A stretch of DNA of 64,000 bases, taken from positions 19,328 through 83,327 of the forward strand of contig CAYPSA010000003.1 in assembly GCA_964413645.1 (NCBI GenBank), in the 5' to 3' direction. Numbering within the stretch: position 1 is the first letter of the stretch; each line of letters starts with the position of its first letter. The position numbers were made by a program, and so were the translations under genes. Below the pieces are notes generated by a model. It worked only from the letters and a program-made list of their open reading frames with translations. It was not told where the DNA came from and did not search any database. Positions 1 through 64,000 of the stretch are shown in pieces. This DNA is from an uncultured Gammaproteobacteria bacterium (GTDB taxonomy: Bacteria; Patescibacteriota; Microgenomatia; UBA1406; HO2-37-13b).

Positions 1-168
1 ATCGTCATTACGAGTACCGCGGTCGAAAAAAGTCCAATTGTAATAAAGCGATGGAGCATGTTTGGGACAATATTAGAATTCTTTGTATGATGGTCCATAC
101 TTCTATGGTACCTGATTGCGCAATTTTATGCCAGAGCGTGTAAGGTTTTTGTGAAGGGAATGCCCTTT

Positions 169-915
169 TTAATTTTCAGGTTCTAATAATCCCTTTATTT
201 TCTTTCTCAAATCGAACATGGCTTTATCAGTAGACCTTGGATTTAGCCCTATGACTTCTGCAATTTGCTGATTAGATTGGCCTTGCAGTATGAGTCCAAG
301 CATAGTTTGTTGACGCGGGTTTAAGGATGGTATTATGCGATATAACAGAGCTATATTTCCCATTCGTTCAATCCTTTCTGTCGTTTGATCATCTATGGGA
401 ATAGATTCATCGGGAATTTTCTCAAAAAACGGTACTTCTGAGGTGGGATCTACAAAATCGCTTTCAACAAACGTTGCCTTTTGGCTTCTAAATTGGTCTA
501 CAAGGACATTATGGCCTATACGACGAATAAAGCCGGGAAAGTGCCTTGGCATCTTGTCCTCGGGCAAATCATCTGAGATCATTTTACGTCGCCATTCCAG
601 TAGTTTAATTTGTACTTGTTGAGTCAAATCATCAATGTCTGTTGGGGTTTGGCGCTTGGCTGCAAAATATTTTCGCATTTCTTGGTCTACTAAACTCAAC
701 AATACTCCACCATTTTCCCCTCGCATAAAATCATCGCGGAGTGCGGTAACTTGTTCGCTCCACGTTGGAACGCGTACCTGTGCGTCTTTATTCCCAGGTA
801 TAGATGAAGTTCCGGGTATTTTGTTCAGCGAATTATCTGGATCGTTATGAATGTTATCCTGAAAATCAGGCAGTACAGACATAGTATTTGTTTCCAACGT
901 TGATGTATCGGTCAT
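169..915 (-). CDS. RNA polymerase sigma factor, sigma-70/ECF-like family
   Basis: ORF 169..996 is trimmed to the Met at 915 because codons 916-996 read through the antisense of a tRNA. It has a region-2-like segment (FPGFIRRIGHNVLVDQFR) and a C-terminal region-4 HTH (LNPRQQTMLGLILQGQSNQQIAEVIGLNPRSTDKAMFDLRKKI). An alternative start is at 882. Confidence 0.7.
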   Translation of the reverse strand: MTDTSTLETNTMSVLPDFQDNIHNDPDNSLNKIPGTSSIPGNKDAQVRVPTWSEQVTALRDDFMRGENGGVLLSLVDQEMRKYFAAKRQTPTDIDDLTQQVQIKLLEWRRKMISDDLPEDKMPRHFPGFIRRIGHNVLVDQFRSQKATFVESDFVDPTSEVPFFEKIPDESIPIDDQTTERIERMGNIALLYRIIPSLNPRQQTMLGLILQGQSNQQIAEVIGLNPRSTDKAMFDLRKKIKGLLEPEN

Positions 916-918
916 AAG

Positions 919-1002
919 TGCCAGGGGAGGGACTTGAACCCTCACCTCATTGCTGAGACACGGTTCTGAACCGTGCGCGTATGCCAATTCCGCCACCCTG
1001 GC
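919..1002 (-). tRNA. tRNA-Leu (anticodon CAG), class II with long variable arm; CCA not encoded
   Basis: The reverse complement reads GCCAGGG-TG-GCGGAATTGGCATACGC-G-CACGG-TTCAGAA-CCGTG-TCTCAGCAATGAGGT-GAGGG-TTCAAGT-CCCTC-CCCTGGC-A. All four stems pair and the anticodon loop is TT-CAG-AA. Confidence 0.9.
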
Positions 1003-1026
1003 TTAATTATATATTATACTAGACAC

Positions 1027-1569
1027 ATGAGACTGCTTATTGGTCTAGGAAATCCGGGGGAAAAATATGAGAAAACGCGACATAATGTAGGCGTTATGCT
1101 AGTGGAAAGGGCGGGGGAGATTCTCCTGCCTGCCGGCAGGCAGGTCGGTTCCGTTCAGAATGACAAGGGTAACGCTCAAAATGACAAGATTAATTGGAAA
1201 GCCGTGAAATTAAAATGTTTTATGAATGATTCTGGTATAGAAGTTCGACAAGTAATGAATTTTTATAAAGTTGAACCAAAAGATCTGATTATCGTTCACG
1301 ATGATTTAGATATAAAGCTCGGTGAATTCAAAATTCAACATGGAAAAGGTCCGTATGGGCATAATGGGATTCTTTCAATCGAGCGCGAATTGGGAACAAA
1401 AGAGTTTACTCGAGTTCGAATTGGTATTGAAAATCGAGATCCGGAAAATAAGGTTGCAGGAGTAGAATACACGCTTCAAAATTTCACGTCCGAAGAGTTA
1501 ATTATTATCGAGAAAACTTTTGATCAGATTTTTTCCCAACTGCCCCCAATTCTTTCAGTTTCCACATAA
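1027..1569 (+). CDS. pth: peptidyl-tRNA hydrolase
   Basis: The N-terminus MRLLIGLGNPGEKYEKTRHNVG is present, followed by FMNDSG, VHDDLD, HGKGPYGHNG and RIGI motifs in the canonical Pth order. The start is moved to the ATG at 1027. Residues about 33-55 are encoded by a dispersed repeat (see findings). Confidence 0.9.
   Translation: MRLLIGLGNPGEKYEKTRHNVGVMLVERAGEILLPAGRQVGSVQNDKGNAQNDKINWKAVKLKCFMNDSGIEVRQVMNFYKVEPKDLIIVHDDLDIKLGEFKIQHGKGPYGHNGILSIERELGTKEFTRVRIGIENRDPENKVAGVEYTLQNFTSEELIIIEKTFDQIFSQLPPILSVST
1125..1188. repeat. dispersed repeat copy (20-bp palindrome plus two CAGAATGACAAG-type modules) inside the pth coding sequence
   Basis: CCTGCCTGCCGGCAGGCAGG lies at 1125-1144, followed by ttcagaatgacaag and ctcaaaatgacaag. 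The same modules occur in intergenic copies at 3156, 13839, 19331 and 32990. Confidence 0.85.
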
Positions 1570-1789
1570 ATAGTGCGCCTTTTTTACGGGCGCCTGAATC
1601 AATTACGAATCGTAATGCTTGTTCTAAAATAGGGCGGGGGACCGTTTTTGACATTTTAATATACAAACTTTTATGTTTTTCATCTTCAAGCTTTGATGCT
1701 AAATGAACGCCGAATGATTGAAATTCCCGAGAAACATATTTGTCAGTTTTAGGGTTGTACTTGGTAAGAACCGTTTTTATTGAGTCCAT
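1505..1789 (-). CDS. hypothetical protein (94 aa)
   Basis: An intact ORF with no recognised motif. Its 3' end overlaps the convergent pth 3' end by 65 nt, so one of the two models may be shorter. Confidence 0.4.
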   Translation of the reverse strand: MDSIKTVLTKYNPKTDKYVSREFQSFGVHLASKLEDEKHKSLYIKMSKTVPRPILEQALRFVIDSGARKKGALFMWKLKELGAVGKKSDQKFSR

Positions 1790-1810
1790 ACAGGTATTAT
1801 ACAGAGTTTA

Positions 1811-1912
1811 TCCGAGATTTCTCCTCACTGTCTTAAGACAGATCGTCGAAATGACAAACAAATATGTCATTTCGAGCGCCTGCCTGCTTGCAGGCAGGTA
1901 GCGAGAAATCTC
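1811..1912. repeat. dispersed repeat cluster (GAGATTTCTC / CGAAATGACA / GTCATTTCGAGC / variant palindrome / GCGAGAAATCTC)
   Basis: The cluster reads tccgagatttctcctcactgtc...gtcgaaatgaca...gtcatttcgagcgCCTGCCTGCttGCAGGCAGGtagcgagaaatctc. An almost identical left half is found at 12599-12644. Confidence 0.85.
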
Positions 1913-1995
1913 AGCTCACTCATATATCGAGATTTTAAGGTAAGAAATCTTGGATAGTTATTGACTCCCAGTAGCAGTTCATGTAATACTAATGT

Positions 1996-3144
1996 ATGCG
2001 CAAACATAGAAAAGGGCACATCAAGAAAAAGCCTGCACATAAGATGCTTGTTTACTCCCTTGTGCTCGTGCTATTTGCCGCTACGCTTTGGTATGGAAAT
2101 CATTCCAGAAGTGTTTTGGGTATTGCTACAGAAACCGGAATTGACACAGGTGGAGTGTTTATTCCTCCCGAGGAGCCGTTGCCAACTTCTCAAATAGGTC
2201 AGGTAACCATTGCTCCAACTATTCCTCTTCAGCCAACCAACGTGATAATTCCTACCGATGTATTGTTGCCTACAACTGCCCCAACCAGTCCCCCTGTTCC
2301 TACACCGGTTCTAGTAGTACCCGATGAGCCAGTATATGTTGAAATAATTGATGAACCAGGAGATGGATTGAAGACGGGGGGTGGATTGGTAGATATTGGA
2401 AAAGATCCGGTAACAGTTGTTATTGAAAACACACCATCGGGTGTGACGACTACAACAGAGAAATTAACTCCACAAACTAAATTAGTAGATTCATCTGCGG
2501 CAATAATTACTTCGCAAACAGGTGGAAATACGACCGTTTCGCAAAAAAATATTTCAACACTTGATCGACTGTTTTCATTTTTCACCGGGAATTCTGCTGA
2601 CCTAACTGATTCTGCAGCAAAAGGTTCTGTGCAAAAAAAATCAGCATATTCTCAGGTGTATATTTCAAGCGATGGTGGTACTACGTTTGTAACAGATCCG
2701 ACTCAAACTATTTCAGCGCTTGATGAATGGCTTGGATTTAATGGAATTAAGCTTGAATCACTGGGTGATGGATCATTTCGTATTACTCAGGGCGATGTGG
2801 TCGCGATCATGAGGCCAAAAGACAGTAAAATTGCAGTAAATTTGGCACGGATGGAATTATTAGTGAATACCTCGGTCGGATTTCAGCCACTTTCGTACTT
2901 GCCTAAACGAGTTACTGAATATTTGGCAGATTCGGGAATTATTTCACGGCTGAGTGCGCCTATTGAGGTTGTTGAAACACCCACGGAAATGCATTTACAC
3001 ATGAAAACCATTTCGACACAATATTTGGCTGCATTTATTCCAATATCAGTAAAAGTAGAGTATTGTATGTCAGCTACGACTCTTAATCCATGTGGTAAGA
3101 AACAAGGCTTCCTGTCAAGAGCACTGGATTACTTATCTTTATAA
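1996..3144 (+). CDS. hypothetical membrane-anchored protein with a Pro/Thr-rich linker
   Basis: It has a basic N-terminus followed by one TM helix (LVYSLVLVLFAATLWY), then a P/T/V-rich stretch and a non-repetitive C-terminal domain. No known motif was recognised. A possible promoter TTGACT-17nt-TAATAC lies at 1961-1989. Confidence 0.6.
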   Translation: MRKHRKGHIKKKPAHKMLVYSLVLVLFAATLWYGNHSRSVLGIATETGIDTGGVFIPPEEPLPTSQIGQVTIAPTIPLQPTNVIIPTDVLLPTTAPTSPPVPTPVLVVPDEPVYVEIIDEPGDGLKTGGGLVDIGKDPVTVVIENTPSGVTTTTEKLTPQTKLVDSSAAIITSQTGGNTTVSQKNISTLDRLFSFFTGNSADLTDSAAKGSVQKKSAYSQVYISSDGGTTFVTDPTQTISALDEWLGFNGIKLESLGDGSFRITQGDVVAIMRPKDSKIAVNLARMELLVNTSVGFQPLSYLPKRVTEYLADSGIISRLSAPIEVVETPTEMHLHMKTISTQYLAAFIPISVKVEYCMSATTLNPCGKKQGFLSRALDYLSL

Positions 3145-3146
3145 CA

Positions 3147-3238
3147 CCCAGATTCCCTGCCTGCCGGCAGGCAGGCTCACTGCGTTCAGAATGACAAGGG
3201 TGCTCGCTCAGAATGACAATGTAATTTAGAATGACAGG
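3147..3238. repeat. dispersed repeat cluster (palindrome plus three GAATGACA modules)
   Basis: The cluster reads cagattcCCTGCCTGCCGGCAGGCAGGctcactgcgttcagaatgacaagg...gctcagaatgacaatg...ttagaatgacagg. Confidence 0.85.
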
Positions 3239-3242
3239 AGCT

Positions 3243-6200
3243 TTATCTCGTTTTTCTTCCGAAGCTATCTACGATAATTGATCCATCTCGTGCATCTACT
3301 ACGCCATCTTCATTGATGTCCGCTTTGCCCGTGTAGTCCTGTGTATTAACGGCAACAGCATATAAAGCAAAGTCTATACCATTTACCACTCCATCGCCGT
3401 TAATATCGGCTCCTAGACGGTATTCACAGAATGAAAGCATATGATTTTTACTCGCTTCAGTAGGATTGGTGGTGTCGGTTGTAGATTCAACCACATGTAG
3501 CCAGCATGCTGTTTCTTCCTCCGCTCCTAATAGTTGCAAGAAATGAGATTCCGCTCGTGTGCGGACTTCATCAAATGGAGCGGCTAGGATATCAATTAAA
3601 AATTGATTATTATATTTTGGCAAGAATGAAATGCGATAATCTTCTTCTTGAGCAATAACCATGTTTCCTTCAGGATCTGTTGAAAGGGGACTATCCGTAA
3701 TGTCGTTAATATATATACCGTTCAAAATTAATTTACCTTCTTCGGTTTTTTCATAATCTGGGAACGTATCTGCATATCCAATCGGAGCAACACCCTGCGG
3801 AGCAATAGCTCGGCTTGGTGGGAATGGGGGAATGACTTGACGACCTGATGAATGTGCGGGGTCGATTCCTTCAAAGTCACCAGGACACTCGTCTAAATCA
3901 GTTTCCCATGAAACGATTGGGTTGTTTGGCTTGAACTTAGAAACTTCCCATGTGACAACGCTTGCATTACCATTGGCGACAGTTTCCAAATCACCATCGT
4001 CGGTTCGGTCGCCGTTTGGACCAAAAGGATCTTGCTGGCAGTTATCGTCTGTCGGTTCACAACGACTCATCTGCCATCTAATTTGAGCATCATCACCTTT
4101 TTTATTGTGGTAACAAACCGATACACGTTCGACATTTCCCTTAGAATCGCGATCTACGTTACCCGCACATGAGAAAGAGCCGGGAAGTTCGGCACGAATA
4201 TTGCGCTTGCCATCATTATTTGCCACCGACCAACATAAATTGCTATCGCCGCCTTCTTCGAATTCATCAACATCGTACAGGTTAAGTGCGAATGTGTTAA
4301 ATTCTGCAGTGTTTGATCCACTTTCACGAGTAAATTCTGTTTGGCCAGGTTTGGAAATACATTCAGGAACTTCATTGTCACGCGTGTAAAGATTGACAGA
4401 ATAAGGAACGTCGCGTAACCATGTTGATTTGGTTCGGGCGTTTTTACGGCTACTGTCTGTTGGGCTATTGTATTTTAAATTACATCGAGCATCTGTTTCG
4501 CTGGGATCAATGTCGTGTAATGAGCAGACCACAATTCCATCATCGGTAGGTTCTACAATATCTAAGTCGTATGCATCTAATTTACAATCAACATCCTCAG
4601 GTTGATTCCAGCGAAGCTTAACGGATGAAGCAGCTATGTCGTCGCGCTCAATCTTTTCAATAGTTGGTGCGCATCGATCGGTAAGCGTACATTTGGCTGC
4701 TGGTTTGCGTTCTACGACCCATCCATAGGTGTATTCTTGGCCACAACCGATCGGAAGCTTATCAATTCTTCGAGCTTCATTTTGGCTAGCGTTTTCATCA
4801 ATTTCAGTACATTTTCCTTTATGGTCGCATTTTGCAACAATGTTGAACTTATCTTTCGGATAGTACAAGTACACACTAGCGATATCGAACGGTTTTTTAC
4901 GTAAATCGTATGAATCTGCAGGAGTGTCGTTGCTGTCGACACAGCAATATTTTTTACCGGTCAAGTCGCATCCATCAGGTCCGCATGGTTGTAGACGGCC
5001 ATCTTCATCAAATGCTGCGCGATGAAACACGTCATCGCCAAATTTTTTAAGTCGTTTGTCATTTGTGGTGCTCCATTTTTCAGCATCGTCTGCAACCTCA
5101 GGGAACAGTGTATCTTCGCCGTTTTCTCGGATTTTTACATATGCCACTGGATTGAAAATACAGCGAGGCGCATCTGTTGGTTCGACCGTAGGAACGGGTC
5201 CACATTCACTTTGAGGAACCGTGATTGTAAAATCGCGTTTTCCGGATGCTACAACCGGATCTGATTCATGTTCAGAATAGTAAGCCGTTAAATCGTTTTT
5301 CATCGAACTGTCGGGTACCTGATACTCGGCACCTTCTTCAAAACTTTGATTTCGACTATCGGTGACTAAGCGGTAATTAAATACGTACAGATCGTTTTCA
5401 GGATCGCTTTCATCTTCATTTACCCAAATACGATCATCGGCAGGTTTGTCTTCAGATAAATCTGTTTGAACTAAATCTTTACAATCTGCGCGTGTTCCAC
5501 CTTTTTCACAGCGTGACACCCGCATACTTTCGGGTTCTTTGCAACTTCGTACGGTAATTTTTCCTGAAATGTTTGGTTTATCATTGCCTGTTGGTTTTGG
5601 AGGAGTTTTCGTTGGCTCACACATTATTGTTCGAACAATGTGGATATTGCAATCTCTAAATTCAGAAAAAATATCGTCTGCCGTTGCTCCATCGGTCCAG
5701 TTTTGAACAACTGCGGTGTATTCTCCAAATACCTTACGAACTCCCAAACCACTTTGAACGCCACCTTCTGCACTGCTACCGCATGAGCGAAGCGCGGCAA
5801 CATATAGCGTTTCTGCATCGTCGGTAGAGATATCGGCGCCTATTGCACCCTCAATATATGGTTCTACGAAAAGTCGTGCACGTTCTCGGGTTCCAATAGC
5901 GTCGGTAATTATGGTTTCAACTACCGGATGTACCCATAACGAGACCGAACGCATAATAACTCCGTCGCGTCCGCCTTCCATGCCGGCATTTACACTATCA
6001 AATGAAATATCGGCATATCGTTCTGGATTCTTTTTAACTGCGTTTACAATTGCTTCTCGAATAATCTTTTTAACTTCACTATCGATGGTTTGGGTAAGCG
6101 AGCGTACTGAGCCCAGTGGAATAATAGTAAATAAATCGGTTGGTGTTAAATGCTTGTAGTACAAATTTTCTGGATCTTTTACGATTCGTTTGTCGGCATC

Positions 6201-7352
6201 TGAAGGCCCTGCAGCTTGGTCATCAATTAGACAGTCAAGGGCAGAAGTTGGCCACCCACCACTACTATCGCTTGGACAATCAGCATACGCATGTTTTTTA
6301 GCCCAGGTAGAATTTATGAATCGGGTACGATCATTATCAAGCCAGCCCGGTGCGTTTTGTACACAGGCTGCATCGGTTGGTTTTGGCGTAATCGTCAACC
6401 GTACACATCCTCCAGTATTGGTGGGGTTACTACATGGCCTTCTAGTTGGTTGTACTGTTGGAACAACTTTTCCGACGCATCGTGGATCAATAGGAAATCC
6501 AATCGACATACAAACGGTATCTTTCGAGCAGTTTGTTTCTCCCCGAGGACAGGCCATCGTTATGCACTGTAACCCTTTTTCACAAACATTTCCTGGCTGA
6601 GCACATGGTTTTCCACACGCGCCTGGATTTACAGGACCAGTAGTTGGTCTTGTGGTTGGTCCTGTAGTTGGTATGACGGTTATTCCTCCAGTTGGTCGTA
6701 TCGTAGGACGAGTAGTTGGTCCTTCTATACTCGGTCGTGTGGTAGGCCCACTCGTAACCGATGGAACGATCGATGGTTGTACGGTAGGATTTGACGGTGG
6801 GCAAATACCATTCTTATTTACTTTAAATCTTCTAAAATTTGGCCATCGACCTTGGCGGTTACTATATAAGTGTAAATAGACATCAACACATACATCGGTG
6901 AGCGGTTGGCTTACGTTGGAAACTAAACTGAAATTTCGAGCTGCCGTTGCATTTTTATTCGATAATATTGCGTCACCTTCAAAGTCAGGCCTAATACAGG
7001 GGGCAGGGTAATCGCCGGATCCGCCGTTAAATGCTTGTGCGTATACATTAGAAATTACACGTTTCCCAGGAGGATCTTCCGATGCCCACAGAGTTGTTTT
7101 TTCAATACCGCTTCCTAAGCCCGCACCAAAACAGAGTCCTCCGGTAATGGTAAATCGAGTAAGGCTCGGATCGACCGTGACATTAAGTGTTGTTTTTTCT
7201 TCTGTGCGTTCAATTCGAGGAACGGGTGCATACGCATCGCTTCGTAACGTTTTGCTTCCGGCTCCTAGCAAGCTTCCAAATGTAATAACAAGTGCGGAAA
7301 TAATTAAAACAGTCGATAAAATTTCACCGGAATTACGCTTGGCAGAGTACAT
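3243..7352 (-). CDS. giant (1369 aa) Cys-rich surface protein with an N-terminal hydrophobic anchor, an FN3-like module and a C-terminal dockerin
   Basis: The N-terminus is KRNSGEILSTVLIISALVITFGSLLG. There are P/T linkers and many Cys residues. An FN3-like segment reads SSVKLRWNQPEDV...YSVNLYTRDNE. The C-terminus carries two EF-hand-like dockerin repeats: GADINGDGVVNGIDFALYAVAV and ADINEDGVVDARDGSIIVDSF. Confidence 0.8.
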   Translation of the reverse strand: MYSAKRNSGEILSTVLIISALVITFGSLLGAGSKTLRSDAYAPVPRIERTEEKTTLNVTVDPSLTRFTITGGLCFGAGLGSGIEKTTLWASEDPPGKRVISNVYAQAFNGGSGDYPAPCIRPDFEGDAILSNKNATAARNFSLVSNVSQPLTDVCVDVYLHLYSNRQGRWPNFRRFKVNKNGICPPSNPTVQPSIVPSVTSGPTTRPSIEGPTTRPTIRPTGGITVIPTTGPTTRPTTGPVNPGACGKPCAQPGNVCEKGLQCITMACPRGETNCSKDTVCMSIGFPIDPRCVGKVVPTVQPTRRPCSNPTNTGGCVRLTITPKPTDAACVQNAPGWLDNDRTRFINSTWAKKHAYADCPSDSSGGWPTSALDCLIDDQAAGPSDADKRIVKDPENLYYKHLTPTDLFTIIPLGSVRSLTQTIDSEVKKIIREAIVNAVKKNPERYADISFDSVNAGMEGGRDGVIMRSVSLWVHPVVETIITDAIGTRERARLFVEPYIEGAIGADISTDDAETLYVAALRSCGSSAEGGVQSGLGVRKVFGEYTAVVQNWTDGATADDIFSEFRDCNIHIVRTIMCEPTKTPPKPTGNDKPNISGKITVRSCKEPESMRVSRCEKGGTRADCKDLVQTDLSEDKPADDRIWVNEDESDPENDLYVFNYRLVTDSRNQSFEEGAEYQVPDSSMKNDLTAYYSEHESDPVVASGKRDFTITVPQSECGPVPTVEPTDAPRCIFNPVAYVKIRENGEDTLFPEVADDAEKWSTTNDKRLKKFGDDVFHRAAFDEDGRLQPCGPDGCDLTGKKYCCVDSNDTPADSYDLRKKPFDIASVYLYYPKDKFNIVAKCDHKGKCTEIDENASQNEARRIDKLPIGCGQEYTYGWVVERKPAAKCTLTDRCAPTIEKIERDDIAASSVKLRWNQPEDVDCKLDAYDLDIVEPTDDGIVVCSLHDIDPSETDARCNLKYNSPTDSSRKNARTKSTWLRDVPYSVNLYTRDNEVPECISKPGQTEFTRESGSNTAEFNTFALNLYDVDEFEEGGDSNLCWSVANNDGKRNIRAELPGSFSCAGNVDRDSKGNVERVSVCYHNKKGDDAQIRWQMSRCEPTDDNCQQDPFGPNGDRTDDGDLETVANGNASVVTWEVSKFKPNNPIVSWETDLDECPGDFEGIDPAHSSGRQVIPPFPPSRAIAPQGVAPIGYADTFPDYEKTEEGKLILNGIYINDITDSPLSTDPEGNMVIAQEEDYRISFLPKYNNQFLIDILAAPFDEVRTRAESHFLQLLGAEEETACWLHVVESTTDTTNPTEASKNHMLSFCEYRLGADINGDGVVNGIDFALYAVAVNTQDYTGKADINEDGVVDARDGSIIVDSFGRKTR

Positions 7353-7392
7353 AGATTCATTCTAGGATAAACCGAATGTATTAGTCAAGCGA

Positions 7393-7486
7393 ATGTCATT
7401 TGCACTACCTTTGTCATTCCGAACAGAGTGAGGAATCTCAGAATAATCATCAACACCTAGATTCTTCGCTGCGCTCAGAATGACAA
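7393..7486. repeat. dispersed repeat cluster
   Basis: The cluster reads gtcatttgcac...gtcattccgaacagagtgaggaatctcag...agattcttcgctgcgctcagaatgacaa. Confidence 0.8.
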
Positions 7487-10400
7487 TTACTTACATGCAT
7501 TCTGGCCAATGAAGCTCAAGAATAGGGAAGTGTCCGAAGCATTTACAGTTCCATTGCCATCCAAGTCACGCAGACCCGTTGCATCGGCACTCGTTACTTG
7601 ACAATCACGATTAGTATCCGCAGTCTTAAGCGGGGAAAGAACCGTTGTGCTTACTGAATTATTCGCAGCTGCTGTAATGTTAAATTGCAATCCATTGCTG
7701 CCCGTTATTAATTGGGGCGTGCATTGTTTACTAGTTCCATTTGTGTAATTAATTACACAGCTTAATCGTCGAGTGGTACTTAGAACAGAGAACGTTGGTT
7801 TGAATTTGGTATTTGCACCAGCTGCAAGCGCTACAGAAACTGTATTTGACGCACATTTATTTGCCGAGTCGCATGAGGCGATAGAGACGGATTTAATGCT
7901 TTCGTTAGATTTATTAGTTATCGCTACTGTAGATAATAATGATGAATGGTCAGTATAGTCATCGCCTACAGCAGAATAGTAAATATAGCCTCCATGACCT
8001 ATAAATCCACAAGGTCCACTATCAGTATCACACGACCCACTAAGCCCTGTTGTTCCATTTACTCTTTTACCTGACTCATCTATCAAATTAACATATACAT
8101 AATATTTTTCTATATTTGGATTCAATTTGAATACTTTAGTGAAATGGACTCCGTTTTGATTGCTTATAAGATTGGTTAAAAATTCTTCAGAACTTATAGC
8201 ACTGTTCTCAGAATTTTTTGCAAATCCTTCAAGACGGAAGGATAATTTGTACCCCTCATGTCCAGGTTTGATAAAATATTTCCCTTCAGTAGTGATTATT
8301 GATTTGTCAATCGGAAGTAAACACTTCGTCTGATTCTCAGATGCACCGCAGCTATATTTCGACTCATTATTCACTTCGCCTTTATTAATTCTGCAAAATC
8401 TCTCAGTACGTACACATTCCCGGTATTTCTCATTTCCCTTGGGTACTCCATACCACGTTCTTCTGTTAGATGGCTCAGGAGTTGGCTGGGTTCCATTAGG
8501 ATTTAAGGTAATACTCACATTCCAAACGCCTGTTTTAGTGTAGTCTTTTTTATTAACGGTAACTGCAGTAAAAGCCTTTTTTCTTTGTGTTTCTCCCTCA
8601 ATACTGTATTCAAGTTCGACCCCATATGTATATTCTTCTGCTTCTTTGTTGAAGTTGGGTATAGTGTACATAAATGTCCCATTCTCAAAATCAACATTAT
8701 GGATTTGCGCGTCCTTTATATCAGTGTCAGTATTGGTTTGATAAATCACTTTGAATGAGCCTTCATAAGGAGTAAGAGTTTTTTCACTTTCTACAGTAAT
8801 TCTGACTGTACCAGTCACGGTATTTTGGTTTCTTGGATCTGGCTGCTCTCCACCATTCTTAGGTGTGGGTTGTGGTTTATCCTCATTTCGAGGCTGTGAT
8901 GATTTAACTCCTGAGTCACCTTGGGCGCATGGAACTCCACTTCCAACAGATGTGCGTAGATTTTCATCAACCATATAACATTGGCCTTTTTTCAGCGTTA
9001 CTGATGTGTCACCATAAGTAGTATTTACGCCTGGTCCTGCGTTGCATTGTGAGAGTTTGTAAGGATTGCCGTCCTTGTCTTTTAGATCAACTGCTGAACA
9101 AAGAGCGCAATCATCTCTTTTTGGCATTACATCTATAGAATCGGTGTTAGAATCATTTCGGAGTCTAACGACTACTTCGTGTTTTTCATTACGTGGGGCC
9201 AAACAATCAAATCGTTTATCAGTAATGCTTTGTGCCCAGTCGTCGGTACCATTGTATCCGTGTCTACAATCACCATGACTCCACGCTCCCCAACATACAC
9301 CGGTAGAATTATTCACGAGCCAATCTAGTTGTTTAGTCATTACGGTGCCGCCTACGGGTTTATCCGTTGGCTCTGGTTTATCTTCGTCACCTCCATTGTC
9401 ACGTGTAGGGCGTGAAAATCTACCAATTCCATTGCTTCCCGCACATAATTCCATTGATCCAGGAATTTCTTTAATGGCATATACATTTGCTACATAGTTA
9501 TGTCCTCGGATAAAATCGCCCTCACCATTTGCATACGATGAATCAACTCGACACTCTGCTTTTGTTTTGGAAATCTTATCGCATGTCTTAACTACTAAAG
9601 CAGGGGTTTCTGAAATATCTACTAAGTCGATTCGATAGTGGTCGCCTGCAACACCCGCACTGAATGGACATAAAGCGTCAGGGGCGTCCCATGTAACTTC
9701 TACACGACTGCTTGATTTTAGTTTGGTCTTAACGTTTTTAGGAGTGCAAGGAACAACATTTTCTGGAGATCGCATTACACATTGGCTGGGATTGTTATCG
9801 GGGAGTTTTTTCACAACCCATCCGTACTTTGATACATTGGTATCGCAGTCGAAATTGAATCCATCTACTGTGCTTCCATATTGATCAAGCGGTCGACTGG
9901 AATTCTTTCCAGGGCCTTCATTTGGAAATGGACATCCTTTTGAACCAGTGCAAGCAATTTTATTTACAATTTCCCATTTAGAGGTATCTATGTATAGGTT
10001 GACCTGTGCTTTATCACCTTTCATATAAAGTGCATTTGTATCTGTTGGTCGGAATGATAAAGTATCAGTCTTAAATGTATACTTTGATGTTCTTTCGCCA
10101 TTTACCATTTCTCCATAGTTCTTAAATAATGTGGTAGGTTTTAATGGTTGCTTGTCGTTTGCAAGACCCCACTTATTTACATCCCCCATTTGTGATAGGG
10201 GAACGGGCAAGTTGGTTGCCTCGTCGATAACTACGGCTGTTGCGCTATATTTACAAATACCAGGAGTAGGAATAGTCGTTGGCGCTTCGGATGGTTTTAC
10301 GCTTGGTGAAACCGGTGGGCACACAATGTCATTTTTTGGAACTTCATAATTAATGATTGCTTCACTTTGACTTGATGGAATTGTTGCATATGCGCGCAAA

Positions 10401-11881
10401 TTTCCAATTTGAGAAGGAGGGAATCCAACACGTCCGGCTTCTCGGATTAATCCATTAGATGTATATTGTGCAAATGCTTGCATGTTTTCATATAGTGCAT
10501 TCTTAACGACTGATTCAAGACCTCCATTTGCTCCGGGAGCTTGAAGATGCTCGTAAGAGTAAAGCCATTTATTAGGATTCGTTGGATCTTGTCCGATAAA
10601 TTTTACTGTTGTAGCTGTATCAATACATCGTGTAGGATTGTTTTTTTCACAAATGATCGTACTTACTGCGTCGGGTTTCACACATGAATTCACAATAATG
10701 TCTCCTTTGATTTTAGCTTGAACTGGTTCACCGGTAACTGGCGTACATGCCCGGCATGAATCGAGCCCACGTGGAGGACCATTATTGGTGTTACTACAGT
10801 AAACTCGTGGTGCTTGGCCAGGTGCAGCGTTGTCGCTTGAACATAAGAATGCTTTTCCCTCTGAAAGACAACTATCACATGAAGGTTGCGGTGTGACGGT
10901 TGATTGTGGAGGTGTTGGCGTTGAAGTTGGATTACATTTTGGATTGGTACTTATACATACGCCGATTTGTAATGGATCACTCTTTTCGTGCAGACATGCG
11001 TACCCACGTGGGCACGGATTAGCTTTTGAACAGGTTATATCATTTCTACATTCTCCAACAGGTGTGACTGATGGACATGGCTTTTTTGGATCTGGACATC
11101 GTGGTTTATCAGTAGGTCGCAATTCGATAGTGACATATCCTGACGGAACTACGATATTATCTGTTGGCTTAGCAGTTGGTACTCTAAATGTAGGTTCATT
11201 TGTAGCAGACGGCTGTGTTGATGGAGTAACTGGAGTTGGTGTTGGACCACAATCAACTCCTCGTTGACCCAAATATCGGTGCCATGCGGCCATGTCCATT
11301 TCAATTGGATCGCGTGTAACAAAACTTGATGTTGAACTTACGAATAGTCCTGAACACAAATCTTTAGAATATGGTGCTTGTAATTTAAGTGTGAAGTCCC
11401 ATGCTCTCCAATTTGCTTTTCCCACATTTGGACTATCACAATATGGTCGTGAAGTTTGTGGAGCAATGTATTTAACGGTTCTTCCTTCATGGACAATACA
11501 ATCATCTTTGGTGTCGGCATTAGTATTGTCACAAGCTTTTTGGGGGTAACCTCGATTAGGATCTTGAGGAGTATGTACCCAAAACTGTTGAAGTTGTGAA
11601 GGAATGGTGGTACCAGTAAAACAGAGTGAACCTCGGATTAATGTGTATCCAGAATTAGGTTGACCAGGAATTCGATCTTTCTCTTCAAAGGTAGGTCCTT
11701 TGTAAAAATGAGCTCGATAAGTATTGTCGTATGCAAAACTTCCGAGCTTCAACACATTTTCTTGAACTAATCGTTGTGAACCTAGGAATGTACCCGCAGC
11801 CATTAACGCCAAAGCCGCCACCGTAAAAAGCGTGGCAACTTCTCCGCGTTGCTTCCAATTTTTTAATTGCGATATATTCAT
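7487..11881 (-). CDS. giant (1464 aa) Cys-rich surface protein, paralog of 3243..7352, with a degenerate C-terminal dockerin
   Basis: The N-terminus is KQRGEVATLFTVAALALMAAGTFLG. Segments shared with the neighbouring giant include IRGSLCF versus ITGGLCF and KYGWVVKKLP versus TYGWVVERKP. An FN3-like segment reads SSRVEVTWDAPD...YVANVYAIKE. The C-terminus is ADTNRDCQVTSADATGLRDLDGNGTVNASDTSLFLSFIG. Its start overlaps the upstream stop (ATGA). Confidence 0.8.
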   Translation of the reverse strand: MNISQLKNWKQRGEVATLFTVAALALMAAGTFLGSQRLVQENVLKLGSFAYDNTYRAHFYKGPTFEEKDRIPGQPNSGYTLIRGSLCFTGTTIPSQLQQFWVHTPQDPNRGYPQKACDNTNADTKDDCIVHEGRTVKYIAPQTSRPYCDSPNVGKANWRAWDFTLKLQAPYSKDLCSGLFVSSTSSFVTRDPIEMDMAAWHRYLGQRGVDCGPTPTPVTPSTQPSATNEPTFRVPTAKPTDNIVVPSGYVTIELRPTDKPRCPDPKKPCPSVTPVGECRNDITCSKANPCPRGYACLHEKSDPLQIGVCISTNPKCNPTSTPTPPQSTVTPQPSCDSCLSEGKAFLCSSDNAAPGQAPRVYCSNTNNGPPRGLDSCRACTPVTGEPVQAKIKGDIIVNSCVKPDAVSTIICEKNNPTRCIDTATTVKFIGQDPTNPNKWLYSYEHLQAPGANGGLESVVKNALYENMQAFAQYTSNGLIREAGRVGFPPSQIGNLRAYATIPSSQSEAIINYEVPKNDIVCPPVSPSVKPSEAPTTIPTPGICKYSATAVVIDEATNLPVPLSQMGDVNKWGLANDKQPLKPTTLFKNYGEMVNGERTSKYTFKTDTLSFRPTDTNALYMKGDKAQVNLYIDTSKWEIVNKIACTGSKGCPFPNEGPGKNSSRPLDQYGSTVDGFNFDCDTNVSKYGWVVKKLPDNNPSQCVMRSPENVVPCTPKNVKTKLKSSSRVEVTWDAPDALCPFSAGVAGDHYRIDLVDISETPALVVKTCDKISKTKAECRVDSSYANGEGDFIRGHNYVANVYAIKEIPGSMELCAGSNGIGRFSRPTRDNGGDEDKPEPTDKPVGGTVMTKQLDWLVNNSTGVCWGAWSHGDCRHGYNGTDDWAQSITDKRFDCLAPRNEKHEVVVRLRNDSNTDSIDVMPKRDDCALCSAVDLKDKDGNPYKLSQCNAGPGVNTTYGDTSVTLKKGQCYMVDENLRTSVGSGVPCAQGDSGVKSSQPRNEDKPQPTPKNGGEQPDPRNQNTVTGTVRITVESEKTLTPYEGSFKVIYQTNTDTDIKDAQIHNVDFENGTFMYTIPNFNKEAEEYTYGVELEYSIEGETQRKKAFTAVTVNKKDYTKTGVWNVSITLNPNGTQPTPEPSNRRTWYGVPKGNEKYRECVRTERFCRINKGEVNNESKYSCGASENQTKCLLPIDKSIITTEGKYFIKPGHEGYKLSFRLEGFAKNSENSAISSEEFLTNLISNQNGVHFTKVFKLNPNIEKYYVYVNLIDESGKRVNGTTGLSGSCDTDSGPCGFIGHGGYIYYSAVGDDYTDHSSLLSTVAITNKSNESIKSVSIASCDSANKCASNTVSVALAAGANTKFKPTFSVLSTTRRLSCVINYTNGTSKQCTPQLITGSNGLQFNITAAANNSVSTTVLSPLKTADTNRDCQVTSADATGLRDLDGNGTVNASDTSLFLSFIGQNACK

Positions 11882-12474
11882 TGTATAGTGTAAATTCCTC
11901 CGACTGTGCTACCAAGCGTATTTTCGCCATTGATCGCAGTAAGTGTTTTGGTATTGTCAAAATCAATGATGACTGATTTAGCGCCCGCTTTTGGCGTCAT
12001 GGTAAAGCTAAAAACCACACCTTCTTTTCGATCGGTGGGACTTTTTTCAGATAGGGAACCATTATATGTAATCTTTCCATTCTCATTTTTCATACCAATA
12101 ACTTGTGGGAATACCGTTCCATTAGTAAGTGCAGAGATGGTAACCCTTTTTGGATCATATGAAAGTACCACATCTGCTGCTGTTACTGGTAACTTTGAAA
12201 GCATAACTTCTACCGTTACCGCTTCTCCTGCTTTCACTGTTTGCTTTGCAGGTGAAAGAGCAATTGTGGTTGATGGTTTGATATTCTCGATAGCACTTGT
12301 TGTTGGAGTGGTTGTTGTAGGTTCAGAATCAGATTTCTTGGTTACGTTTGCTCCGACAATAATACTTATAATGAAGAGTCCGAAAATAATGGCAATAACG
12401 GCCATTTTTCGGTTTTGATCGAGCTTATTGAACTCGGAAAGGTCTTGTTTGATCGTGCTTGATAGATTTGTCAT
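11878..12474 (-). CDS. membrane-anchored cohesin-domain protein
   Basis: It has one N-terminal TM helix (MAVIAIIFGLFIISIIVGA) and a T/P linker. A single beta-sandwich-type module follows with cohesin-like signatures (VTVEVMLSKLPVTAADVVLSYDPKRVTISAL and GVVFSFTMTPKAGAKSVIIDF). It is the first gene of the operon with the two giants. Confidence 0.65.
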   Translation of the reverse strand: MTNLSSTIKQDLSEFNKLDQNRKMAVIAIIFGLFIISIIVGANVTKKSDSEPTTTTPTTSAIENIKPSTTIALSPAKQTVKAGEAVTVEVMLSKLPVTAADVVLSYDPKRVTISALTNGTVFPQVIGMKNENGKITYNGSLSEKSPTDRKEGVVFSFTMTPKAGAKSVIIDFDNTKTLTAINGENTLGSTVGGIYTIQ

Positions 12475-12556
12475 ATTTATTGATTGTAGATAAAGACTTC
12501 AATCGATGTCAAGTGGGAAAAATACTATATAAACGACGAGGAAGCTGGAATTATTT

Positions 12557-12644
12557 GTCATTTCGAAGAAGCGAAGCGACTAGGAAATATCAATCTATCC
12601 GAGATTTCTCCTCACTGTCAAATTGACGGCTCGTCGAAATGACA
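12557..12644. repeat. dispersed repeat cluster
   Basis: The cluster reads gtcatttcgaagaagcgaagcgactaggaaat...tccgagatttctcctcactgtcaaattgacggctcgtcgaaatgaca. The right half is near-identical to 1811-1856. Confidence 0.85.
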
Positions 12645-12737
12645 TACTATCTGAAATTAATCGTTTATCGGTAGGTAAGTCATCTTGGAGAGGGATTTTG
12701 TGCCTAATATGCGGTACCCCCGTATCGTATAAGTCAT

Positions 12738-12780
12738 GTCATCCTGAGCGTTCTGCCGGCTGGCGGAGAAGGGTCTGCGC
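12738..12780. repeat. dispersed repeat copy (GTCATCCTGAGCG variant with imperfect palindrome)
   Basis: The copy reads gtcatcctgagcgttctgccggctggcggagaagggtctgcgc. Confidence 0.6.
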
Positions 12781-12857
12781 ATTTCCTCCTTGACAACATA
12801 TTACTGATTCTTTTATAGTGAATATACGGATCCGCAATTTGGATCCACAATATATAT

Positions 12858-13790
12858 ATGAATGTAACACTCTATACAATTAATGATACTGAATCAGATT
12901 TTTGTAAGCAGGCTAAGGACTTCTTAAATGCACATAATATTCCGTTTGAAAATAAAGATGTTGAGCACGACAGAACAGCCCTTTCTGAAATGTTGGCTGT
13001 TTCAGACAATTTTTCAGGGGTGCCAGTTATGGTTGTTGGGGAAGGGGACAATAAGCATGTTGTAAAGGGATTCACGCAACAAGAATTTGAACAGGCACTT
13101 GGACTGTCAGTTCAGCCAGAAGCTGTCGTTGAAGCGCCCGTAATGCAAAATTCCGCACCAGTTAGCGAGCCTATGTCTACAGGTGAAGAAAAAATGGATC
13201 AAAATATAGCGCAAGTAGATCAGAATGCGGGAATGTCAGGCGCAGCGCCTGTTATGCCTCCTGTTGATCCGGTAGTCCCAGTAGTTGCTGATGAACCAGT
13301 CGCTCCTGCAACTCCAGCAGCACCTGCATGGAATAATGAACCAGCAACAACTTCAAAACCCGTCGAGCCATTGGTAGTTCCAGAACCCGCAGCTCCTGTC
13401 GTTCCACTTACACCACCGGCAGATGCGACACATGATGATGAGTTAAAAGGAATTATGGATACGTTATCACAAAATGGTATGACATCAGAACCAGTAGCTC
13501 TGGCAGGTGAACCTGCACCAGCACTTGAAATTCCAGTCGATGACCATCCGGTAAATCCTGTAATGGATATATCTGATGCAGAGTCTCAAAAATCGGAATC
13601 TGTAGCTGCTCCGGCAGAATTTGCACCTTCTGCACCTGTGGCGCAAGAACCTGTTACTCCTTCGGTTACAGAGCCTTCAACATGGGCTAATCAACCGGCA
13701 TCTGCAACTCAACAACCAGTCTCAGCTCCTGCTGAACCAGCTGCACCGGTGGCAGATATGCCAAGTGTTCCTGATTTTCCACAGAAGTAA
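12858..13790 (+). CDS. glutaredoxin/NrdH-like domain protein with a long Pro/Ala/Val-rich tail
   Basis: The first ~85 aa have the Grx/NrdH pattern (VTLYT..(active-site position)..AKDFLNAHNIPFENKDV...GVPVMVV...VVKGF). The CxxC position reads SDFC, so only one Cys remains. The remaining ~225 aa are low-complexity P/A/V/E. Confidence 0.6.
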   Translation: MNVTLYTINDTESDFCKQAKDFLNAHNIPFENKDVEHDRTALSEMLAVSDNFSGVPVMVVGEGDNKHVVKGFTQQEFEQALGLSVQPEAVVEAPVMQNSAPVSEPMSTGEEKMDQNIAQVDQNAGMSGAAPVMPPVDPVVPVVADEPVAPATPAAPAWNNEPATTSKPVEPLVVPEPAAPVVPLTPPADATHDDELKGIMDTLSQNGMTSEPVALAGEPAPALEIPVDDHPVNPVMDISDAESQKSESVAAPAEFAPSAPVAQEPVTPSVTEPSTWANQPASATQQPVSAPAEPAAPVADMPSVPDFPQK

Positions 13791-13805
13791 CTCTCTTTAA
13801 GCATT

Positions 13806-13866
13806 GTCATTCTGATCCCGAGCGAAGTTAAGGGAGAACCTGCCTGCCGGCAGGCAGGGAATCTCC
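13806..13866. repeat. dispersed repeat copy (GTCATTCTGA...palindrome...GGAATCTCC)
   Basis: The copy reads gtcattctgatcccgagcgaagttaagggagaaCCTGCCTGCCGGCAGGCAGGgaatctcc. Confidence 0.85.
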
Positions 13867-13951
13867 GCCAACTATATTATTATTGACAATTATTCTTATT
13901 GCTGGTCTAATAGTATTGGTTATCACGCATTCAGGAGAGTTGAACCTACCT

Positions 13952-13977
13952 AAAAGCTCTCGGAAGAGAGTTTTTTT
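13952..13977. terminator. bidirectional intrinsic terminator hairpin between convergent genes
   Basis: The sequence is aaaagCTCTCggaaGAGAGttttttt. The GC-poor stem is extended by A/T runs on both sides. Confidence 0.55.
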
Positions 13978-13979
13978 GT

Positions 13980-15311
13980 TTATTGTTTTGCGCCTTGTGA
14001 GATCCCGAGGGCGAGTAGTAGGGCGGTGAGGGCAGCCACAACACCTATAGTCTTCAAATTCTTATTATATTTTTCACGTGCTTCACGTGCTTTTGTGATT
14101 TCTGCTGCTGTTGCGGTAACTGACGCTTCCGGAGAAGCCATAAGTACCAGTGCTACAATGTCATTTTCTTCGATGGCCTGATTAATCTGCTTTCGTAAAT
14201 CGGCTGACCCTCCGCCAGCCTGCTGAGAAGCCTCAAAGTCATCAACCGTTGTATCCGTAATTTTACTTTGTACTTCTTCGTAAATTTTTGCGGTAGCCTG
14301 AGCAGTATCAAGTCGAGCTTGTAATTGTTTTTTAGCTTCTGGGGTAGAAGCTTGATCGATCATTTTTCTAAGTGTAGATATACCTGCGCGAGCTTGCTCA
14401 AGCGTAGCGGTAATGCCTTTTTTATCTAGGCCGATGAGGCTCATGACATTTTTTTTGTCTTCAGTTGTTGCTAGGTTTTTTCCGTCAAGTTTCTGTTCTA
14501 AATCATCCAATAGATCAGCCTTCTGTTGATTTTCCGCGGTAATTTGTGCGATTTCTTCTGGTGTTGCACCAGTGGGAATTTCTTGGGCTTTGTAATATGT
14601 TTCTCCTGCACGTATCAATGTATCGGTAGTTGTTATACTATGTGTTTCGGCGACTTCGGTGATGAGGGTGGGCAGGCCTTCGTGAAAATCAGGTGGTAGT
14701 TCAGATTTTCCAATAAGTTGAATGTACTTAGTCACAATTTGCTGCTCATTGCCGGAAAAGTTACCGCCAATTTCAGTTGTATCGCGTTTTAACATGAGAG
14801 TAAGCATCGCTGATCGTTCAACCTGTACTGTTTCGCCGGTGGTAGATCCGTGTACTGAGCAAATAAAAGTATCTCCCCTGATTTCAATAATGCCCGAAAG
14901 ACCTTTCTCATTACCGTCTGCATCCGTGTGTACATAGCGAGCTTCCGGATCAGATCGGGGATCAAGATCGATAGGAGTTGTTCGGGTAGAGATTATGTGT
15001 CGATCCCATAAGGCTTTCTTTTTTGGATCCGCAATAATGCGATTTTTTTCTTCAACTGTTTTTGCCGATTCGACTTCTGTAACTACCGCATTTGTTCTAA
15101 GATTCAACAGCATTGCTCCTTCAATGGTTAATTCTTCTTCTAACTTGGCGTGAGGGTTTTCGGGAGAGTCCATGGTTTCGAGATCGTTATCATCATCTGA
15201 ATCCATCATGATTGCAGGCACATCCGGATCAACTGGGGGAGCGTCGACTGGAACAGCTCCAGTATCTATTCCGAGATCTCCTGGTGATAAATTTTCAGTA
15301 TCTAGGCCCAT
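13980..15311 (-). CDS. hypothetical tail-anchored protein (443 aa)
   Basis: It has an acidic, probably disordered N-terminus and a long helical, Q/K/E/A-rich region. A single C-terminal TM helix (IGVVAALTALLLALGI) lies 6 residues from the stop. No known motif was recognised. Confidence 0.6.
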   Translation of the reverse strand: MGLDTENLSPGDLGIDTGAVPVDAPPVDPDVPAIMMDSDDDNDLETMDSPENPHAKLEEELTIEGAMLLNLRTNAVVTEVESAKTVEEKNRIIADPKKKALWDRHIISTRTTPIDLDPRSDPEARYVHTDADGNEKGLSGIIEIRGDTFICSVHGSTTGETVQVERSAMLTLMLKRDTTEIGGNFSGNEQQIVTKYIQLIGKSELPPDFHEGLPTLITEVAETHSITTTDTLIRAGETYYKAQEIPTGATPEEIAQITAENQQKADLLDDLEQKLDGKNLATTEDKKNVMSLIGLDKKGITATLEQARAGISTLRKMIDQASTPEAKKQLQARLDTAQATAKIYEEVQSKITDTTVDDFEASQQAGGGSADLRKQINQAIEENDIVALVLMASPEASVTATAAEITKAREAREKYNKNLKTIGVVAALTALLLALGISQGAKQ

Positions 15312-15354
15312 ATATACCTAATGATACTTGAAATCACATTTTGCTACAAGTAAT

Positions 15355-18111
15355 ATGTTTAGTATGACATCGGGTATACCTCCGGAACAGTCGTTGGGAA
15401 TCGTACCGCCTACAGCGGAGACAGCTACTCCCGTGGTAGAGACTGGTGCAGCTGCTAAAGCTGAGTCTAAGCCACTAGATCCGGAATTAGGAGATCCTCG
15501 AGATGCGACAATTATCAAAAAAGACACTTCGATTGAGGGGGAAAAGAAGCCTTTCTCACTTGAAAAGCAAACCGAGATACGCTTTGCTGGTCTTGTGCAA
15601 AAACAATTTTTAGCTACTGAATCACTTTCTACGGCTGACGGTCTTGAAGATTGGCAAGTTCAATTCAATACTGCATTCCGTCAACGCATTGAACAAGCTG
15701 CGGGACCTAATCGAAGATATGCTGATATAACTCCAGAAGAACGCAAGCGGCTTGTAATTGCAGAAGCTGCTCGTTTTGTTGCGGACACTGCGAATTTACA
15801 AGTAGCAGAAATGATTTCACAACGAACAATAATGACCTTGCAGCGAAGACTAAAAATGAAGATTGATTTCATAAAGCGAGCAACTCCAGATAAAGCTATC
15901 GATAAAGTAGGAGTAATAAATGATCCACGAGGAAATCAAACTGAAAAATATGTGCCAGATAGTTGGGTGGCACGACTAGTTCGCAGAGTAAAAAATGCGA
16001 CTCCGATTAAAACTCCCGTAGCGTATGATGCTCATTTGTCTCCAAGCGAAAGAGCTACTGAAGCTATCACTTCTCAGCAAGAGAACTTAGACGAAAGCAG
16101 AGATAAACTTGCGAGGTTTAAAGTAACTTTTGATGATCCAAGTGTTTTAGCGCTTAATCTAGCAGGCATGACAAATGCAGAACGAGCGCTACTCGAACAG
16201 TATGGGATTAATCTTTCTAGTCCGATTTTAAGTCAAACTGTCGGAGATGAGATACTTAAAACAGTTCATGATGCAAGCGAAGCTCGCGGTGATTTTTATG
16301 CTCGAACAGGATTTGATGTAAGTAAGTTAGCTGTCGATTTTCGGGATACGTGGTATCACCAACGCGCCCATTCAGATATTGAAAAACAAGCATGGAAGAA
16401 TCTGACGAGTGGGGGAGCGAGAGTCACTGATGTTGAACAATTGCGACGCGAGATTGGAAAATTAGCCGTAGAACAAATGGAGCGTCGAACTGTGGAAGAG
16501 GTAGAAGAACGCAAACGTACTAAACAGGCAGAAATTGATAATGGTGTTGTAGAAAATAGCATTGTCGACTTAGGAAAACCCAAAAGTAAAGAAGCGGTTG
16601 AAATCGAGCGCGAAAAATTGCAAGCGGAAAGAAACGCAGAAGCAGAACGACTCGAGGAAGCGGAAAATAAAGAGGCTCTTGAAAAGGAAAAGAAAAAATT
16701 GCAAAAAGAAGCGACGGAAGCTGAACGAGCATATAGCAGTGATGACCTTGTTCAATATGAGAAATGGCTTAAGGAAGTGGGCGACTTAGATGTTTCAATT
16801 GTAGATTTGACTGCAGAACAATCCTTTTATCAAGGAGTATTCGACGACATTTCGGCGGAGAATACAAGACTTAAGGAGCACGTTGCGTCTCTACAATCTA
16901 TTCGTACAACTTCCGGCAATCAGGGCAATAGACCGGTGACCGCAGATGATCAAACCGCTGCAGGAAAGCAAATAGAACAACTTAGAACATTAATTTCAAA
17001 TTCACAAGATGAAATAGGACGACTTAAAGAAAACGTTTTAGATCCTGATGGGAAGAAGATTACTTGGGACCAAGTGACTCAACGAGGCAGATTAATTAAT
17101 AGTCAATTGGCACGGGCAAAAGCTAGAAAAGCCATTAGAACAGCAGAAGAACGCCCTGCTGGGTGGGATGAAACTAAACTTACTACGGTAAGTGCGTGGA
17201 AAGAAAAGAAGGATAGAATTGAAGTCATCGATAGGATTGTCAAAAGTATCCCGGCTGGCACAGAAAGTGTAGGGACGATTCAGAGAAAACTCGCAGCTCT
17301 TGACAAGCGAATTTCGAATGTAGAAAATGCAGATGGAATCAATCTCCATCGAAAAGAAGCATATGTTGCATTGAAGAAATATATGCAATCAGACCAGGCT
17401 CGAAGGACTTTCTTAGAAAATCAAATTTTACTAAGAGAAGGAACATTGGCTCATTTGGAAATAAAATTCTATGAGAATTGGCCACCAGCACATATACGGA
17501 TCATTCAAGGTCTTTTTGGTGATGAGGTCTTTAATAGTCCGTCTTCAATAGCCGAGATAAGCCGTATTATTACTCCTGAAAAAGCAATGCAATTGTATAG
17601 TGCCTTGCACCCTGGAGTTATTGTTAACGAAGATAGTTTTGCAGCATTAACAGTTGGCGATATTAGCGCCGCAGACGTTCGCTCAATGTGGGAAACTCTT
17701 TATGGTGAAGCGGTTAAAACAAGAACGCTTGCAAAGATTGATGACGAAGAAGAGAAATTTATAAGCACTATTACCTCATTTAAACCTGATATGTTTATGC
17801 CTCAACCACCCCCTGAACAAGTTGCTAAACTCGAAAAAAGCCTGTACTATTATCGAGATCTTGCAGACTTGCAGCTAAGAATTCTTCAGAAATGGGCCGA
17901 AACGCACCCTGATCCTAGTGTTTTGTTTGACCCCGTTGCAGGAGAAATGTTTATTCAAAGTGCTGCCATTTATGCTAAAGCGGTTGATGAACAACGAAAG
18001 AAGCGACAATATCAGGTATTTGGAAATCCAACTTTCGTTGCTAGCGCTGACAATTCAAAAGTTACTAGTGATAAGGTGCCAGATGTAGCTGGTGTTACTG
18101 CAACAACTTAA
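15355..18111 (+). CDS. hypothetical large coiled-coil-rich protein (~918 aa)
   Basis: The ORF 15328..18111 begins at a TTG, and the first ATG is at 15355. Long charged heptad-like stretches are present (EVEERKRTKQAEI...REKLQAERNAEAERLEEAENKEALEKEKKKLQKEATEAERA). No TM helix and no recognised catalytic motif were found. It is divergent from 13980..15311. Confidence 0.6.
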   Translation: MFSMTSGIPPEQSLGIVPPTAETATPVVETGAAAKAESKPLDPELGDPRDATIIKKDTSIEGEKKPFSLEKQTEIRFAGLVQKQFLATESLSTADGLEDWQVQFNTAFRQRIEQAAGPNRRYADITPEERKRLVIAEAARFVADTANLQVAEMISQRTIMTLQRRLKMKIDFIKRATPDKAIDKVGVINDPRGNQTEKYVPDSWVARLVRRVKNATPIKTPVAYDAHLSPSERATEAITSQQENLDESRDKLARFKVTFDDPSVLALNLAGMTNAERALLEQYGINLSSPILSQTVGDEILKTVHDASEARGDFYARTGFDVSKLAVDFRDTWYHQRAHSDIEKQAWKNLTSGGARVTDVEQLRREIGKLAVEQMERRTVEEVEERKRTKQAEIDNGVVENSIVDLGKPKSKEAVEIEREKLQAERNAEAERLEEAENKEALEKEKKKLQKEATEAERAYSSDDLVQYEKWLKEVGDLDVSIVDLTAEQSFYQGVFDDISAENTRLKEHVASLQSIRTTSGNQGNRPVTADDQTAAGKQIEQLRTLISNSQDEIGRLKENVLDPDGKKITWDQVTQRGRLINSQLARAKARKAIRTAEERPAGWDETKLTTVSAWKEKKDRIEVIDRIVKSIPAGTESVGTIQRKLAALDKRISNVENADGINLHRKEAYVALKKYMQSDQARRTFLENQILLREGTLAHLEIKFYENWPPAHIRIIQGLFGDEVFNSPSSIAEISRIITPEKAMQLYSALHPGVIVNEDSFAALTVGDISAADVRSMWETLYGEAVKTRTLAKIDDEEEKFISTITSFKPDMFMPQPPPEQVAKLEKSLYYYRDLADLQLRILQKWAETHPDPSVLFDPVAGEMFIQSAAIYAKAVDEQRKKRQYQVFGNPTFVASADNSKVTSDKVPDVAGVTATT

Positions 18112-18113
18112 AT

Positions 18114-18470
18114 ATGAAGACATTTAGTATTGAAGAAATAATAAAAATTCTTTTTAGTAATAATACTGCAAAGCAAAATGAGCTGCTTACTGAATATGGC
18201 TCGGCAGACGAAATGCACAAGGCTGAGTTAACCCAAATAATGTCAGATCAATTTCTAACGTTATTCGATGAATTAGCTGTATTAAAATATGAAAAATTCA
18301 TGGATGAAGTGTCTAATGGTGCTAGACAGATAGAGTCAAATATGATGCAAGAAGCATACCGGGCAGTTCATGAAGATTTAGCCAAAGTTCTAACGGGCGA
18401 GCATTCTGATAACCAAGAAATCAAAGCACTTCAGCAGAAAATTCAGAGTTTATCAATTGCTTCTCAGTAA
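18114..18470 (+). CDS. hypothetical small helical protein (118 aa)
   Basis: It starts 3 nt after the stop of the preceding gene, so it is likely co-transcribed. No motif was recognised. Confidence 0.5.
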   Translation: MKTFSIEEIIKILFSNNTAKQNELLTEYGSADEMHKAELTQIMSDQFLTLFDELAVLKYEKFMDEVSNGARQIESNMMQEAYRAVHEDLAKVLTGEHSDNQEIKALQQKIQSLSIASQ

Positions 18471-18474
18471 GGGC

Positions 18475-18545
18475 GGGGATTTCTCGCCTTCGGCTCGAAA
18501 TGACACGGATAGCTCAGAATGACAAAGGTACTTTAGGATGACAGG
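18475..18545. repeat. dispersed repeat cluster
   Basis: The cluster reads ggggatttctcgccttcggctcgaaatgacacgg...gctcagaatgacaaagg...ttaggatgacagg. Confidence 0.85.
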
Positions 18546-18550
18546 TAAGT

Positions 18551-18808
18551 TTATTCCTCAATCTCAACCCCCAACAATCGTTGGATGACTTCTTTTTTGT
18601 ATCGGCGGTCGCCGCGGGAATTAATTCGAATAGCAGGAAGTTTTCCTCGTTTGCCCCAGCGTTTGATGGTAAGGGGGGAAACACGTAAAATATCGGCAAC
18701 TTCTCGGATTGTCAGAAGATCGGGTAAATCGGTAAGTGATACCTTGTTATTACTTTTGTTTGATATCGACATGGTGGGAATTATAAAGTATGTAGTAGAT
18801 GATGTCAA
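18551..18808 (-). CDS. helix-turn-helix DNA-binding protein, excisionase/MerR-like family
   Basis: LLTIREVADILRVSPLTIKRWGKRGKLPAIRINSRGDRRYKKEVI matches the Xis/AlpA-type HTH_17 pattern. An alternative start is at 18772. Confidence 0.6.
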   Translation of the reverse strand: MTSSTTYFIIPTMSISNKSNNKVSLTDLPDLLTIREVADILRVSPLTIKRWGKRGKLPAIRINSRGDRRYKKEVIQRLLGVEIEE

Positions 18809-18907
18809 GAAGAATATGAGGCGCTAAAAGTAGGGTAGGCAGTGCTCAGAGATGGGAAATTGATGCCTAAAGATGAAAAATAATAAAATGTACTGTACTA
18901 TTAAAAT

Positions 18908-19204
18908 ATGTTTGTCGGACCATTCTATTTTGATTCAAAAGAGCTGTTTTTAATACTTGCCGCCGTGCTTCTTTTTACTGCTCGATTTGTAGGATGGGAA
19001 CCCGTGTGGTTTGATGCGGATAAGCTGTTAACGCTGTTGCTCCTTATAATAATAGTAAAGGGACTCGTGCCAAGTATTCATAATCAGGCGTTTTTTGTGG
19101 TGTCGATCGTGGCGTTGTGTGCAACCTTGTATCTCTCGTTACCACAGGTATTACTATTCTACTTATTCACATTCTTATTCTTGAAGATCTTTCGAGTGAT
19201 TTAA
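18908..19204 (+). CDS. small integral membrane protein (98 aa, ~3 TM)
   Basis: Three hydrophobic segments are present. No motif was recognised. Confidence 0.5.
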   Translation: MFVGPFYFDSKELFLILAAVLLFTARFVGWEPVWFDADKLLTLLLLIIIVKGLVPSIHNQAFFVVSIVALCATLYLSLPQVLLFYLFTFLFLKIFRVI

Positions 19205-19209
19205 AACAA

Positions 19210-19233
19210 AAAAGCTCCCTTGCGAGAGCTTTT
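19210..19233 (+). terminator. putative intrinsic terminator
   Basis: The sequence is aaAAGCTCccttgcgaGAGCTTtt, immediately after the stop at 19204. Confidence 0.45.
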
Positions 19234-19253
19234 AGGTGAGTTCGAAAACTCCC

Positions 19254-19396
19254 TGTACGACTGATAAACACTATTATATTAACAAATATTAAGGTTAATT
19301 GTCAATAGTAAATGTGGGCGGAGGGCGAGGCCTGCCTGCCGGCAGGCAGGGAGTCGAACCCTGACCCTTACGGGTCGATACGTTTATCAGTCGTAC
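19254..19396. other. 143-bp element bounded by 15-bp perfect inverted repeats, containing the family palindrome and a tRNA-like T-arm
   Basis: GTACGACTGATAAAC at 19254-19268 is mirrored by GTTTATCAGTCGTAC at 19382-19396. The interior holds CCTGCCTGCCGGCAGGCAGG (19331-19350). On the minus strand it also holds GACCC-GTAA-GGGTC followed by CAGGG-TTCGACT-CCCTG. No complete cloverleaf could be built. Confidence 0.4.
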
Positions 19397-19479
19397 TCCG
19401 AAACCGTTCGGAAACGCTCTCCAACCAACAGGCATACTATCAGTCAATTCTTAAATTCTTATTAAATTTACCAAGGTAC

Positions 19480-19565
19480 TTGTAAATTTCTTTCCCGTTC
19501 GTTATAATACTTCTATTCTCAAAGACCAGTGGCAGCCCGCTTAAGACCACTGCGAGAGAAATACT
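19480..19565 (+). promoter_or_regulatory. sigma70-type promoter and structured 5' leader of rplJL
   Basis: TTGTAA (19480-85) is separated by a 17-nt spacer from TATAAT (19503-08). The leader carries the hairpin CAGTGG-cagcccgcttaaga-CCACTG (19527-19552) just upstream of the rplJ ATG. It could be an L10-leader-type autoregulatory site, which is inference. Confidence 0.45.
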
Positions 19566-20084
19566 ATGCCAAACAAAGCTAAACTTGATTTTGTATCTTC
19601 GTTATATTCCACATTAAATGAATCTAAGAATTTCGTCGTAATCGGTTTTGCTGCAACATCGCATAAAGATTTGGAAGAATTGCGAAAAAGTCTTCGTGAA
19701 GCTGGTAGTAGTATGACCGTAGTCAAAAATTCACTTTTTAAAGTAACTGCGGAAAAACTTAAACACTCAGAATTACTTGAAACCATTGATTTAAAAGGCT
19801 CTTCAGCCGTTATTACCCTCCCATTGGATTGGACCGCAGCGTTAAGCGCATTCTACAAGTTTGCTAAATCACACGATACCGTCGGATTCAAAGCGGGAAT
19901 CATTGAAAGCAAAACATATGGAAAAGACGATTTGATGAAATTGGCTCAGCTTCCAAGCAAGGAAGAATTGGTTGTTAAGATCATTCTTTCACTGCGAAGC
20001 TCACATACCAGCTTGGTACGAAGCCTCAACTTTAACACGCAAAAATTAATACAAGTTATTCAAGCAGCAGCAAATAAAAGCTAA
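19566..20084 (+). CDS. rplJ: 50S ribosomal protein L10
   Basis: The protein is L10-like throughout (VVIGFAATSHKDLEELRKSLREAGSSMTVVKNSLFKVT...) and lies immediately upstream of L7/L12. Confidence 0.9.
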   Translation: MPNKAKLDFVSSLYSTLNESKNFVVIGFAATSHKDLEELRKSLREAGSSMTVVKNSLFKVTAEKLKHSELLETIDLKGSSAVITLPLDWTAALSAFYKFAKSHDTVGFKAGIIESKTYGKDDLMKLAQLPSKEELVVKIILSLRSSHTSLVRSLNFNTQKLIQVIQAAANKS

Positions 20085-20119
20085 TACGATTAGCATTTAC
20101 ACGAAAGGTGGTGACATGT

Positions 20120-20503
20120 ATGGCAGAAAAAAATATTGAAAAAATTGCAGAAGATATAAAAGGATTAAACGCGTTGGAACTTTCGGAACTTGCCAAACAC
20201 CTTGAGGATGTATTCGGTGTAACCGCCGCTCCTATGATGATGGCAGGTGCCCCAGTTGCAGCCGCAGCCGGTGAAGCAGCCGAAGAAAAAACAAATTTTG
20301 ACGTTGTTCTAACCGATGGAGGAGCAAATAAGCTAGGAGCTATTAAAGCAGTTCGTGAACTTAAACCCGACTTAGGGCTTATGGATGCGAAGAAACTAGT
20401 CGAAAGTGCACCTCAAACTATTTTAACTCAAGCTAAGAAAGAAGAAGCTGAAGCAGCAAAAGCTAAGCTCGAAGAAGCAGGAGCTAAAGTGGAACTTAAG
20501 TAA
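20120..20503 (+). CDS. rplL: 50S ribosomal protein L7/L12
   Basis: Diagnostic segments are IAEDIKGLNALELSELAKHLEDVFGV, an Ala-rich hinge, and KLGAIKAVRELKPDLGLMDAKKLVESAP...AEAAKAKLEEAGAKVELK. The start is taken at the ATG at 20120. Confidence 0.95.
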   Translation: MAEKNIEKIAEDIKGLNALELSELAKHLEDVFGVTAAPMMMAGAPVAAAAGEAAEEKTNFDVVLTDGGANKLGAIKAVRELKPDLGLMDAKKLVESAPQTILTQAKKEEAEAAKAKLEEAGAKVELK

Positions 20504-20547
20504 AACTTGACTTTAATGCCACCCGCATACTACACTGAAGATACCAT

Positions 20548-21096
20548 ATGGAATCTCAGGGAAAAATGTTGGTGGCATTGTCGGTTTTAGCGGTATTAAC
20601 CGGATTTTCTGCTATTGGCTACGTTGCGGTTCAGCAAAATGCGAATGTGGTTTCAAAAGCAGCTCCATCTGATTCAATTACCGATGCCGCAGCGGCAATG
20701 GCGTGTACTACCGATCAGTATTGTATAGATTTAGCAATGTCTTTTGGCTTCTGTATGGCGGGCTATGTTTGCCCGAAGAGCGGAGACTCGATATCATGTG
20801 TAAAAGGAATGTGCACTTTTTCCCTAACCGATTCAAAGTTCGTAAAGCTGCCAAAGTCTCTGGATGATACAAAAAACTGCTCGACTCGTACGGAAGGTGA
20901 TTATGATTGTAGTGGCGCCGTTGACTGTGCTGATTTGTCTCTTTTTGTCAGTGAATTTACCGGTCGAACTTCAACCAAAACTGCAGATATTTCTGGCGAC
21001 GGTAGAGTTTCACTTATCGATTTTGAACATGTCCGTGCACGAGTATTTGCTGGGAGTAGCTCGCGAGATGGCACCCGAGCCACGTGTCAACTATGA
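20548..21096 (+). CDS. membrane-anchored Cys-rich protein with a C-terminal dockerin
   Basis: It has an N-terminal TM helix (MLVALSVLAVLTGFSAIGYVAV). The dockerin pair is GDYDCSGAVDCADLSLFVSEF and ADISGDGRVSLIDFEHVRARVF. Confidence 0.65.
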   Translation: MESQGKMLVALSVLAVLTGFSAIGYVAVQQNANVVSKAAPSDSITDAAAAMACTTDQYCIDLAMSFGFCMAGYVCPKSGDSISCVKGMCTFSLTDSKFVKLPKSLDDTKNCSTRTEGDYDCSGAVDCADLSLFVSEFTGRTSTKTADISGDGRVSLIDFEHVRARVFAGSSSRDGTRATCQL

Positions 21097-21443
21097 AATT
21101 GAAGCTCATTATTATTGTTTTAGTAGCTGTGTTGTCGGGAATTTTTTTTTGGCAGACAACAAACAGATTTTTGTATCCCTCGCGGGCAACGGGTCCATCG
21201 CTAGTAACGCCTTCAATAGACTCTACGACCAATGGAGGGAGTGTGGGCGTGACTCCCGCGGCAGGTTGTTCGCTGAAAGGAAAAGGCGATTACAACTGCG
21301 ACAGTAAAATCGATATCGCTGATTTTGATTTGTTCCGACGAGAATACACTGGAGCACTCACTACGAAAGATAGCGATGGAAATGGTAACGGAATGATTGA
21401 CGTGGGCGACTTTGATATATTGCGCCGAGGTATGTTTTCTTGA
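21084..21443 (+). CDS. small membrane-anchored dockerin protein
   Basis: It has an N-terminal TM helix (LKLIIIVLVAVLSGIFFW). The dockerin pair is GDYNCDSKIDIADFDLFRREY and DSDGNGNGMIDVGDFDILRRGMF. It overlaps the upstream gene by 13 nt. Confidence 0.65.
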   Translation: MSTMKLKLIIIVLVAVLSGIFFWQTTNRFLYPSRATGPSLVTPSIDSTTNGGSVGVTPAAGCSLKGKGDYNCDSKIDIADFDLFRREYTGALTTKDSDGNGNGMIDVGDFDILRRGMFS

Positions 21444-21455
21444 TATAAATAAAGT

Positions 21456-23165
21456 ATGGAATTTACGCCGAAATTTAAACTATTAGTATTGGGAATTTTC
21501 GTTTTTGTAAGCACGGTGGTGTTTTCGATGGCTATTCACACGTATGTATTGCGCTCACGAGCTGCTGGCACTAACATGCCGATTCGAATTACTGAAAAAA
21601 CGGGCTCAATTTCTGGTACGAAAGACGTGGCTGTATCATTTACCAATGCAGAAAAAATTTCAGCATTTACATTGGTATTCAAAACAACGGGCGCGGTGAA
21701 AGTGCAGGGTACGCGAGAACCAAGTATTTTGGGAAACCCTTCAACTCCTGCAGGATTCTTTAATGAGTTTATTAAGACAACCGAAAAAATCTCTTATGGA
21801 GTTTTAAAAGCAGATGCTGAATTGCCTGCGGGAATTACTGTTCCGGTTACATTGCGATGCGAAGGTACCGGTGCGGGAACATTTACTATTGCAGCCGCAG
21901 AAAGTAAAGTTGTAGGATCGGGTCAAGATTATCCACTCGACCCAATTGATGAGGGAAGTTATACATGTGCTTCGGCAGGGACGAGTCCAACAAGTGGACC
22001 AAGTGCGCCATCGGGAATTCGAGCGCATTTTTCACCGGCTTCAGCACAATTAACGGTGGGGCAACAGATCACAACAAATTTATTGATTGATGGATTTACA
22101 GCAGAGCAAAAAGTTTCAGCATTTGATGTGAAAATGAAAGTAGATGCGGGAGTTGATGTGATCACCACATCGGGTACCAATCCTGATCCAACTGATAAAG
22201 CTCCAAAAACTACGATTGCTCCAACGGCACCTGTTCCAGGCTCATCAAATTGCGATTCTGCGGCTAATTGCGGCGGAGCGGGAGCACCCGGAGCGCCAGG
22301 AGCTCCAGCGCCTGGTGGTGGAGGTTCCACAACCAGTCCATTTGCTCCGGTACCGGTTACAATTGATGCATCAGATTGTAAAACGGTTATAAACGATTGG
22401 AATTCATCAACACGCATTTTACGACTATCGCAACTTTGTACTGCTCCTACACTGTTAAGTTCGGTTACCATGCCGATTACACTTAAAGGAGTAACGAACG
22501 GCAGTGGTACTGTTTCTATTTTGGAACATGAAGTAGTAGGACCTATTTCACCAGTTGGAGGTTACGTAATCGCAAAAGAATCGTTTTCATTCACTGTGGG
22601 AAGTGGGGGAAATGGAGGGCCGGGACAATCGGGAAATATCCAATTAAAACTCAAGGTGCGTTTGCAGGGAATACAATCAAAACCGCGTAATGCTAGTGGA
22701 TTGCAATTCAAGGTAGGTGCAGGCATAGGTTCGGCCGAACCTGTTTTTCAAAATGCTTCGTTTACCCCAAATGATTCAGGGCTATATGAAGGTAGCGTGA
22801 GCATAAACACTACAGCTGGGACTGGATTTTGCATTTATATCAAAGGTCCACAACAACTTCAAAAGAAAGTCTGTGATACTCAACCTTCTGAGTTGGCAGC
22901 AGGATCGTATAAAGGAGATAAGGGGACGATCACACTTAATAATGGAGAAAATGTCTTTGACTTTAGTAGAATCTATTTAATGAGTTGTGATTTGCCGGTG
23001 CAAGATGGTATTTGTAATTCGCAAGATTTAGTTAAAATTCGTGCGTCGATTGGTAAAAACGACACAGTTTCAAATGCGATTACAGATTTGAATAGAGACA
23101 CTACCACCAATGGAACCGACTGGGCACTTGCTCTTTCTTCATTATCAATAAAAGTTGACGATTAA
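21456..23165 (+). CDS. membrane-anchored protein with two cohesin-like modules and a degenerate C-terminal dockerin-like module
   Basis: It has an N-terminal TM helix. Module 1 reads VAVSFTNAEKISAFTLVFKTTGAVKV...VPVTLRCEGTGAGTFTI. Module 2 reads QQITTNLLIDGFTAEQKVSAFDVKMKVDAGVDV. A G/A/P linker is present. The C-terminus is CDLPVQDGICNSQDLVKIRASIG...TDLNRDTTTNGTDWALALSSL. Confidence 0.55.
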   Translation: MEFTPKFKLLVLGIFVFVSTVVFSMAIHTYVLRSRAAGTNMPIRITEKTGSISGTKDVAVSFTNAEKISAFTLVFKTTGAVKVQGTREPSILGNPSTPAGFFNEFIKTTEKISYGVLKADAELPAGITVPVTLRCEGTGAGTFTIAAAESKVVGSGQDYPLDPIDEGSYTCASAGTSPTSGPSAPSGIRAHFSPASAQLTVGQQITTNLLIDGFTAEQKVSAFDVKMKVDAGVDVITTSGTNPDPTDKAPKTTIAPTAPVPGSSNCDSAANCGGAGAPGAPGAPAPGGGGSTTSPFAPVPVTIDASDCKTVINDWNSSTRILRLSQLCTAPTLLSSVTMPITLKGVTNGSGTVSILEHEVVGPISPVGGYVIAKESFSFTVGSGGNGGPGQSGNIQLKLKVRLQGIQSKPRNASGLQFKVGAGIGSAEPVFQNASFTPNDSGLYEGSVSINTTAGTGFCIYIKGPQQLQKKVCDTQPSELAAGSYKGDKGTITLNNGENVFDFSRIYLMSCDLPVQDGICNSQDLVKIRASIGKNDTVSNAITDLNRDTTTNGTDWALALSSLSIKVDD

Positions 23166-23167
23166 TT

Positions 23168-24004
23168 ATGCATATACCAAAACGAGTGTGGGCGCTAACC
23201 GGAACCATGTTTTTGGGGGCTCTTGCGCTTTCGCTTGTGTATATGTATTTGCAACTTCACGCGCTTCCCGATGTTCCTAAAAATGCACTTAATCCGCTTA
23301 TCGTCGCAACACATCCAGGCACACTTAAACTTGAAACAGATTCTCGGGGAGTAGCATTTGAAGCTAACAAGGAAATTGAGGTTATTCTAAGCGGAGATTC
23401 CAAAGAAGTACCCGTTGGAGGGTATGATGCGGTTATCAACTATGACCCAACCATGCTCGAATTTATAAGCGCCAAAAATGAAATGGATGACTTCAATTTT
23501 TTCACAACTCAAAAAACAAATCAGATTACATTTACCTCGAGTGTTAAACTTTCCAGACGACCGTCGCCGATAGCCGACGGAATTCTTGCAACGCTTCGAT
23601 TTAAGGCTAAAAAGGAAGGGCAAACCATGCTTACATTTCAATATGAACCCGATGCTACCATAGATTCAAACATGCTTTCTAATAAAATGAAGGATATTTT
23701 AGGTACGGTAGGCGATTTGAAGCTTGTTATCGGAAAAAAACTTATTCTTACGCCGAATAAACCTGTTGTTTTTGAAGGTAAAACAATTACACTTGTTGAA
23801 TTAAGTATTCCTGCGGCTGATTGTAGTGATTGTTTAAGTTTGGTACGTGTTGCTGTAGAAGAAAACGGGAAAACCGATATATTATCGTATAAGAATGGGG
23901 GTATTGAGGGTTTAGTTGAACGGGAAAAGAATATTGGTGGTTCTCTGTATCGGCTTGAAGATGCGAACGATGCAGCGGCGATTTTAATAATAGGGAAAAA
24001 GTAA
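23168..24004 (+). CDS. membrane-anchored cohesin-like protein
   Basis: It has an N-terminal TM helix. Cohesin-like signatures are IEVILSGDSKEVPVGGYDAVINYDPTMLEFISA and GILATLRFKAKKEGQTMLTFQY. Confidence 0.6.
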   Translation: MHIPKRVWALTGTMFLGALALSLVYMYLQLHALPDVPKNALNPLIVATHPGTLKLETDSRGVAFEANKEIEVILSGDSKEVPVGGYDAVINYDPTMLEFISAKNEMDDFNFFTTQKTNQITFTSSVKLSRRPSPIADGILATLRFKAKKEGQTMLTFQYEPDATIDSNMLSNKMKDILGTVGDLKLVIGKKLILTPNKPVVFEGKTITLVELSIPAADCSDCLSLVRVAVEENGKTDILSYKNGGIEGLVEREKNIGGSLYRLEDANDAAAILIIGKK

Positions 24005-24005
24005 T

Positions 24006-26861
24006 ATGGAAGAGCCACAACAACATATAAAAGTCGAAAAAAAAGAAATTTTCATTATTGGATCCCTTATGGCAGGCGTACTAATGCTCATGGTGCTCAC
24101 GTCACTTCGCGACGCTCGCACCCGACAAAAGTCGCAAGCTCAAACACCGGTTGAAATAGGTGTGCAGGCACTTTCGCCTCTTTCTGAAGTAGAACTTTCT
24201 ACACAGTCGGCAAGCGTAGATTTGCGATCCAAAAACGATAACGAAACCCAAGTTCTGTATGATGCGGCAGCGACTGGTGAAGCCGCCGTATTGGAATTCA
24301 TGGATAAAAACCCCGTAATAGATGTTGCGGCACTTTCAAACAATGCCCAAGTTCAAGGAATTACGACTGAAGGTACTAAACAACGCGTGCTTCCATCAAA
24401 TTTTAGAAAAAATTCGCAGCTTTTGCGAACTCATACGAGCAAAACAAATATAGAACGAAAACAGATAAAACGCTACTATTACACGCAGAAGGTCAAAAAC
24501 ATACCTGTTTTTGGCGCAGAAGTTCGGTTTGATGTAGAAGGGGAAGATAAAATTGTTGGAGTAGATGGTGATTATACGCTCGATGAAACTATTACCGAAG
24601 CAAAATTGACCGATGAACAAGCTTTGGAAATCGCTCGAAAAAAAGCACAGGACAGTCTCATTGAAAGTGGTTCTAGTCAAAGCGTAATGGTGTGTAGCGG
24701 CCAAACACCTTCACGCCAAATTTTGAATAAAAAGCTTTTGGGTATCGGAGATGATGAGCGTAATAGATTAGCATTCGTTGTCTCATTTTGTAATAGCCCA
24801 ACCGAAGCGACTTTTTACCGTATATATAATATTGCGCTCGACACAGGTGAAGTTCTTTCAGACGCGAATGGAATTCTACATGTTCTTAACAGATCAATTC
24901 TGAATTGTAATTCAAGTGGGTGTCCTGTAGGAAGAAGTGAGGGAAGCTCTCCTTCGGGCGATGCGGAGGTTGATCAATCATACGACATTTTAGGCGAGGT
25001 TTATAACTACTTTTTCAATACTTTTGGTCGCGACAGCTATGATAACCGAGGATCAACCATTAAAGCAAAGGTGCATTTTAAAGGCGAAGGTCAGATGAGA
25101 TGTCCAAATGCTTTTTGGTATCCGGCAACTGAAATGATGTATGCTTGCAATGGATTTGTTACTAAAGATATTTGGGCACATGAATTAACGCATGGAATAA
25201 CGTCAAAAACATCTCGTCTAGATCCTCAAGGAAATATACCACTTGCAGGAGCGTTAAATGAAAGCATTTCAGACATGTTTGCCTACGCTCTTGACCCAGA
25301 TTGGACTTTGGGGGAAGAGAAGAATATGACAATACGTGACATGTCAGATCCAAGGCGCAAAGGACATCCGGATAGGATTTTTGCAAGTAATTTTAGCTGC
25401 CGGGGTGAAGTGCATATAAATGCTGGCCCTACAAATAAGGCATTCTACTTAATGGTTGAAGGTGGAACGTTTAATGGATGCACATTAAATGGGGTTGGAA
25501 GTGAAAAAGCTTTAGCAATAATCTACAAAACTAATACGGAATATTTGCGCTCAAGTTCTGGTTTTTTTGATTTTAATAACAAGGTCAATCAAGCCTGTGG
25601 CGAATTGTATGGCGCATCTTCAGCAGAATGTTCGAATGTAAAAGCTGCTTTGCAAGCCACCGAACTTGATCAAGATCGATGTGGAGCAGGGAAGTCACGA
25701 TCAACTCCTATTTGTGCTGGCGGTACACAGCCAACGGTTGGTCCATCAACTCAACAGCCGCAAGCTACCGTGGCTCCGACAACGCAACAAACGCAACCTA
25801 CTGTAGGAGCTAATCCAACATTACCACAAGGAGGATCTGTAATTGATCCTACCGCAGTCCCACAAGCAGTACCAACGGCTATTCAAACTTCGGGCGGACC
25901 AAGTTTGCAATTTAATCCTTCAACGCTACCTACAGAAGTTGGCGCTACCGTTCAATCAGATATTATTGTCCGAGCTGGTTCACAACAGATCGTAGCAGCT
26001 GATGCGCGTTTGGAATATGACGAGGATATGCTTGAGATAATAGACGTTATCGACGGAACTTTTTTTGATACCGTTAGAAAGACGTCTCCTGCTGCAGGCA
26101 AGATGTATGTTGGTGGTCTTGTGCGTGATACTTCTAGCCCAATTACGGGTTCAGGTATTCTTGCAAAGGTTATCTTTAAAGTAAAAGCGAATGGTCAAGC
26201 GAAAGTATCGTTTGCATGTGCTCCGGGTGTAATAACGACCGATTCAAATATCGGAACAGACTATCCGATTACCAAAGACGTTATACAATGTTCAAATAAT
26301 ATACCAGCTACAATTACTGCTGGAAAAGGGATAACGCTTGATTTGGCACTTAAATTTCAAGGTGTTGGAACTGCATTGGGCCGAAGTGGTGGGTCGATTC
26401 CGATTCAAGTTGGCATAACAGGAGACTCTATTCAAGAAACACTTACGCAGCTCGTGCAATTTAGCTCCAATAATGTAGGAATTATTAACGGTACTGTTTC
26501 ATTCCCAACGGCACCGGCAGGAAATTATTGCGTATTCATAAAAGGCCCGCTACATAGTCGCAGAAAAGTGTGTCACACAAAGCCACTTGAAGCCCAAATT
26601 GGTGAGTATCGTCGAGGGAATTCTACTATTCCATTAGCCATAGGTGAAAATGAACTTGATTTTACTGGAATCAGTATGATGAGCGGAGATGTTGATCAAA
26701 ATGGTGTCGTCAATTCATTCGATTTACTTTCAGTGTATAACAGTATCGGAAGTACAAATCCTTCGGCAATTGATCGATGTGATGTTAACTATGATGGTGC
26801 ATGTGGTGCTCTCGATTACGGCTTGATCGTGTCGGCATTGACGGTGAAAACGGATGAATAG
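24006..26861 (+). CDS. secreted/anchored M4 (thermolysin-like) zinc metallopeptidase with cohesin-like and dockerin modules
   Basis: It has an N-terminal TM helix. The HExxH motif is WAHELTHGIT (HELTH at 25179-25193), with the downstream third-ligand motif GALNESISDMFA typical of M4. A Q/P/T linker follows. The cohesin-like module reads VQSDIIVRAGSQQIVAADARLEYDEDMLEIIDV...GILAKVIFKVKANGQAKVSF. The C-terminal dockerin reads SGDVDQNGVVNSFDLLSVYNSIG and CDVNYDGACGALDYGLIVSAL. Confidence 0.8.
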   Translation: MEEPQQHIKVEKKEIFIIGSLMAGVLMLMVLTSLRDARTRQKSQAQTPVEIGVQALSPLSEVELSTQSASVDLRSKNDNETQVLYDAAATGEAAVLEFMDKNPVIDVAALSNNAQVQGITTEGTKQRVLPSNFRKNSQLLRTHTSKTNIERKQIKRYYYTQKVKNIPVFGAEVRFDVEGEDKIVGVDGDYTLDETITEAKLTDEQALEIARKKAQDSLIESGSSQSVMVCSGQTPSRQILNKKLLGIGDDERNRLAFVVSFCNSPTEATFYRIYNIALDTGEVLSDANGILHVLNRSILNCNSSGCPVGRSEGSSPSGDAEVDQSYDILGEVYNYFFNTFGRDSYDNRGSTIKAKVHFKGEGQMRCPNAFWYPATEMMYACNGFVTKDIWAHELTHGITSKTSRLDPQGNIPLAGALNESISDMFAYALDPDWTLGEEKNMTIRDMSDPRRKGHPDRIFASNFSCRGEVHINAGPTNKAFYLMVEGGTFNGCTLNGVGSEKALAIIYKTNTEYLRSSSGFFDFNNKVNQACGELYGASSAECSNVKAALQATELDQDRCGAGKSRSTPICAGGTQPTVGPSTQQPQATVAPTTQQTQPTVGANPTLPQGGSVIDPTAVPQAVPTAIQTSGGPSLQFNPSTLPTEVGATVQSDIIVRAGSQQIVAADARLEYDEDMLEIIDVIDGTFFDTVRKTSPAAGKMYVGGLVRDTSSPITGSGILAKVIFKVKANGQAKVSFACAPGVITTDSNIGTDYPITKDVIQCSNNIPATITAGKGITLDLALKFQGVGTALGRSGGSIPIQVGITGDSIQETLTQLVQFSSNNVGIINGTVSFPTAPAGNYCVFIKGPLHSRRKVCHTKPLEAQIGEYRRGNSTIPLAIGENELDFTGISMMSGDVDQNGVVNSFDLLSVYNSIGSTNPSAIDRCDVNYDGACGALDYGLIVSALTVKTDE

Positions 26862-27528
26862 TGTGATGGGTCAGCTTGACTTTTACGTCAAAATTTTTCA
26901 TAATCAATCTATGCAAGAAAATTATCACGGACGACTTTTTATGACGGGCATTTTGTCGCTCATCGTTATTTTAGTAATCGTACTTATTGGCGTAATTTTT
27001 ATAACGTATCGAACTGGGAATCCTGCTAATCAAACAACTGTTGATGTAACAACTACAGAAAAAGAGCCCGAGACCGAAGCTCCAGTTGCTGTGCAAGCCA
27101 AATACAAAGGAACATTTTTTATGCAGACCGCAAATGATGCTCGAGAATTTTCTGTTGGCGATCAGATCGAGGTTGAAGTATTTGCAGATTCCGATGGACA
27201 AAATATTGTTGGGTACGATTTAGATATTGATATTACCGGCGGTGCTCAATTTGCAAGCGCTCAGACCAGTATAGAAAATTTTGATATGCATCCAACGTCG
27301 CGTGAAGGGGGAGTGTATTTAACAAGTTTGAAAGACTTATCTTCTCAAACACCGACAACTTTTGCAGATAGTCAGATTGCAACGATTACACTCACCGCCA
27401 CTGCTCCAGGAACAGTAACTATTACGCCAAAATTTATTCTCGGCGAGACCCGACATTCGAACTTAATGAGTATTACCAGCGAGAGTGTGTTAGCTTCGGT
27501 TGAAGGGGTAACGGTAACTGTTCGATAA
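26854..27528 (+). CDS. membrane-anchored cohesin-like protein
   Basis: It has a TM helix (ILSLIVILVIVLIGVIFITY). A beta-rich module reads DQIEVEVFADSDGQNIVGYDLDIDITGGAQFASA...QIATITLTATAPGTVTITPKF. The start overlaps the M4 gene stop, and a later Met start is possible. Confidence 0.5.
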   Translation: MNSVMGQLDFYVKIFHNQSMQENYHGRLFMTGILSLIVILVIVLIGVIFITYRTGNPANQTTVDVTTTEKEPETEAPVAVQAKYKGTFFMQTANDAREFSVGDQIEVEVFADSDGQNIVGYDLDIDITGGAQFASAQTSIENFDMHPTSREGGVYLTSLKDLSSQTPTTFADSQIATITLTATAPGTVTITPKFILGETRHSNLMSITSESVLASVEGVTVTVR

Positions 27529-27541
27529 GCGGATTTTAATT

Positions 27542-28237
27542 ATGCAAATTTTACTAAATACAAAAAAAATGATTGCCCTAATTATGCTCATGGGAGGAGT
27601 TTTTTTTGTGTCGGGTTCTTATACTTCTGTGCGTGCCGCGACGCTTTTGTTTGACCCTGCGACAGGGAATGCAGCAATCGGAGAACCTATTGAACTGGGT
27701 ATCGTTGTTAATGCGGGGTCTGATGAGATTTTGGCAGTAGACGCGCAAGTTCGATACGATAAGAATTTTCTGGAAGTAGTAAATTGTGTTGATGGCACCT
27801 ATTTAAAAGTTGCGCGAACTGATTTTGGAACTCCAGGCCAGGTATATATTGCAGGAATTGTTGAAGATCCCGGAAAACCAGTTACTGGAAGAGGAATAAT
27901 GGCCACATGCACATTTAAGGCAAAAGGGAACGCAACAACTAATATTACCTATGCATGTACTCCCGGAGAAACCGCCAGTGATTCAAATGTAGCTAAAAAT
28001 AATGCAGATGCAACCGACGTAATTCAATGTCCTGACAACGGAGTTGCGGTGATAACTGCCGGCACCGGAGTAGGTGGTGTTCCTACGGCTACTCCTTCGG
28101 GAACCATAGGTGGAACGGGTAACGTTCCTTCAGAACTTCCCAGAACAGGTATTATAGATGAACTTATGAAATTTGCAGTTCCCGGTGCTATACTTGTTGC
28201 TATTGGCTTGGTAAGTAAGGTGCTTTTGCGACTATGA
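27542..28237 (+). CDS. secreted cohesin-domain protein with an LPXTG-type cell-wall sorting signal
   Basis: It has a signal peptide ending VRAAT. The cohesin signature is IELGIVVNAGSDEILAVDAQVRYDKNFLEVVNC and GIMATCTFKAKGNATTNITY. The C-terminus carries LPRTG (28136-28150), a hydrophobic helix and the tail KVLLRL. Confidence 0.7.
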   Translation: MQILLNTKKMIALIMLMGGVFFVSGSYTSVRAATLLFDPATGNAAIGEPIELGIVVNAGSDEILAVDAQVRYDKNFLEVVNCVDGTYLKVARTDFGTPGQVYIAGIVEDPGKPVTGRGIMATCTFKAKGNATTNITYACTPGETASDSNVAKNNADATDVIQCPDNGVAVITAGTGVGGVPTATPSGTIGGTGNVPSELPRTGIIDELMKFAVPGAILVAIGLVSKVLLRL

Positions 28238-28857
28238 ACAACGAAAAATTAATCAAATGGGCAGCTGTCGGGGTTGGTTTGGTAATTTCTTTGGCTGTTG
28301 TGTGGTTTGGTTTTTCATTGGTTAGTCAGCGATTTGGTAGGGCAGCCGACTTGAATATTTCAAATTTTAATTGTGAGCCAACAGGGGAAAATACACTATT
28401 GGTAACATGGGAAGATTCATCCAAGGATAAAGGGGCTGTGTATTATCGCCCCGCAGGAACGAGTAATAATCTGATTAGTCTTGAAGAATCTACACCGCAA
28501 GAAGGTAGTTCGGGGAATATGCACGAGGTCACACTCAGCTTGCTTACTCCAGGGACTACGTATGAGGTGCAAGTGGGAGCAGGTGATGAGACTGATGATG
28601 AATCTCATTCATGCAGTACTAAAGGAGCAACAAGCGTAGATACACTTCTTCCAACTTCATCTCCGGCTCGACCCACAACATCGCCCGCACCCACAACTGC
28701 TTCAAAATTAAGCGTCGATGAAATTAAAGATCGACTTCGAGATGGAACATTTAAAGATGGAGAAGATTGCGCGAGTTCTTCACAAACGACTGCGCTTGAC
28801 TGTGCTAAAGCGGCTCGAGCATTGTATGCTCCAGCAGGGAAATCGCTGAGTAACTGA
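28234..28857 (+). CDS. membrane-anchored FN3-like domain protein
   Basis: It has an N-terminal TM helix. The FN3/PAP-N-like module reads NTLLVTWEDSSKDKGAVYYRPAGTS...HEVTLSLLTPGTTYEVQVGAG. A P/T/S linker and a small Cys-containing C-terminal domain follow. Confidence 0.55.
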   Translation: MNNEKLIKWAAVGVGLVISLAVVWFGFSLVSQRFGRAADLNISNFNCEPTGENTLLVTWEDSSKDKGAVYYRPAGTSNNLISLEESTPQEGSSGNMHEVTLSLLTPGTTYEVQVGAGDETDDESHSCSTKGATSVDTLLPTSSPARPTTSPAPTTASKLSVDEIKDRLRDGTFKDGEDCASSSQTTALDCAKAARALYAPAGKSLSN

Positions 28858-28916
28858 TAATATATCATTCTGATCTGGCAGCTTACAGAGAAAGGAATCT
28901 GGGTGTTATGGTATAT

Positions 28917-29213
28917 TTATGCCTGGATAGGTTCTGGAGTTTTGGTTGCAGGAGCTTTAACATGAGCTAGCATTACGATTGGTTTTTTGTCTTCTGAAAC
29001 GTCTTTTTTGACTCGTTTAATACACTTGGTACACATTTTTACGGATAATTTAACGTCTTCCAAAATAACACTAACCCGTTGAAGGTTTGGTTTGAAAGCT
29101 CGTTGGGTTTTAACCGCTCTTTTTTTCCAGCGTCCTCCGGCAACACCTCGGTGGTGAGTGTGTGAACGACCCATGACGGTGCCTTTGCCGCAGACGAAAC
29201 AAATGTTATTCAT
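28917..29213 (-). CDS. rpmB: 50S ribosomal protein L28 with a C-terminal extension
   Basis: MNNICFVCGKGTVMGRSHTHHRGVAGGRWKKRAVKTQRAFKPNLQRV matches L28. The start is taken at the ATG at 29213. Confidence 0.85.
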   Translation of the reverse strand: MNNICFVCGKGTVMGRSHTHHRGVAGGRWKKRAVKTQRAFKPNLQRVSVILEDVKLSVKMCTKCIKRVKKDVSEDKKPIVMLAHVKAPATKTPEPIQA

Positions 29214-29260
29214 AATTTGATTACTGTATAATAACATAATTACCCACGTAAATCAATGAA

Positions 29261-29911
29261 ATGTTACTTTCAACTCTTTTTCAAAGCCCACTATCATTCG
29301 TAATTTTTGTAGGAGTACTGCTTATTACGCTCGCGGTGCACGAATATGCACACGCTCGCGCCGCAGAAGAGCTTGGTGACCCAACGGCTCGACTTATGGG
29401 ACGTTTGACTCTTAATCCACTTGCGCACCTTGATCCAATCGGTTCACTCATGATCTTATTGGTCGGCTTTGGATGGGGGAAACCGGTACCTTTTGATCCG
29501 TATAACTTAAAAAATCCCCGTAAAGATAGCGCAATAATTTCGATTGTAGGTCCGATATCGAATTTTGTTATGGCAATTATCGGAGCAGTTTTGCTTCGGG
29601 TGCTTATGAGCGTAGATATGGGAGTTTTGTCGTCATTGGCAATTTTAGTATTGCCATTTTTTATTCAAATAAATTTAGTCTTAGGTTTATTCAACCTTCT
29701 CCCGTTTGCTCCACTTGATGGTTTTAAGGTGGTTGCGGGAATTATTCCAGAAGATCAGACGAGAGAATGGTATTCACTTGAAAAATATGGGTTCTTGTTT
29801 TTGCTAGCGTTCATTTTGCCGCTTATGGGTAATCGTTCGATGCTTGATATTGTTCTTGATCCGGCAGTGAGTTACTTCTATAACCTCTTGGTTCCTCGCC
29901 TGGCTTTCTAA
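29261..29911 (+). CDS. site-2 protease family (M50) membrane zinc metalloprotease
   Basis: HEYAHARAAEELGDPTARLMGRLTLNPLAHLDPIGS contains the HExxH motif. The protein has multiple TM helices and an LLPFAPLDG motif. Confidence 0.8.
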   Translation: MLLSTLFQSPLSFVIFVGVLLITLAVHEYAHARAAEELGDPTARLMGRLTLNPLAHLDPIGSLMILLVGFGWGKPVPFDPYNLKNPRKDSAIISIVGPISNFVMAIIGAVLLRVLMSVDMGVLSSLAILVLPFFIQINLVLGLFNLLPFAPLDGFKVVAGIIPEDQTREWYSLEKYGFLFLLAFILPLMGNRSMLDIVLDPAVSYFYNLLVPRLAF

Positions 29912-29913
29912 TA

Positions 29914-29955
29914 CAACCTAAGAGGTTGGACAGGCACGGTCAACCTAAGAGGTTG
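29914..29955. terminator. two tandem copies of the hairpin CAACC-TAAGA-GGTTG between convergent genes
   Basis: caacctaagaggttg occurs at 29914-29928 and again at 29941-29955. Related hairpins lie at 52675-52690 and 58141-58184. Confidence 0.45.
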
Positions 29956-29967
29956 CCAAATTTATCC

Positions 29968-30501
29968 TTAGAAAGTAACGAGCTCTCCATCTTCTTCGCG
30001 GTATAATGTGTGTCCCTGCTCAAGTACGCGCTTCGTAAACAGTATTCCATTTAAATGGTCCATTTCGTGCTCAATAATCGTAGCTTCAAAGCCAGAAAAC
30101 GTTTCGGTTTGGGTTTTATTTTCCAAATTTGTATACTCCAAAACAACTTTTTTTGAGCGAACTACTTTCCCCCAAATGCGGGGAATTGACAGACATCCTT
30201 CTAGGCGCGAGGTTTCATCACTTTTCGGCTTTTTGGCAGTTTCGCTCTGCGCGACCTGTGTAGATGGGACAATCTTTGGATTAATAAACGTTTTTACGGG
30301 TGCTTTTTTATCTTTTTTGATAATAAACAGCCGAATTCCTTCATTAATTTGTGGTGCCGCAAGCCCGACTCCTTCCGGATCGCGTTGAGCTAGTAACGTT
30401 ATAACCATGTCATCTACCAGTTTTTTAATTTTTGCATCAATTTTTTTAACCGGCTTTGATGGTGTGGCTAAAACGGTATGTGGGGCATGAACTATTTTCA
30501 T
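29968..30501 (-). CDS. def: peptide deformylase
   Basis: All three PDF motifs are present: GVGLAAPQI, EGCLSIP and HEMDHLNG. Confidence 0.95.
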   Translation of the reverse strand: MKIVHAPHTVLATPSKPVKKIDAKIKKLVDDMVITLLAQRDPEGVGLAAPQINEGIRLFIIKKDKKAPVKTFINPKIVPSTQVAQSETAKKPKSDETSRLEGCLSIPRIWGKVVRSKKVVLEYTNLENKTQTETFSGFEATIIEHEMDHLNGILFTKRVLEQGHTLYREEDGELVTF

Positions 30502-33413
30502 AATCTCTTAGTTATTATACTAATTCCGATGACGGCAATAGCTGCAAAACCGACATACTCTAATAGTTGTGGCCAGAAAAATACCCGAACACTTCCATTT
30601 GAATTTGCTGGAACAACCCAGCCGTTCGCCCAGTTATTGATTTTTACATGGTTTTTAAGCTCTTGACCGTTTAAATATGCCTTCCAGCCACGATCATATG
30701 CCTGGTTATACACAATAGTTTTTGTATTCTTATCACTGCTCGCATGAGCGAAATACAGCGCTTTTAGTTGTTCAAGGGGCATATGGTATACCTGCAAGCT
30801 AATCAAGGCGTTCTCGCTATTTAAACCCACATGTGAGTTATTCAGGAAACCAAGGGTATAACCTCTGTCATAACGATTTCCTGAAGGTAATATGTAGTAT
30901 TGTGTATCTGAACTTAAACGATCTTCTATTACCGTGTTTCCGGTAGTAATATTTTGTGCGTAAAAGAACAATCGCTGGCCAGAAACATGCTCATTTTCCA
31001 CTTTAACAATGTATGCCTGATCGTGGGCTATGTCAGGAAGGGAATAAGTAATGCAGACTGTTAACTTGAGACATTGGACAGGCTTAGCACCAGTGGTATC
31101 AATGGTCACGTATGAATGTTTTTGAAATGAAATTGTCAGCGTTTGTTCCTGTATAGCGCCTTGCAGTAATGATGTATCAGTTGTCGAAAACAGAGAGTAC
31201 TTGTCGGTGTTAAACGGTAATTGCGTTGATAATGAAAATGTATTAGGATTTTCGGTAAGTTTCCACGTTGGTGGGTTTATGTTTTTTTGGCTAAACAGGT
31301 CTAAAAACGGGTAGTAATAGTCATAATTCTCCTTATTGGCAGAGAGAGGACTTCGGTAATCTCCTAGAGAGGCATACGCAGAATCATCGTTCGTAATCGC
31401 TCTGTCGGGTCCAATCACAGGTAAATTCTGTATACGCGTTACAAAGGGAGCGGCGTCTATTACTTTGTAGATCGAGATCGTGCCAAATGATTTTTCAAGT
31501 TGCACTAATTCATTTGAAGCTAAAAGTTCCTTGATTTTGCTTGTCAAAAATGCTTTCTGGTGGGTCGAGGAGGCAAGTACACTCTCATCAACCAATAGGT
31601 AGTGTATATTGTATTTTTTAAGAACAGCTGTTACTTTTGGGGCTTCTCCTAAAGCCAGAGCCTGCTTCATTTCCCACAAATAACTCTCGCTATGTGCACT
31701 CCATACATCAAACGTAGGCGACACAATGGGCTGCTCAATTCCATACCATAAAAAACCAGATCCGGAATATCCCCAGGAATAGTGATACCATCCCCAGAAT
31801 GAATCTTGGGGCAACAGGGCAATGCGACTTTCCTTTGGAACGGCTTGAAAATATTTCATAGTTTGGAAATAGTCGTTTGGAATTTTTACGCGCACATGAT
31901 CGGAAAACAGGTTTCCGGTGAAAACAGGGAAGGAGACGAAAATAAGGAGCATGGTAATAAGGTAAAAAGGAAGTCTTGTGTCATTTCGAACGAAGTGAGA
32001 AATCTCGGATAGTTGAGATGGCTGAGATTTCTCGCCTACGGCTCGAAATGACAAAGGATCGTCTCCAGAGAGGCGGCTTAGAATGACAGCGAGTCCATAC
32101 ATGAAAAAATAACTCGAAATGAGTGCCCAGGGAATAGCAAATTTTGTAAATGGCGCACGGAACATTTGGGCAATGAAGCTATTTCGGGAAATAAGCTCGT
32201 TCAACTGAGAAAATATAGGTGTATTTGAAAGCAGCGCGACGGCGCATAGAAGCCATATTCCTAAAAATGGCGCACGATACGCACTTTTGCGAGTTATTCC
32301 AAGCAAAATGATGGCGAAAATGCCCCATGTGGCGACTATGGTCACAGGGTTTTCCAAATGCTTGCTCCATGGTTCAAACAGGAGTTTTTGATCGGTTCCA
32401 TTTAAGTCGTAATAAAAGCTCTTAAACGTGGCAAATGAAGAAATATCTCCTCGAGCTTTGTTTTGTACTTGAACATCTTGCGTGGCAAGTTGATTGATTT
32501 TGGCATTAGCTACCGTTTGAGAACCACCATTTATTAGAAAGTACGCTTGGGGAAGAATCCAGAAAAGGTTGGCGATGATGATAATAGCAAACATTGCAAA
32601 GAGAGTGCGAAGGCGAGGAATACTCTCCGAGCTCCGGGGGCTCGTAAATAGGCGCCATGTTCCAATAACTCCTAACACGAGCATGTACACGACAAACAAC
32701 GTTTGTACATAAAAGCTCGGCGTTGCTAACAAGTTGATTAAAAATAAGAGAAAGTAGGGTGATTGGAAAAGGGAGAATTTTGTGTCATATCGACCGCCCT
32801 GTGGGCGAGGAGAAATCTCGGATAAAGTGCGTAAGAATATCCATATTAACCAGGGAAGGGAAGCAAAGAAAATTGAAAAAGGTTCAAATGGAAGGAAGAA
32901 AAGTTGAATGGTGGCAAAGTTAAGGAGGTAAAAAAGAGATCCTGTGAAGGCTAAAGGTTTGTCATTCTGAGGGAGAGAATCGACCCGAACCTGCCTGCCG
33001 GCAGGCAGGGAATCTGGGTGTGAAAACGTAACACCGAGATTCCTCGTTTCACTCGGAATGACAGCTGCGTCATGCTCGAGGAGCTTAAACATACCAAGCG
33101 CGCCCACGGCCAACATTCCAATATGAACAACATATCGAATTAGGCTCTGCGGAAGTATAAACGACAGTACCCATACGCCAATCGCTCTCAATAAGTCACT
33201 CGCGTGTGCCATGCCTCCAACCAGTCCAAAACTCTGATATTCTTGCCATACGGCAAAAACCGCTCGCTTCACTCCTAGTACAGGAGCAAGTTCTGTTTGT
33301 AAGTTATCCCATCCGGTCAAATACGTTCCAAAACGGTAATTTACTAGTCCAATAATGGCTACTACAAGGATAAGTAAAAATTGATACCAGTATATTTTTA
33401 GTAAGTTTTTCAT
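30498..33413 (-). CDS. large polytopic membrane protein (971 aa), possibly a GT-C-type glycosyltransferase
   Basis: About 12 or more TM helices occupy the N-terminal two-thirds, followed by a soluble C-terminal domain. It is translationally coupled to an upstream GT2 gene and to downstream def through ATGA overlaps. Three loop segments are encoded by dispersed repeat copies. The functional assignment is weak. Confidence 0.55.
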   Translation of the reverse strand: MKNLLKIYWYQFLLILVVAIIGLVNYRFGTYLTGWDNLQTELAPVLGVKRAVFAVWQEYQSFGLVGGMAHASDLLRAIGVWVLSFILPQSLIRYVVHIGMLAVGALGMFKLLEHDAAVIPSETRNLGVTFSHPDSLPAGRQVRVDSLPQNDKPLAFTGSLFYLLNFATIQLFFLPFEPFSIFFASLPWLIWIFLRTLSEISPRPQGGRYDTKFSLFQSPYFLLFLINLLATPSFYVQTLFVVYMLVLGVIGTWRLFTSPRSSESIPRLRTLFAMFAIIIIANLFWILPQAYFLINGGSQTVANAKINQLATQDVQVQNKARGDISSFATFKSFYYDLNGTDQKLLFEPWSKHLENPVTIVATWGIFAIILLGITRKSAYRAPFLGIWLLCAVALLSNTPIFSQLNELISRNSFIAQMFRAPFTKFAIPWALISSYFFMYGLAVILSRLSGDDPLSFRAVGEKSQPSQLSEISHFVRNDTRLPFYLITMLLIFVSFPVFTGNLFSDHVRVKIPNDYFQTMKYFQAVPKESRIALLPQDSFWGWYHYSWGYSGSGFLWYGIEQPIVSPTFDVWSAHSESYLWEMKQALALGEAPKVTAVLKKYNIHYLLVDESVLASSTHQKAFLTSKIKELLASNELVQLEKSFGTISIYKVIDAAPFVTRIQNLPVIGPDRAITNDDSAYASLGDYRSPLSANKENYDYYYPFLDLFSQKNINPPTWKLTENPNTFSLSTQLPFNTDKYSLFSTTDTSLLQGAIQEQTLTISFQKHSYVTIDTTGAKPVQCLKLTVCITYSLPDIAHDQAYIVKVENEHVSGQRLFFYAQNITTGNTVIEDRLSSDTQYYILPSGNRYDRGYTLGFLNNSHVGLNSENALISLQVYHMPLEQLKALYFAHASSDKNTKTIVYNQAYDRGWKAYLNGQELKNHVKINNWANGWVVPANSNGSVRVFFWPQLLEYVGFAAIAVIGISIITKRL
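31980..32088. repeat. dispersed repeat cluster inside the coding sequence
   Basis: The cluster reads gtcatttcgaacgaagtgagaaatctcgg...gagatttctcgcctacggctcgaaatgacaaagg...ttagaatgaca. It is translated as LSGDDPLSFRAVGEKSQPSQLSEISHFVRNDT. Confidence 0.85.
32784..32819. repeat. dispersed repeat copy inside the coding sequence
   Basis: The copy reads gtcatatcgaccgccctgtgggcgaggagaaatctc. It is translated as EISPRPQGGRYDT. Confidence 0.7.
32961..33063. repeat. dispersed repeat cluster with the perfect palindrome, inside the coding sequence
   Basis: The cluster reads gtcattctgagggagagaatcgacccgaaCCTGCCTGCCGGCAGGCAGGgaatctgggtg...gagattcctcgtttcactcggaatgaca. It is translated as VIPSETRNLGVTFSHPDSLPAGRQVRVDSLPQNDK. 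Confidence 0.9.
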
Positions 33414-34303
33414 AATTCAAATGCCAATCGTTCTTTTGCAGGAGCGCTATGGTATTTTGCTAGTGTAAAAAAAGGTGTAGAATGACGCATGTTTTTATAG
33501 AGCCATAAGATTGTTTTTTCGGGAAGAGTTAAGATTAATAATGACTGTAAAAAAGTACTGCAAATTCCTAAAACTGTTGGGCGATAGCCATAATAAGCTA
33601 CTGCTTTAATGCGACTCAAAAGCGTAAGGAGGAATGTTTGTTTGATATTTGCAAAAGATGTATTGTTGCTATGGGTTCGATACTTCAATAATACGTCGGG
33701 CATATTTTCCACTTTTCCGTAGCTAAATAATTTAAAGAATAGCTCAACTTCTTCAGCGGTGTTGAAGCCGTTTTCATATAGAATTACGTCTTTGGGAAGT
33801 CGTTTAAGTGCGATCATGAGGGTGGGTTGTTGAATTGGAATAAAGGTAAAAATATATGCTTGGATATCTTCGAATGAAAGAGGGAAGTTTTTCATACCAA
33901 CTCGTCGGCCCTTTTCGTCGATCATAATACATTGACCCCCAACAGCAACTGTTTCCTTGTTTTTGCGAAGGTATTTAAGCTGTTTTTCAAGTCGGTGAGA
34001 ATCGGCAATATCATCGCCGTCCATGCGGGCAACAAATTTTGTAGTTACATGAGAAAGTGCCTTGCGCATAGATTTAGAAACTCCCTGATTCGTTTGGTTG
34101 CGGTAAATGTGAATTCGTGGATCACGTTTAGCGTAACGGTTCATGATTCTCCAGGTAGTATCTGTTGAGGCATCGTCGACGATAATAAATTCGAATCTAT
34201 GATACGACTGACGAAGAATACTTTCAATTGCTTCTACGAGAAAGCCGCCTGCATTATATACAGGCATAACAACGGAAACGATTGGTTTTTGATTTTTTAT
34301 CAT
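33410..34303 (-). CDS. family 2 glycosyltransferase
   Basis: VSVVMPVYNAGGFLVEAIESILRQSYHRFEFIIVDDASTDTT is a GT2 signature, with the motif DGDD further downstream. The start is trimmed to the ATG at 34303, and the alternative at 34339 lies in the GC-rich flank. Confidence 0.85.
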   Translation of the reverse strand: MIKNQKPIVSVVMPVYNAGGFLVEAIESILRQSYHRFEFIIVDDASTDTTWRIMNRYAKRDPRIHIYRNQTNQGVSKSMRKALSHVTTKFVARMDGDDIADSHRLEKQLKYLRKNKETVAVGGQCIMIDEKGRRVGMKNFPLSFEDIQAYIFTFIPIQQPTLMIALKRLPKDVILYENGFNTAEEVELFFKLFSYGKVENMPDVLLKYRTHSNNTSFANIKQTFLLTLLSRIKAVAYYGYRPTVLGICSTFLQSLLILTLPEKTILWLYKNMRHSTPFFTLAKYHSAPAKERLAFEL

Positions 34304-34556
34304 GGCAGTGCCTCTGGACACAATCGAGATTATGTCCATAGGAACTGCCCGAAGTGGTGATGAGGATTGACGAGGTGTCAAACCAAACCATGATCCACTT
34401 CGGGCGGGGGTTCTCTGCAAAAGCAGCGGGCGTATGGCAAACGTGAGCCATAGCTTACTGCGAAAGCAGCGGGTTTACGAAGGTTACTCCTTTTGAACTA
34501 GATGTTCAGATAGATCCAGGTAGGATCTGTGCGTATCGGCGGCTTTGGGGCAGCGT

Positions 34557-36953
34557 TTAGAACGTGCAGGGCGGATAGTCCAGCCAGACTTCCTCGGAAA
34601 CTACCATATGGTCGCCTTGTCCATCCTTGCCCGTGTATCGGCAGCCGTTTGAATCACCAGTGGCAGAGCCATCGGTGAAGTTGACTGAATAGCAGATGAC
34701 AAAGTCACCGCTACTAAACGGACCGTCGATTCGGACAGGTTGCGGTTCAGGCGCAGGCGGCGGTGGAGCTTCCACAACGGGGTCGCCATTAGGCACGACC
34801 TCGTACTGGGTCTCCTGGGTTGGCGGAACTGTGGTGGCAACTACGATCAGTCGCCGCTGGGTGGCCTTCGGGATGATCCGAAGGTTCGGCTTGTTGGCCT
34901 TCGGGATGATCCGAAGGTTTGGTTTGTTTGTCCAAACGACCGGTGGGATGACGCGGCTTGCGTCGCAAACGGGCCGAAGCTCGTTGCAGTCCGGACAGAT
35001 TACTCCATCCAGAACTTTCCCGCCCAAAGGTGCCGATTTGAAGCTACAGTCGCCATAGACCACCCCACTGCTGAGTGTGATCCGGTAACCGACAACTTCG
35101 TCGCCTGCATTGAATGTCCTTGGTGGTAAACCTTTTCCCTTACCAGTTGCATCGCGAACACACATTGCTGTGGTCGAGCACCAGGGAAGGGTCGGGTTTC
35201 CTACACCGTTCCAACGTCGCAGGTTGGCCCGCAACGTTGTTTCATCGCAGTGATGGTTACGGATTTGAGTTTGCATTTCAGCCTCAATGAGACTTTCAAT
35301 CCACCCGTTACGATCGCAGTTGTCGATCTTATACAGAACGACTCGTGCTTCTCGAACGATAAACTCGAATTGTCCGTTTTCCAACACGTTGATTCTGCAG
35401 CTGGTGCTAAGACACTCGTTGCTACCAACTGGTGTTGTTTCCCAACCAACAAGGATGCCGACGTATCCTTGCGGAACGTCGATCTTCAAAGTCGCCTTGT
35501 CGCTTGGGATCCAGGTGCAGTCTTTCACCATGACGGGGGGCACTGACGGACATTCCGTCGGGCTTGCCGTTGGTGTCTTGGTCGGCGTGCGCGTCGGCGT
35601 GGGCGTCGGAGTTTCGGTCGGACACTCGGTCGACGTCGCGGTCGGCGTGGGCGTTTCGGTCGGACACTTCATGGGCCAAATACAAGGCCACCATGGCGTG
35701 TTGGTCGGGCTTGGCGACGGTCTCGGTGTTGGGCCAGGCGTTGGCGTGCACAAGCCTGGGAAGGCTTCGCACGGGTCGCCAATTGGCGGTTTCGGTGTAG
35801 TCGTCGGTGTTTCCGGACACTCGCCATTCGGTCCCGGGTAGGGACAGCTTGGCTTGTCCGTTGCCTTCGGCGTGTTCGTCGGTGGATTCACCGGCGTGTT
35901 CGTCGGCGTCCGGGTGGACGTCGAGGTCGTGGTGGCTGTGGCCGTGGCGGTCGCGGTCGCAGTCGCAGTCGGGCTGGCCGTGCTGGTGGCCGTGGCGGTC
36001 GCCGTGGGCGTGGCGGTGGCCGTGGGCGCAGTGGCGCTTGGACCGGGGGTCGGGCTCGACGTAATCGTCGGACTGGCCGTCACAGTCGGGCTGGGCGTCG
36101 CCGTGGCGGTTGCGGTAGCCGTAGCCGTGGCGGTTGCCGTGGCAGTCGCCGTCGAGGTCGCGGTCCGTGTGGCTGTCGCCGTGGCGGTGCCGTTGGGCGT
36201 TGCCGTGATGACAGTCGGGCCGGTCTGTGGGGTCGCGGTGACCTGAACCACTATCTCATACCGCTTGAAAAGCTGGTAATCGTCGTGGATCTCGTCCCCT
36301 GGGAAGTAGTAGAATCCGCCACCCAAGTTGTAACCCTTCTTACCGGGAAGGGGTGCGGGAAGCCGCGGCACGTCGTGCATTTGGGTGCAGTACAGGTTGA
36401 TAACGACTGTGCGTCCGTCTTCCGTCACCCGGAGGGTGTCGGGGTTAGCGGCATTCAGGCCGGTGGTCTGCGACCGAACGGTCACAGTTGGCTCGGTCCG
36501 CGCAAAGAGTTCGGGATGTGCCTTCAAATAGGCGGCTGCCAGCTCCGAGAACCGGGTCTCAGTGATGGGCTGGGTCGCCGCCAGGCGAAGCTCTGCGAGC
36601 TCTTCGTCCTGCGCTGCGTCCTTCGCGTTGGCCGTGGCCATCGCGTCCGCAAGCTTGTCGCTGCGGGTGTTGTCAACTGCGCGTTGGGTGGCCTGGGCGT
36701 CGGCGTTGTCGGTCAGCAGCTGGTCGATGCCATCGAGAGCGGCTAGTGCCTCCTCGCTGTTGGCGAGAGATGTCTCACTATTCTTGATAGCCACCTGACT
36801 GTTGTCGATCGCTCGCTGTTCAGCGGCAGTCGGGGTCGGCTCACTCTCGGCGCTTGCCGTGTCCGCATCGTCGCGGCCAAGAAAGTAGAAAATGGCAAGC
36901 CCGACTGAAACGGCGACAGTCGCTACGATAGCGACCAGCGTCCTGGTGGACAT
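34557..36953 (-). CDS. GC-rich membrane-anchored/secreted protein with a long (Thr-Ala)n/Thr-Pro linker and a Cys-rich C-terminal region
   Basis: The start is chosen at the second ATG because AAGGAG lies 5 nt upstream (atgAAGGAGaaccccATG). It has an N-terminal TM helix (LVAIVATVAVSVGLAIFYFL). About 130 aa of TATATATPT-type low complexity follow, then a C-terminal region with many Cys. Composition is very different from the neighbours. Confidence 0.75.
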   Translation of the reverse strand: MSTRTLVAIVATVAVSVGLAIFYFLGRDDADTASAESEPTPTAAEQRAIDNSQVAIKNSETSLANSEEALAALDGIDQLLTDNADAQATQRAVDNTRSDKLADAMATANAKDAAQDEELAELRLAATQPITETRFSELAAAYLKAHPELFARTEPTVTVRSQTTGLNAANPDTLRVTEDGRTVVINLYCTQMHDVPRLPAPLPGKKGYNLGGGFYYFPGDEIHDDYQLFKRYEIVVQVTATPQTGPTVITATPNGTATATATRTATSTATATATATATATATATATPSPTVTASPTITSSPTPGPSATAPTATATPTATATATSTASPTATATATATATATTTSTSTRTPTNTPVNPPTNTPKATDKPSCPYPGPNGECPETPTTTPKPPIGDPCEAFPGLCTPTPGPTPRPSPSPTNTPWWPCIWPMKCPTETPTPTATSTECPTETPTPTPTRTPTKTPTASPTECPSVPPVMVKDCTWIPSDKATLKIDVPQGYVGILVGWETTPVGSNECLSTSCRINVLENGQFEFIVREARVVLYKIDNCDRNGWIESLIEAEMQTQIRNHHCDETTLRANLRRWNGVGNPTLPWCSTTAMCVRDATGKGKGLPPRTFNAGDEVVGYRITLSSGVVYGDCSFKSAPLGGKVLDGVICPDCNELRPVCDASRVIPPVVWTNKPNLRIIPKANKPNLRIIPKATQRRLIVVATTVPPTQETQYEVVPNGDPVVEAPPPPAPEPQPVRIDGPFSSGDFVICYSVNFTDGSATGDSNGCRYTGKDGQGDHMVVSEEVWLDYPPCTF
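34863..34928. repeat. 33-nt tandem duplication inside the GC-rich gene
   Basis: ggccttcgggatgatccgaaggttcggcttgtt is followed directly by ggccttcgggatgatccgaaggtttggtttgtt, with 2 substitutions. It encodes KPNLRIIPKAN twice. Each unit contains the hairpin CTTCGG-gatgat-CCGAAG. Confidence 0.9.
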
Positions 36954-37571
36954 GGGGTTCTCCTTCATTATTGGGCAGTGCTATAAAAGCAACTGCAACG
37001 GGCGGGGGGGTCTTGTACAGTCCTGTTCGAGCGACTGATTGTTTCCGAAGAAAATAATACTGTCTGCAGTATGATATCGTCAGGTCGACGAGTACCGGTG
37101 CAAACGTTTAACTGAGTTTTAAACTCAGGTTGTTTTCCTGCAGTGCGAAAAATTGAACTGTCCGTCTTCCGATATTTTCCGACTCACTCCTTTCTTGTTT
37201 TTGAAAATGGGGAACCTCAGAACTTAGGATGTATATTTCATAAATCCTCAGATTCCCCATCTTCACTCTTAATATAGTTAATTTAGTAACCTTTTCCACA
37301 AAAGGAGATCCTTAGGCTTGCGCTGTTAGGATACAGATTTTTGTGGAAGTAAACCCAATTGTAAAAGTGCTTATTTGGAAACTATGAGTGGAAAATAAAT
37401 CTCCACCATCTTTCCCAAAAAATCCAACATTTTACCTGACTTGGGCCGGATGCAAAACCCGGCTTTTCGGGTAGAAAATGTAACCTATAGTTTATCAAAA
37501 AAAGGTGTAATTGTCAAGTTGGGACGCATTTACTTGTACTCATTATTATTTTGTATGCTAAAATACTTTTT

Positions 37572-38771
37572 ATGTTTACTCCGTCACAAAAAATGCTTTC
37601 AAACTACGCGCATGTGTTAACCGATTTTGCTTTGGGAAGTGGGGAGGGAATTAAGAAAGGTGAAGTTATTTTTGTACAATTCGATTCTCCAGCTCTTCCT
37701 TTGGCTCAAGAGGTATACCGCGCAATTCTTCAAAAGGGTGCGCATCCGATGGTAAAAATGAACGAAGATAGTTTTGGTAAGATTTTTTATGATGAAGCAA
37801 GTGATGAGCAGCTTGAATTTTTTCCTAAGAAATACCAAAAATCGCTCATTGAAACCATGGATCACCGCATGTATTTAATGGCCGATCGTGACCCATTGCA
37901 CCTAAAAGGGGTTGATCCGGTCAAAATGATGAAGGCTAATAAGAGTCGAAAAACGCTTAAAAAGTGGCTTGATCAAAAAGAAGATGCTGGAAAACTAACG
38001 TGGACATTGTGTTTATACGGTACGCCAGGAATGGCAAAACAAGCAGGCTTGAGTTTAGAAAAGTATTGGGAGCAGATTGCTGCAGCATGCTTTCTAGAAG
38101 AAAAGAAGCCTATAGCTAAATGGCAAGAGGTGTTCAAAAAAGTTGAACAGACCATGGCTAAATTGAATGCATTACCAATCGATAAGCTCCATGTTGTGGC
38201 TAATAAGACTGATTTATGGATTAGCATGGGAGAAAAGCGAAAATTCATTGGGGGGAGTGGTCGAAATATTCCGAGCTTTGAAATATTTACGTCGCCCGAT
38301 TGGCGAGGTACGAATGGCCATGTATACTTCGACTTCCCATTGTATCGATACGGCAACATTATTGAGGATATTAGCCTTGAATTCAAAAATGGACATGTAG
38401 TAAACGCATCGGCTCGTAAAAATGAAAAGTTGATTAAGGAACTTATTAAGCAGAAAAATGCCGACAAAATAGGTGAATATTCGCTGACCGACCGACGATT
38501 TAGCAAAATCACTAAATTCATGGCTAATACGCTATTTGATGAAAATTATGGAGGGGAATTTGGAAATACTCATTTAGCCTTGGGTTCTTCGTATCATGAT
38601 ACCTATACCGGAAATGCTAAAAAGCTAAAAGATGCCGATTGGACAAAATTAGGATACAACTCGAGTGCCGAACATACCGATATTATCGCCAAACAAGACA
38701 GAGTTGTAACTGCAGTGCTTAAAGACGGATCAGAAAAAGTGATCTATAAAGGTGGGGAATTTAAGGTTTAA
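37572..38771 (+). CDS. aminopeptidase, M29 (AmpS/PepS/aminopeptidase T) family
   Basis: The N-terminus is LSNYAHVLTDFALGSGEGIKKGEVIFVQFDSPALPLAQEVYRAILQKGAHP. C-terminal motifs are GNTHLALGSSY and SAEHTDII. The start is taken at the ATG at 37572, because the ORF track start is a TTG. Confidence 0.75.
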   Translation: MFTPSQKMLSNYAHVLTDFALGSGEGIKKGEVIFVQFDSPALPLAQEVYRAILQKGAHPMVKMNEDSFGKIFYDEASDEQLEFFPKKYQKSLIETMDHRMYLMADRDPLHLKGVDPVKMMKANKSRKTLKKWLDQKEDAGKLTWTLCLYGTPGMAKQAGLSLEKYWEQIAAACFLEEKKPIAKWQEVFKKVEQTMAKLNALPIDKLHVVANKTDLWISMGEKRKFIGGSGRNIPSFEIFTSPDWRGTNGHVYFDFPLYRYGNIIEDISLEFKNGHVVNASARKNEKLIKELIKQKNADKIGEYSLTDRRFSKITKFMANTLFDENYGGEFGNTHLALGSSYHDTYTGNAKKLKDADWTKLGYNSSAEHTDIIAKQDRVVTAVLKDGSEKVIYKGGEFKV

Positions 38772-40924
38772 GACTTTCTTCCATACTTCTCCTTACTCGT
38801 GGTAATAATCTTTTCTCGATTATCATTTTTTAGGTGGGGTAAGGGAAGCGTGAACGCGGGGAATGGCTGGGAAGTCATATTATCGACCGATAACTTCATA
38901 ACAATTTCAAACTTTCCTAAGGAAACCAAATCGGCTTCCGTGTATAGTTCCCCGAATTCCTTAGACAAGAAATAGGCGTCGCGTGCGCCTAACACAAACG
39001 ACATGAGTGTGCCTACATTTCCAAAAATGGCGCGTTGAATTTCAAGTTCCAGCTGTTCGGTATATTGATTAGCCAGGGTAAGTGATAATCGGTATTTTCG
39101 TGCCTCAGATAGGATCTTAATGAATGAATTCGTGGCAAAATTTTGAAACTCATCAACGTACAAGAAAAAATCTCGTCGATTTTCTTCTTTACTAAACGAT
39201 CGTCCCATCGCCGCAAGCTGGATTTGAGTAATAATCATGGCTCCAAGTAGAGATGCATTGTCTTCTCCGAGCTTTCCTTGCGACAGATTTAAGATGAGGA
39301 TTTTTCCTTCATCCATAATTTCAGCTAAATTAATTGATGACTTTGGAGATCCGATAATATTACGAATCATGGTAGAGGTTACGAATTGACCAACTTTATT
39401 TTGAATAGGGGAAACGGCTTCGGCACGCAACTTATCGCCCATTTTGGCAAATTCGGCATTCCAGAAGTTTTTGAGCACCGGATCGTTAATTTGAGGCACA
39501 ACTTTTGCCCGATATTCGTCGTCGGAAAGGATTCGAAGCGCGTCAACCAGCGTTGCATTTGGAATTTCCAACAGTGTCAAAATAACGTTTCGCAAAATAT
39601 ACTCGAGTCGTGGTCCCCAGCTTTTTCCGTATAACTTGGAAAAAATAGAGACAATTCCTGAAGCAACTAAGTGTTTTTGTTCGGGGTGGTGCACTTCCAA
39701 AACGTTCAGTTTAAATGGTCTTTCACTGTCAAATGGTTCTAAATATACCACGTCGTTTATACGACGCTTAGGAATATAATCCAAGATAATTTCAGAAAGA
39801 TCTCCGTGCGGGTCGATAATGCCAATTCCGCGGTCGCGACGAATGTCGTCGATTGCCATATTAGCGATAAGCGTAGATTTTCCTGCTCCTGTTTTTCCGA
39901 TAATATACATGTGCTTGCGGCGATCAGCGGTTTTTATACCAAAAATCTGATCCTTATTCTTAAATTCTGTTTTTGCAAAGAAATTAATGTCTTTCTTCTG
40001 TTCTTCGTCCATTTCTTCAGAAATTGGCAAGTCGTCAGGCGGTTCCCCCGAAAGTGCCTTACCCCAAGCAATATTTTTAACACCTTTGAGTAGAATTCCC
40101 GGTGGGTGCCATAAACTTGCAAGTTCTTGGGCATTTAGAATTTGATCTTGGCGTTCGAGCATGTACGTGGTTCGTTTAACCATACGGTCAAGTAACTGTT
40201 TTTTGAGCATTTTGCGTTTTTTAAAGCCAAATTGATTTCCGTCGCCTAGTGAAAACGTTCCAAATGTGCCTGCTAAATTGCTTAAGTAGCTCATGGCGCC
40301 CTCGTCGGTTGTATCGGCAGTAAGGAGTCGGATTAAGGCTTTGCCGCCTGAAAAAGCAGTTTTTCGAGAAATAATCATTTTTTGTGGGTTCATACCGTAT
40401 TTATCGGCACCTTTGTCGTAGCTCATTTTTTGAGCAAATGAAGCTGCGGCCTTTCCCCAGGCAAACGAAGCAGGCGTAATAAGGATCTGAATAGCAGCTT
40501 TTTGTTGAGGAGTTGAGCGTGCTAGAAAGCCTAAAATAGAAGAGAGAGGGTCGACATCTTTAAAATCGTAATACGTTTTAATGGGAAGGTAAAAAGACGA
40601 TGAAAGGGCAACTTCACCAAGAGCCGTATATGGGGAACTGGTTAGGTATGAAAGGGGGTCTTTGGTTTTGACGATTTTTGAGTTGGTAAACGATGAAGTA
40701 ATAAGGCTTTTTACGAACGTTTCACTTTTTTCACTTGTGGTGGCATACATATAAATGGTTTGACCGAGTAAATAGATTTCAAACGCATAATATTTTGGTT
40801 GAATATATAAGCGTTTAAGAGGGGGTAGGTACGAAGGAAGTAGAGAGGCGAAAATCTGACTTGCCGCTTCAATAGGCGTTTCGTCGTCTTTTGGATTGCG
40901 AACCTGTAAATGAACAAGGGACAT
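38768..40924 (-). CDS. P-loop ATPase of the VirD4/TraG/TraD (FtsK-HerA superfamily) type
   Basis: Walker A is MYIIGKTGAGKST and Walker B is FFLYVDEFQNF. A ~330-aa N-terminal domain of unknown function precedes the ATPase, and no TM helix is evident. Confidence 0.7.
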   Translation of the reverse strand: MSLVHLQVRNPKDDETPIEAASQIFASLLPSYLPPLKRLYIQPKYYAFEIYLLGQTIYMYATTSEKSETFVKSLITSSFTNSKIVKTKDPLSYLTSSPYTALGEVALSSSFYLPIKTYYDFKDVDPLSSILGFLARSTPQQKAAIQILITPASFAWGKAAASFAQKMSYDKGADKYGMNPQKMIISRKTAFSGGKALIRLLTADTTDEGAMSYLSNLAGTFGTFSLGDGNQFGFKKRKMLKKQLLDRMVKRTTYMLERQDQILNAQELASLWHPPGILLKGVKNIAWGKALSGEPPDDLPISEEMDEEQKKDINFFAKTEFKNKDQIFGIKTADRRKHMYIIGKTGAGKSTLIANMAIDDIRRDRGIGIIDPHGDLSEIILDYIPKRRINDVVYLEPFDSERPFKLNVLEVHHPEQKHLVASGIVSIFSKLYGKSWGPRLEYILRNVILTLLEIPNATLVDALRILSDDEYRAKVVPQINDPVLKNFWNAEFAKMGDKLRAEAVSPIQNKVGQFVTSTMIRNIIGSPKSSINLAEIMDEGKILILNLSQGKLGEDNASLLGAMIITQIQLAAMGRSFSKEENRRDFFLYVDEFQNFATNSFIKILSEARKYRLSLTLANQYTEQLELEIQRAIFGNVGTLMSFVLGARDAYFLSKEFGELYTEADLVSLGKFEIVMKLSVDNMTSQPFPAFTLPLPHLKNDNREKIITTSKEKYGRKS

Positions 40925-40966
40925 GTATTGATTATATATCAGACTTACAAGCGAGTGGAGAGCTGG

Positions 40967-42118
40967 TTACGTAATGGGTGTAGCCGTAGGTGTAGGCGTA
41001 GCCGTCGGTTGCATAAGTGAAATAACCGAATCGAATGAGGCTTTGGGAGTACGATCGGCTTTTAGAATGCCCCAATGGCCATCTTTACCAAGCCACAGCT
41101 CATCGGTTAGCGTGTTAACAAAGACCATGCGCGGATTGTATTTACCTTTTTGCAAAGCCGCAAGTGCTTTGCCAAGGTATACTCCCTGATCGGCGGGCGT
41201 TACATTAGGATCGATTGTCGATACACCTATTTCAGGAATTGCAAGTTCATGGTTCGGGAATTGCTCGTGGAGGGCATCAATTTCGATAGGGAGGCGTGCG
41301 ATTTTAGCTTCATCTTTTCCGGCATAGTAGTCAAACCCCAATATATCAACATGGGGTGCGAGGGCAGTAAGTACTCGCATGTCCATTCCTATTCTATCAG
41401 TTCGTGAAGCGGTCATATTTATTGATGTTTTTGCTGCAGGATCGGCTGATTTTACTCCTTCGTTTGCTGCTTGAATGATTTGTTGCAGTTGGCTGAGTTG
41501 CTGATCGGATATATCGCTACGCCACGTGTAATTTCGAACTTCACGAGTATCGGGTTCATTAAATAATTGCCATACGGCAATTTTGCCTTTGTAGCGTGCC
41601 GCAAGAGATTCAAAGTATTCACGTGTGAATTGAACGTATTGTTCGTGGGGAACGTCTTGTAAAACTTCAGGAGTATTTCCAATGAGATTAATATCAAGTC
41701 CGCGTGAACGGGCATAGTCTATAACCTCATCGTATTTGGCTAAATTTTCCTCATTTAGTGCGTATCCTGTATCTGTTTTTGAAGCAGTTTCTGAGCCCCA
41801 TATATTGAAACGAATCCATTTTTGACCTTTTGAAGCCAGCAGGTCAATGTTTTGTTTAAACATATCAACCGTCATGTTGTTTCCTTCTTCTGGATTTACG
41901 AATACATGTGTGGCAAAACCAAATTCAGTAGGGTGTTCTCGTACAATTTCAGGCGTAATGGACGTAGGAGAAGTGTCGGGAAAGTGCTGGGCGAGTCTAC
42001 TCATGACTCCTCCAAGAATTGAGGGGCCTTTTATTGCAGCTAAAGCTCCTGCTGCGGCAAGACCGCTTGCGGTTAAAAATTGTCTGCGTGTAGGGACGAA
42101 TCGTTCGTTATCACTCAT
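40967..42118 (-). CDS. secreted TIM-barrel glycoside hydrolase-like protein (GH5-like) with a twin-arginine signal
   Basis: It is trimmed to MSDNERFVPTRRQFLTASGLAAAGALAA, which has the Tat motif RRxFL. The candidate acid/base is WQLFNEPD and the candidate nucleophile is AIPEIGVS. A C-terminal PTATPTPTATP tail is present. Confidence 0.6.
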   Translation of the reverse strand: MSDNERFVPTRRQFLTASGLAAAGALAAIKGPSILGGVMSRLAQHFPDTSPTSITPEIVREHPTEFGFATHVFVNPEEGNNMTVDMFKQNIDLLASKGQKWIRFNIWGSETASKTDTGYALNEENLAKYDEVIDYARSRGLDINLIGNTPEVLQDVPHEQYVQFTREYFESLAARYKGKIAVWQLFNEPDTREVRNYTWRSDISDQQLSQLQQIIQAANEGVKSADPAAKTSINMTASRTDRIGMDMRVLTALAPHVDILGFDYYAGKDEAKIARLPIEIDALHEQFPNHELAIPEIGVSTIDPNVTPADQGVYLGKALAALQKGKYNPRMVFVNTLTDELWLGKDGHWGILKADRTPKASFDSVISLMQPTATPTPTATPIT

Positions 42119-42360
42119 GGAAATATTGTAACAGATATGACGGGCGATTGAATCTAAGCCCATAGCATAGTATAATGATCGCAGTTTTTTTATGGTTTGA
42201 AAAAACGAACGCCGCGCATTTGCTGTTCGGATAGTTTGTTCTTTTAAGCACCTTACCAATGAGGGTAGATTATTATTTGTTTCATTTTTGGAAACAGACA
42301 GGCTTTTTTGGGCACAAAAACAACACGGAACCCATTTCCGTTTAACCGTCAACATCCGCT

Positions 42361-42393
42361 GTAGACCAAAGGTCTACTGAGTCCTAGGAGGAC
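42361..42393 (+). promoter_or_regulatory. conserved leader: hairpin GTAGAC-caaag-GTCTAC followed by the SD box GTCCTAGGAGGAC
   Basis: An almost identical unit lies at 43081-43115. SD-box-only copies lie at 42554-42567, 42880-42893 and 43784-43796. Each sits 2-5 nt upstream of a start codon. Confidence 0.7.
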
Positions 42394-42397
42394 GACT

Positions 42398-42517
42398 ATG
42401 ATGTTCATGTTCATATTGCTGGTAGTCCTGTTGATCTTGTGTCTTGCTGCTGCAAAGCTGCTTCAATGGCTTTTTTTAGATGGCAATCCACCAGATGATC
42501 CAGGCAACTACTTCTGA
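42398..42517 (+). CDS. small hydrophobic peptide (39 aa, 1 TM)
   Basis: It is not in the ORF track because it is under 60 aa. The sequence is MMFMFILLVVLLILCLAAAKLLQWLFLDGNPPDDPGNYF. It is preceded by AGGAGGAC 4 nt upstream. Confidence 0.55.
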   Translation: MMFMFILLVVLLILCLAAAKLLQWLFLDGNPPDDPGNYF

Positions 42518-42571
42518 TCCACCATCCGCCGGACGGCTTTGAAAGTGTCATATGTCCCAAGGAGGACAACC

Positions 42572-42847
42572 ATGAAACGGACAAAGAGCGAATGGATCTC
42601 ACTGGTTGTGTATGCACTTCCAGTACTGATTGGCGCTTTCGGATACTGGCTGACTAGGGAGGGATCGCTTTTGCTTCTAGCACTCGGTTTTGGCTTTATC
42701 CTCGTTATCGAAGTCTTCGGTAACACGGGCATTGCCGACACGGATATGAACGACGATGATCCCATTGTGTTTTCAGGACCTCCGACCCGTCAAGGTTCTA
42801 CGCCTGATCGGTTTCGTGGCCGCCACGACAACATTTCCTTAAGATAG
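42572..42847 (+). CDS. small membrane protein (91 aa, 2 TM)
   Basis: ORF 42539..42847 is trimmed to the ATG at 42572, which follows gtcccAAGGAGGACaacc. The sequence begins MKRTKSEWISLVVYALPVLIGAFGYW... Confidence 0.6.
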   Translation: MKRTKSEWISLVVYALPVLIGAFGYWLTREGSLLLLALGFGFILVIEVFGNTGIADTDMNDDDPIVFSGPPTRQGSTPDRFRGRHDNISLR

Positions 42848-42895
42848 GAAATCCGCCGCAGACATTCGTGTCTACTAGAGTCCCAAGGAGGACAA

Positions 42896-43066
42896 ATGAG
42901 AATCTGTCTGGACTTGCAACTCGCCTTTCCTATTGCACTCATACTAATGTCTGTTGGTATGGTGCTCGGAACGACGCTCTCGTTCACCCTGCAATTAGCA
43001 ACGCACTTCGTACTTGCCATGCTCAAAGATTCAAATGAGGAGGTGAAGACCGCCAACGAGCCGTGA
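42896..43066 (+). CDS. small membrane protein (56 aa)
   Basis: It is not in the ORF track. The sequence is MRICLDLQLAFPIALILMSVGMVLGTTLSFTLQLATHFVLAMLKDSNEEVKTANEP. It is preceded by gtcccAAGGAGGACaa. Confidence 0.55.
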   Translation: MRICLDLQLAFPIALILMSVGMVLGTTLSFTLQLATHFVLAMLKDSNEEVKTANEP

Positions 43067-43080
43067 CATGTTCCATCCGC

Positions 43081-43115
43081 GTAGACTTTCAAGTCTACTT
43101 GAGTCCTAGGAGGAC
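43081..43115 (+). promoter_or_regulatory. second copy of the hairpin plus SD-box leader
   Basis: The unit reads GTAGAC-tttcaa-GTCTAC-ttga-GTCCTAGGAGGAC, 5 nt upstream of the ATG at 43121. Confidence 0.7.
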
Positions 43116-43120
43116 GCACA

Positions 43121-43282
43121 ATGACCTTCAGATTGAAGGGGCTAGGTTTGACAGTTAGTCTCTGCGGAAGCGTCGTCTTGTGCGACTGGCTTTTTCGTAA
43201 CGGACACCCTTATTGGGGGACTGTTGCCATACTTCTGCCAGTCGTCAACTTGGCCTTCCTGTTCGACTTTCTGGAAAACTAG
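43121..43282 (+). CDS. small membrane protein (53 aa, 2 TM)
   Basis: It is not in the ORF track. The sequence is MTFRLKGLGLTVSLCGSVVLCDWLFRNGHPYWGTVAILLPVVNLAFLFDFLEN. Confidence 0.55.
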   Translation: MTFRLKGLGLTVSLCGSVVLCDWLFRNGHPYWGTVAILLPVVNLAFLFDFLEN

Positions 43283-43371
43283 AAACCCGCGCCACCGTCA
43301 GATCATCCGATCTGGGCACCAATTCAGCATTCTCCGAACTCCTTTGGAGTTCTAACAGAAAGAAGAGAGCC

Positions 43372-43731
43372 GTGCTTCGAAGACTAGTCGTAAACTTGAC
43401 GCTTATTCTGAGTGTCGTCGCTATGTGGTTGGTCTTTGATCAGCCCAACGTGGCGTTCGCACAGAACCCGACCCCGGCCGTTTCGTCAAGCCGTACCTTC
43501 ATCGGTCCGGCTCCGTCCAGCTTGGACACCAAAGAACCTGTCGGCAACTCGTCGATGCCTGCGACTGAGCAGCGTGCAAAAGTGACCCCATGGTCATTCG
43601 TCTGGCGACTCGCTACCACCTACATCTTACTTGGTGGGGCGATCGTTCTCATTACACTCCTTCGCAGGAGCTATACAAAGCCGAAGTCGCGCAAGCGAGG
43701 AGAGCCGAAGTTCGATCAGCGACACTTCTGA
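43372..43731 (+). CDS. small secreted/membrane protein (119 aa; N-terminal signal-like helix and C-terminal TM)
   Basis: ORF 43213..43731 is trimmed to the GTG at 43372 after a purine-rich stretch. The N-terminus is VLRRLVVNLTLILSVVAMWLVFDQPNVAFAQ and the C-terminal TM segment is YILLGGAIVLITLL followed by a basic tail. The start is uncertain. Confidence 0.45.
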   Translation: MLRRLVVNLTLILSVVAMWLVFDQPNVAFAQNPTPAVSSSRTFIGPAPSSLDTKEPVGNSSMPATEQRAKVTPWSFVWRLATTYILLGGAIVLITLLRRSYTKPKSRKRGEPKFDQRHF

Positions 43732-43799
43732 TCGCACGACAACTCTTTTCGCCACTGACCCGGGTCAAACGACTTGATCACATGTCCAAGGAGGACACC

Positions 43800-43970
43800 G
43801 TGAAACAGTGCCTCGTATACCTGGTCTTAAGCGTTTTGTTGGGAAGCCTCCTGTTGTTTGGACAGACCTGTCCAACAATGATTGAGAGACTCATCGGGGG
43901 CTTCTTCCTGGGTATGTCCGGCGTATACACTGCGTTCTTCGCAGTCCTGCGAAAGCTGCAGAGTCCTTAA
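43800..43970 (+). CDS. small membrane protein (56 aa, 2 TM)
   Basis: ORF 43590..43970 is trimmed to the GTG at 43800, which follows gtccAAGGAGGACacc. The sequence is VKQCLVYLVLSVLLGSLLLFGQTCPTMIERLIGGFFLGMSGVYTAFFAVLRKLQSP. Confidence 0.55.
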   Translation: MKQCLVYLVLSVLLGSLLLFGQTCPTMIERLIGGFFLGMSGVYTAFFAVLRKLQSP

Positions 43971-44118
43971 GGGATTCGGCGACTAGGCTTGGGGGGGGCG
44001 GGTGACCGTTTCGTAGTTGCACAGCTTTGTGCATACGGTCATTCGCCCCTTCGCGTTCTTTTTTCCAAAAACCAATAACAAACAGTTTCTACCCTCATAA
44101 TTTCTTCTGAGAATATTT

Positions 44119-44167
44119 GAGATCTCTCACTGCGTTCGAGATGACATGGGCAGTGGTTCAGAATGAC
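44119..44167. repeat. dispersed repeat copy
   Basis: The copy reads gagatctctcactgcgttcgagatgacatgggcagtggttcagaatgac. Confidence 0.7.
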
Positions 44168-44272
44168 CCTTCGACACTCTGTTCACTCAGGGCTAAGAGT
44201 AAGAATGTGCTTTTCCAACAATCTAAATATTCATTTATGGGACTTCTAGTCCGTTGACGTAGAAATATTCTG

Positions 44273-44473
44273 TTGTATTATGTAATCGAAATGTCGCCAA
44301 TTGCAAAAAATGTTCTTTCAGATCTCTTTATTAATATCGCTGCTGGATGGTGTGGAGTTATATTTATTAGTCCTTTCTTCGGTTCTGATTATCTTTTGTT
44401 GCTATCTAGAATAGTTTTTGCTATGGTATTCCTATGTGGTGGATACTCTTTAAGGAAGGGGGCGATTCGATGA
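44273..44473 (+). CDS. small membrane protein (66 aa)
   Basis: Two hydrophobic helices are present. Its stop overlaps the next small ORF start (ATGA). Confidence 0.4.
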   Translation: MYYVIEMSPIAKNVLSDLFINIAAGWCGVIFISPFFGSDYLLLLSRIVFAMVFLCGGYSLRKGAIR

Positions 44474-44595
44474 ACTCCTTTGATTTTAATCAAGCAGCTA
44501 ATAATGCTCAATTACAAATGGTTCTTGCGGTGATTGCTTTTACACTCGTTTATTGGGTATTTGACCGAAGAGGCGATAAAAAGACGAATAAGTGA
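44470..44595 (+). CDS. small membrane peptide (41 aa)
   Basis: It is not in the ORF track. The sequence is MNSFDFNQAANNAQLQMVLAVIAFTLVYWVFDRRGDKKTNK. It is coupled to 44273..44473. Confidence 0.3.
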   Translation: MNSFDFNQAANNAQLQMVLAVIAFTLVYWVFDRRGDKKTNK

Positions 44596-44600
44596 GTTAG

Positions 44601-45197
44601 TTACGCACTTTTTCGAAGTTTCAATCCAAAGTATCCGGCTACTGCGCTTAAAGCGGTCATGCCTAATCCAAATTCTGGACCTGCATTAGGAATGGTTTCT
44701 GGAGGAGCCATAACTTTTCGAATACATACACTTGCTGTATCTTGAGCACTTGTTTTATCATTTGACACATGCGCGGTGTTTGTAACACACGTCATGGCTT
44801 GGTTAGGTGTATTTTGTTGCACACGAGCTTGAATAATATATTCTTTTTCTTCTTGGGGTTGTAATGTTCCCACATTAATATGAGTAGTATAAACGTCAAC
44901 GTACTGTGGAGCGTAGTCTTTTAAGACAACATTATCCAAATTGGTACTTGATGTGTTTTTTACTTTGACTTTAAAGAAAATGTATCCACCAGGAGTGTAG
45001 GTGTAATCGTTTGATCCCAAGTTATCAACATAGGTATATACGGTTTTACCATCTTTAAGTTCCGGATACGAAACTTGTTTGTCGATAGCAATAGAATATG
45101 ACTGTTGTGGGACACTGTACGAATCGGCCATAACAGCGCTTGCCCCGTTAACCAATAGGGAGGTCGTGATTGCAAATGTGAAAGCTATGTTTTTCAT
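44601..45197 (-). CDS. secreted DUF11/CARDB-like beta-sandwich protein with a C-terminal sorting-signal-like tail
   Basis: It has a signal peptide (AFTFAITTSLLVNGASAVMA). The segment FFKVKVKNTSSTNLDNVVLKDYAP...GTLQPQEEKEYIIQARV is typical of DUF11-type repeats. The C-terminus is IPNAGPEFGLGMTALSAVAGYFGLKLRKSA, a motif followed by a TM helix and a basic tail. Confidence 0.55.
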   Translation of the reverse strand: MKNIAFTFAITTSLLVNGASAVMADSYSVPQQSYSIAIDKQVSYPELKDGKTVYTYVDNLGSNDYTYTPGGYIFFKVKVKNTSSTNLDNVVLKDYAPQYVDVYTTHINVGTLQPQEEKEYIIQARVQQNTPNQAMTCVTNTAHVSNDKTSAQDTASVCIRKVMAPPETIPNAGPEFGLGMTALSAVAGYFGLKLRKSA

Positions 45198-45259
45198 ACA
45201 GGGGGTATTATACTATAAGATGAAACGTTTGTCAACTATAGGATTTAAAGAAGGTTTAG

Positions 45260-45637
45260 CTATTTACAAAGCTCTTTTTTTATCTTCTCTTGATCGGACT
45301 TAGGAAGCTTGTTGAATTTCTCTAAGACAGGGTTAATACTTTTGGCATATACGAAGTCAGCTGCTTTAGAGGCTACTTGTTCCTTTTTTTCTTGAACATA
45401 TCCAGATATTTTTTTAGTCGTTCCGGTTCGGAAAGAATCAAATGTATTTCCAACATTTTTTACTTCATTTACAATTGATTCCCCCAAGACCGCCGGCTTG
45501 CTATTAGATGGATTATCTTTGATTGGAGGATTAGTATTGCTTATAAAAATACCTGCAATTATTAGTGCAATAATGAAGCCAATTTTGACCAGAGCGGAGC
45601 CAGGAATACTTTTCTTGTCTTCCACGGGTTTTAGCAT
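45260..45637 (-). CDS. hypothetical membrane-anchored protein (125 aa)
   Basis: ORF 45260..45748 is trimmed to the Met at 45637 because the upstream codons are the antisense of tRNA-Thr. One TM helix is present (IGFIIALIIAGIFI). Confidence 0.5.
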   Translation of the reverse strand: MLKPVEDKKSIPGSALVKIGFIIALIIAGIFISNTNPPIKDNPSNSKPAVLGESIVNEVKNVGNTFDSFRTGTTKKISGYVQEKKEQVASKAADFVYAKSINPVLEKFNKLPKSDQEKIKKELCK

Positions 45638-45673
45638 AACTTTATTGTATAATACATTTCGAGAATTAATATT

Positions 45674-45745
45674 GCCGACGTGGCTTAGTGGTAAAGCATC
45701 TTCTTGGTAAGAAGAAGAGCATGGGTTCGATTCCCATCGTCGGCT
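45674..45745 (+). tRNA. tRNA-Thr (anticodon GGT)
   Basis: The sequence reads GCCGACG-TG-GCTTAGTGGTAAAGC-A-TCTTC-TTGGTAA-GAAGA-AGAGC-ATGGG-TTCGATT-CCCAT-CGTCGGC-T. All stems pair. Confidence 0.9.
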
Positions 45746-45877
45746 CACGAATTATCCGTATAAACTCCGCATAATACATGTTTTTCAACCAGAGTGAGAC
45801 CGCCTCAATTTTACACACAATCAAAGTAGCAGTCTCAACTGGTCTCAAAACAGTATTATGCTCCGTTAATGTATGAA

Positions 45878-46579
45878 TTACTCTGAAACGACGATACCTA
45901 GTTCAAGAGGATTTTTAGAAGAAATGGGTTTTAATTGGGGATCGTTTGTAGATTCAGTTTCTTGGGCGCTTTCTATGTAAAAGAATACGCGATCTACACT
46001 CGAACGGGTAGGGAATCCAGCAACTCCCGAGGTTGGTAAGTATTTATCCGCGGTTTTGAGATCGATAAATGAAATTCGAACATAATCGCTCTCGCTACTC
46101 TCTAACTGACTATTCATAGCTTTTATAACAACCATAGATTGTACTTGATTCAATCCTAGTTTTCCGGTAATAAATACCATAAACCCTTCCACCTCATTTG
46201 TTCTCAAAACGAAAGCAGGCGCACTTGTTTGAGCTTTTTGAATTGAGGAAAGTGTTTTGCTTACATCGTACTCGTACGAAAGGGGAATAGTTTGAGAGCT
46301 TGAATTGAATAAAAATGCTTGAGCATTTGTACTTGCACCTAAAACAGTAGTCTGCGCAACTTGTTCCGTTCTGTTTTCTACTACTAGTCCTGCGTGCTGC
46401 AGTACCATTGATCGTAATTGGTCAATTGACGGGGTAAACGATTGGGAAGAGAATAGAATTACGATCATTGCACTTAATAATAAGAAAAATGCCAGGGCAA
46501 ACAACGCGAATAGCTTTGTTTTTGCAACCGCACGCAAACTCGAGACAGCAGTAGGACTCATAAGCCCATTGTATACCAC
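45878..46579 (-). CDS. hypothetical membrane-anchored protein (233 aa)
   Basis: An N-terminal TM helix is present (LFALFALAFFLLLSAMIVILF). No motif was recognised. Confidence 0.55.
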   Translation of the reverse strand: MVYNGLMSPTAVSSLRAVAKTKLFALFALAFFLLLSAMIVILFSSQSFTPSIDQLRSMVLQHAGLVVENRTEQVAQTTVLGASTNAQAFLFNSSSQTIPLSYEYDVSKTLSSIQKAQTSAPAFVLRTNEVEGFMVFITGKLGLNQVQSMVVIKAMNSQLESSESDYVRISFIDLKTADKYLPTSGVAGFPTRSSVDRVFFYIESAQETESTNDPQLKPISSKNPLELGIVVSE

Positions 46580-46588
46580 TAAATAAAT

Positions 46589-47224
46589 TTAGTCAATTTT
46601 CGCGAATTTTTGGCGAAAATACGCTATTAGGCGGGGAATTTCCAAAAGAATGAGCGCGACCAGAGCGATTGTAAAGATTCTAGGAATAAGCGCGGAAAGG
46701 TCTGCGAAATGCTCGCCAAGAAGCAGTGCATGGGTAATAATCAGCATTGAGGCAAGGTACACACTTCGATGAAGCCATTTCCACTTAGGAAATGTCATTT
46801 TTCGCATTACAGAATCGAAAGATGTTGCCGCTAGGAGCGTAAGAATAAAAAAGGCGATAGATCCAAAACGCATAGGAAACTGTACTTGTGCAGGCAGAGC
46901 AAGGAAATTGGAAAATCCACCTATGTTGATAAAGATAACAATATACATGTGTAAAAATGCAAAGATATATGCGCCAATTCCTAAACCCCGACGAGCTTTT
47001 ACGAGTGTTCCAGCATAGGGAATTGAACGAAATGAGTGAAGGAGTGGGCTAACCAGAAGGGCGAAGTAGAGATATATTGTGGCTGAAAGGCCATATATTT
47101 GCACAAGTCGAGACATCTGTTGATCTACGGGCACAACATTTAACACTACTATATATAGTATGAGTGCGAGTAATAAGGTCGATGAAATGATGTAAAATCG
47201 TACATTTCTTAAAAGACTATTCAT
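46589..47224 (-). CDS. ferric-reductase-like transmembrane (MsrQ/YedZ-like) heme-binding membrane protein
   Basis: The pattern RRGLGIGAYIFAFLHMY and TSFDSVMRKMTFPKWKWLHRSVYLASMLIITH parallels the conserved His-bearing helices of YedZ/MsrQ. Confidence 0.55.
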   Translation of the reverse strand: MNSLLRNVRFYIISSTLLLALILYIVVLNVVPVDQQMSRLVQIYGLSATIYLYFALLVSPLLHSFRSIPYAGTLVKARRGLGIGAYIFAFLHMYIVIFINIGGFSNFLALPAQVQFPMRFGSIAFFILTLLAATSFDSVMRKMTFPKWKWLHRSVYLASMLIITHALLLGEHFADLSALIPRIFTIALVALILLEIPRLIAYFRQKFAKID

Positions 47225-47769
47225 ACAAGTTTATTATATACGTGAAAACCTACGATTGCAGCAGATACAATAACATTGAGTGATTTATTTACTCCGTGCA
47301 TGGGAAGTTCCACGATTGCGTCGGATGCTTTAAGAGCATCAGCACACACTCCATGCGTTTCATTTCCAACAATGAGCGCAAGGGGGAACGAAAAATTATA
47401 CTCTGTATATGGAATAGATCCTTCAGCTTGTTCGATAGACACAATTTTCAGATTATTCTGGTTATTAGTCGATGCGTACTGGGCGCGTAATTGCTCAATT
47501 GCCTCAACGGTTGTACTGCGATATTCCCAGGGAACAATTTTGTATGTACCTACAGAAGCTTTTGCGATCTTATGATTCGGTGGAATTTCACTTTGTCCAC
47601 AAATATAGATTTTCTCAACCGCAAGCGCGTCGGCCAGGCGAAAAATGCCGCCAATATTGTACGTATCCCACACGTCATCGAGAATAAAATACAGTGGAAA
47701 TCTTTTAATAGGCTCAACCGTTTCATTCGGGTCAAGCTTGCGAAGCTGGTCGGCATTAAACTTTGTCAT
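47221..47769 (-). CDS. SpoU/TrmH-family RNA 2'-O-methyltransferase
   Basis: Family motifs are LYFILDDVWDTYNIGGIFRLADA, LIVGNETHGV and LPMHGVNKSLNVIVSAAIVGFHV. The start is trimmed to the Met at 47769. Confidence 0.8.
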   Translation of the reverse strand: MTKFNADQLRKLDPNETVEPIKRFPLYFILDDVWDTYNIGGIFRLADALAVEKIYICGQSEIPPNHKIAKASVGTYKIVPWEYRSTTVEAIEQLRAQYASTNNQNNLKIVSIEQAEGSIPYTEYNFSFPLALIVGNETHGVCADALKASDAIVELPMHGVNKSLNVIVSAAIVGFHVYNKLV

Positions 47770-48310
47770 AATAATGTACCGTGGCCCATCCAATAAGCAA
47801 TCCGAAAAGAGCTCCAAAAAAAACATCACTCACATAGTGAAAGCCTAAATATACTCGCGAGAACGCAATTACGGTAGCAATGCTATAGAAGTATAGGGAG
47901 TTTTTTTTATAAAAATATGAAAAAATAAATGCTGCGCAAAATGCGAGGGAAGCATGACCGGAAGGGAACGCGTAGTCACTGGGGTACGTTTTTGAAATAA
48001 AAAGGAAAGGAATAGAGTCTGCCATAGAAGGAATGTATGGGGTTAGTGAAAGGGGGCGTGGGCGATCTACAATGTTTTTCATAACAAAATTAACGAAAAT
48101 AGTTGTTGAAAGTAGACTAAGAAAAAGTAATCGTGAAAATTTTCCATTGCGCTCGTGATATTTCATGAATAAGAGGAATGCAACAAGCCATACGAGTGCA
48201 AAAATGCCACGTAATGAAAAGAAATTGAAAATGATATCTATAAATAGAGGATGGGGAAGTAAATGAATTGCGTGTGAAATTGTGTGATCGAATGAGACAA
48301 GTGATTCCAT
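47756..48310 (-). CDS. PAP2-family lipid phosphatase
   Basis: The three PAP2 motifs are present: KNIVDRPRP, FPSGHAS and SRVYLGFHYVSDV. The protein has multiple TM helices. Confidence 0.85.
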   Translation of the reverse strand: MESLVSFDHTISHAIHLLPHPLFIDIIFNFFSLRGIFALVWLVAFLLFMKYHERNGKFSRLLFLSLLSTTIFVNFVMKNIVDRPRPLSLTPYIPSMADSIPFLFISKTYPSDYAFPSGHASLAFCAAFIFSYFYKKNSLYFYSIATVIAFSRVYLGFHYVSDVFFGALFGLLIGWATVHYYDKV

Positions 48311-48321
48311 GATTGTTATTA

Positions 48322-49374
48322 TTAAATAATTATGAGTTCGCGATTATAATTAGTAAGCGTTGTGACTGTTTGATCAGGGTTTATTACAATCGTGTCTTCA
48401 AGCCTCATTCCCCATTTGTCAGGTAGATAAATTCCCGGTTCCACAGTAATAACATGCCCTGGTTTTATTGTATCAGTACTAATAGGCGAAAAACGCGGAT
48501 TTTCGTGTACTTGAATGCCAATTCCATGCCCAGTAGCGTGGGAATATACGGAAAAACCGGCGTTTTGGAGTGTAGCGCGGCACAGTTGGTCAACTTCCTT
48601 GTACGTTGAGAGCGTAGAAAGCGCAGTAATGGCTTGTTGCTGAGCCGTAAAGAGCGCCGTATACGCTTCTTTTACTTCCGTGCTTGGCTCTCCCACAGAT
48701 ATCATTCGAGTAATGTCGGAGCAATAATTATTATATCGAATGCCGTAGTCTATGAGTATTAGTGATCCTTGCTTGACTCTCTTATCCCCATGAGTCTTGG
48801 TGTCGTAATGGGCGATTGCGCTATTCTCATCAACGGCAACGATGGGAGTAAATGCGTGCTCGATCATCTCTGTTCCGAGCCCCCGGAGCTCGGAATAAAG
48901 TAATGACAAAATCTCTTTCTCGCTCATTCCCACTTTTATACAAGGAATCACGTTTTTAAGTAGAGAATCGACAAGCTCACAAGCCTTCTTTATATGCAAA
49001 ATCTCTTGTTCATTTTTAACCTCTCTTAGAGTATAACTCTCATATTCTCCGTTTAATTTCACCCCTTTTTTTCTAAATTGCTCCCATTCTGAAACTGTCA
49101 AATCATTCTTCTCAAACGCAATCTCATTTTCGCCTACAAGCTCTACGAGCTGATGCGCCAATCTCTGTTCTGCAGATAGGAGTCTAAACTCGATATTTTT
49201 ACCAGCAAGCTTCTCTACAAGAACCTTACTTTCAAATCGTCCATCGGTAAAAAAATATGTTTTCTGGGGTGTTAATAACATCCACGCATCGCGTTCTTGG
49301 CCTGTAGGATCACCGAATCCGGTTTTATAAAATATAGTGGTCGCACTCGAAATAAGTACAAATTGGGTTGACAT
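48322..49374 (-). CDS. M24-family Xaa-Pro aminopeptidase/dipeptidase
   Basis: A creatinase-like N-terminal domain precedes an M24 core with motifs LIDYGIRYNNYCSDITR, GHGIGIQVHE, VEPGIY and RLEDTIVI. Confidence 0.8.
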   Translation of the reverse strand: MSTQFVLISSATTIFYKTGFGDPTGQERDAWMLLTPQKTYFFTDGRFESKVLVEKLAGKNIEFRLLSAEQRLAHQLVELVGENEIAFEKNDLTVSEWEQFRKKGVKLNGEYESYTLREVKNEQEILHIKKACELVDSLLKNVIPCIKVGMSEKEILSLLYSELRGLGTEMIEHAFTPIVAVDENSAIAHYDTKTHGDKRVKQGSLILIDYGIRYNNYCSDITRMISVGEPSTEVKEAYTALFTAQQQAITALSTLSTYKEVDQLCRATLQNAGFSVYSHATGHGIGIQVHENPRFSPISTDTIKPGHVITVEPGIYLPDKWGMRLEDTIVINPDQTVTTLTNYNRELIII

Positions 49375-49405
49375 GTACCTATTATACTGCTATCATGTTC
49401 CCACC

Positions 49406-50053
49406 ATGGATATTAAATACCTCGGACATGCTTCGTTTTCAGTAAAGTCAAAACTCGGTTCGGTTGTTATGGATCCGTTTGATACGAAAAAGGTCGGACT
49501 AAAGTTTCCCGCACAAGAAGCCGATGTGGTAACGGTTTCACACGAGCACGATGACCATAATTACCTTGCCGGAGTTACTGGAACTCCATTGGTCGTTAAT
49601 ATTCCTGGGGAATATGAAAAAAATGGCATTCGTATTTATGGCTATGAATCGTATCACGATGGTAATAAAGGTGCGGATCGAGGGAAAAATACACTGTTTA
49701 AAATAGTAGCCGAAGATATTTCCGTATTACATTGTGGTGATTTAGGCCACACGCTTACGGAAGAAGCACTTGAGGAAATTGACACCGTTGATGTACTTAT
49801 GATTCCCGTTGGAGGTCATTACACAATTTCTGCCGATGAAGCCGCGAAGATCATTTCAAAAATCGAACCATCAATTGTTATTCCCATGCATTATAAGACC
49901 GATGCACATAATCCAGATACGTTCAAGGACGTGGCGCCACTTTCTGACTTTTTAACAAAAATGGGCGCTAGTACTGTGGAACCTGTAAAGAAACTTACCA
50001 TCAAAAAAGCTGATTTGACCGATCAAATGCAGATTGTTGTAATGGAAGTCTAA
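49406..50053 (+). CDS. MBL-fold metal-dependent hydrolase
   Basis: Motifs are MDIKYLGHASFSVKS...VVMDPF and VVTVSHEHDDHN. The start is trimmed to the ATG at 49406. Confidence 0.75.
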   Translation: MDIKYLGHASFSVKSKLGSVVMDPFDTKKVGLKFPAQEADVVTVSHEHDDHNYLAGVTGTPLVVNIPGEYEKNGIRIYGYESYHDGNKGADRGKNTLFKIVAEDISVLHCGDLGHTLTEEALEEIDTVDVLMIPVGGHYTISADEAAKIISKIEPSIVIPMHYKTDAHNPDTFKDVAPLSDFLTKMGASTVEPVKKLTIKKADLTDQMQIVVMEV

Positions 50054-50056
50054 TTT

Positions 50057-51397
50057 ATGCCAAGTGGCTCGTTGACCAAAACTCCTCCTCATGATACCGA
50101 AGCAGAAAAAGCCGTTTTAGGTGGTATTCTTATTGATCCCGCTGCCGTTTCCTTAGTCGCGGAAATTATTGGAGCTCAGCATTTCTATGTTCCGGCTCAT
50201 GGAATTATTTTCACGAGCATGCTTACATTGTTTGAAAAAAATCAGCCAGTCGACGTGGTCACGCTCTCAGCCGAACTTAAAAGACAAGGAGAGCTTACTA
50301 AAATCGGCGGCGGAGCGTATTTGGCAGATTTGATTGATACTGTGCCTACCAGTGCGTACGTAGAGCATTATGCACGAATTGTAAAAGCTGCGTATGTAAA
50401 GCGCTCTCTTATTACCATGGCTAGCCACTTAGTTGAGCGGTCATTTGAAGAAACAGGAGATGTGAAAATTTTACTAACTGAAGCCGAAACGGGGATTTTT
50501 TCACTTTCGCAAGCGTATTTGCATCAAGATTTCGTAACACTCAAAAGTATTTTGGCCGAAAGTTTTGAGCGACTTGAGGCGGCGAGTAAGGGTGATGGTC
50601 TGCGGGGTATTGGGACAGGATTTAAGCATTTGGATAACAAGTTGGCCGGCATGCAGGATTCAAATTTAATTATCTTAGCTGCTCGACCTGGTATTGGAAA
50701 AACAAGTATGGCCTTGAATGTGGCTCTTCATGCGGCGCTTGTTGAAAAACAACCCGTTGGAATATTTTCTTTGGAAATGAGTAAGGAAGAGTTGGTAGAC
50801 CGTTTATTAGTTGGGCATGCCGATATAGATGCTTGGCGACTTAAAACAGGCAAACTAACAGACGATGATATGGGGAAGCTCACTCAAGCCATGGGTGATT
50901 TATCGGATGCGCCTATTTACATTGACGACACTCCAGGAGCAACTATTTTGGAAATGCGCACAAAAGCGCGAAAATTAAAAATCGAAAAAGGTTTAAGAAT
51001 GGTTATTATCGACTATTTACAGCTTGTAAACCCAGGCAAAAGGGTAGAGAACCGTGTTCAAGAAGTTTCGTATATTTCCCAAAACCTTAAAAATCTTGCC
51101 CGTGAACTCAAAGTTCCAGTATTGGCGCTCTCACAGCTCTCGCGAGCCATTGAACATCGGGGTGAAAAGAAGCCGCAATTGGCCGATTTGCGCGAATCCG
51201 GATCAATCGAGCAGGACGCAGACGTAGTTATGTTCTTGTATTATGAAAAAGAAACTGAAGACTTGCTTGATGAGACTAAAAAAATGATAAAACTTTTTAT
51301 TGCTAAGCATCGAAACGGCTCAACGGGCGAAATCGACCTCATGTTCCGAGGAGACCGTGTGAAATTCTATTCAGTGGATCATACTGCGGGGATTTAG
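50057..51397 (+). CDS. dnaB: replicative DNA helicase DnaB
   Basis: The N-terminus is PPHDTEAEKAVLGGILIDP and Walker A is ARPGIGKTSMALN. Other motifs are IFSLEMS, IDYLQL, LSQLSR and RESGSIEQDADVVMFLY. Confidence 0.95.
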   Translation: MPSGSLTKTPPHDTEAEKAVLGGILIDPAAVSLVAEIIGAQHFYVPAHGIIFTSMLTLFEKNQPVDVVTLSAELKRQGELTKIGGGAYLADLIDTVPTSAYVEHYARIVKAAYVKRSLITMASHLVERSFEETGDVKILLTEAETGIFSLSQAYLHQDFVTLKSILAESFERLEAASKGDGLRGIGTGFKHLDNKLAGMQDSNLIILAARPGIGKTSMALNVALHAALVEKQPVGIFSLEMSKEELVDRLLVGHADIDAWRLKTGKLTDDDMGKLTQAMGDLSDAPIYIDDTPGATILEMRTKARKLKIEKGLRMVIIDYLQLVNPGKRVENRVQEVSYISQNLKNLARELKVPVLALSQLSRAIEHRGEKKPQLADLRESGSIEQDADVVMFLYYEKETEDLLDETKKMIKLFIAKHRNGSTGEIDLMFRGDRVKFYSVDHTAGI

Positions 51398-51399
51398 TG

Positions 51400-51482
51400 T
51401 GCCGGGGGAGGGACTCGAACCCTCATGTCCTTGCGAACACCAGTTTTTGAGACTGGTCTGTCTACCATTTCAGCACCCCGGC
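51400..51482 (-). tRNA. tRNA-Leu (anticodon CAA), class II
   Basis: The reverse complement reads GCCGGGG-TG-CTGAAATGGTAGACAG-A-CCAGT-CTCAAAA-ACTGG-TGTTCGCAAGGACAT-GAGGG-TTCGAGT-CCCTC-CCCCGGC-A. Confidence 0.9.
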
Positions 51483-51542
51483 GTGCCTACTTATTATACC
51501 ACCCGATTTGCCAAAAGTGCCTTGTTGGATTATACTTACCCC

Positions 51543-52322
51543 ATGCTACCAATACTGTTTGTTTCAGGTGTCTTGAAAATTTATACCATGGGATTTTTCT
51601 TAGTTTTGGCGCTCTTTTTTAGCCTATTTTTATTGTGGAAATTGATCAAGCTTACATCGTATCGCGAAGAAGATGTGTTTGATACATATTTCGTATCGCT
51701 CTTTGGCGGCCTGTTTTTTGCTCGTTTCGTATATGTTCTATCAAATTTTGAAAAATTTGGTTTTGATTTTCTGAAATTCATTCTTATTAACGGCTATCCG
51801 GGACTGTCGCTATTTGGGGCTTTATATGGGGGAATGCTAACCTTCTACCTATATCTTTTCCGTAAGAAAATTGCGTTTATGGAACTGATAGATTATTTTG
51901 TCCCGCCGCTTTTTTTGGCATTGGGGATTGGGAAAATTGGTAGCTTCTTATCGGGTGAAGAGTCGATGGTGGCTATTATTGAAAGTGTATTTTTTTTTAT
52001 CTTTGCATTTATTGCGAATCGGGTTGTTCGGGCAATTCGTCGAGGGAAATTAAGTATGGGCTTTTCGCTGTATATATTTCTCCTTTCATTCTCCGGAGTA
52101 AATCTGTTACTTGACAATCTAAAATTAAATCATTTATACTTCTTTGGGTTCAGCATGAACTTTGCGGTAAGCTTGGTAGTATTTTTAGGAAGCTGCGCAT
52201 ACTTTGTGCATTATTTCCGAAAGGAAATTATGCATGCGCTGAATACATTAAAAGGAAAAATTAAACGACATGACAAACCTAACACCACAAGTAACAGCAA
52301 GTCTTCACAAAAGACTGATTGA
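51543..52322 (+). CDS. polytopic membrane protein, divergent prolipoprotein diacylglyceryl transferase (Lgt)-like
   Basis: ORF 51399..52322 is trimmed to the ATG at 51543, because the upstream part is the antisense of a tRNA. GYPGLSLFGALYGGML and LALGIGKIGSFLSGEE resemble Lgt motifs. The assignment is tentative. Confidence 0.4.
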   Translation: MLPILFVSGVLKIYTMGFFLVLALFFSLFLLWKLIKLTSYREEDVFDTYFVSLFGGLFFARFVYVLSNFEKFGFDFLKFILINGYPGLSLFGALYGGMLTFYLYLFRKKIAFMELIDYFVPPLFLALGIGKIGSFLSGEESMVAIIESVFFFIFAFIANRVVRAIRRGKLSMGFSLYIFLLSFSGVNLLLDNLKLNHLYFFGFSMNFAVSLVVFLGSCAYFVHYFRKEIMHALNTLKGKIKRHDKPNTTSNSKSSQKTD

Positions 52323-52632
52323 CGAAGAAAAGGCTATTTTAGCACGCGTTGAGGAGCTTAAAGTTGATGATCCTTTTAGTAATCCCGATCATGTTTCTGA
52401 CAATGCTGCCGTGGATACTGATATACGTGAACAAGTAGGTCACGATACAATTGAAGCGCAAATCGTTTCATTGGAAAAAAGACTAGCAAATATTCATGGA
52501 GCAGTTAGGAAAATAACCTCTTCAGGCTATGGAATCTGTGAAAATTGTAAGAAAGAAATTCCAATTGCTCGACTTGAACTTGTCCCCGAGACCAAATATT
52601 GTGTAGACTGCGAAAGCCAATTCGTACAATAA
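52270..52632 (+). CDS. DksA/TraR-family C4 zinc-finger protein
   Basis: The C-terminal motif is CENCKKEIPIARLELVPETKYCVDC (CxxC-17-CxxC), preceded by a coiled-coil region. Confidence 0.75.
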   Translation: MTNLTPQVTASLHKRLIDEEKAILARVEELKVDDPFSNPDHVSDNAAVDTDIREQVGHDTIEAQIVSLEKRLANIHGAVRKITSSGYGICENCKKEIPIARLELVPETKYCVDCESQFVQ

Positions 52633-52714
52633 CCTCTTTATATCACACCGCTCGATGGTGTTGTTAAGACATCGTCCACCTGGAAGGTTGACTTGTTTAT
52701 GCTATCATTAATGT

Positions 52715-54439
52715 ATGGGTGATATTGAACCACATTTTTTATTGCAATTTCTAACGTTTATATTCTTTCCCTTAGCCGGTGGATATGTTGCTCATAAACT
52801 CAGATTACCTTCAATTGTAGGGTACATTACTGGTGGAATGGTTTTGGGATTTTTGGGTGCACATGCGCTTTCGGGGGAATTTTTAAGCCAATTTGCCAGT
52901 ATTGGAATTATATTTCTGCTTTTTACTGTAGGGTTGGAAGTTAATTTAGACGCTTTAAAACGCTTTGGAAAATTTACGATTTATGGAGGCTTAGCTCAAA
53001 TAGTGCTAACCAGCCTGGTAGTATTCTTGCTTTCATTTTTATTCCAGTTCGACATTAAAACCTCAATTATTTTGGGTTTGGCGTTTAGCTTGTCGTCAAC
53101 GGCTGTTGTTTCTAAAATTATCCAGGAAAAAGGAGAAGAAAGCTCGCTTACCGGTAATTTAGCTTTGGGAATTCTTGTTTTGCAAGATTTAGCCGCAATT
53201 CCGCTTATTATCCTTGTCGCTGCAATGGGAAATAATGACGGTGTAGGGGCATTCTTTAAAGCATTTGCATTTGGATCATTTCGTGCGGTACTCGTATTGG
53301 TGAGTATATTTTTCATTGGAAAAAAGGTAGTTCCGTTTGTTTTTGCAAAGGTAACTAAAATTTCTCGTGAATTATTGAATTTATTTACGATATTCTTTAT
53401 TTTCGTAGCTGTCTATGTATTTTCACTGTTGGGTCTTTCAGGGGGAATTGCCGCATTTATTGCCGGAGTCCTTGTGGGTCAAACACTGCAGCATTACCAT
53501 ATTTTTTCTCAAATTCGTCCACTTCGCGACTTATTTACGGTACTTTTCTTCGTATATTTAGGTATAACATCCCATATTGGGAGCATTCTGGGAAATCTTC
53601 CCGCAATTCTGGCCTTCGTAGTTCTACTCACTATCATTAAGTTCCTGGTAATTTTTATTATTTTCACGAAGCTCAAATTTCATACGCGCAGCAGTTTCTC
53701 ACTGGGACTCATGCTTACTCAGGTAGGGGAATTTGCGTTTGTGTTGCTTACTCAGGCTATGGATGCTCGTTTGTTGAGTGAGGACACATATCACTTCGCA
53801 ATCGCTACTACGCTCTTTACAATCGCGATTTCTCCTATGCTTATACAGAAGCGCAGTAAACTATACTCAGGCACCAAGGCATTTATTAAAGCTCGGCTTC
53901 CCGATGTAGATGCATATTTAACCGCAAATATTGATCGTGATATTTCTCCTATTGATGTTTTGGAGCTTAAGGACCATGTAGTTTTATGTGGGTATGGAAG
54001 TGTAGGAAAGTATATTGGTCGAGCCTTAATGCTTTCAAAAATCCCATATATTGCTATTGACTACAATTATCACTCTGTCGAGCATGCGCGTCGCGCAGGA
54101 ATCGACATTATTTATGGTGACTGTACTGATATAGATATTCTTGATTATGCGCAGGTTGATACTGCAGCGGTGCTTATCTGTGCGGTTCCAAGCAAGCAAG
54201 CGCAAGAAATGATTTTGCTCAATTCCAAAACATTGAATCGAAAATTACTCCTTCTTACTCGAGTTAACGATGAAGACCAACAGCAAAGAATGAAGGACCT
54301 CGGAGCTGAAGTAGTAATTCAACCTGAATTTGAAGCGAGTTTGGCAATTATTCGAAAAACATTTCTGTCTTTGAATATTCCAAAAGAAGAGATTGCTGGA
54401 AAGATTAAACGCCTTAAGATTGAGCATGGAATGGAGTAA
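52715..54439 (+). CDS. CPA2-family cation:proton antiporter with a C-terminal RCK/TrkA-N domain
   Basis: LRLPSIVGYITGGMVLG is present, with about 12 TM helices. A Rossmann motif VVLCGYGSVGKYIGRAL follows. Confidence 0.8.
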   Translation: MGDIEPHFLLQFLTFIFFPLAGGYVAHKLRLPSIVGYITGGMVLGFLGAHALSGEFLSQFASIGIIFLLFTVGLEVNLDALKRFGKFTIYGGLAQIVLTSLVVFLLSFLFQFDIKTSIILGLAFSLSSTAVVSKIIQEKGEESSLTGNLALGILVLQDLAAIPLIILVAAMGNNDGVGAFFKAFAFGSFRAVLVLVSIFFIGKKVVPFVFAKVTKISRELLNLFTIFFIFVAVYVFSLLGLSGGIAAFIAGVLVGQTLQHYHIFSQIRPLRDLFTVLFFVYLGITSHIGSILGNLPAILAFVVLLTIIKFLVIFIIFTKLKFHTRSSFSLGLMLTQVGEFAFVLLTQAMDARLLSEDTYHFAIATTLFTIAISPMLIQKRSKLYSGTKAFIKARLPDVDAYLTANIDRDISPIDVLELKDHVVLCGYGSVGKYIGRALMLSKIPYIAIDYNYHSVEHARRAGIDIIYGDCTDIDILDYAQVDTAAVLICAVPSKQAQEMILLNSKTLNRKLLLLTRVNDEDQQQRMKDLGAEVVIQPEFEASLAIIRKTFLSLNIPKEEIAGKIKRLKIEHGME

Positions 54440-54445
54440 CTTCGT

Positions 54446-55252
54446 ATGAAAAAGAACATGACAAAAAAACAGCGGATTATTGTTTTAGTGCTTGTGGCTA
54501 TTAGTCTATATGTGCTTATGACTATCATTCGATCATTTTCTGACTCGCTATTTTTTTCTCGCCCAGGTCGAATTACACTCCTTTACTACTCCGATGTGCC
54601 TAAAATAGTCTCAATTGGTCGTTCAGACGGAGTAAGTTACGAGCTTTTTTTCACATCGGATAAAAGAATTTTGGTGCCAGGTGGATATGGACGATATCGA
54701 ATTGGGGCTTTGCAGCGGCTTTCGGATATCGAAAAAAAACCGGAATTGCTTACTCGAGCCTTTTCTAGTGCGCTTTCTGCACAGGTTGATTACACGATGA
54801 CTAATAATGCACATATTCCACTATTAGATAGACTGTATTTATATTTTCTTCTTTTCCAACAGAATAAGAGCGATTTTATTACACTTAATACCCGTTATGT
54901 AGATCCGGTAAACAATAGCGATTATTCCGAAAATAGTTTTCAAAAGAAATACAAAGGGTTTTTTTATGATAAACAATTGCGTATGGAAGGGAAGAATGTA
55001 TCAATTGTATATGCAACATATACAAGTGCAAAAACGCTTTCGCGTATTCTTGAAGGTGAGGGGATTCGGGTTGTTGACATAAGCTATATCGCTAAGGCAG
55101 CACCAAAATGTTATATAATTGAACATGGAGCTCAGTCATTGACGGCAAGTTATTTAGCGAATATGTTCAAGTGTGATGTGAAAGAGGGAACGGTTAAGGG
55201 AGCAGATATTCAGCTTGTCTTGGGAAGTCGTGTGGAGCGGGAATGGGAATAA
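54446..55252 (+). CDS. hypothetical membrane-anchored protein (possibly a degenerate LytR-CpsA-Psr-like protein)
   Basis: An N-terminal TM helix is present. RITLLYYSD...ILVPGGYGRYRIGAL loosely resembles the LCP core. The family assignment is weak. Confidence 0.45.
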   Translation: MKKNMTKKQRIIVLVLVAISLYVLMTIIRSFSDSLFFSRPGRITLLYYSDVPKIVSIGRSDGVSYELFFTSDKRILVPGGYGRYRIGALQRLSDIEKKPELLTRAFSSALSAQVDYTMTNNAHIPLLDRLYLYFLLFQQNKSDFITLNTRYVDPVNNSDYSENSFQKKYKGFFYDKQLRMEGKNVSIVYATYTSAKTLSRILEGEGIRVVDISYIAKAAPKCYIIEHGAQSLTASYLANMFKCDVKEGTVKGADIQLVLGSRVEREWE

Positions 55253-55255
55253 CAT

Positions 55256-55456
55256 ATGGCGGATATTATTTTTCCACTAGTAATCATTTTTTTAGTATCG
55301 CTTTTGATGGCATTGTATTCAATGCGTGACTTGGATTTTGCTGCTGAAATTAGAAATATTGTACATCGACGTAAAACTCGCGGAGCAATCGTATTTTTTG
55401 ATGAAGGAATAAAGCATTATCACCATCATTCATCTTCGTCGTCAAAGTCAGAATGA
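55256..55456 (+). CDS. small membrane protein (66 aa)
   Basis: It has one TM helix and a His/Ser-rich tail. It starts 4 nt after the upstream stop. Confidence 0.4.
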   Translation: MADIIFPLVIIFLVSLLMALYSMRDLDFAAEIRNIVHRRKTRGAIVFFDEGIKHYHHHSSSSSKSE

Positions 55457-56280
55457 CCGACGTGCATGAATTCGTCATCATCTTTATCGGCCAAAGCTTC
55501 AAGATCAACTTCAGATTCATGCATGCCCGCTTCCTCTTCATCGGGAATATGTTCTGATGACTCATCGCTTTCATGATTTTCTTCGGAATCTGAACTCATA
55601 TCTTTCAAATCATCTTGAATGTTTTTTGGAAACGATGTGTAGCCTTTAACTTTTGCTCCCTTTTTCTCTTCTTTAATAAAAATATCGACCACATTTTTTG
55701 AAGCAGATTTTATATATACAATAAACGTACTTCCAGCATCTAAAAAGAAGATGAGACGTTTTGAAATATCATCAGGCAACGCTCCGATATATTCGTTTGC
55801 ACTGTCACGTACTTCTACACGGCGTTTTTTAACTTTAAGCTCAACGTATTGACCGATTTTAAGAGTTGCCAACACATCTGCCCGGCCAATATTTACCAGT
55901 GTTATTTCCTTTGTTTTGCCTAAAATGTTCAGGAAAAGATTTGGGTTCAATGACATGTCTTGATCGGAGTGATCAAGTAAATGTGCATTAGGGCCTTTTT
56001 CAAGAATTTTTATTTTATCAAGGTTGTTGCGGGCAATCTGATTTATTGGTTCAAGCTTTAGAGCTTGTTTGTAGGCTTTTTTTGAGTTTTCAAGTTCTTT
56101 TTTTTGTAAGAATGCAAAACCTAGTCGAAGGTATGCGTCGACATCGTTGGGAGCTAATGTGATAATTTCTTCGTTCAAGCGGATTGCTTCTGTAAAGTTT
56201 CCTGCTACAGCTGCATTGTTTGCCTGATCGTGGAGTTGTGATAAATGTTTATTCATAGACCTGGGCATTATACCATGCAA
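55426..56280 (-). CDS. TPR-repeat protein with an acidic C-terminal tail
   Basis: TPR-like repeats are present (AGNFTEAIRLNEEIITLAPNDVDAYLRLGFAFLQKKELENSKKAYKQALKLEP). The C-terminus is rich in D/E. Confidence 0.6.
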   Translation of the reverse strand: MHGIMPRSMNKHLSQLHDQANNAAVAGNFTEAIRLNEEIITLAPNDVDAYLRLGFAFLQKKELENSKKAYKQALKLEPINQIARNNLDKIKILEKGPNAHLLDHSDQDMSLNPNLFLNILGKTKEITLVNIGRADVLATLKIGQYVELKVKKRRVEVRDSANEYIGALPDDISKRLIFFLDAGSTFIVYIKSASKNVVDIFIKEEKKGAKVKGYTSFPKNIQDDLKDMSSDSEENHESDESSEHIPDEEEAGMHESEVDLEALADKDDDEFMHVGHSDFDDEDE

Positions 56281-56357
56281 ACAGTGTTTTGCAACATAGC
56301 ATATCAGTATAGGGGAAATGTAGGAAATGTCAATGTGGGAATATTACTTCAAAACCT

Positions 56358-56409
56358 GTCATTCTGAGCTCACCCGTCATCACGAACTTCGCCCAGAGGG
56401 CGAGCACCC
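56358..56409. repeat. dispersed repeat copy
   Basis: The copy reads gtcattctgagctcacccgtcatcacgaacttcgcccagagggcgagcaccc. Confidence 0.7.
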
Positions 56410-56631
56410 TTTAGATGTTGTTTCAGGATCCCACGCATATACCTCTTGATAACATGATTCTCAACCATGGGTCCTGCTCGTGGGTCCTGCCCCTCCCTCG
56501 TCCCACCGGTCGGCGCACCCACTCGAGCATATCCAACTCCGATATAGATAGAGTTTATGTCTATGTTGGCTTTTACAATGTTGCCTTGTAAGTTACGAGT
56601 CTCATATTTCCCATATTGTATAATAGCCTAT

Positions 56632-57324
56632 ATGTCAGGACATTCTAAATGGTCACAAATTAAGCGTAAAAAGGGAATTACCGATCAGAAACGGGGGCTC
56701 GTCTTCTCAAAGCTGTCTCGTCTTATTACGGTTGCTGTAAAAGATGGTGGGGGAATGGGAGACCCGGACAAAAATGTTCGGCTTCGCTTGGCTGTACAAC
56801 AGGCTAAAGAAGAAAATATGCCTCGTGAAAATATTGAACGGGCAATTGAGAAAGGTAAGGGTGGGGGAGCCGATTCTCTCAAAGAAGTCGTTTATGAGGG
56901 GTTTGGACCTCAGAGCGGTTCGTTTTTAATTGTAGCAACTACCGATAATTCCAACCGAACCCATGCGGAAGTGAAGCTTGCACTTGAAAAAAATGGAGGG
57001 AAAATGGGAAATATTAATTCGGTCGCATATAATTTTCAGAAGTGTGGGCTGGTATTGCTTCCTAAGAGTTCTACGACTGAAGTAGACGCCTTTGCAATAG
57101 GTGAAAAACTCACCATTCTCGATATGGAAGAAGATGATGAATCGTATATTCTATATATACCGTTTGAAAAAATTGGAGAAGCAACCGACATGTCTGTAGA
57201 AATTTTTTACCGCCCCCTGACTGCAATTTCAATTGCAGAGGAGTCTCAAGAGAAAGTTCACAAGCTTCTAGACATACTGGAAGGGTTAGATGATGTTGCG
57301 AAGGTGTACACTAATTATGCTTAA
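56632..57324 (+). CDS. YebC/PmpR-family DNA-binding transcriptional regulator
   Basis: MSGHSKWSQIKRKKGITDQKRGLVFSKLSRLITVAVKDGG is diagnostic of the family. The start is trimmed to the ATG at 56632. Confidence 0.9.
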   Translation: MSGHSKWSQIKRKKGITDQKRGLVFSKLSRLITVAVKDGGGMGDPDKNVRLRLAVQQAKEENMPRENIERAIEKGKGGGADSLKEVVYEGFGPQSGSFLIVATTDNSNRTHAEVKLALEKNGGKMGNINSVAYNFQKCGLVLLPKSSTTEVDAFAIGEKLTILDMEEDDESYILYIPFEKIGEATDMSVEIFYRPLTAISIAEESQEKVHKLLDILEGLDDVAKVYTNYA

Positions 57325-58132
57325 CAGAAAAGATATTGCAAAAAATTTGTTTAAATTGTTTATACGCATTGAAAAACGTCGACGATTCATTATTTCCACT
57401 TTTTTTCTAACGCTTCTCATGATTGTTTCTACCTATTTTAGTTTTGAAGCAGCTAGTTTCTTTGTTATTCCCATTATTGTATTGGTATATTTTCTAACGT
57501 ATTTTTCAATTCTTGAGGGAATTACGGATAAAGAGTGGCTCATGTTATTTGTTCCTCCTTTATATTTTTCGGTGGTTTTTTACTTGTTCTATTTTTTCTT
57601 GCCGCAGCGATGGTTGGCACGTGCGCCGTTTGCCGTTTTGTATTCAATATCAATTTATGCACTGTTGTTGTCGCAGAATATTTTTAATGTGGGAGTAGAG
57701 AAGAGCCTGCAGTTATATCGCGCAGCATTTTCGATTAACTATTTATTCTTAACACTTACAATGTTTTTGGCGACGAGTTTGCTATTCTCATTGCGATTAC
57801 TGTTTGTGGTGAATGGGCTACTTATTTTTGTAATGTCACTGCCACTTGCTCTGCACTTTGTATGGTCAATCAGTCCACAGGAGCATGTCGAGCGGTCGGT
57901 ATTTAAGCATGCACTGGTTGTTTCCGTTATTTTAGCACAGGCAGTTATGGTGTTCTCGTTTATTCCGATTACGCCCAGTGTATTTTCATTAGTCGTGACT
58001 GCATTGTTTTATAGTTTGTGTGGACTTTTAAGCGCGCATTTAACATCGCGGTTGTTTAGAGAGCGTATTCGGGAATATTTATTCGTATTGGGTGCTGTGT
58101 TTGTGATTACGCTCCTGACTGTTAAGTGGTAA
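57317..58132 (+). CDS. hypothetical polytopic membrane protein
   Basis: About 8 hydrophobic helices are present. The start at 57317 overlaps the upstream stop, and the ORF track alternative is 57290. Confidence 0.6.
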   Translation: MLNRKDIAKNLFKLFIRIEKRRRFIISTFFLTLLMIVSTYFSFEAASFFVIPIIVLVYFLTYFSILEGITDKEWLMLFVPPLYFSVVFYLFYFFLPQRWLARAPFAVLYSISIYALLLSQNIFNVGVEKSLQLYRAAFSINYLFLTLTMFLATSLLFSLRLLFVVNGLLIFVMSLPLALHFVWSISPQEHVERSVFKHALVVSVILAQAVMVFSFIPITPSVFSLVVTALFYSLCGLLSAHLTSRLFRERIREYLFVLGAVFVITLLTVKW

Positions 58133-58140
58133 TTTAGATC

Positions 58141-58184
58141 GTCCACCTTCCAGGTTATCTACGCACTGTCCACCTTCCAGGTGG
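58141..58184 (+). terminator. two copies of GTCCACCTTCCAGGT; the second forms the hairpin CCACC-TTCCA-GGTGG
   Basis: Copies lie at 58141-58156 and 58167-58184, directly after the stop at 58132, followed by a T-rich tract. The same motif occurs in reverse orientation at 52675-52690. Confidence 0.45.
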
Positions 58185-58615
58185 CGAGTTTTGTGCCTAA
58201 TTCATGCCTAGGCCGTGCCTGACGCATCCTTGTGAGACTCTTAAAATACTTCTTAGTAAATATGGCTCAATTTCTTCAGCACTTGCTTACAATATCTCGA
58301 TACGAGACGAATTTAATGCGTAATTATAAAAAAATCGTGCCTAGATGTTGAGATCCTAGGCATAAAGTAGGGAGGAGGGGAGTAGGAAAAGTGACGGACG
58401 TGAGTTTTCCGTATAATTTGCTATAAGACAATATACTATCCTGTAGTATTTGATAATTTATGCGTAATTTGAACAAAATATGGAATTATTTAAATATTTG
58501 TTTTCAAAAGTATGTTCAGAATTCTTTACAAATAGCGATGTGCTACACTCCGACTTAGTGTGCTAACAATGTGGATAACGTAATAAAATAGGCATAAAAG
58601 TTACAGAATGGCTTA

Positions 58616-58912
58616 TTATAACGCTCTAAAGTGTTGCTAATAGAAACGTCCAAAGTTCAGTAAATTAGCCACGAAAATATCAAGATAGATTGTTATAAGG
58701 CTCTAAACAGGGCCCCTGTAGGATCGACGTACAGCACGTATACTCTAAACGAGGCTATATCCATGCGTACAACATGAAAACGAGCCTAGAAGTTAGCTAT
58801 AAAATGGTTCAAACGGACTGTCACTACGCTCCAAAACACGCTGGTACTTTGTTTGCTAAACATGCAAAATTAGGCATAAAAAGCACAAAACGGAGCGTTA
58901 TAACGCTCCAAA
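58616..58912 (+). repeat. five same-orientation iteron-like repeats (TTATAACGCTCYAAA consensus), the last embedded in an 18-bp perfect palindrome
   Basis: The five copies are ttataacgctctaaa (58616-58630), ttataaggctctaaa (58693-58707), gtatactctaaa (58738-58749), ctacgctccaaaa (58824-58836) and ttataacgctccaaa (58898-58912). The palindrome GGAGCGTTATAACGCTCC spans 58892-58909. Confidence 0.6.
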
Positions 58913-59450
58913 TAAACACGTGTAAAAGCCCTCCGAGTACTCGTTCTGGGGAGTACCGCCAAAACGCAATAATTACGAAATTGTAGAACGACCAACTTAT
59001 TAAAAGAGAACAGTAATTTGCATGCCAAACATTCTTCTCCTCCTTTTCATTTGTCGTAGAATATTCACATAACCGACTACTTGTATATAAGGCGTATTTG
59101 TAGCCAGGGAAACAAGGATCTACAACGTCGTAAATTGTATCTTTTACGACGTTTCGTCTTGACGTCTTCAGGGAAGTGCTATTTTTGCAGTTCATTAGTT
59201 ATCTGCTATTAATGTATTAATTTCTCCCCTTGCGCCGCTGGCCAAATTAGCCTATTTGCTCCCTAACGGTATTAATCCAAAATTTTGGGTCTCCCCCTAT
59301 TATAGGCCATTTGGGGAAGTACTAATATGTTGATATAACAAGCCAAACTGCCCTGTTCCCTGGCATTTGTTGGGGTCGGGGACTTGCATTTTCAGGCCTG
59401 TCTGCCGACAGGCAGGCACAAAATAGGCATAAATTTGCACCTTGCAAGGT

Positions 59451-61868
59451 ATGTCTCTCTATGTATATAATCGTAGGTATATGGTCTTTGCCAGAAGCTT
59501 TAAACGTATCTTTGCAGCTCCTAAACAGGGGGAAATAGCACTCACTTTAACCGTAATCTCGTTAGTAACAATGCTTTTTGGAACAGTAATTGGATTAAAT
59601 CGTCAAGCACCACAAGATGTGCGAACAAGCGCCGCCGGAGGGGTTCAATGTGGGAGTTTTGGTTGTACTAAGAATAGTGATTGCGCCCAAAGTCCCATTA
59701 AGACCTTATGTCATCTTGCTTCTGGACAGTGTAGGCCTATGTCAACAAAGGATTCTTGTCCGGGCGTTACGGCACGTGTCGGCGGGGATACTAAGCAAGA
59801 CGTTGGTGGGTCGTGTATTACCGCAACAGATTGTAAAACAGGTCTTACATGTCCGGCACGAGTTTGCGTTGCTCCTGTTGGGGGAGGATCTGGAGGTACT
59901 GGTGGCACCGGAGTCACGGGTAATCCAGAGTCACCAATTCCTACGGGAACCACAGGGTCCGGAGTTGGAACTGCATTTTCAGTGTTAGAATTACCCTGTA
60001 AAGTCGACTTTACGTTTAGATGGGACCCGCAATTGCTTTCATTGACAATATCTGATCCAGACAATCCAGTAAATGTTTTTGTCGCTGATAATTCAAAGGT
60101 ATTACATAAAGATCCTGCGGGAGTAGAAGGTCCAATTGGAAAAACAATTACCTATCCGAGTGGTGGAAGTGCTGGAATTTTTGTTACATTTGACCCTACC
60201 AAATCTGATGAGATTTCAATTACATTAAATGGTGGGGGTGGTGGTTTGGAATCAGTAGGACGCTATTATTTCAGAATGCCTTCATGGATGATCGGATCAG
60301 CTCGTTATAGAGTCGATATTACCTATGAAGGTAAAGTGGCAGGAGTAAAGCACCAGTGGTCCCAACAAGGTCGTGCAAAGATTTGCACCAATGTGACACC
60401 TACTGTGACAGTTCCTCCTGCACAAGTGGCCTGTGGAAATGAATGTGAGACTACAGCTCAATGTGCCGATCCTGAAAGAAGAGGGATAACGTGTAGATTT
60501 CCTTCGACGACATATGTTCGTTTAACACCAAATCCTGCTGATAAAAAGTATTGTTTATTACCTCCACCACATAATTCTCGTACATGTGTGCCAAATACTC
60601 CTACCCCACCTACCGGGACGCTTACACCTACTAAAACGCCTACGCCAACTGCAACCGTAACGCCTACTCCTCCTACTAGTACCCCTACCCCACCTGTTTG
60701 TAGAAAATCCGTGTATTTTATGATTGATAATACGGCGTCACAAACTAATAATATTTTATATCTTCAGGATGAATTGAATAAATTCTTTACCGCGTTCAAG
60801 AGTTCGTATGTAATAGATTATTCGTATCAAACATTTAACATAACAGCACCTGATGAGAGTGGATCAGGATCGAACACTATTAATTTTCAATTCTCAAGAG
60901 ATAGAAACTGGACCAATATTGGTATGGCATTTAAAGAAATGAAAAAAGCAGTTGCAGATATAAAGATTTTTGTATCTGATGGTGTTGTAACGGTGTCTGG
61001 TGATGAAACGAAGAGTGAGATTATATGTGTATACGATGATAACGGAAATAAAATAAATGGTTGTGACCCAGTTGCTAAAAATCGAGATCCCGCCACTAAC
61101 CATAAGACAATTGCGGAATGTGTTGCGAAATATGGAGTAGACTATTATAAAGCATGTCGTGCACCAAATGATCCAGGAAAATCTAATGCCAATCACGCTA
61201 TCGGAGCTCTTGGTGCGGGTGGGGCTGGAATCGACACAGATAATATGAATAAATCACTAGCCAATGGTGGGAAATATCATCCATCTATAGATTCATTTAT
61301 TAAAGAGTTGCCATCGATACTTGCTAATCTGTGTCCTGCTGGTGGTTCCCCGGTGGGCCCAGCACGTCGGTTATCAACATCATTTAGCTTGCAAAACAAA
61401 TCCACCAAAACTATTCAGAAAGTTACTGTTAAAACCTGTTCTGATCAAGGCACCGAATGTAGAGACTTTGTAAATCCTGTTCAGGTTGCTCCTCAGCAAA
61501 CCAAGAGCTTTTCACAGGTAATTCCGGATAGTGTTCCGGTAACAAGTCGAGAATTACTTACCTGTAGCATTGGCTATACCGATGGCTCTTCCCTGCCCTG
61601 TCCGCGAAAAGAAACACAAAATGAAAGTGTTCAGTTTAAATTAAGTACAACAAATCGATTAGTATCGGGATCTGCTCAAACATATTTACAGGCTTCGGAT
61701 ATTAATAATGATGGTCGGGTGAATGCGATTGATTATGTGTTGTGTCAGCGCCAGATCGCTGGATCAGGCGCTAAATCATGTGATATTATTCCCGATAATG
61801 TGATCAATGCTCAAGACTTCTCTGTCGTTACCGAACGATTTGGTCAAAGTACGCAAATAAATCAATAG
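59451..61868 (+). CDS. large Cys-rich surface protein with a TadE/G-like N-terminal anchor, a vWA-like domain and a C-terminal dockerin
   Basis: The N-terminus is KQGEIALTLTVISLVTMLFGTVIG. Cys-knot-like repeats and a TPTPT linker follow. The vWA-like core reads VYFMIDNTASQ...IKIFVSDGVVT. A 4-Cys module reads LQNKSTKTIQKVTVKTCSDQGTEC...LTCSIGYTDGSSLPC. The dockerin reads SDINNDGRVNAIDYVLCQRQI and CDIIPDNVINAQDFSVVTERFG. The start is ambiguous (59442 TTG, 59451 or 59481 ATG). Confidence 0.75.
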   Translation: MSLYVYNRRYMVFARSFKRIFAAPKQGEIALTLTVISLVTMLFGTVIGLNRQAPQDVRTSAAGGVQCGSFGCTKNSDCAQSPIKTLCHLASGQCRPMSTKDSCPGVTARVGGDTKQDVGGSCITATDCKTGLTCPARVCVAPVGGGSGGTGGTGVTGNPESPIPTGTTGSGVGTAFSVLELPCKVDFTFRWDPQLLSLTISDPDNPVNVFVADNSKVLHKDPAGVEGPIGKTITYPSGGSAGIFVTFDPTKSDEISITLNGGGGGLESVGRYYFRMPSWMIGSARYRVDITYEGKVAGVKHQWSQQGRAKICTNVTPTVTVPPAQVACGNECETTAQCADPERRGITCRFPSTTYVRLTPNPADKKYCLLPPPHNSRTCVPNTPTPPTGTLTPTKTPTPTATVTPTPPTSTPTPPVCRKSVYFMIDNTASQTNNILYLQDELNKFFTAFKSSYVIDYSYQTFNITAPDESGSGSNTINFQFSRDRNWTNIGMAFKEMKKAVADIKIFVSDGVVTVSGDETKSEIICVYDDNGNKINGCDPVAKNRDPATNHKTIAECVAKYGVDYYKACRAPNDPGKSNANHAIGALGAGGAGIDTDNMNKSLANGGKYHPSIDSFIKELPSILANLCPAGGSPVGPARRLSTSFSLQNKSTKTIQKVTVKTCSDQGTECRDFVNPVQVAPQQTKSFSQVIPDSVPVTSRELLTCSIGYTDGSSLPCPRKETQNESVQFKLSTTNRLVSGSAQTYLQASDINNDGRVNAIDYVLCQRQIAGSGAKSCDIIPDNVINAQDFSVVTERFGQSTQINQ

Positions 61869-61884
61869 TGTGTATAATGATAGT

Positions 61885-64000
61885 ATGGCTATGCGTCGTC
61901 GATATTCTACTCGTGGTGAAATTGCTTTAACATTCACTGTCGCTTCCCTATTTGTAATGGTGGTTGGATCTATTTTTGGATTAGGTGTGAATAAAAGTCA
62001 AGACGTGCGTTCACAAGCCGCAGGAGCAGTGTGTGGAAAAACATGTTCAACTAGTGGAGATTGCGGCTTGGATTCTACGACCGGAACACAAACTACATGC
62101 GATCGATCAATTGGTAAATGCGTAGCTGTTCGTGACCCTAAAAATCCGCCTTGTAATGCAACCGGTCCCAATTCACTTGGACAATGTAATCAGAGTTGCA
62201 GGAATACAGAACAATGTAATGGTATTGACCATGCCACCGGTATTTCGCTTGCATGCGATTTAAGCACGTATACATGTCAGCAGAAATATGTAAATGATAC
62301 GCGCCAATGTCCTGGGTATGTGCGCCCAACTCCACGTACTAGTGGTTCATCGGGAAATCCAGGCGGATCATTCACATCGCGATCGCTTGTTTGCGGAGCA
62401 GCATTTAGAGTCGTTGTAGACCCATTAATCAATAAAATTACACTTTCTGCAAAAGGCCAAAGCTACGACATTGGTTTGGCTGATGTAGTAGTCCCCGCCT
62501 CAAGCGGTTTTACTGGTCCTAACAGCCCAATTCCCTATCGAATGTGGAAGCCTGCCCCAAATGATCCTTTGGATAATTTATTAATAGAATGGAATCCAAA
62601 TACTTCATATACTGCTCCCGGAGTACCCAAAGGCGCGCTTCATGTGCAGGTTCGAAGCGGAAATGATGCTAATCCCCATTCAAAAGTAAACCCACAAGTT
62701 GATTTCTATTATTTCAGAAACCTGCCGACATGGCTTAAAGATGGTAGCCCGGTTACGGTAACATTCTCGTATTACACACTTTCAGGTGCTCAAAGTAAGC
62801 AAGTACGGACGGATTATACGATTACAGAAAATGCAAAGGCGTGTGTGGGAGTTGTGGTAACGCAGACGCCAGTTAGTACTGTGGTACCTACGACCATTAC
62901 ACCAACAGTAGTGCGACCAACGGGAATAACACCTACTGGTGTGCTTCCAAGCAGAACACCTTCTATTCCGCCTACAAATCCTCCTACCCGAGTACCAAGC
63001 AGAATTCCTACAGTACCACCAACTAATCCCCCCACGCAAATACCAAGCAGAGTCCCCACTCCCCCATCGTGTAGCGCCAAAATTACTTTCATGATCGATG
63101 CATCAGAAACCACACAAGAAAAATTAAAGGAATATCAGAGCGATATTACATCGGCTGTTAGATCGTACGGTACTGCACATCCACAAGACAAAATCGACTT
63201 TTACACTAATTATTTTGCCCGCGATGTAAGTAATCCATCGGGTCCGTTTACTGCGAGTGCATTTCAATTCCCTATTACGCTTGGACTACACTGGACGAAT
63301 ATGAAAGAAGCTCTTGAAAAAAGTTCAGGTAAAACCATATTTATTTCCGATGGGTTACCTTCGGTAGTTCGTTATGGCGGTGCACGAAATGCATTCTGCG
63401 TATATGCTGATGGTGGTGCGATGCGAGGTCAAGATACTAATCGAAAAGCCGATGGATGCGATCCTGATCAGAATGTTTCTGACAAGTATAATCGAGACAT
63501 TGCAGGATTTTGTGACAGAATTTGTACAACTAAAAAATACGGGAATGCTCGTGTCGATTCTCTAGTAATGAGAAACAAAGATAATACGTATGGTATTTTC
63601 GTGAACACTGGAGCTTATTCAGATCGTGGTTTCATGGAGGAAATTTCAAAAGAAGTAATTAATATCTCTGAATTGCCAGCTACGATAGCAGAAATTTTTG
63701 ATGATGTATGTGGCCGAGCTGCTATTGCTCCACGACCCCGAACGGGTTCAGGAAGATCGAAAGGTCCCGGTTCCAGTTCCGGTCCTCTATCTCTCACATC
63801 AACATTCGTAATCACCAACCAATCGACCGAAAAAACAGTCGAATCGGTTAGTGTAAAGGCATGTGATATTGCAGGAAATAATTGCCAAACGTACGATAAT
63901 GAAGTGTTAATTGTTCCCGGAGCAACAGGTCGCTTTTCTCAAACAATTCCAGCTACTGTTCCTGCGCAAAATCGAGCAATGATAACGTGCGATGTTAATA
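61885..64000 (+). CDS. paralog of 59451..61868 (partial; runs off the window end)
   Basis: It is not in the ORF track because there is no stop before 64000. The frame stays open from the ATG at 61885. The N-terminus is MAMRRRYSTRGEIALTFTVASLFVMVVGSIFG. Cys-rich repeats and a P/T linker follow. The vWA-like core reads KITFMIDASETTQ...TIFISDGLPS. The 4-Cys module begins FVITNQSTEKTVESVSVKACDIAGNNC. Confidence 0.7.
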   Translation, partial: MAMRRRYSTRGEIALTFTVASLFVMVVGSIFGLGVNKSQDVRSQAAGAVCGKTCSTSGDCGLDSTTGTQTTCDRSIGKCVAVRDPKNPPCNATGPNSLGQCNQSCRNTEQCNGIDHATGISLACDLSTYTCQQKYVNDTRQCPGYVRPTPRTSGSSGNPGGSFTSRSLVCGAAFRVVVDPLINKITLSAKGQSYDIGLADVVVPASSGFTGPNSPIPYRMWKPAPNDPLDNLLIEWNPNTSYTAPGVPKGALHVQVRSGNDANPHSKVNPQVDFYYFRNLPTWLKDGSPVTVTFSYYTLSGAQSKQVRTDYTITENAKACVGVVVTQTPVSTVVPTTITPTVVRPTGITPTGVLPSRTPSIPPTNPPTRVPSRIPTVPPTNPPTQIPSRVPTPPSCSAKITFMIDASETTQEKLKEYQSDITSAVRSYGTAHPQDKIDFYTNYFARDVSNPSGPFTASAFQFPITLGLHWTNMKEALEKSSGKTIFISDGLPSVVRYGGARNAFCVYADGGAMRGQDTNRKADGCDPDQNVSDKYNRDIAGFCDRICTTKKYGNARVDSLVMRNKDNTYGIFVNTGAYSDRGFMEEISKEVINISELPATIAEIFDDVCGRAAIAPRPRTGSGRSKGPGSSSGPLSLTSTFVITNQSTEKTVESVSVKACDIAGNNCQTYDNEVLIVPGATGRFSQTIPATVPAQNRAMITCDVN

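Follow-up and report, generated by a model that had tools for sequence, protein, structure and literature searches.

A composite repeat of 78 nt, of a family whose copies lie mostly between genes in the 64-kb stretch of DNA that we analysed (the window), lies in frame, and would be translated, within pth, the gene for peptidyl-tRNA hydrolase, which is essential in E. coli. In our judgement the segment at 1117-1194 is very probably one copy of an interspersed repeat, modular and able to form hairpins, selfish or neutral in character, that is tolerated in a permissive loop of Pth, much like the RPEs of Rickettsia and intragenic REPs. A sequence-only reading had proposed that a dispersed, mostly intergenic repeat is translated in this gene, and the exact palindromic core (PAL1) and accompanying modules found in the open reading frame bear it out.

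The repeat in pth and its family in the window

The pth reading frame starts with the ATG at 1027 and reads ...ERAGEILLPAGRQVGSVQNDKGNAQNDKINWKAVKLKCFMNDSG across the insert, in which PAL1, an exact 20-nt palindrome, is combined with two ...AATGACA modules. The features of the locus are as follows.

1027-1569, + strand: pth, peptidyl-tRNA hydrolase, 180 aa, host of the repeat (Pfam PF01195 at 4e-45, PDB chains, structure model, dN/dS)
1117-1194, + strand: composite repeat insert of 78 nt, read as E31-N56 (EILLPAGRQVGSVQNDKGNAQNDKIN), delimited by alignment with an intergenic copy
1125-1144, no strand assigned: PAL1 core CCTGCCTGCCGGCAGGCAGG, read as (L)LPAGRQ(V); exact match, hairpin in the RNA fold
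1153-1167, + strand: module 1, 3' arm (GTTCAGAATGACAAG), closing the frame GAGATTC...GAATGACA around PAL1
1168-1188, + strand: module 2 (GGTAACGCTCAAAATGACAAG), shared with the ortholog P0002/L004 with one difference

Modules of the CAGAATGACAAG type are found in pth at 1156-1167 and 1177-1188. The GC content is 0.50 in the insert versus 0.37 in the remaining gene, and three of the insert's six frames are free of stop codons, with all three phases of PAL1 open. Neither a target-site duplication nor terminal inverted repeats flank the insert (GGGCGGGG|...|TGGAAAGCC).

Exact copies of CCTGCCTGCCGGCAGGCAGG occur in the window at 1125, 3156, 13839, 19331 and 32990, and variants with two mismatches at 1879 and 59397, so that seven matches stand against 0.00 expected from 100 shuffles. 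Modules of the CAGAATGACAAG type, allowing up to two mismatches, number 13 versus 5.9 expected, a count that no shuffle reached. The family as a whole forms 13 clusters, with the modules in varied orders and orientations; 10 clusters are intergenic and only 3 are coding, though coding sequence makes up 87% of the window (P = 3e-7). The intergenic members are listed here.

1800-1928, no strand assigned: cluster with the PAL1 variant CCTGCCTGCTTGCAGGCAGG (1879-1898); orthologous copy in L002 at 3812
3139-3240, + strand: composite of PAL1 with three AATGACA modules, flanked by convergent genes; no other copy in the window is as close to the pth insert
7394-7487, no strand assigned: module cluster
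12550-12746, no strand assigned: module cluster including a PAL2-like core (ctccgccagccggcag)
13803-13864, - strand: PAL1 module (13839-13858) with one AATGACA arm
18472-18545, + strand: cluster of three modules
19331-19423, - strand: tRNA-like sequence (19340-19423) with PAL1 (19331-19350) joined to its 3' end
44126-44167, + strand: module pair
56355-56366, - strand: single module
59397-59416, no strand assigned: PAL1 variant CCTGTCTGCCGACAGGCAGG

Alignment of the pth insert with the intergenic composite at 3149-3219 gave 62 identities in 68 aligned bases with the modules in the same order, and a diverged ortholog of this composite is present in L002 at about 5080-5127. By this alignment the repeat in pth, which the sequence-only reading had confined to 1125-1188, reaches to about 1117-1194. 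The same reading had taken the palindrome together with its modules to mark intergenic repeats at 3156, 13839 and 19331; all three do lie between open reading frames, but there is no AATGACA module near the one at 19331. The tRNA-like sequence at that site reached 30.1 bits against the Rfam tRNA clan (E 4e-4), which falls short of the gathering score.

The only other gene of the window that hosts the repeat encodes a GT-C-like membrane protein (30498-33413, - strand), whose reading frame contains ...SHPDSLPAGRQVRVDSLPQNDKP... with the palindrome in the same phase as in pth.

31979-32090, no strand assigned: in-frame module cluster (...LSFRAVGEKSQPSQLSEISHFVRNDT...)
32807-32833, no strand assigned: in-frame module (...SEISPRPQGGRYD...)
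32954-33063, - strand: in-frame cluster of a hairpin module, PAL1 (32990-33009) and an AATGACA arm (AAVIPSETRNLGVTFSHPDSLPAGRQVRVDSLPQNDK)

The LPAGRQ...QNDK peptide is found, as had been claimed, in this unrelated membrane protein as well. The further claim that the palindrome yields the same peptide from either strand holds only when both strands are read in the same phase; all three phases are open. Orthologs of the membrane protein show presence, absence and swapping of modules in three loops, and PAL1 versus PAL2 at one orthologous position. Cores appear to be exchanged between copies that have a common frame sequence, PAL1 versus PAL2 being an example, and such exchange would probably proceed via ectopic recombination, gene conversion or re-insertion into an existing hairpin.

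It was not unreasonable to consider that the PAL1 hairpin acts at the level of mRNA or DNA, for instance by causing pausing, by taking part in processing or recombination or by binding protein, and is coding only incidentally. PAL1 is perfect in five copies in the window, compared with three changes in an orthologous intergenic copy in L002; its variants keep paired stems, it forms a GC hairpin in every fold, and the cluster at 32954-33063 in the membrane-protein gene folds better than its shuffles (z = -3.8). However, a scan of the whole window at the Rfam gathering threshold returned three tRNAs only and no family for the repeats, a permissive Rfam scan of 1000-3300 gave no match, and relatives have pth without the element. 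The 81-nt stretch of pth folds no better than shuffled sequence (z = -0.14), a value that in itself says nothing for or against a role in RNA, and recent spread or gene conversion would explain the perfect copies equally well. We therefore regard a cis-acting role as unlikely.

The linker of Pth in the window and in its relatives

The 180-aa product scored 154 bits against the PF01195 profile (cut-off 27) with residues 3-173 covered, and matched PDB chains of Pth at E values of 1e-29 to 1e-30. An AlphaFold2 model had a mean pLDDT of 89.8 with a confident core, and a Foldseek comparison of this model with 57 PDB chains gave E values down to 8e-18 and TM scores of 0.7-0.84 (about 0.8); the canonical beta2 strand is absent from Pth of this clade. 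The catalytic and substrate-binding residues of Pth are Asn10, His20, Asn68, Asp93 and Asn114 in E. coli numbering. In alignments of 18 and 120 sequences N9, H19, N67 and D92 proved invariant and N113 nearly so. In its profile, its key residues and its predicted alpha/beta fold, the product is a bacterial Pth1.

The insert forms the whole linker from helix alpha1 (residues 18-33) to the next beta-strand (57-61), and lies, as the sequence-only reading had placed it, after the GLGNPG/TRHN block and before the FMNxSG motif. The AlphaFold2 model shows residues 34-56 as a coil, with block means of pLDDT of 50-74 and values below 50 at residues 43-45, and although low pLDDT is not proof of disorder, the insert is predicted to be a disordered surface loop, in keeping with the surface position that had been suggested for it.

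The repeat is missing from the orthologous loci L002 and L007, with a net difference of 42 nt, and from the proteins P0004 and P0005, which are about 86% identical to the window Pth and have 166 rather than 180 aa; the ortholog alignment thus upholds the suggestion that the segment is lineage-specific. The source labels of the matches were Roizmanbacteria, Microgenomates and Patescibacteria. The claim that the repeat had replaced the segment and not lengthened it stands in part: a linker of 11-12 residues was indeed replaced, but with a net gain of 14 codons on a linker that was already short. The argument offered for replacement, a length like that in E. coli, fails, in that the spacer from RHN to FMN in this clade belongs to a short class, with 25-30 aa in P0004-P0008 versus 39-56 aa in canonical Pth. 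A short linker with a net gain of 14 codons thus arrives at the E. coli-like spacer of 44 aa by coincidence.

Other orthologs carry other modules at this place. The linker of P0002 has a module without PAL1, together with the module 2 that it has in common with the window pth, which places the insert before the split of the two; in P0003 and P0007 the linker carries another hairpin module (GCTGAAACAAGTTCAGC), a second copy of which is intergenic in L005. Modules occur at the same site of pth in independent samples, with module 2 shared by L004 (ERR14790942) and other modules in L005 and L006 (two runs) and in L245. Pth with and without the repeat are intermingled in a neighbour-joining tree, implying at least three gains or replacements at one linker, with the direction, gain versus loss, resting on parsimony on a small tree. 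From these comparisons the linker appears to be a hot spot for modules, at which relatives carry other modules or none.

Taken as a mechanism, a repeat with the frame GAGATTC...TCAGAATGACA, with PAL1 at its apex and a second ...GCTCAAAATGACA module after it, would have settled in the short linker that joins helix alpha1 to the next beta-strand. The gene would not be interrupted, for the ribosome would read the repeat in a stop-free frame as 26 hydrophilic residues that form a surface loop. The element itself would be of no use to Pth, and thus selfish or neutral, and would survive in pth because it is in frame, without stop codons and in the protein's most permissive site.

It could be proposed instead that the repeat peptide has been exapted, giving Pth a contact with a partner or tRNA, or a localisation, and is kept by selection. 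The insert has been retained since the split from P0002 (dS = 0.31, dN/dS = 0.11 between the two genes) with module 2 almost unchanged, and the LPAGRQ phase recurs in well-supported proteins that host PAL1. Against this, close relatives have no insert or unrelated peptides there, more distant CPR Pth have spacers of 16-25 aa and do without the whole segment, the segment is predicted to be unstructured, and the same DNA is mostly intergenic. Exaptation is therefore, to our mind, quite improbable.

Mis-assembly of a dispersed repeat into pth, or a sequencing error, was also considered. The DNA comes from a metagenome-assembled genome with at least 5 occurrences of the element in 64 kb, and an exact-sequence look-up of the window Pth (P0001) returned no gene record. 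However, the 78-nt insert has in-frame pth sequence on both sides and is shorter than a usual short read (the read length being assumed), NCBI and Logan both list a 180-aa product identical to this one, and the independent samples L004, L005, L006 and L245 have related modules at exactly the same site, all of which makes an artefact very unlikely.

That pth is a decaying pseudogene with the working copy elsewhere is the least credible reading, for while the view is limited to 64 kb of the genome and a second copy could exist, the frame is intact with all invariant residues present, dN/dS outside the insert is 0.05-0.11 between the window pth and four orthologs, including the other repeat-bearing one, and the gene order (tRNA-Leu, pth, then an overlapping small ORF) is conserved. 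By these comparisons the insert appears to have left the catalytic core untouched and the gene appears to be under purifying selection.

PAL1 beyond the window

The exact PAL1 sequence was found in at least 120 species genomes from many phyla and in 35 viral stretches. It is translated as LPAGRQ in GatB, FtsK, ScpB and RfbB-like proteins, and this is the phase in every well-supported protein that hosts it. Comparisons of paralogs identify PAL1 as an exact 20-nt insertion; it is present or absent between orthologs, and its copies are perfect both within and between genomes. That PAL1 is, as a general rule, the apex of a longer species-specific palindrome was considered and rejected, as its flanks match at chance (about 3 of 12 positions); a longer palindrome does hold within the GAGATTC...GAATGACA frame of the window, in which PAL1 is nested. 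The sole signal in the flanks is a T at +1 (41%).

PAL1 lies no more than 150 nt upstream of the ORF in 50 of about 79-80 metagenome loci, which had been chosen by similarity of their GIY-YIG proteins only. The layout of these cassettes is a duplicate of a tRNA 5' part split by PAL1, then a small GIY-YIG gene, then the intact tRNA, and in about 28 loci the exact 20-nt insertion of PAL1 distinguishes the duplicated from the intact tRNA copy. The GIY-YIG proteins, of about 80 aa, consist by sequence of the catalytic domain only. When PAL1 loci were scanned, a strict GIY-YIG regular expression found 2 ORFs only, compared with 10 by phmmer and HMM. No GIY-YIG ORF was found in the 64-kb window by regular expression and hmmsearch, and the 49 window ORFs scanned with Pfam included no transposase, RAYT or nuclease.

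PAL1 and GIY-YIG genes are linked by association in other genomes and not by a demonstrated mechanism. This association suggests that PAL1 is not native to this lineage and is probably a cross-bacterial micro-element whose usual setting is the tRNA-linked GIY-YIG cassette, and that the GIY-YIG family is the best candidate for the agent that spreads it. We raise more tentatively, as a possibility about which we have considerable doubt, that PAL1 is a mobile micro-element whose source, or mobilising enzyme, would be a so far undescribed family of cassettes associated with tRNA genes (a tRNA 5' fragment split by PAL1, a GIY-YIG nuclease of about 80 aa and an intact tRNA), from which solitary copies would spread to hairpin repeats, intergenic DNA and genes, being fixed in genes only in the LPAGRQ phase; hence the piece translated in pth. 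Literature searches by sequence (PAL1 fragments, LPAGRQ, module strings) gave chance matches only, and keyword searches found no description of in-frame palindromic repeats in CPR or of tRNA-linked bacterial GIY-YIG cassettes.

Relation to known systems and significance

RPEs are about 100-150 bp long. According to what PMC3733652 relays of Ogata et al. (2000), they resemble the present repeat in being palindromic dispersed repeats that lie in frame in functional genes, at permissive surface sites, and also between genes. Unlike the genus-specific RPEs, the repeat here is a 78-nt unit of exchangeable modules with a 20-nt core identical across phyla, and its host is a CPR (Microgenomates-like) bacterium, not Rickettsia.

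REP/BIME are short multi-copy palindromes, mostly extragenic, that form mosaics and are sometimes intragenic (Di Nocera et al. 2013, PMC3733652); one end of a REP bears a tetranucleotide tag, GTAG or CGTC, and in Xanthomonas recB different REPs occupy about the same site (PMC3733652). The window repeat is likewise one of short palindromes in mosaics, with 10 of 13 clusters intergenic, but it has no GTAG/CGTC tag, its modules end in (A/G)AATGACA, and no RAYT (Y1 HUH transposase) was among the window ORFs scanned with Pfam. Furthermore, REP families are species- or genus-specific and PAL1 is not. Unlike a MITE, the pth insert has an internal palindrome, without terminal inverted repeats or a duplicated flank.

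The SDR (small dispersed repeats) of Nostoc were reportedly described by Elhai and co-workers in 2008, a study cited in PMC3116915, as 'very small mobile repeated elements'. SDR are non-coding hairpin units of ~20-27 nt, known from one cyanobacterial group only, that insert precisely and are found nested within other repeats. PAL1 resembles them as a precise 20-nt hairpin insertion nested in another repeat, and differs in its occurrence in many phyla and viral contigs and in its strong association with the GIY-YIG family. The GC clusters and double-hairpin elements of fungal mitochondria, such as the optional cluster of yeast var1, are mobile GC-rich palindromes in AT-rich genomes that also land in frame in coding sequence and have homing-endonuclease genes alongside; unlike the window repeat they are organellar, and their sequence is unrelated. 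To our knowledge no tRNA-duplication cassette has been described for them.

T4 SegB, a free-standing GIY-YIG homing endonuclease that cuts the DNA of tRNA genes (PMC2330249), offers a precedent for the PAL1 cassette, as a small GIY-YIG gene beside tRNA genes. In contrast to the ~80-aa proteins of the cassettes, SegB belongs to a phage and has further parts that bind DNA, and it is not known to be accompanied by a palindrome or by a duplicated tRNA 5' part.

The tie of PAL1 to a GIY-YIG gene and a tRNA 5' duplicate makes the mobiliser of RAYT-less repeats experimentally testable, and the cassette reading, if true, would supply an enzyme and a horizontal route, including viruses, for one class of transposase-less palindromic repeats. 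The peptides LPAGRQ, QNDK, SASWR and KQVQHD are marks of translated repeats that need masking when homology is searched or new domains are sought, and the finding may be of use in spotting repeat-derived insertions that inflate the apparent novelty of CPR proteins and in mapping permissive sites in Pth, an antibacterial target. A single protein linker can, it appears, serve as a repeated landing site, and even a CPR bacterium with a minimal genome tolerates what are very probably selfish repeats in a core gene of translation quality control.

Pth and its repeat insert

The gene that carries the repeat encodes an intact peptidyl-tRNA hydrolase (Pth). A divergent tRNA-Leu(CAG) (918-1002) lies 25 nt from its ATG start at 1027. 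Pfam PF01195 matches residues 3-173 at 4e-45, 36 Pth/CRS2 sequences in the PDB match the protein (best E 7e-30), and alignments of 18 and of 120 homologs show no or almost no variation at the counterparts of E. coli Asn10, His20, Asn68, Asp93 and Asn114. An AlphaFold2 model of the protein (mean pLDDT 89.8) superposed on solved Pth structures with TM 0.7-0.84. The opposite strand carries a conserved, convergent ORF of 89-94 aa (1505-1789) that shares ~65 nt with the 3' end of pth; it gave no Pfam hit and is called as a gene in every related contig (L001-L007).

The elements of the gene are as follows.

1027-1569 (+): pth, 180 aa
~1117-1194: composite repeat insert, read as E31-N56
1156-1167 and 1177-1188: CAGAATGACAAG-type modules

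The core of the insert is PAL1, the 20-nt palindrome CCTGCCTGCCGGCAGGCAGG. Scanning of the window revealed exact copies at 1125, 3156, 13839, 19331 and 32990 and two-mismatch variants at 1879 and 59397, where none are expected by chance. The CAGAATGACAAG-type modules are likewise enriched (13 observed vs 5.9 expected), and the top enriched 10-mers are PAL1 fragments together with GTCATTCTGA and GTCATTTCGA. The pth insert (1118-1187) aligns to an intergenic composite at 3149-3219 with the modules in the same order and 62 of 68 aligned bases identical, and judged by this alignment it is a copy of that composite. The segment is an in-frame, stop-free copy of a dispersed modular repeat, which bears out the in-frame repeat of the sequence-only reading; the ORF across it reads ...TRHNVGVMLVERAGEILLPAGRQVGSVQNDKGNAQNDKINWKAVKLKCFMNDSG..., three of the six frames of the insert are open, and PAL1 alone is open in every phase. 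The GC content is 0.50 in the insert vs 0.37 in the remainder of pth.

Every window copy of PAL1 except that at 19331 sits in a common frame, (G)AGATTC, PAL1, 6 to 20 nt and TC(A/G)GAATGACA, and the modules GAGATTTC...GAAATGACA and GAGATTCC...GGAATGACA make 13 clusters in the window. Ten of these are intergenic in a window that is 87% coding (binomial P = 3e-7), and the copies within genes are rare survivors. Two of the intergenic clusters, those at 1879 and 3156, have diverged orthologous copies in the related contig L002 (1 and 3 PAL1 changes, respectively). The repeat family must therefore predate the pth insertion, yet five PAL1 copies of the window are perfect. In the lineage of the Pth homolog P0003, contig L005 carries an extra ~45 nt with a perfect PAL1 (1297-1316) between a sigma-factor-like gene and tRNA-Leu(CAG), where the window has no spacer at all, another PAL1 presence/absence difference among close relatives.

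Cohesin and dockerin domains occur in several of the window's proteins that are very large and look secreted (3243-7352, 11878-12474, 20548-21096, 24006-26861 and 59442-61868), one of them an M4 peptidase carrying both, and these domains suggest a cellulosome-like display system in this CPR bacterium. An 803-aa ORF without a Pfam hit (34557-36968, minus strand) contains a long GC-rich stretch (35544-36232) in which direct repeats recur with periods of 12 and 18 nt (families D1 and D2).

Turnover at the Pth linker and in a membrane protein

In the Pth model helix 18-33 is followed by strand 57-61 with no secondary structure between them, and the mean pLDDT per ten-residue block drops from 95 to 67, 50 and 74, with residues 43-45 below 50. 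This unstructured stretch coincides exactly with the repeat-encoded residues 31-56, in agreement with the surface loop proposed from sequence. The spacer between the RHN and FMN motifs is bimodal in 120 homologs (16-32 or 39-56 aa); the long-spacer class has the canonical KF.AE...ILAKPQT hairpin, and the window clade falls in the short-spacer class (25-30 aa). The E. coli-like length of the segment (44 aa), previously taken as ground for replacement rather than lengthening, is thus a coincidence. By alignment, the repeat took the place of an 11-12-residue linker, with a gain of 14 residues, in a protein already without beta2. Repeat-like low-complexity peptides occur between alpha1 and beta2 in other CPR Pth proteins (P0012, P0024, P0027, P0031, P0034 and P0038; for example ...NNQIPKSKQVPNSFQ... 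and ...KMANGKWQMANGE...), and the linker hot spot may therefore extend beyond the window clade.

Close relatives of the window Pth were taken from independent samples in the database.

Linkers of the window Pth and its close relatives
P0001 (window), 180 aa: EILLPAGRQVGSVQNDKGNAQNDKIN
P0004 and P0005, 166 aa, ~86% identity to the window over aligned positions: ...ERAGGALDAQQEGGAGWK...
P0002, 176 aa: ...VEIPLFARNDKGNAQNNKNSWK...
P0003, 180 aa: ...EEMLKQVQHDNVALNDKSGWK...
P0007, 165 aa: ...EEILKQVQDDQKARYK...
P0006 and P0008, 161 and 155 aa: short linkers

The repeat lies in a hypervariable, predicted-disordered linker and is lineage-specific: P0004 and P0005 lack it, and DNA comparison gave a net 42 nt more in the window pth than in L002 and L007. 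The linker of L004 (P0002) contains a PAL1-free module, GAGATTCCTCTCTTCGCTCGGAATGACA, followed by the same module 2 as in the window with a single base difference (GGTAACGCTCAAAATAACAAG vs ...ATGACAAG), that of L005 (P0003) contains a different hairpin module, GAGATGCTGAAACAAGTTCAGCATGACA, with a second, intergenic copy 670 nt off on the same contig, and that of L245 (P0007) contains a decayed form of the L005 module. In a neighbour-joining tree computed without the linker, repeat-bearing and repeat-free Pth are interleaved, which implies at least three invasions or overwritings of the linker in eight close lineages.

Outside the linker, pth evolves with a dN/dS of 0.05-0.11, and P0002 is the most telling partner for this comparison. 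Given that module 2 is common to the window and P0002, the insert predates their split, since when dS has reached 0.31 with a dN/dS of 0.11; purifying selection on pth has therefore persisted with the repeat inside, and the gene remains constrained.

The second and only other host gene in the window encodes a GT-C-like membrane protein with three in-frame repeat clusters.

30498-33413 (-): GT-C-like membrane protein, 971 aa
~12715-12735: PAL2-like core in an intergenic cluster elsewhere in the window
L128 (membrane-protein ortholog contig), 1912-1927: PAL2 in the membrane-protein gene

A Pfam search with the window protein gave no hit; some homologs have PF11847 or PF09586. Its orthologs (70-82% identity) vary at precisely those three loops, where repeat-derived peptides are present, absent or exchanged. 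At one orthologous site, between identical flanks (AGATTC...CCCTCAGAATGACAAA), the window has PAL1 and L128 has PAL2, the perfect palindrome TCCGCCAGCTGGCGGA. Cores and modules thus differ between orthologous sites.

PAL1 in other genomes and a tRNA-linked GIY-YIG cassette

Exact matches to PAL1 were sought in one genome per GTDB species (596 Gb), where by our estimate fewer than one would be expected by chance. PAL1 was found in at least 120 stretches from species genomes (L008-L127) of many phyla. Among the matches listed, the hosts include many CPR groups, Bacteroidota (cultured isolates included), Omnitrophota, Planctomycetota, Chloroflexi, Gamma- and Deltaproteobacteria, Bdellovibrionales and Thermodesulfovibrionales; a further 35 stretches are viral (IMG/VR, L130-L164). 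The flanks are mutually unrelated past +/-1. Of 125 copies among the matches listed, 16 lie deep within long open frames. Pfam identified five host proteins.

L111: GatB
L028: dTDP-glucose-dehydratase-like/RfbB-like
L060: ScpB
L020: FtsK
L021: sortilin/BNR

In these five, among the matches listed, PAL1 is always read as LPAGRQ and never in either Cys-containing phase; pth and the membrane protein use that phase, LPAGRQ, as well. PAL2 lies within 8 kb of PAL1 in seven unrelated loci among the matches listed (L018, L022, L023, L039, L047, L115 and L117). This co-occurrence, together with the swap of PAL2 with PAL1 at an orthologous site, suggests that the palindromic cores form a set travelling together.

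Examination of PAL1 copies lodged in tRNA-like sequence revealed a recurrent cassette, in which a tRNA 5' fragment split by the exact 20-nt PAL1 is followed by a ~80-aa GIY-YIG ORF and an intact tRNA.

L044, 2106-2480: cassette
L113, 3680-4061: cassette
L125, L067 and viral L161: cassettes
L084: cassette with a degenerate PAL1 copy near the GIY-YIG ORF
L165-L244: metagenome loci chosen by GIY-YIG similarity, most with features of the cassette

In L044, L067, L113, L125 and L161 PAL1 ends 22-40 nt upstream of the small ORFs, which match Pfam PF01541. For a test in the reverse direction, 80 metagenome loci (L165-L244) were fetched by GIY-YIG protein similarity alone. PAL1 (up to 3 mismatches) was present within 150 nt upstream of the ORF in 50 of ~79 loci, ~40 of them exact, and a one-base-deletion variant in two more. 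In 63 of ~79 the upstream and downstream flanks share a directly repeated sequence of at least 14 nt, which in nearly all 63 corresponds to the beginning of the tRNA gene 3' of the ORF. ARAGORN placed an intact tRNA starting 0 to ~40 nt past the ORF in ~45 of 60 loci scanned (Arg, Leu, Lys, Phe, Met, Asn, Gly and Ser). In the upstream copy, approximately 14-25 nt from the 5' end of the tRNA are followed by exactly 20 nt of PAL1 and then by 3-18 more tRNA nt; the upstream flank is often included in the duplication, which spans 14-47 nt and longer. PAL1 is inserted at the junction of the D-loop and 3' D-stem (GGTA|GAGC, GGCAGA|CGCG) or, in a few loci, at that of the 5' anticodon stem and loop. 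Some loci (L168, L182, L183 and L236) contain tandem cassettes.

The window contains no GIY-YIG ORF of the cassette type, yet a degenerate, class-II-like tRNA-like sequence (19340-19423, minus strand) is fused to its PAL1 copy at 19331. This sequence scored 30 bits against the Rfam tRNA clan, below the gathering score, and drew no ARAGORN call; the left half of PAL1 forms its 3' acceptor strand, and the inverted repeat GTACGACTGATAAAC flanks the region on both sides (19256-19270 and 19385-19399). Located upstream of rplJ, it may be what is left of a tRNA-linked cassette.

Known systems and interpretation

The pth insert lacks the terminal repeats of a MITE and, as far as was found, its target-site duplication. 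Functionally it is like the Rickettsia palindromic elements and intragenic REPs; Di Nocera et al. (PMC3733652) list the latter and also describe Xanthomonas recB with different REPs in roughly one position. It belongs to neither family: it differs from both in size and sequence, has no GTAG or CGTC tag, and no RAYT gene was seen in the window. The finding is real and the main interpretation of the sequence-only reading holds. As such, the insert adds a further lineage and gene to a phenomenon already known.

The "very small mobile repeated elements" of Nostoc are 21-27 nt long. PAL1 alone resembles them, but unlike them it is present across bacteria and linked to a nuclease gene. For a tRNA-gene-directed GIY-YIG enzyme, T4 SegB provides a precedent (PMC2330249). 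We found no description in the searchable literature of a tRNA-linked GIY-YIG cassette with PAL1, or of the identity of PAL1 across phyla.

We infer that the pth insert is selfish DNA, either neutral or slightly deleterious, rather than an adaptation. Two factors would make the linker a hot spot: selection would spare few permissive sites in a 150-aa enzyme, and, as the clusters and core swaps suggest, repeats would land in, or recombine with, repeats already there. The GIY-YIG/tRNA cassettes would be the source of PAL1, or what spreads it. The value of the pth case is raised by recurrent turnover at one linker, by palindromic cores that are exchangeable, and by a PAL1 that is unexpectedly identical across phyla and associated with a GIY-YIG cassette at tRNA genes.

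What the first reader, a model, noticed from the sequence alone, without database searches (positions are those of the whole stretch)
7262..7352. Four giant surface proteins share a conserved N-terminal [KR]-x-G-E-[IV]-A hydrophobic anchor resembling TadE/TadG pseudopilin N-termini
- **Aligned N-termini:** KRNSGEILSTVLIISALVITFG (3243..7352), KQRGEVATLFTVAALALMAAG (7487..11881), PKQGEIALTLTVISLVTMLFG (59451..) and STRGEIALTFTVASLFVMVVG (61885..).
- **Resemblance:** A basic residue, then G-E-[IV]-A and about 18 hydrophobic residues resembles the TadE/TadG-like N-terminal domain (RG-x-x-A-V-E-F-A-L type).
- **vWA pairing:** In TadG-type proteins this N-terminus is often followed by a vWA domain. 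The two proteins at 59.4-64 kb carry such a domain (FMIDNTAS / FMIDASET ... SDG).
- **Question raised:** These giants might be minor-pilin-like or pilus-tip adhesins, or substrates of a prepilin-type peptidase, rather than simple signal-anchored proteins. No pilus assembly genes lie in this window.
Basis: inference. Interest (0 to 1): 0.6.

Follow-up and report, generated by a model that had tools for sequence, protein, structure and literature searches.

The report
Roizmanbacteria-specific "RGEIAT" export signal
The four large surface proteins start with a sharply conserved, apparently undescribed export signal that marks more than 100 families of surface proteins in one group of ultrasmall (CPR) bacteria; it is not a TadE/TadG pilin end and most likely works as a specialised, cleavable secretion signal.

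Summary
All four proteins begin with a short basic leader, then G-E-[IV]-[AL] and a 20-residue hydrophobic helix. A profile of these N-termini, searched against 1.84 billion proteins, found 108 clusters. Every match lies at the extreme N-terminus, and every named member is from Candidatus Roizmanbacteria.

The consensus is [KR]-G-E-I-A-T-x-L-T-x2-S-x3-M-x2-G-x3-G. A polar spacer of about 14 residues follows, then [ST]-x-A, immediately before varied Cys-rich passenger domains. The conserved residues lie on one face of the helix.

The TadE/TadG reading fails:
- No TadE or N_methyl hit; PF13400 reaches only noise level (3 of 67, 14.9 bits against a 22.3 cutoff).
- The Glu is at +1, not +5.
- There is no pilin fold after the helix.
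- No pilus genes or prepilin-peptidase-like motif occur in about 225 kb of such loci.

The [ST]-x-A site is shared with ordinary secreted proteins of the same genomes and is absent from the membrane-anchored cohesins. The proteins carry C-terminal dockerins and are encoded next to those cohesins.

Best reading (confidence about 0.5): a lineage-specific specialised Sec signal peptide, analogous to YSIRK/GXXS and removed by signal peptidase. The mature protein is then held by dockerin–cohesin binding. Cleavage after the Gly by a prepilin-type peptidase is not excluded.

The parts
7233..7352 (-). Signal module of protein A: leader MYSAKRNS, G-E box, helix to G26/G30, spacer, S-D-A|Y. This is the most divergent copy.
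   Evidence: recovered as representative P0022 at E 5.6e-9
3243..7352 (-). Protein A, 1369 aa: Cys- and P/T-rich modular surface protein with a C-terminal type I dockerin (3276-3407).
   Evidence: (PF00404, 28.8 bits against a 22.9 cutoff)
11732..11881 (-). Signal module of protein B: leader MNISQLKNWKQR, G13-E14, G30/G34, spacer, S-F-A|Y.
7487..11881 (-). Protein B, 1464 aa: shares a central module with A and a C-terminal module with C/D. The dockerin-like tail (about 7490-7645) is sub-threshold.
11878..12474 (-). Small cohesin protein (198 aa) anchored by an N-terminal transmembrane helix. Its stop overlaps the start of B (ATGA). Proposed docking partner of the dockerin-bearing proteins.
   Evidence: (PF00963, E 1.4e-9); the same cohesin-then-giant pairing occurs twice in L005
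59481..59633 (+). Signal module of protein C: leader MVFARSFKRIFAAPKQ, G17-E18, G34/G38, spacer NRQAPQDVR, T-S-A|A.
59481..61868 (+). Protein C (795 aa from 59481; 805 aa from 59451 in the database call). Order of parts: signal, Cys-rich domain, beta-sandwich, VWA-like alpha/beta domain (60699-61331), beta-sandwich, dockerin (61695-61838).
61885..62019 (+). Signal module of protein D: leader MAMRRRYSTR, G11-E12, G28/G32, spacer, S-Q-A|A.
61885..64000 (+). Protein D, a paralogue of C (24% identity over 756 aa), cut by the window end. It is 796 aa in L001.
27542..28237 (+). Cohesin protein with an ordinary signal peptide (…SVRA|A) and a C-terminal LPRTG sortase signal. It represents a second, wall-linked kind of cohesin anchor.
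23168..24004 (+). Membrane-anchored cohesin protein (278 aa).
   Evidence: PF00963, E 5.5e-11
26854..27528 (+). Cohesin-like protein (224 aa) anchored by a transmembrane helix; the cohesin hit is sub-threshold.

Best explanation
**What it is.** The shared N-terminus is a lineage-specific (Candidatus Roizmanbacteria) specialised secretion signal of about 40-50 residues. It has four parts.
1. A short basic leader ending in [KR]-G.
2. A "GE box" that opens a 20-residue helix: G-E-I-A-T-x-L-T-x2-S-x3-M-x2-G-x3-G. The conserved residues line one helical face.
3. A polar Q/T/R-rich spacer of about 14 residues.
4. An [ST]-x-A site immediately before the first folded domain.

**Proposed mechanism.** Shown here are the anatomy, the distribution, the one-sided conservation of the helix, the shared c-region site and the genetic pairing with cohesins. 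Every functional step below is inferred.
- The precursor is inserted by the Sec pathway with the leader inside the cell.
- The conserved helical face engages a dedicated membrane partner or export route.
- Signal peptidase I cleaves after [ST]-x-A and releases the passenger.
- The mature protein stays on the cell because its C-terminal dockerin binds a co-encoded membrane-anchored or sortase-anchored cohesin. Members without a dockerin would use another C-terminal module or be released.

For: **It is a portable signal.**
- 108 clusters from 1.84e9 proteins match at the extreme N-terminus, on proteins of 59-1665 aa.
- Only 8-11% of pairs share any similarity in the mature part, giving 18 unlinked groups.
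- Passenger domains are varied: dockerin in 22 of 79, VWA in 4, assorted Ig/fn3/BACON-type domains, most with no Pfam match, and no pilin domain.

**The motif is sharp**. Counts out of 111: G 111, E 109, A 98, L 92, T 96, S 80, M 83, and both later G positions 111. The residue before the first G is R or K in 90. Conservation along the helix peaks at 100 degrees per residue, meaning one helical face.

**A signal-peptidase-type site is present.**
- [ST]-x-A lies 13-16 residues after the last Gly in about 78 of 111. The first Cys of the passenger often follows within 2-6 residues.
- In the window and related loci, 12 of 12 GE proteins have this site 10-15 residues after the hydrophobic stretch (one needs reading by eye). 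Other secreted proteins without the GE box have it too. The small transmembrane cohesin anchors instead carry a P/T/E-rich stalk.

**No pilin-like continuation.** The AF2 model puts a helix only from G-E to G-x3-G. The next 13 residues have pLDDT below 50.

**A separate anchor exists.**
- A and C have dockerins above the Pfam cutoff.
- Cohesin genes sit next to the large genes, with an ATGA overlap at 11878-11881 and the same pairing twice in L005.

[quoted passage not shown] That signal is cleaved by signal peptidase at residue 36/37, and also inside the motif (PMC5962339).
Against: - Nothing about processing was measured.
- The hydrophobic stretch (20 residues) and c-region (about 14) are long for a signal peptidase I substrate. 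This also holds for the ordinary signals of this genome.
- An invariant Gly preceded by K/R, exactly at the boundary between the charged and hydrophobic regions, is the hallmark of prepilin-peptidase sites. A plain Sec signal does not need it.
- No partner protein or route was identified. No conserved neighbouring gene was found.
- The invariance of G, E, G and G is partly circular, because the hits were selected with a profile that contains them.
Confidence: 0.5

Rival explanations
1. Class III-like (prepilin-type) signal. A prepilin-type aspartyl peptidase cleaves between G and E at the cytoplasmic face. The proteins then stay in the membrane through the conserved helix, or are built through it into a pilus-related fibre or surface array, as archaeal sugar-binding proteins and modular pilins are.
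For: - The leader is 4-30 aa (median 11). G is in 111/111 and the residue before it is K/R in 90/111. Twenty hydrophobic residues follow. This matches the class III rules reviewed in PMC4371748: G/A/S at -1, a charged residue at -2 in archaea, and the processing site before the H-domain.
- A dedicated peptidase for an unusual +1 residue has a precedent. EppA requires Gln at +1.
- A strongly conserved H-domain is typical of pilins that co-assemble.
- Type IV pilus genes are reported to be nearly universal in CPR genomes.
- Large Saccharibacteria pilins with non-canonical signals exist (PMC11623550).
Against: - No N_methyl, TadE or TIGR02532 hit; PF13400 is at noise level.
- No acidic residue at +5.
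- No pilin head. The helix is followed by a disordered spacer and a conserved [ST]-x-A site, which a class III signal would not need.
- No pilus gene, classical pilin motif or GxGD-type motif in about 225 kb of GE loci.
- The proteins already carry dockerins and are paired with cohesin anchors.
Confidence: 0.22
2. Uncleaved signal anchor. The helix is a permanent transmembrane anchor (type II topology). Its conserved small/polar face, ending in G-x3-G, drives oligomerisation or binding to another membrane protein such as the cohesin anchor. The dockerin then links to neighbouring molecules or to other cells.
For: - An uninterrupted 20-residue helix with invariant G-x3-G and one-sided conservation is typical of stable helix-helix packing in membranes.
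- The signal region is more conserved than the mature protein among orthologues, unlike ordinary signal peptides.
Against: - The fixed-length spacer ends in [ST]-x-A directly before the first domain. The same site occurs in the genome's other secreted proteins and is absent from its true anchors.
- The presence of a separate C-terminal anchoring module (dockerin) in many members, with cognate cohesins encoded alongside.
Confidence: 0.2
3. TadE/TadG-type pseudopilin N-terminus. The proteins would be minor pilins or tip adhesins of a Tad/Flp pilus.
For: - PF13400 (Tad) gives sub-threshold matches to 3 of 67 N-termini.
- TadG-type proteins often carry VWA domains, and C has a VWA-like fold.
Against: - 14.9 bits against a cutoff of 22.3, no better than LPXTG-anchor, CcmD, PetL and similar noise hits on the same helices.
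- PF07811 never hits.
- No E/F-Y at +5/+6.
- No tad or pil genes in the window or the related loci.
Confidence: 0.03

Closest known systems
YSIRK/GXXS signal peptides of staphylococci and streptococci (Pfam YSIRK_signal, TIGR01168)
   Same: - A lineage-restricted conserved box sits at the boundary between the charged and hydrophobic regions of an unusually long Sec signal peptide (SpA is cleaved at residue 36/37).
- It occurs on many unrelated large surface proteins that have a separate C-terminal anchoring module.
- Conserved Gly and Ser/Thr residues lie in the first turns of the hydrophobic core. Compare SpA ...RKLGVGIASVTLG with ...QRGEIATTLTLISLG.
- The signal is removed by signal peptidase, with an extra cleavage inside the motif (PMC5962339).
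   Different: - There is no sequence homology. None of the four window N-termini hits a YSIRK model in Pfam or NCBIfam, and none of the 67 hits the NCBIfam one.
- The GE box has an invariant acidic residue and an invariant G-x3-G.
- The C-terminal anchor here is a dockerin or another module, not LPXTG.
- The host is a CPR bacterium.
- The function of the box (routing, timing or partner binding) is unknown here.
Class III (type IV prepilin) signal peptides, including archaeal ones on non-pilin proteins and EppA substrates with Gln at +1
   Same: - Short basic leader, [KR]-G at the would-be cleavage site, then about 20 hydrophobic residues (rules in PMC4371748).
- In archaea, this kind of signal is used on large non-pilin surface proteins.
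   Different: - Glu at +1 and no acidic residue at +5.
- No N_methyl or TIGR02532 match.
- No pilin fold after the helix.
- A conserved signal-peptidase-type site lies downstream.
- No linkage to pilus genes.
TadE/TadF/TadG pseudopilin N-terminal domains (PF07811, PF13400)
   Same: An R-G followed by a hydrophobic helix at the N-terminus of sometimes large, VWA-carrying proteins.
   Different: - HMM scores are below threshold and at noise level.
- The motif register differs (G-E-I-A-T here, against G-x4-E-F/Y).
- No tad locus is nearby.
Dockerin-bearing cellulosomal proteins docking onto anchored cohesin scaffolds
   Same: An N-terminal export signal, a C-terminal type I dockerin, and membrane- or sortase-anchored cohesin proteins encoded nearby.
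   Different: - The passengers are adhesin-like (VWA-like, Ig-like, Cys-rich), not carbohydrate-active enzymes.
- Each anchor carries a single cohesin.
- The organism is an ultrasmall CPR bacterium.
- The export signal carries the GE box.

Membership tests
TadE-like (PF07811) / Tad, TadE/G-like (PF13400) | Match to the family HMM at or above the gathering score | tested here: not met
   PF07811 gave no hit at E<=10 on the four N-termini or on 67 N-termini. PF13400 hit 3 of 67, best E 0.03, 14.9 bits against a 22.3 cutoff, among comparable hits to unrelated transmembrane families.
TadE-like (PF07811) / Tad, TadE/G-like (PF13400) | Encoded in or near a tad/flp locus | tested here: not met
   There are no tad or pil genes in the 64-kb window and no pilin or A24-like motifs in 16 related loci. 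The rest of the genome could not be searched.
Class III (type IV prepilin) signal peptide | Short charged leader ending in G/A/S at -1, with the processing site before the hydrophobic domain | tested here: met
   Leader 4-30 aa (median 11); G in 111/111; the residue before it is K/R in 90/111; 20 hydrophobic residues follow.
Class III (type IV prepilin) signal peptide | Acidic residue at +5 (bacterial pilins) and a match to N_methyl (PF07963 / TIGR02532) | tested here: not met
   Position +4 is mostly T and +5 is mostly T/L. Glu is at +1 in 109/111. No N_methyl or TIGR02532 hit at E<=10.
Class III (type IV prepilin) signal peptide | The N-terminal helix continues into a pilin head (lollipop fold) | tested here: not met
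   In the AF2 model of C the helix ends one residue after G-x3-G, and the next 13 residues have pLDDT below 50. No pilin appears among the top 50 Foldseek PDB hits. The model of the N-terminal domain of B was too poor to use (pLDDT 48).
Class III (type IV prepilin) signal peptide | Cleavage by a prepilin (A24) peptidase | not testable with these tools
   This needs N-terminal proteomics or an in-vitro assay. The presence of an A24 peptidase elsewhere in the genome could not be checked.
Sec-type (class I) signal peptide cleaved by signal peptidase I | Positive n-region, hydrophobic h-region, and a c-region ending in small residues at -3 and -1 | tested here: met
   [ST]-x-A lies 13-16 residues after the last Gly in about 78 of 111. 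All 12 GE proteins of the window and loci have it, and non-GE secreted proteins of the same genomes share it. The h- and c-regions are longer than usual.
Sec-type (class I) signal peptide cleaved by signal peptidase I | Actual cleavage at that site | not testable with these tools
   No proteomic data and no signal-peptide predictor were available.
YSIRK/GXXS signal peptide | The YSIRK-x3-G-x2-S sequence motif or an HMM match | tested here: not met
   None of the four window N-termini hits a YSIRK model, and none of the 67 hits the NCBIfam one. The Pfam table for the 67 lists only 25 of 35 families. The resemblance is functional and architectural only.
Type I dockerin (PF00404) | HMM match above the gathering score at the C-terminus | tested here: met
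   A scores 28.8 bits and C 33.1 bits against a 22.9 cutoff. B is sub-threshold at 14.5 bits. The family profile also hits solved dockerins (2vn6_B, E 3.7e-5).
von Willebrand factor A domain (for C and D) | HMM match (PF00092 / PF13519) | tested here: not met
   C and D give no VWA hit at E<=1. More distant GE proteins (P0008, P0051 and others) do.
von Willebrand factor A domain (for C and D) | VWA (Rossmann-like alpha/beta) fold | tested here: met
   Model residues 397-607 of C form an alpha/beta domain. The top Foldseek PDB hits are ITIH1, integrin beta-I domains and ANTXR2, at E 4e-5 to 1e-3. The model is of moderate quality (pLDDT 69), and the sequence D-N-T-A-S is only MIDAS-like.

The most novel reading that the evidence does not exclude
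The [KR]-G-E-I-A-T-x-L-T...G-x3-G N-terminus is the recognition tag of an undescribed protein-sorting system in Roizmanbacteria. A dedicated membrane enzyme would recognise the Gly-Glu junction at the cytoplasmic face and the conserved helical face. Candidates are a prepilin-peptidase paralogue specialised for Glu at +1 (as EppA is for Gln at +1) or a new protease. The system would direct more than 100 families of large adhesin-like proteins into a defined surface structure. That structure would probably be involved in attachment to host cells.
Probability: 0.25. Interest if true: 0.8.

Novelty: new variant of a known kind. Interest (0 to 1): 0.6.

Why it matters
**Why the motif is useful.** CPR bacteria are thought to live attached to other cells, yet most of their surface proteins are unannotated. 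This short motif finds the exported surface proteins of one CPR lineage in raw sequence.

**What it implies.**
- Conservation this strong in a region that normally evolves fast suggests a dedicated recognition step. That could be a route, a partner protein or a protease, and none has been identified.
- Together with the neighbouring cohesin anchors, it points to a cohesin–dockerin surface-display system that carries adhesin-like proteins rather than enzymes.

**Practical use.** The motif could become an HMM for annotation. It also gives a handle for finding the sorting machinery by phylogenetic profiling.

Tried and rejected
**Searches that led nowhere.**
- Exact-sequence contig look-ups of A and C failed. 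For C the start codon I gave (59511) was wrong.
- The word-indexed homologue search with the 67-sequence N-terminal alignment returned nothing. The 67-sequence alignment was also too diverse for locus finding, so a 15-sequence subset was used.
- The AF2 model of the N-terminal domain of B had pLDDT 48 and was not used.
- Clustering of neighbouring genes over the window and 16 loci found only local synteny. There was no conserved peptidase or membrane partner.
- The multi-pass membrane protein at 57290-58132, upstream of C and also present in L004, has no Pfam match and no obvious A24-like motifs.
- Five literature searches found no description of the motif. The Pam-pilus preprint concerns ordinary Sec signals.

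**Readings considered and rejected.**
- DNA repeat or gene conversion: the four segments are only 67% identical, with synonymous differences.
- Tat signal: there is no twin-arginine motif.
- Lipoprotein signal: there is no lipobox next to the hydrophobic region, and the Cys after [ST]-x-A is neither universal nor correctly placed.
- Simple inheritance within one protein family: the mature parts are mostly unrelated.
Full report
**Organism and observation.** The window is from a CPR bacterium of the Microgenomates/Roizmanbacteria group. Close homologues are named that way, and the window carries bacterial ribosomal proteins L10 and L7/L12. GC content is about 42%.

The four proteins exist as described:
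- A: 3243-7352(-), 1369 aa.
- B: 7487-11881(-), 1464 aa.
- C: ends at 61868(+). It most likely starts at 59481 (MVFARSF..., as in its orthologues); the database gene call starts at 59451.
- D: starts at 61885(+), runs off the window, and is 796 aa in L001.

Each begins with a short basic leader, then G-E-[IV]-[AL] and about 20 uncharged residues. A six-frame scan of the window finds this pattern only in these four. It also finds one degenerate G-K case and one internal chance match. The four DNA segments are only 67% identical and differ at many third codon positions. The similarity is therefore maintained at protein level.

**The motif is much wider than the four proteins.** The close families of B and C are small, with seven or eight clusters each, and all keep the N-terminus almost unchanged.

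I built a 53-column profile of the N-termini and searched it exhaustively against 1.84 billion representative proteins. It returned 108 clusters at E<=1e-3. Every match but one lies at the extreme N-terminus. The proteins range from 59 to 1665 residues. All members with an organism name are Candidatus Roizmanbacteria, and all are annotated as hypothetical, dockerin-, VWFA- or EF-hand-containing proteins.

The exact peptide GEIATTLT[LIV] occurs only 36 times in 596 Gb of reference genomes. The confirmed cases are Roizmanbacteria or unclassified Patescibacteria. A metagenome scan gave 12 more loci.

**Anatomy of the signal.** I anchored 111 N-termini on the Gly.
- The leader has a median of 11 residues (range 4-30). 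Examples are as short as MKNQR|G, MYKK|G and MNRR|G.
- The residue before the Gly is R or K in 90.
- Counts along the helix: G 111, E 109 (D 2), I/V, A 98, T 77, x, L 92, T 96, x2, S 80, x3, M 83, x2, G 111, x3, G 111.
- Conservation along the helix is periodic, with its maximum at 100 degrees per residue. The E, T, T, S, M, G and G residues therefore line one face of an alpha-helix.
- After the second Gly comes a polar Q/T/R-rich spacer. An [ST]-x-A site follows, 13-16 residues downstream, in about 78 of 111.
- The first Cys of the passenger domain often follows within 2-6 residues.
- The invariance of G, E, G and G is partly circular, because the profile contained them. The exclusive N-terminal placement and the downstream site are not.

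**The passengers and their surroundings.**
- The parts after the signal are mostly unrelated. Only 8-11% of pairs share detectable similarity, and single linkage leaves 18 groups.
- A Pfam census of 79 members gives dockerin in 22, VWA in 4, and single Ig, fn3, BACON, filamin or cupredoxin domains. It finds no pilin-type domain.
- In the window, A and C have dockerins above the Pfam cutoff, and B has a weaker one.
- The window also encodes small single-cohesin proteins held by an N-terminal transmembrane helix: 11878-12474, 23168-24004 and 26854-27528.
- Three further related genes are present: a cohesin with a C-terminal LPRTG sortase signal (27542-28237), an M4 protease with both cohesin and dockerin (24006-26861), and a small dockerin protein (20548-21096).
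- The cohesin gene at 11878-12474 overlaps the start of B by ATGA. In a more distant relative (L005), the order small transmembrane cohesin then GE giant occurs twice.
- L004 repeats the C-D arrangement and adds a third GE protein.

**Testing the TadE/TadG and pilin reading.**
- At E<=10, the four N-termini match no TadE, Tad or N_methyl model, and the full proteins match none in NCBIfam.
- Over 67 N-termini, PF13400 (Tad) appears three times at E 0.03 (14.9 bits against a 22.3 cutoff). Equally weak hits to unrelated transmembrane families such as LPXTG anchor, CcmD and PetL appear alongside.
- PF07811, PF07963 and TIGR02532 do not appear in either table. The Pfam table lists only the first 25 of its 35 families, so a single hit among the unlisted ten cannot be excluded.
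- The acidic residue is at +1, not +5.
- In the AF2 model of C (14 sequences, pLDDT 69), the helix runs only from G-E to one residue past G-x3-G. A 13-residue stretch with pLDDT below 50 follows, so there is no pilin head. No pilin is among the top Foldseek PDB hits.
- The model of the first domain of B was too poor to use.
- In about 225 kb of loci carrying GE genes, there is no classical G-F-T-L-I-E pilin motif, no GxGD-type peptidase motif and no conserved peptidase neighbour. The window has no pilus genes.

The alpha/beta domain of C (60699-61331) matches VWA-fold proteins (ITIH1, integrin beta-I, ANTXR2) at E of about 4e-5, although Pfam misses it.

**Evidence for signal-peptidase processing.** The same genomes offer an internal contrast.
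- All 12 GE proteins in the window and loci have [ST]-x-A 10-15 residues after the hydrophobic stretch. For one (L004 15779) the script's first match lay further downstream, and the N-K-A site at about +11 was read by eye.
- Other secreted proteins without the GE box end their signals the same way. Examples are ...VLRSRA|AG at 21456, ...SVRA|AT at 27542 and ...VVSKA|AP at 20548.
- The proteins that must stay in the membrane, the small cohesin anchors, lack the site and have a P/T/E-rich stalk instead.

The GE proteins therefore group with the cleaved class, not with the anchors. They carry their own C-terminal attachment module, like cellulosomal dockerin proteins.

**Proposed mechanism and closest analogue.** I read the N-terminus as a specialised Sec signal peptide. 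The steps below are inferred, not shown.
1. The leader stays in the cytoplasm.
2. The GE helix inserts, and its conserved face engages a dedicated partner or route.
3. Signal peptidase I cuts after [ST]-x-A.
4. The mature protein is held on the surface by dockerin–cohesin binding.

The nearest known system by behaviour is the YSIRK/GXXS signal of staphylococci and streptococci. [quoted passage not shown] It occurs on many unrelated surface proteins that are anchored through their C-termini. It is cleaved by signal peptidase at residue 36/37, and also inside the motif between L12 and G13 (PMC5962339). That second cleavage shows that a cut near the Gly and a cut by signal peptidase need not exclude each other. 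There is no sequence homology to YSIRK. No YSIRK model appears among the hits listed.

**Rivals.**
- The class III-like reading keeps real weight, about 0.2. An invariant Gly preceded by K/R at the boundary of charged and hydrophobic regions is what prepilin peptidases recognise. Archaea use such signals on non-pilin proteins. EppA shows that a peptidase can be dedicated to an unusual +1 residue (PMC4371748).
- A permanent anchor with a helix-packing face is also possible, also about 0.2.
- Membership of TadE/TadG proper is very unlikely.

**Novelty and limits.**
- Neither Pfam nor NCBIfam models this motif.
- Five literature searches found no description of it. The library is incomplete, so this is absence of evidence only.
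- I rate it a new variant of a known kind, a specialised N-terminal signal.
- Nothing about processing was measured. The rest of the genome could not be searched for peptidases. No partner was found.

Noticed in passing
window 11878-12474(-), 23168-24004(+), 24006-26861(+), 26854-27528(+), 27542-28237(+), 20548-21096(+); L005 9389-10000 and 15281-15907: A cohesin–dockerin system in a CPR genome. It comprises several small single-cohesin proteins anchored by a transmembrane helix, one cohesin with a C-terminal LPRTG sortase signal, an M4 (thermolysin-type) protease carrying both cohesin and dockerin, and a small dockerin protein just after rplL. The order small cohesin then giant dockerin protein is conserved in a distant relative.
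   Followed up: partly
C-termini of P0034, P0040, P0052, P0061, P0062, P0067, P0084, P0085, P0090, P0091, P0096, P0106, P0107, P0112, P0116 and others: About 20 GE-signal proteins lack a dockerin. They end instead in a second conserved module with no Pfam match...A-[TA]-R-[VT]-P-G-[LI]-Q-x3-C-D-P-x2-G-[EQ]-C-D-F.... It may be an alternative C-terminal attachment or sorting domain.
   Followed up: no
window 20548, 21456, 24006, 27542, 28234, 34557-36968 (N-termini); L005 1-1055(-): Ordinary secreted proteins of this lineage also have long signals, with a 14-22-residue hydrophobic core and an 8-16-residue polar c-region ending in [RKS]-x-A. Standard predictors tuned to other bacteria may place these cleavage sites wrongly.
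   Followed up: partly
window 57290-58132(+); L004 7795-8658: A conserved multi-pass membrane protein of about 280 aa with no Pfam match lies about 1.3 kb upstream of the C-D pair in both the window and the syntenic Roizmanbacteria contig. Its function is unknown, and it shows no obvious aspartyl-peptidase motifs.
   Followed up: partly
L002 8384-8824, L003 2012-2455 (also L007-L009, L016): A conserved 146-147-aa protein with one N-terminal transmembrane helix (…LTSQLLVREVFLGY…) lies directly downstream of small dockerin-less GE proteins in six loci. Its function is unknown.
   Followed up: no
window 38768-40924(-): A 718-aa TrwB/TraG/HerA-like coupling-protein ATPase (PF10412, PF01935, PF12696). 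This is a type IV secretion or conjugation-type component, not a pilus assembly gene.
   Followed up: no
window 918-1002(-), 45674-45746(+), 51399-51482(-): Three tRNA genes: Leu-CAG, Thr-GGT and Leu-CAA. The long ORFs listed at 973-1569, 45260-45748 and 51399-52322 start inside or opposite them, so their true starts lie further downstream.
   Followed up: no
window 13980-15311(-), 15328-18111(+), 18114-18470(+): Three acidic proteins that look coiled-coil-rich (443, 927 and 118 aa). The two larger ones have no Pfam match; the 118-aa one was not scanned. They sit between the glutaredoxin gene and rplJ. Two large proteins without recorded Pfam hits occupy the corresponding region of L005.
   Followed up: no

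Follow-up and report, generated by a model that had tools for sequence, protein, structure and literature searches.

Hairpin repeats maintained in frame at three probably cytoplasmic loops of an AftD-like GT-C glycosyltransferase gene in a CPR bacterium

The CGTC/TGTC-tagged REPs are characterised by a stem of 8-9 bp, a loop of 4-5 nt and a tail that is mostly CCA (Di Nocera et al. 2013, PMC3733652), and the same study assigns the Rickettsia elements RPE-4 and RPE-6 to the families CGTC-4 and CGTC-1. RPE-1 goes back to Ogata et al. (2000), as summarised in PMC10969869. For the Neisseria nuclease SsnA, the GTC and trailing C positions of the target are important for cleavage and binding, residues Y6, Y17 and E64 were mutated in binding and cleavage assays, and the published pattern for Ssn-related motifs reads HGTCWYN(0-2)YYVSBRHN(0-5)WNVSBRGN(0-2)RNCYNB (Nat Commun 2025, PMC11893778). 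That paper makes no mention of intragenic, translated copies or of Patescibacteria. RPE-like coding insertions are known from Rickettsia, and the locus presented here is a real further example, in a CPR bacterium.

The locus lies in a 64-kb window (the whole stretch of DNA that was analysed) from a tiny-genome bacterium of the CPR/Microgenomates, and its features are collected in Table 1. The AlphaFold2 model of the host protein (mean pLDDT 90.1, pTM 0.92) has about 12 TM helices followed by a large beta-rich C-terminal domain. In a Foldseek search, the top match of this model was AftD (6W98, E = 4e-16), with AglB, PglB and AftA next, which supports a GT-C fold, in which an N-terminal domain with multiple TM helices is followed by a C-terminal domain outside the cytoplasm. 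The Pfam scan of the window protein gave no family at E <= 0.1, so that the threshold for GT-C_AftD (PF11847) was not reached, and weak matches to this family were obtained in 5 of 22 relatives (best 8.8e-7). All of 102 sequences share G34, W35 and D36, the last of which is the conserved acidic residue of the first external loop. Among the 677 homologs found, CPR/Microgenomates predominate.

Table 1. Host gene, neighbouring gene and repeat copies, in coordinates of the window.
Feature	Coordinates	Strand	Description
Host gene, 971 aa	30498..33413	-	intact ORF; AftD-like GT-C membrane glycosyltransferase despite three repeat insertions
Neighbouring GT2 glycosyltransferase	33410..34420	-	Pfam Glycos_transf_2 8e-36; outside the repeat phenomenon
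Insertion A, loop 1, residues ~117-151	32961..33063		inverted doublet, two hairpin units, translated AVIPSETRNLGVTFSHPDSLPAGRQVRVDSLPQND
Insertion B, loop 2, residues ~197-210	32784..32825		single partly decayed unit GTCATATCGA-CCGCCCTGTGGGCG-AGGAGAAATCTCGGATA, translated LSEISPRPQGGRYD
Insertion C, loop 3, residues ~442-478	31980..32088		inverted doublet 31980-32053 plus third unit 32054-32088, translated AVILSRLSGDDPLSFRAVGEKSQPSQLSEISHFVRND
Fourth coding copy, in pth (peptidyl-tRNA hydrolase, ORF 973-1569 +)	1098..1190		units in frame, translated EILLPAGRQVGSVQNDKGNAQNDK
Intergenic copies, two units back to back	1804..1916		one unit with CCTGCCTGC..GCAGGCAGG apex
Intergenic unit cluster between convergent genes	3139..3240		same repeat family
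Intergenic canonical inverted doublet	7412..7486		TGTCATTCCGAACAGAGTGAGGAATCTC - spacer - AGATTCTTCGCTGCGCTCAGAATGACA; E = 1e-7 and 3e-8
Intergenic doublet between divergent genes	12556..12645		fold z = -3.2
Intergenic unit with CCTGCCTGCCGGCAGGCAGG apex	13806..13870		same repeat family
Intergenic units just past a gene end	18470..18530		same repeat family
Intergenic units between convergent genes	44110..44170		same repeat family

As the initial annotation had claimed, three repeat copies are kept in frame within this gene, whose translation contains all three repeat-derived peptides (...AAVIPSETRNLGVTFSHPDSLPAGRQVRVDSLPQNDKPLAF..., ...LSEISPRPQGGRYDTKF... and ...RLSGDDPLSFRAVGEKSQPSQLSEISHFVRNDTRLPF...). 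Their placement in loops between hydrophobic helices, also presumed there, agrees with the AlphaFold model, where DSSP helices bracket insertion A (89-118 and 149-163), insertion B (177-199 and 219 onwards) and insertion C (421-448 and 480-493). Low pLDDT is confined to these segments, with values of 44-50 across residues 121-150, about 60 across 201-220 and 53-62 across 451-480. All three inserts come straight after a TM helix, and the opening codons of insertion C lengthen the helix before it. Given that the frame is maintained, the inserts are presumably translated, and according to the model they would form disordered peptide loops. Folded as ssDNA, insertion A, in which one of the two units has the apical palindrome CCTGCCTGCCGGCAGGCAGG, reaches -28.7 kcal/mol (z = -6.1) and insertion C reaches -21.1 kcal/mol (z = -7.2); insertion B folds weakly (z = -1.2). 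Direct matches tie the inserts to intergenic copies: 3139-3178 is 93% complementary to insertion A over 40 nt, 13836-13864 is 100% identical to part of it over 29 nt, and 18472-18505 is 91% identical to part of insertion C over 34 nt. A stop-free coding copy in pth, likewise proposed earlier, was recovered with its units in frame, and the Pfam match to Pept_tRNA_hydro (6e-45) spans the insert.

The comparison of homologs supports the view that the segments entered the gene by insertion and did not give rise to the intergenic repeats, since one ortholog (P0008, 54% identity, locus nearly repeat-free) and most of 120 homologs lack them and the unit is present in many unrelated phyla; the derivation of the repeats from this gene, which the initial annotation had named as the converse, thus found no support. 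In P0008, the three loops measure 27, 33 and 75 nt, versus 57-159 nt built of repeat units in the other orthologs. Inserts of at least 8 aa occur at the three sites in just 8, 11 and 21 of the 120 homologs, i.e., about 80-90% are without large inserts. At these three loops, seven close orthologs have units that belong to the same repeat family but differ. Insertion A is missing in P0008 and of other content in the remaining orthologs; insertion B is present in the window, P0003, P0007 and, with different content, P0006, and absent from P0008 as well as from P0002, P0004 and P0005, where loop 2 is empty. Moreover, these loops are occupied by other units of the class even in distant homologs (36-40% identity), with DNA-level confirmation in P0103, P0105 and P0013.

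The repeat unit is a hairpin of about 27 nt, TGTC-ATTCY-GA-RC-GNA-GY-GA-RGAAT-CTC, whose tip is able to carry other palindromes. Two inverted units form a palindrome of 75-105 nt, and such doublets are frequent, being present in the window and in six further loci (L025, L055, L057, L072, L077 and L086). The pattern GTCATTYCGARCGAAG with at most three mismatches gave 11 matches against 1.9 expected, a count attained in none of 100 shuffles, and CCTGCCTGCCGGCAGGCAGG gave 7 against 0 expected. Scanning genome contigs with GTCATTCYGARCGNAGYGARGAATCT returned at least 143 matches, for an estimated chance expectation of about 0.02 in the collection, and the units listed among them come from many bacterial phyla. 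Across these 143 listed units, stem covariation is near perfect and the loop base of the hairpin is free: the first free stem pair is T-A in 96, C-G in 46 and mismatched in 1, and the second is G-C in 106, A-T in 32 and other in 5. GTC is preceded by T in 117 and by C in 14 of the listed units, giving TGTC in 82%, and the stem is followed by CT and then C in 77 (CTC); the units of the window carry TGTC or GGTC. The stem ATTCY-GA-RC has 9 positions, begins with A-T and T-A and includes two G.A mismatches, and the loop GNA measures 3 nt, or 5 nt if CGNAG is counted as loop with its closing pair. The stems of the orthologs covary as well (ATTCC/GGAAT, ATTTC/GAAAT, ATTCT/AGAAT, ATCCT/AGGAT and ACCCT/AGGGT), and the elements have terminal inverted repeats, TGTCATTC...GAATGACA.

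The unit resembles the CGTC/TGTC-tagged REPs, a class that includes Neisseria dRS3/NTS and Rickettsia RPE-4/-6. Compared by description with the class of Di Nocera, De Gregorio and Rocco (2013), it shares the unpaired tag, a stem starting with A-T and T-A, perhaps also 8-9 stem positions with a short loop, head-to-head dimers, a mainly extragenic location near gene 3' ends with occasional intragenic copies, and no dedicated transposase known; it differs in its CTC instead of CCA tail, the two G.A mismatches in the stem and the loop of 3 nt (or 5). The likeness to the Rickettsia RPEs, above all RPE-4, RPE-6 and RPE-1, is again one of description and lies in short palindromes of a small-genome bacterium that stand in frame in unrelated housekeeping genes in a fold-compatible manner, frequently as dimers encoding 20-30 aa and at times two or more per gene. 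As in the RPE type, a palindromic dispersed repeat (three copies in the GT-C gene and one in pth) introduces no stop or frameshift into a conserved gene, and orthologs without the insert exist, P0008 for all three loops and P0002, P0004 and P0005 for loop 2. Unlike the RPEs, the host belongs to the CPR/Microgenomates, the window units combine a tandem G.A mismatch with a GNA tip and frequently contain nested palindromes, and the same three loops were colonised repeatedly across the protein family, down to 36% identity.

With the Ssn-related motifs of Neisseria, the unit has in common GTC just upstream of an ATTCC..GGAAT palindrome with C after it, a loop whose identity is unimportant and which can be extended, and inverted copies around a gene for a single-domain GIY-YIG protein of about 94 aa (PMC11893778). 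In the homolog P0105, one unit, GTCATTCCCGCGAAAGCGGGAATCT, includes the palindrome of dRS3 and is similar to the NTS core, and units of this type match the published pattern; of six canonical units from the window and from its orthologs, none does, because of their tandem G.A mismatch, and, unlike in Neisseria, no ssn gene was detected in the 64-kb window. REPINs/RAYTs and MITEs (Correia, ERIC, BOX, Nezha) are similar as inverted hairpin doublets in many copies that are mostly intergenic, non-coding and presumably mobilised in trans, and occasional in-frame gene fusions are known in this class. In contrast to REPIN/RAYT systems, the tag is TGTC and not GTAG, and the window ORFs scanned yielded neither a RAYT nor an IS with matching ends; a target-site duplication, as expected of a MITE, could not be defined, and the linked genes encode a family of GIY-YIG nucleases instead of a Y1 transposase. 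The coding palindromes of Nematomorpha mitochondria are also long inverted repeats within protein-coding genes with both arms translated, but they belong to a eukaryotic organelle and are not known as a dispersed family common to intergenic DNA (PMC6649704).

The initial annotation had left open whether the element is biased toward ORF compatibility or disruptive copies are purged, and the second option is supported, the first is not. The 13 repeat loci of the window have 30 of 78 frames open, no more than random DNA (32.2 in segments drawn at random from the window, 28.8 after shuffling), and insertion C is open in only one of six frames, namely the one in use. Thus, there is no intrinsic frame bias. 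At the same time, the repeats are strongly depleted from coding DNA, with 4 of 13 loci coding and 9 intergenic in a window that is 87% coding (P = 5e-6), and across phyla only 19 of the 143 listed units lie inside long open spans (124 outside), versus 73% of random positions. Since frame bias is missing and coding DNA is depleted, the copies surviving in frame are best explained by purging of disruptive ones.

We consider it quite probable, as an explanation of the whole, that copies of a short selfish hairpin repeat of REP/REPIN/MITE type land, or are copied by recombination, all over the genome, and that gene-breaking copies are removed by selection. Coding survivors would be those of a length divisible by three, stop-free in the host frame and at sites tolerating extra residues; in the AftD-like GT-C, the tolerant sites would be three short loops that connect transmembrane helices, vary in length and probably face the cytoplasm. 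Later change may involve unit replacement, nested insertion at hairpin tips and homologous exchange between lineages, and this turnover of elements would be the reason why related species differ at exactly these loops.

Regarding mobilisation, units of this type flank, as inverted ends of small elements, a large family of genes for GIY-YIG proteins of about 95 aa (Ssn-like, single-strand-DNA nucleases). For a GIY-YIG family of 94-97 aa at 80 metagenomic loci, units in the correct orientation and no more than 150 nt away stood on the upstream side in 48 of 73, on the downstream side in 50 of 73 and on both sides in 34 of 66, against 1-2 of 80 in shuffled controls; these counts concern the unit type in general, in metagenomic loci and not in this genome. 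The locus L079 is a worked example of such a hairpin-flanked gene, and the invariant Y6, Y18 and E65 of the family fall at about the positions of Y6, Y17 and E64 in SsnA. Such a hairpin-flanked GIY-YIG element, which is not an established IS, is the candidate parent, and the doublets of this genome, which carry no gene, resemble non-autonomous derivatives of it. In this lineage, an Ssn-like nuclease is no more than the candidate partner, since neither the 64-kb window nor related CPR loci (10 loci, about 75 kb) revealed a GIY-YIG/Ssn gene. Likewise, no transposase, Y1 transposases included, was identified among the window ORFs scanned (part of the total), and 120 loci revealed no conserved neighbour gene beside the units. 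Among the orthologs, neither a target-site duplication nor a clean empty-versus-filled site was definable, and transposition is therefore something that we infer; the flanks of the 'empty' alleles at loop 2 differ too.

The orthologs also give a view of element turnover. Loop 1 of P0002 is a chimera of the left half of the window element and the right half of the P0003 element, and P0004 equals P0005 apart from the hairpin tip, where AGC is replaced by a 27-nt palindrome (net +24 nt). Insertion C is 94% identical to the P0002 copy, compared with 79% for the remainder of the gene, and shared elements in general are 94-96% identical versus 79-80% for the host gene, third positions included (p ~ 1e-6). 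Such identity would not be expected of purely neutral passengers that were inserted in the common ancestor, and recent exchange, gene conversion or a constraint at the DNA level is needed to explain it. It is conceivable, though unlikely, that the hairpins are retained for work in DNA or mRNA within the gene, as Ssn-type cleavage sites, recombination breakpoints or places of ribosome pausing after a TM helix. The unrelaxed third positions would fit this, as would the position of each insert right after a TM helix, the break of the chimeric element in its central spacer, the high-identity tracts around the loop-3 element between P0003 and both P0005 and P0007, and the folding of the in-gene doublets, near-perfect palindromes that are no worse than intergenic copies (z = -6 to -7); in addition, SsnA cleaves ssDNA bearing NTS and reduces recombination near such repeats (PMC11893778). 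Against it, P0008 and most homologs do without inserts, unit content, orientation and number vary among close relatives, insertion B is decayed and unfolded, the elements are chiefly extragenic, the window and the related CPR loci examined yielded no Ssn gene, and the high-identity tracts run into the flanks, so that recent recombination alone could account for them. The bolder version, in which the in-gene hairpins are more than tolerated passengers, is similarly unlikely: as Ssn-type nuclease sites they would mark the loops as breakpoints, at which DNA that is taken up or replicated would be cut and rejoined, and related CPR lineages would exchange the gene module by module. If true, a selfish repeat would be a general and so far unrecognised source of mosaicism, in protein length as well as in alleles, among CPR bacteria, for which a heavy reliance on DNA uptake is assumed.

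Less likely still is an adaptive diversification of the loops, in which the peptides were selected for function, e.g., surface variation against phages or hosts, or tuning of enzyme activity or partners. The product is a cell-envelope enzyme, the orthologs vary at just these three loops and distant homologs were struck there too; in this descriptive sense, the loop diversification suggested by the initial annotation holds. The properties of the loops speak against an adaptive role. Their lengths in the family range over 4-49, 8-60 and 2-37 residues, with external loops of fixed length, and they are net positive, with a K+R density (0.16-0.23) that matches the cytoplasmic segments of the family and exceeds that of external loops (0.06-0.10). 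Loop 3 is also predicted to be cytoplasmic by helix parity, given the external C-terminal domain of the model. All three are probably cytoplasmic, and their variable length together with this location therefore argues for tolerance and not for adaptive surface variation. Moreover, the peptides are predicted to be disordered, conservation is found at the nucleotide and not at the amino-acid level, one unit is read in different frames (VIPSE / SFRA / HSERSE; QND / RMT), and non-coding DNA is rich in the same repeat.

That the repeats come from the GT-C gene, or that this gene is a decaying pseudogene (as the initial annotation had considered) or an assembly artefact, is very improbable: only the coincidence that this gene, 5% of the coding DNA, has three of the four copies that are coding (P = 6e-4) points that way, against a unit spread over many phyla, orthologous and homologous genes without the segments, ORFs intact in 8 of 8 orthologs from eight independent assemblies with conserved synteny, purifying selection (60% identity at codon third positions versus 79% over the whole gene) and a confident structural model. 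The gene order GT - GT-C - def - M50 - L28 is maintained across 7 ortholog loci. The GT2 neighbour likely makes the lipid-linked sugar donor, and a GT gene lies upstream of the GT-C ortholog in every ortholog locus looked at.

The three in-frame peptides that the initial annotation had reported for a 971-aa membrane protein are all present in the translation of an intact ORF, and the best interpretation is that they are copies of a selfish hairpin repeat that survived in frame, lodged in permissive, probably cytoplasmic loops of an AftD-like GT-C glycosyltransferase, with turnover ongoing. The protein matched nothing in Pfam and nothing in a PDB sequence search with the family profile. Its AlphaFold2 model (102 homologs) had a mean pLDDT of 90.1 and a pTM of 0.92, and the best match in a Foldseek-type structural comparison was the mycobacterial GT-C arabinofuranosyltransferase AftD (6W98, E = 4e-16), followed by AglB, PglB and AftA. 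Weak matches to Pfam GT-C_AftD were obtained for 5 of 22 relatives, and G34-W35-D36 in the first loop is invariant in the family alignment. A GT2 gene lies directly upstream, and the order GT - GT-C - def - M50 protease - L28 is preserved in seven related assemblies, the named homologs being Roizmanbacteria, Microgenomates or Patescibacteria. The L28 gene call varies between 84 and 110 aa across the orthologous loci L001-L006, which may come from start-codon calls or repeat-derived extensions. Elsewhere in the window, the gene of a TrwB/TraG-like type IV coupling protein adjoins that of an M29 aminopeptidase, and similar coupling-protein genes adjoin the GT-C gene in two distant homolog loci (L129, L130).

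Coordinates of the GT-C gene, its insertions and other features of the window; loop values are for 102 family members, and folding energies are for single-stranded DNA.
Feature	Position	Strand	Description
tRNA gene	919-1002	-	
Longest pth ORF	973-1569	+	
Dockerin-domain protein gene	3243-7352	-	1369 aa
Large protein gene	7487-11881	-	1464 aa
Cohesin-domain protein gene	11878-12474	-	
L28 gene call	28917-29237	-	106 aa
GT-C gene	30498-33413	-	971 aa
Loop 3 insertion	31980-32088		loop 2-37 aa; K+R density 0.22; net charge +2.6
Folded segment, loop 3	31978-32055		-21.1 kcal/mol, z = -7.2
Loop 2 insertion	32784-32825		loop 8-60 aa; K+R density 0.23; net charge +2.5
Folded segment, loop 2	32782-32826		single decayed unit; -6.1 kcal/mol, z = -1.2
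Loop 1 insertion	32961-33063		loop 4-49 aa; K+R density 0.16; net charge +1.3
Folded segment, loop 1	32959-33065		-28.7 kcal/mol, z = -6.1
G+C island	34000-38000		55% G+C (window ~41%)
Repetitive ORF	34557-36968	-	803 aa, no Pfam match
Tandem 33-nt unit	34856-34921		GCTGGGTGGCCTTCGGGATGATCCGAAGGTTCG, two copies, 91% identical
Coupling-protein gene	38768-40924	-	TrwB/TraG-like
Weak GIY-YIG match	43848-44117	-	29% over 90 aa, E = 0.037
Repeat locus	44110-44170		
Segment without convincing ORF	58130-59440		~1.3 kb
Direct repeat, ~46 nt	58585, 58662, 58790, 58867		AAAATAGGCATAAAAG...GTTATAACGCTCTAAA; spacing 77/128/77 nt
Further motifs	58358, 59420		TAGGCATAAA
Palindrome	59397		CCTGTCTGCCGACAGGCAGG

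By profile search and inspection, about 13 repeat loci were located in the 64 kb. A search for the 5' half of the repeat unit yielded 11 matches across the window, where 1.9 were expected; the palindrome CCTGCCTGCCGGCAGGCAGG is present in 7 copies (0 expected), and in-gene and intergenic copies have 27-40-nt stretches in common at 89-100% identity (repeats D6, D16, I1 and I7). The unit, of ~26-27 nt, reads TGTC-ATTCY-GA-RC-GNA-GY-GA-RGAAT-CTC (e.g., GTCATTCTGAGCGAAGCGAAGAATCTC): stems of 5 bp and 2 bp, separated by a tandem G.A/A.G mismatch, are capped by a GNA triloop. The core, GCGAAGC, is known as a classic DNA mini-hairpin of very high stability. The hairpin tip is variable and accommodates other palindromes, such as CCTGCCTGCCGGCAGGCAGG and CCGCCCTGTGGGCGAGG. 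Two inverted units with a 10-35-nt spacer make up a doublet, i.e., a palindrome of 75-105 nt with the ends TGTCATTC...GAATGACA. At gathering thresholds, Rfam returned three tRNAs and nothing else for the whole window, an E-value scan of 31900-33150 gave chance-level matches only, and the unit is covered by no RNA family described there. Literature searches with the unit sequence, HSERSEES, SFRAKRGI and VIPSEARNL, or for CPR/Patescibacteria together with palindromic or MITE elements, found nothing relevant.

Loop lengths were taken from a codon alignment of eight orthologs. In P0008 (54% identity), whose 8.6-kb locus is almost repeat-free, the three loops measure 27, 33 and 75 nt and have no repeat; the seven other orthologs have 57-159 nt at the loops, made of differing units of one family, with loop 2 empty in P0002, P0004 and P0005. 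The alignment thus indicates that the three segments are insertions and their sites hot-spots. As for target-site duplication, the eight orthologs provided no clean empty/filled pair, and the loop 2 alleles differ beyond the element. Inserts of at least 8 aa were found at loops 1, 2 and 3 in 8, 11 and 21 of 120 homologs, several of them recognisably repeat-derived, and in three distant homologs the DNA of these loops contains units of this class as well (GTCATCCTGA..CCTGCCGGCAGG..AGGATCTC in P0103, GTCATTCCCGCGAAAGCGGGAATCT in P0105 and several in P0013). Colonisation of these permissive loops has recurred within a single family of membrane enzymes, over a divergence down to 36% identity.

The insertion states disagree with the overall relatedness of the orthologs. 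Overall, the window gene is nearest to P0003, with which it has loop 2 in common; with P0002 it shares loop 3 and, in loop 1, the left half. Loop 1 of P0002 is itself a chimera of the window's left unit and P0003's right unit, joined in the spacer, and loop 1 of P0004 equals that of P0005 except for a nested event exactly at the hairpin tip, which has a 27-nt palindrome in place of AGC (net +24 nt). Shared elements are conserved at the nucleotide level above the host gene, and their third positions are not relaxed: in loop 3, the window and P0002 are 94% identical (third positions 95%) versus 79% (60%) in the rest of the gene, and P0003 and P0005 are 96% identical (97%) versus 80% (62%), with p ~1e-6 in both comparisons. 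Such a pattern argues against ordinary loop evolution. Between P0003 and both P0005 and P0007, the high-identity tract reaches ~270 nt into both flanks and thus points to recent homologous exchange of the segment; between the window and P0002, the identity peak is largely limited to the element. Recent exchange, conversion from other copies or a constraint on the DNA hairpin are all possible sources of the shared identity.

The absence of stops in the coding copies had been ascribed either to an ORF-compatible bias of the element or to purging of disruptive insertions, and a fourth coding copy had been placed in pth. The latter could be verified, as the pth ORF matches Pept_tRNA_hydro (6e-45) across the extra EILLPAGRQVGSVQNDKGNAQNDK. 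The longest pth ORF overlaps a tRNA gene, and translation probably begins with the ATG at 1027 (MRLLIGLGNPG...). An intrinsic ORF-compatibility was rejected: 30 of the 78 frames at the 13 repeat loci are open, compared with 32.2 +/- 3.7 in segments drawn at random from the window and 28.8 +/- 3.6 after shuffling. For the copy in loop 3, the frame used is the only open one, and the orthologs between them read the unit in every forward frame (VIP/VIL.., SFR.., HSE/HPE..) and, in reverse orientation, mostly as QND/RND and once as RMT. Purging is favoured by the depletion of repeats in coding DNA, which holds only 4 of the 13 loci although 87% of the window is coding (P = 5e-6). Given control-level open frames together with this depletion, the stop-free state is explained by survival under selection and not by frame bias. 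The GT-C gene, with 5% of the coding DNA, holds three of the four coding copies (P = 6e-4, post hoc), which fits a few permissive sites.

The placement of the inserts between helices is borne out by the model, in which low pLDDT is confined to residues 121-150 (44-50), 201-220 (~60) and 451-480 (53-62); these three segments are the repeat-encoded ones, and each is flanked by two long helices. Across the family, segments taken as cytoplasmic have K+R densities of 0.18-0.40, whereas presumed external loops have 0-0.10 and constant length; in charge and length variation, loops 1-3 resemble the former, unlike the latter. Loop 3 would be cytoplasmic by parity with the large C-terminal domain, itself assumed to be extracytoplasmic as in other GT-C enzymes. 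For loops 1 and 2, parity is ambiguous, as helices 70-118 and 219-257 can be counted two ways, and it is the charge bias that suggests that they are probably cytoplasmic. The three inserts mark, without experiment, positions at which the GT-C fold tolerates loop insertions. Of the loop diversification that had been proposed, the presence of different units at these loops in the orthologs stands, while an adaptive role is unsupported; less probably than as mere survivors, the hairpins might be present for a function at the DNA level, e.g., as nuclease sites or recombination breakpoints.

A scan for GTCATTCYGARCGNAGYGARGAATCT with one genome per species recovered at least 120 loci, the chance expectation for the entire collection being ~0.02 matches by our own estimate. 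The matches listed include Nitrospirota, Ignavibacteria, Chloroflexota, Acidobacteriota, Planctomycetota, Bacteroidota (among them isolates of Pedobacter and Mucilaginibacter), Saccharibacteria, Burkholderiales, Clostridia, Treponema, Fibrobacter and one Nanoarchaeota MAG. Since the pattern leaves two base pairs free, covariation could be measured in the 143 units among the matches listed: the Y8-R20 pair is T-A in 96, C-G in 46 and mismatched in 1, and the R11-Y17 pair is G-C in 106, A-T in 32, G.T in 3 and A.C in 2, the loop base being unconstrained. This almost perfect stem covariation supports the hairpin far beyond this genome, and, as G.T is no more frequent than A.C, an RNA-only structure is not favoured. 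Inverted doublets with exactly complementary arms are frequent in other phyla too. Across phyla the unit is mainly extragenic, with 19 of the 143 units among the matches listed inside long open spans versus 73% for random positions. A search for a conserved neighbouring gene, by all-against-all BLAST of the 3165 ORFs in 120 loci that bear a unit, yielded no family in more than 8 loci, and the families recovered were generic. In plasmid and phage collections, arm-length matches were found in four cyanobacterial plasmids and one phage contig, none of them annotated.

A described class that the units resemble is that of the CGTC-tagged REPs, which have a CGTC (often TGTC) tag, an 8-9-bp stem beginning with A-T and T-A and a short loop, occur as mostly extragenic head-to-head dimers, have no known dedicated transposase and include Neisseria dRS3 and Rickettsia RPE-4/-6; R. 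conorii has the largest number of intragenic copies, with dimers that encode 20-30 aa (Di Nocera et al., PMC3733652). The present units agree with this class in the tag (T before GTC in 117 of the 143 units among the matches listed), in the pairs that open the stem, in forming dimers and in their distribution; they differ in having a CTC tail instead of CCA, plus the G.A mismatches. According to a 2025 study, the GIY-YIG nuclease SsnA (94 aa) binds and cleaves the Neisseria repeat NTS, CGTCATTCCCGCGMAVGCGGGAATCYRG, exclusively in single-stranded form. The three bases that precede the palindrome are important for cleavage, and the C that follows it is important for binding; the loop is not required and can be lengthened, and ssn genes lie between related motifs, arranged much like an IS (PMC11893778). 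The published pattern for Ssn-related motifs had no match to the window's units and missed the G.A-mismatch subfamily, and the association between unit and GIY-YIG gene was therefore tested directly. At one fetched locus (L079), a 95-aa GIY-YIG gene lies between inverted G.A-mismatch units. Its family is very large (7976 matches, mostly 94-97 aa), with invariant Y6, Y18 and E65 at almost the same positions as Y6, Y17 and E64, the SsnA residues mutated in the Neisseria study (PMC11893778). In 80 metagenomic loci, a window-type unit in the correct orientation lies within 150 nt upstream of the GIY-YIG gene in 48/73 cases, downstream in 50/73 and on both sides in 34/66 (shuffled controls, 1-2/80). 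A generic 'GTC + 5-bp stem' detector was kept for this orientation- and distance-restricted test only; on the whole window it is too unspecific (32 matches versus 24 expected). Given these flanking units, the window repeats have the appearance of terminal hairpins from GIY-YIG-plus-hairpin elements, or of derivatives of such elements that lack the gene. Regular expressions and hmmsearch, applied to the window and to 10 related CPR loci (about 75 kb), revealed no GIY-YIG/Ssn gene. One weak tblastn match was rejected, being stop-broken, devoid of HMM support and absent from a rerun; it adjoins a repeat, immediately downstream of it, and might represent either the remains of an Ssn-like gene or a chance similarity.

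The in-gene repeats of the GT-C gene are of one kind with the Rickettsia palindromic elements; new here are the CPR host, the reuse of the same three loops across a protein family and the tie to an Ssn-type GIY-YIG system. Translated palindromic repeats, documented mainly in Rickettsia and some Proteobacteria, are thus extended to the Candidate Phyla Radiation, and a class previously without a known mobilising enzyme is tied to the recently characterised Ssn/GIY-YIG hairpin system. In metagenome-assembled genomes, the units inflate and fragment gene calls, and examples of derived peptides to recognise are VIPSEARNL, SFRAKRGI, HSERSEES, PACRQAG and QNDK. Tryptic peptides spanning the inserts would include NLGVTFSHPDSLPAGR, AVGEKSQPSQLSEISHFVR and those containing PQGGR.

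Several other features of the window were recorded (see table). A canonical doublet sits exactly between the genes of the 1369-aa and 1464-aa proteins, the former with a dockerin domain at its end; both adjoin a cohesin-domain protein, which is suggestive of a cellulosome-like assembly at the surface of a CPR bacterium. The repetitive ORF in the G+C island consists largely of GTGGCGGTCGCC-like 12- and 18-nt tandem periodicities (families D1-D5) and could be horizontally acquired, a low-complexity repeat protein or a mis-binned segment; each copy of the 33-nt unit in it holds a small CCTTCGG...CCGAAGG hairpin. Finally, the segment without a convincing ORF contains the four copies of the ~46-nt direct repeat.
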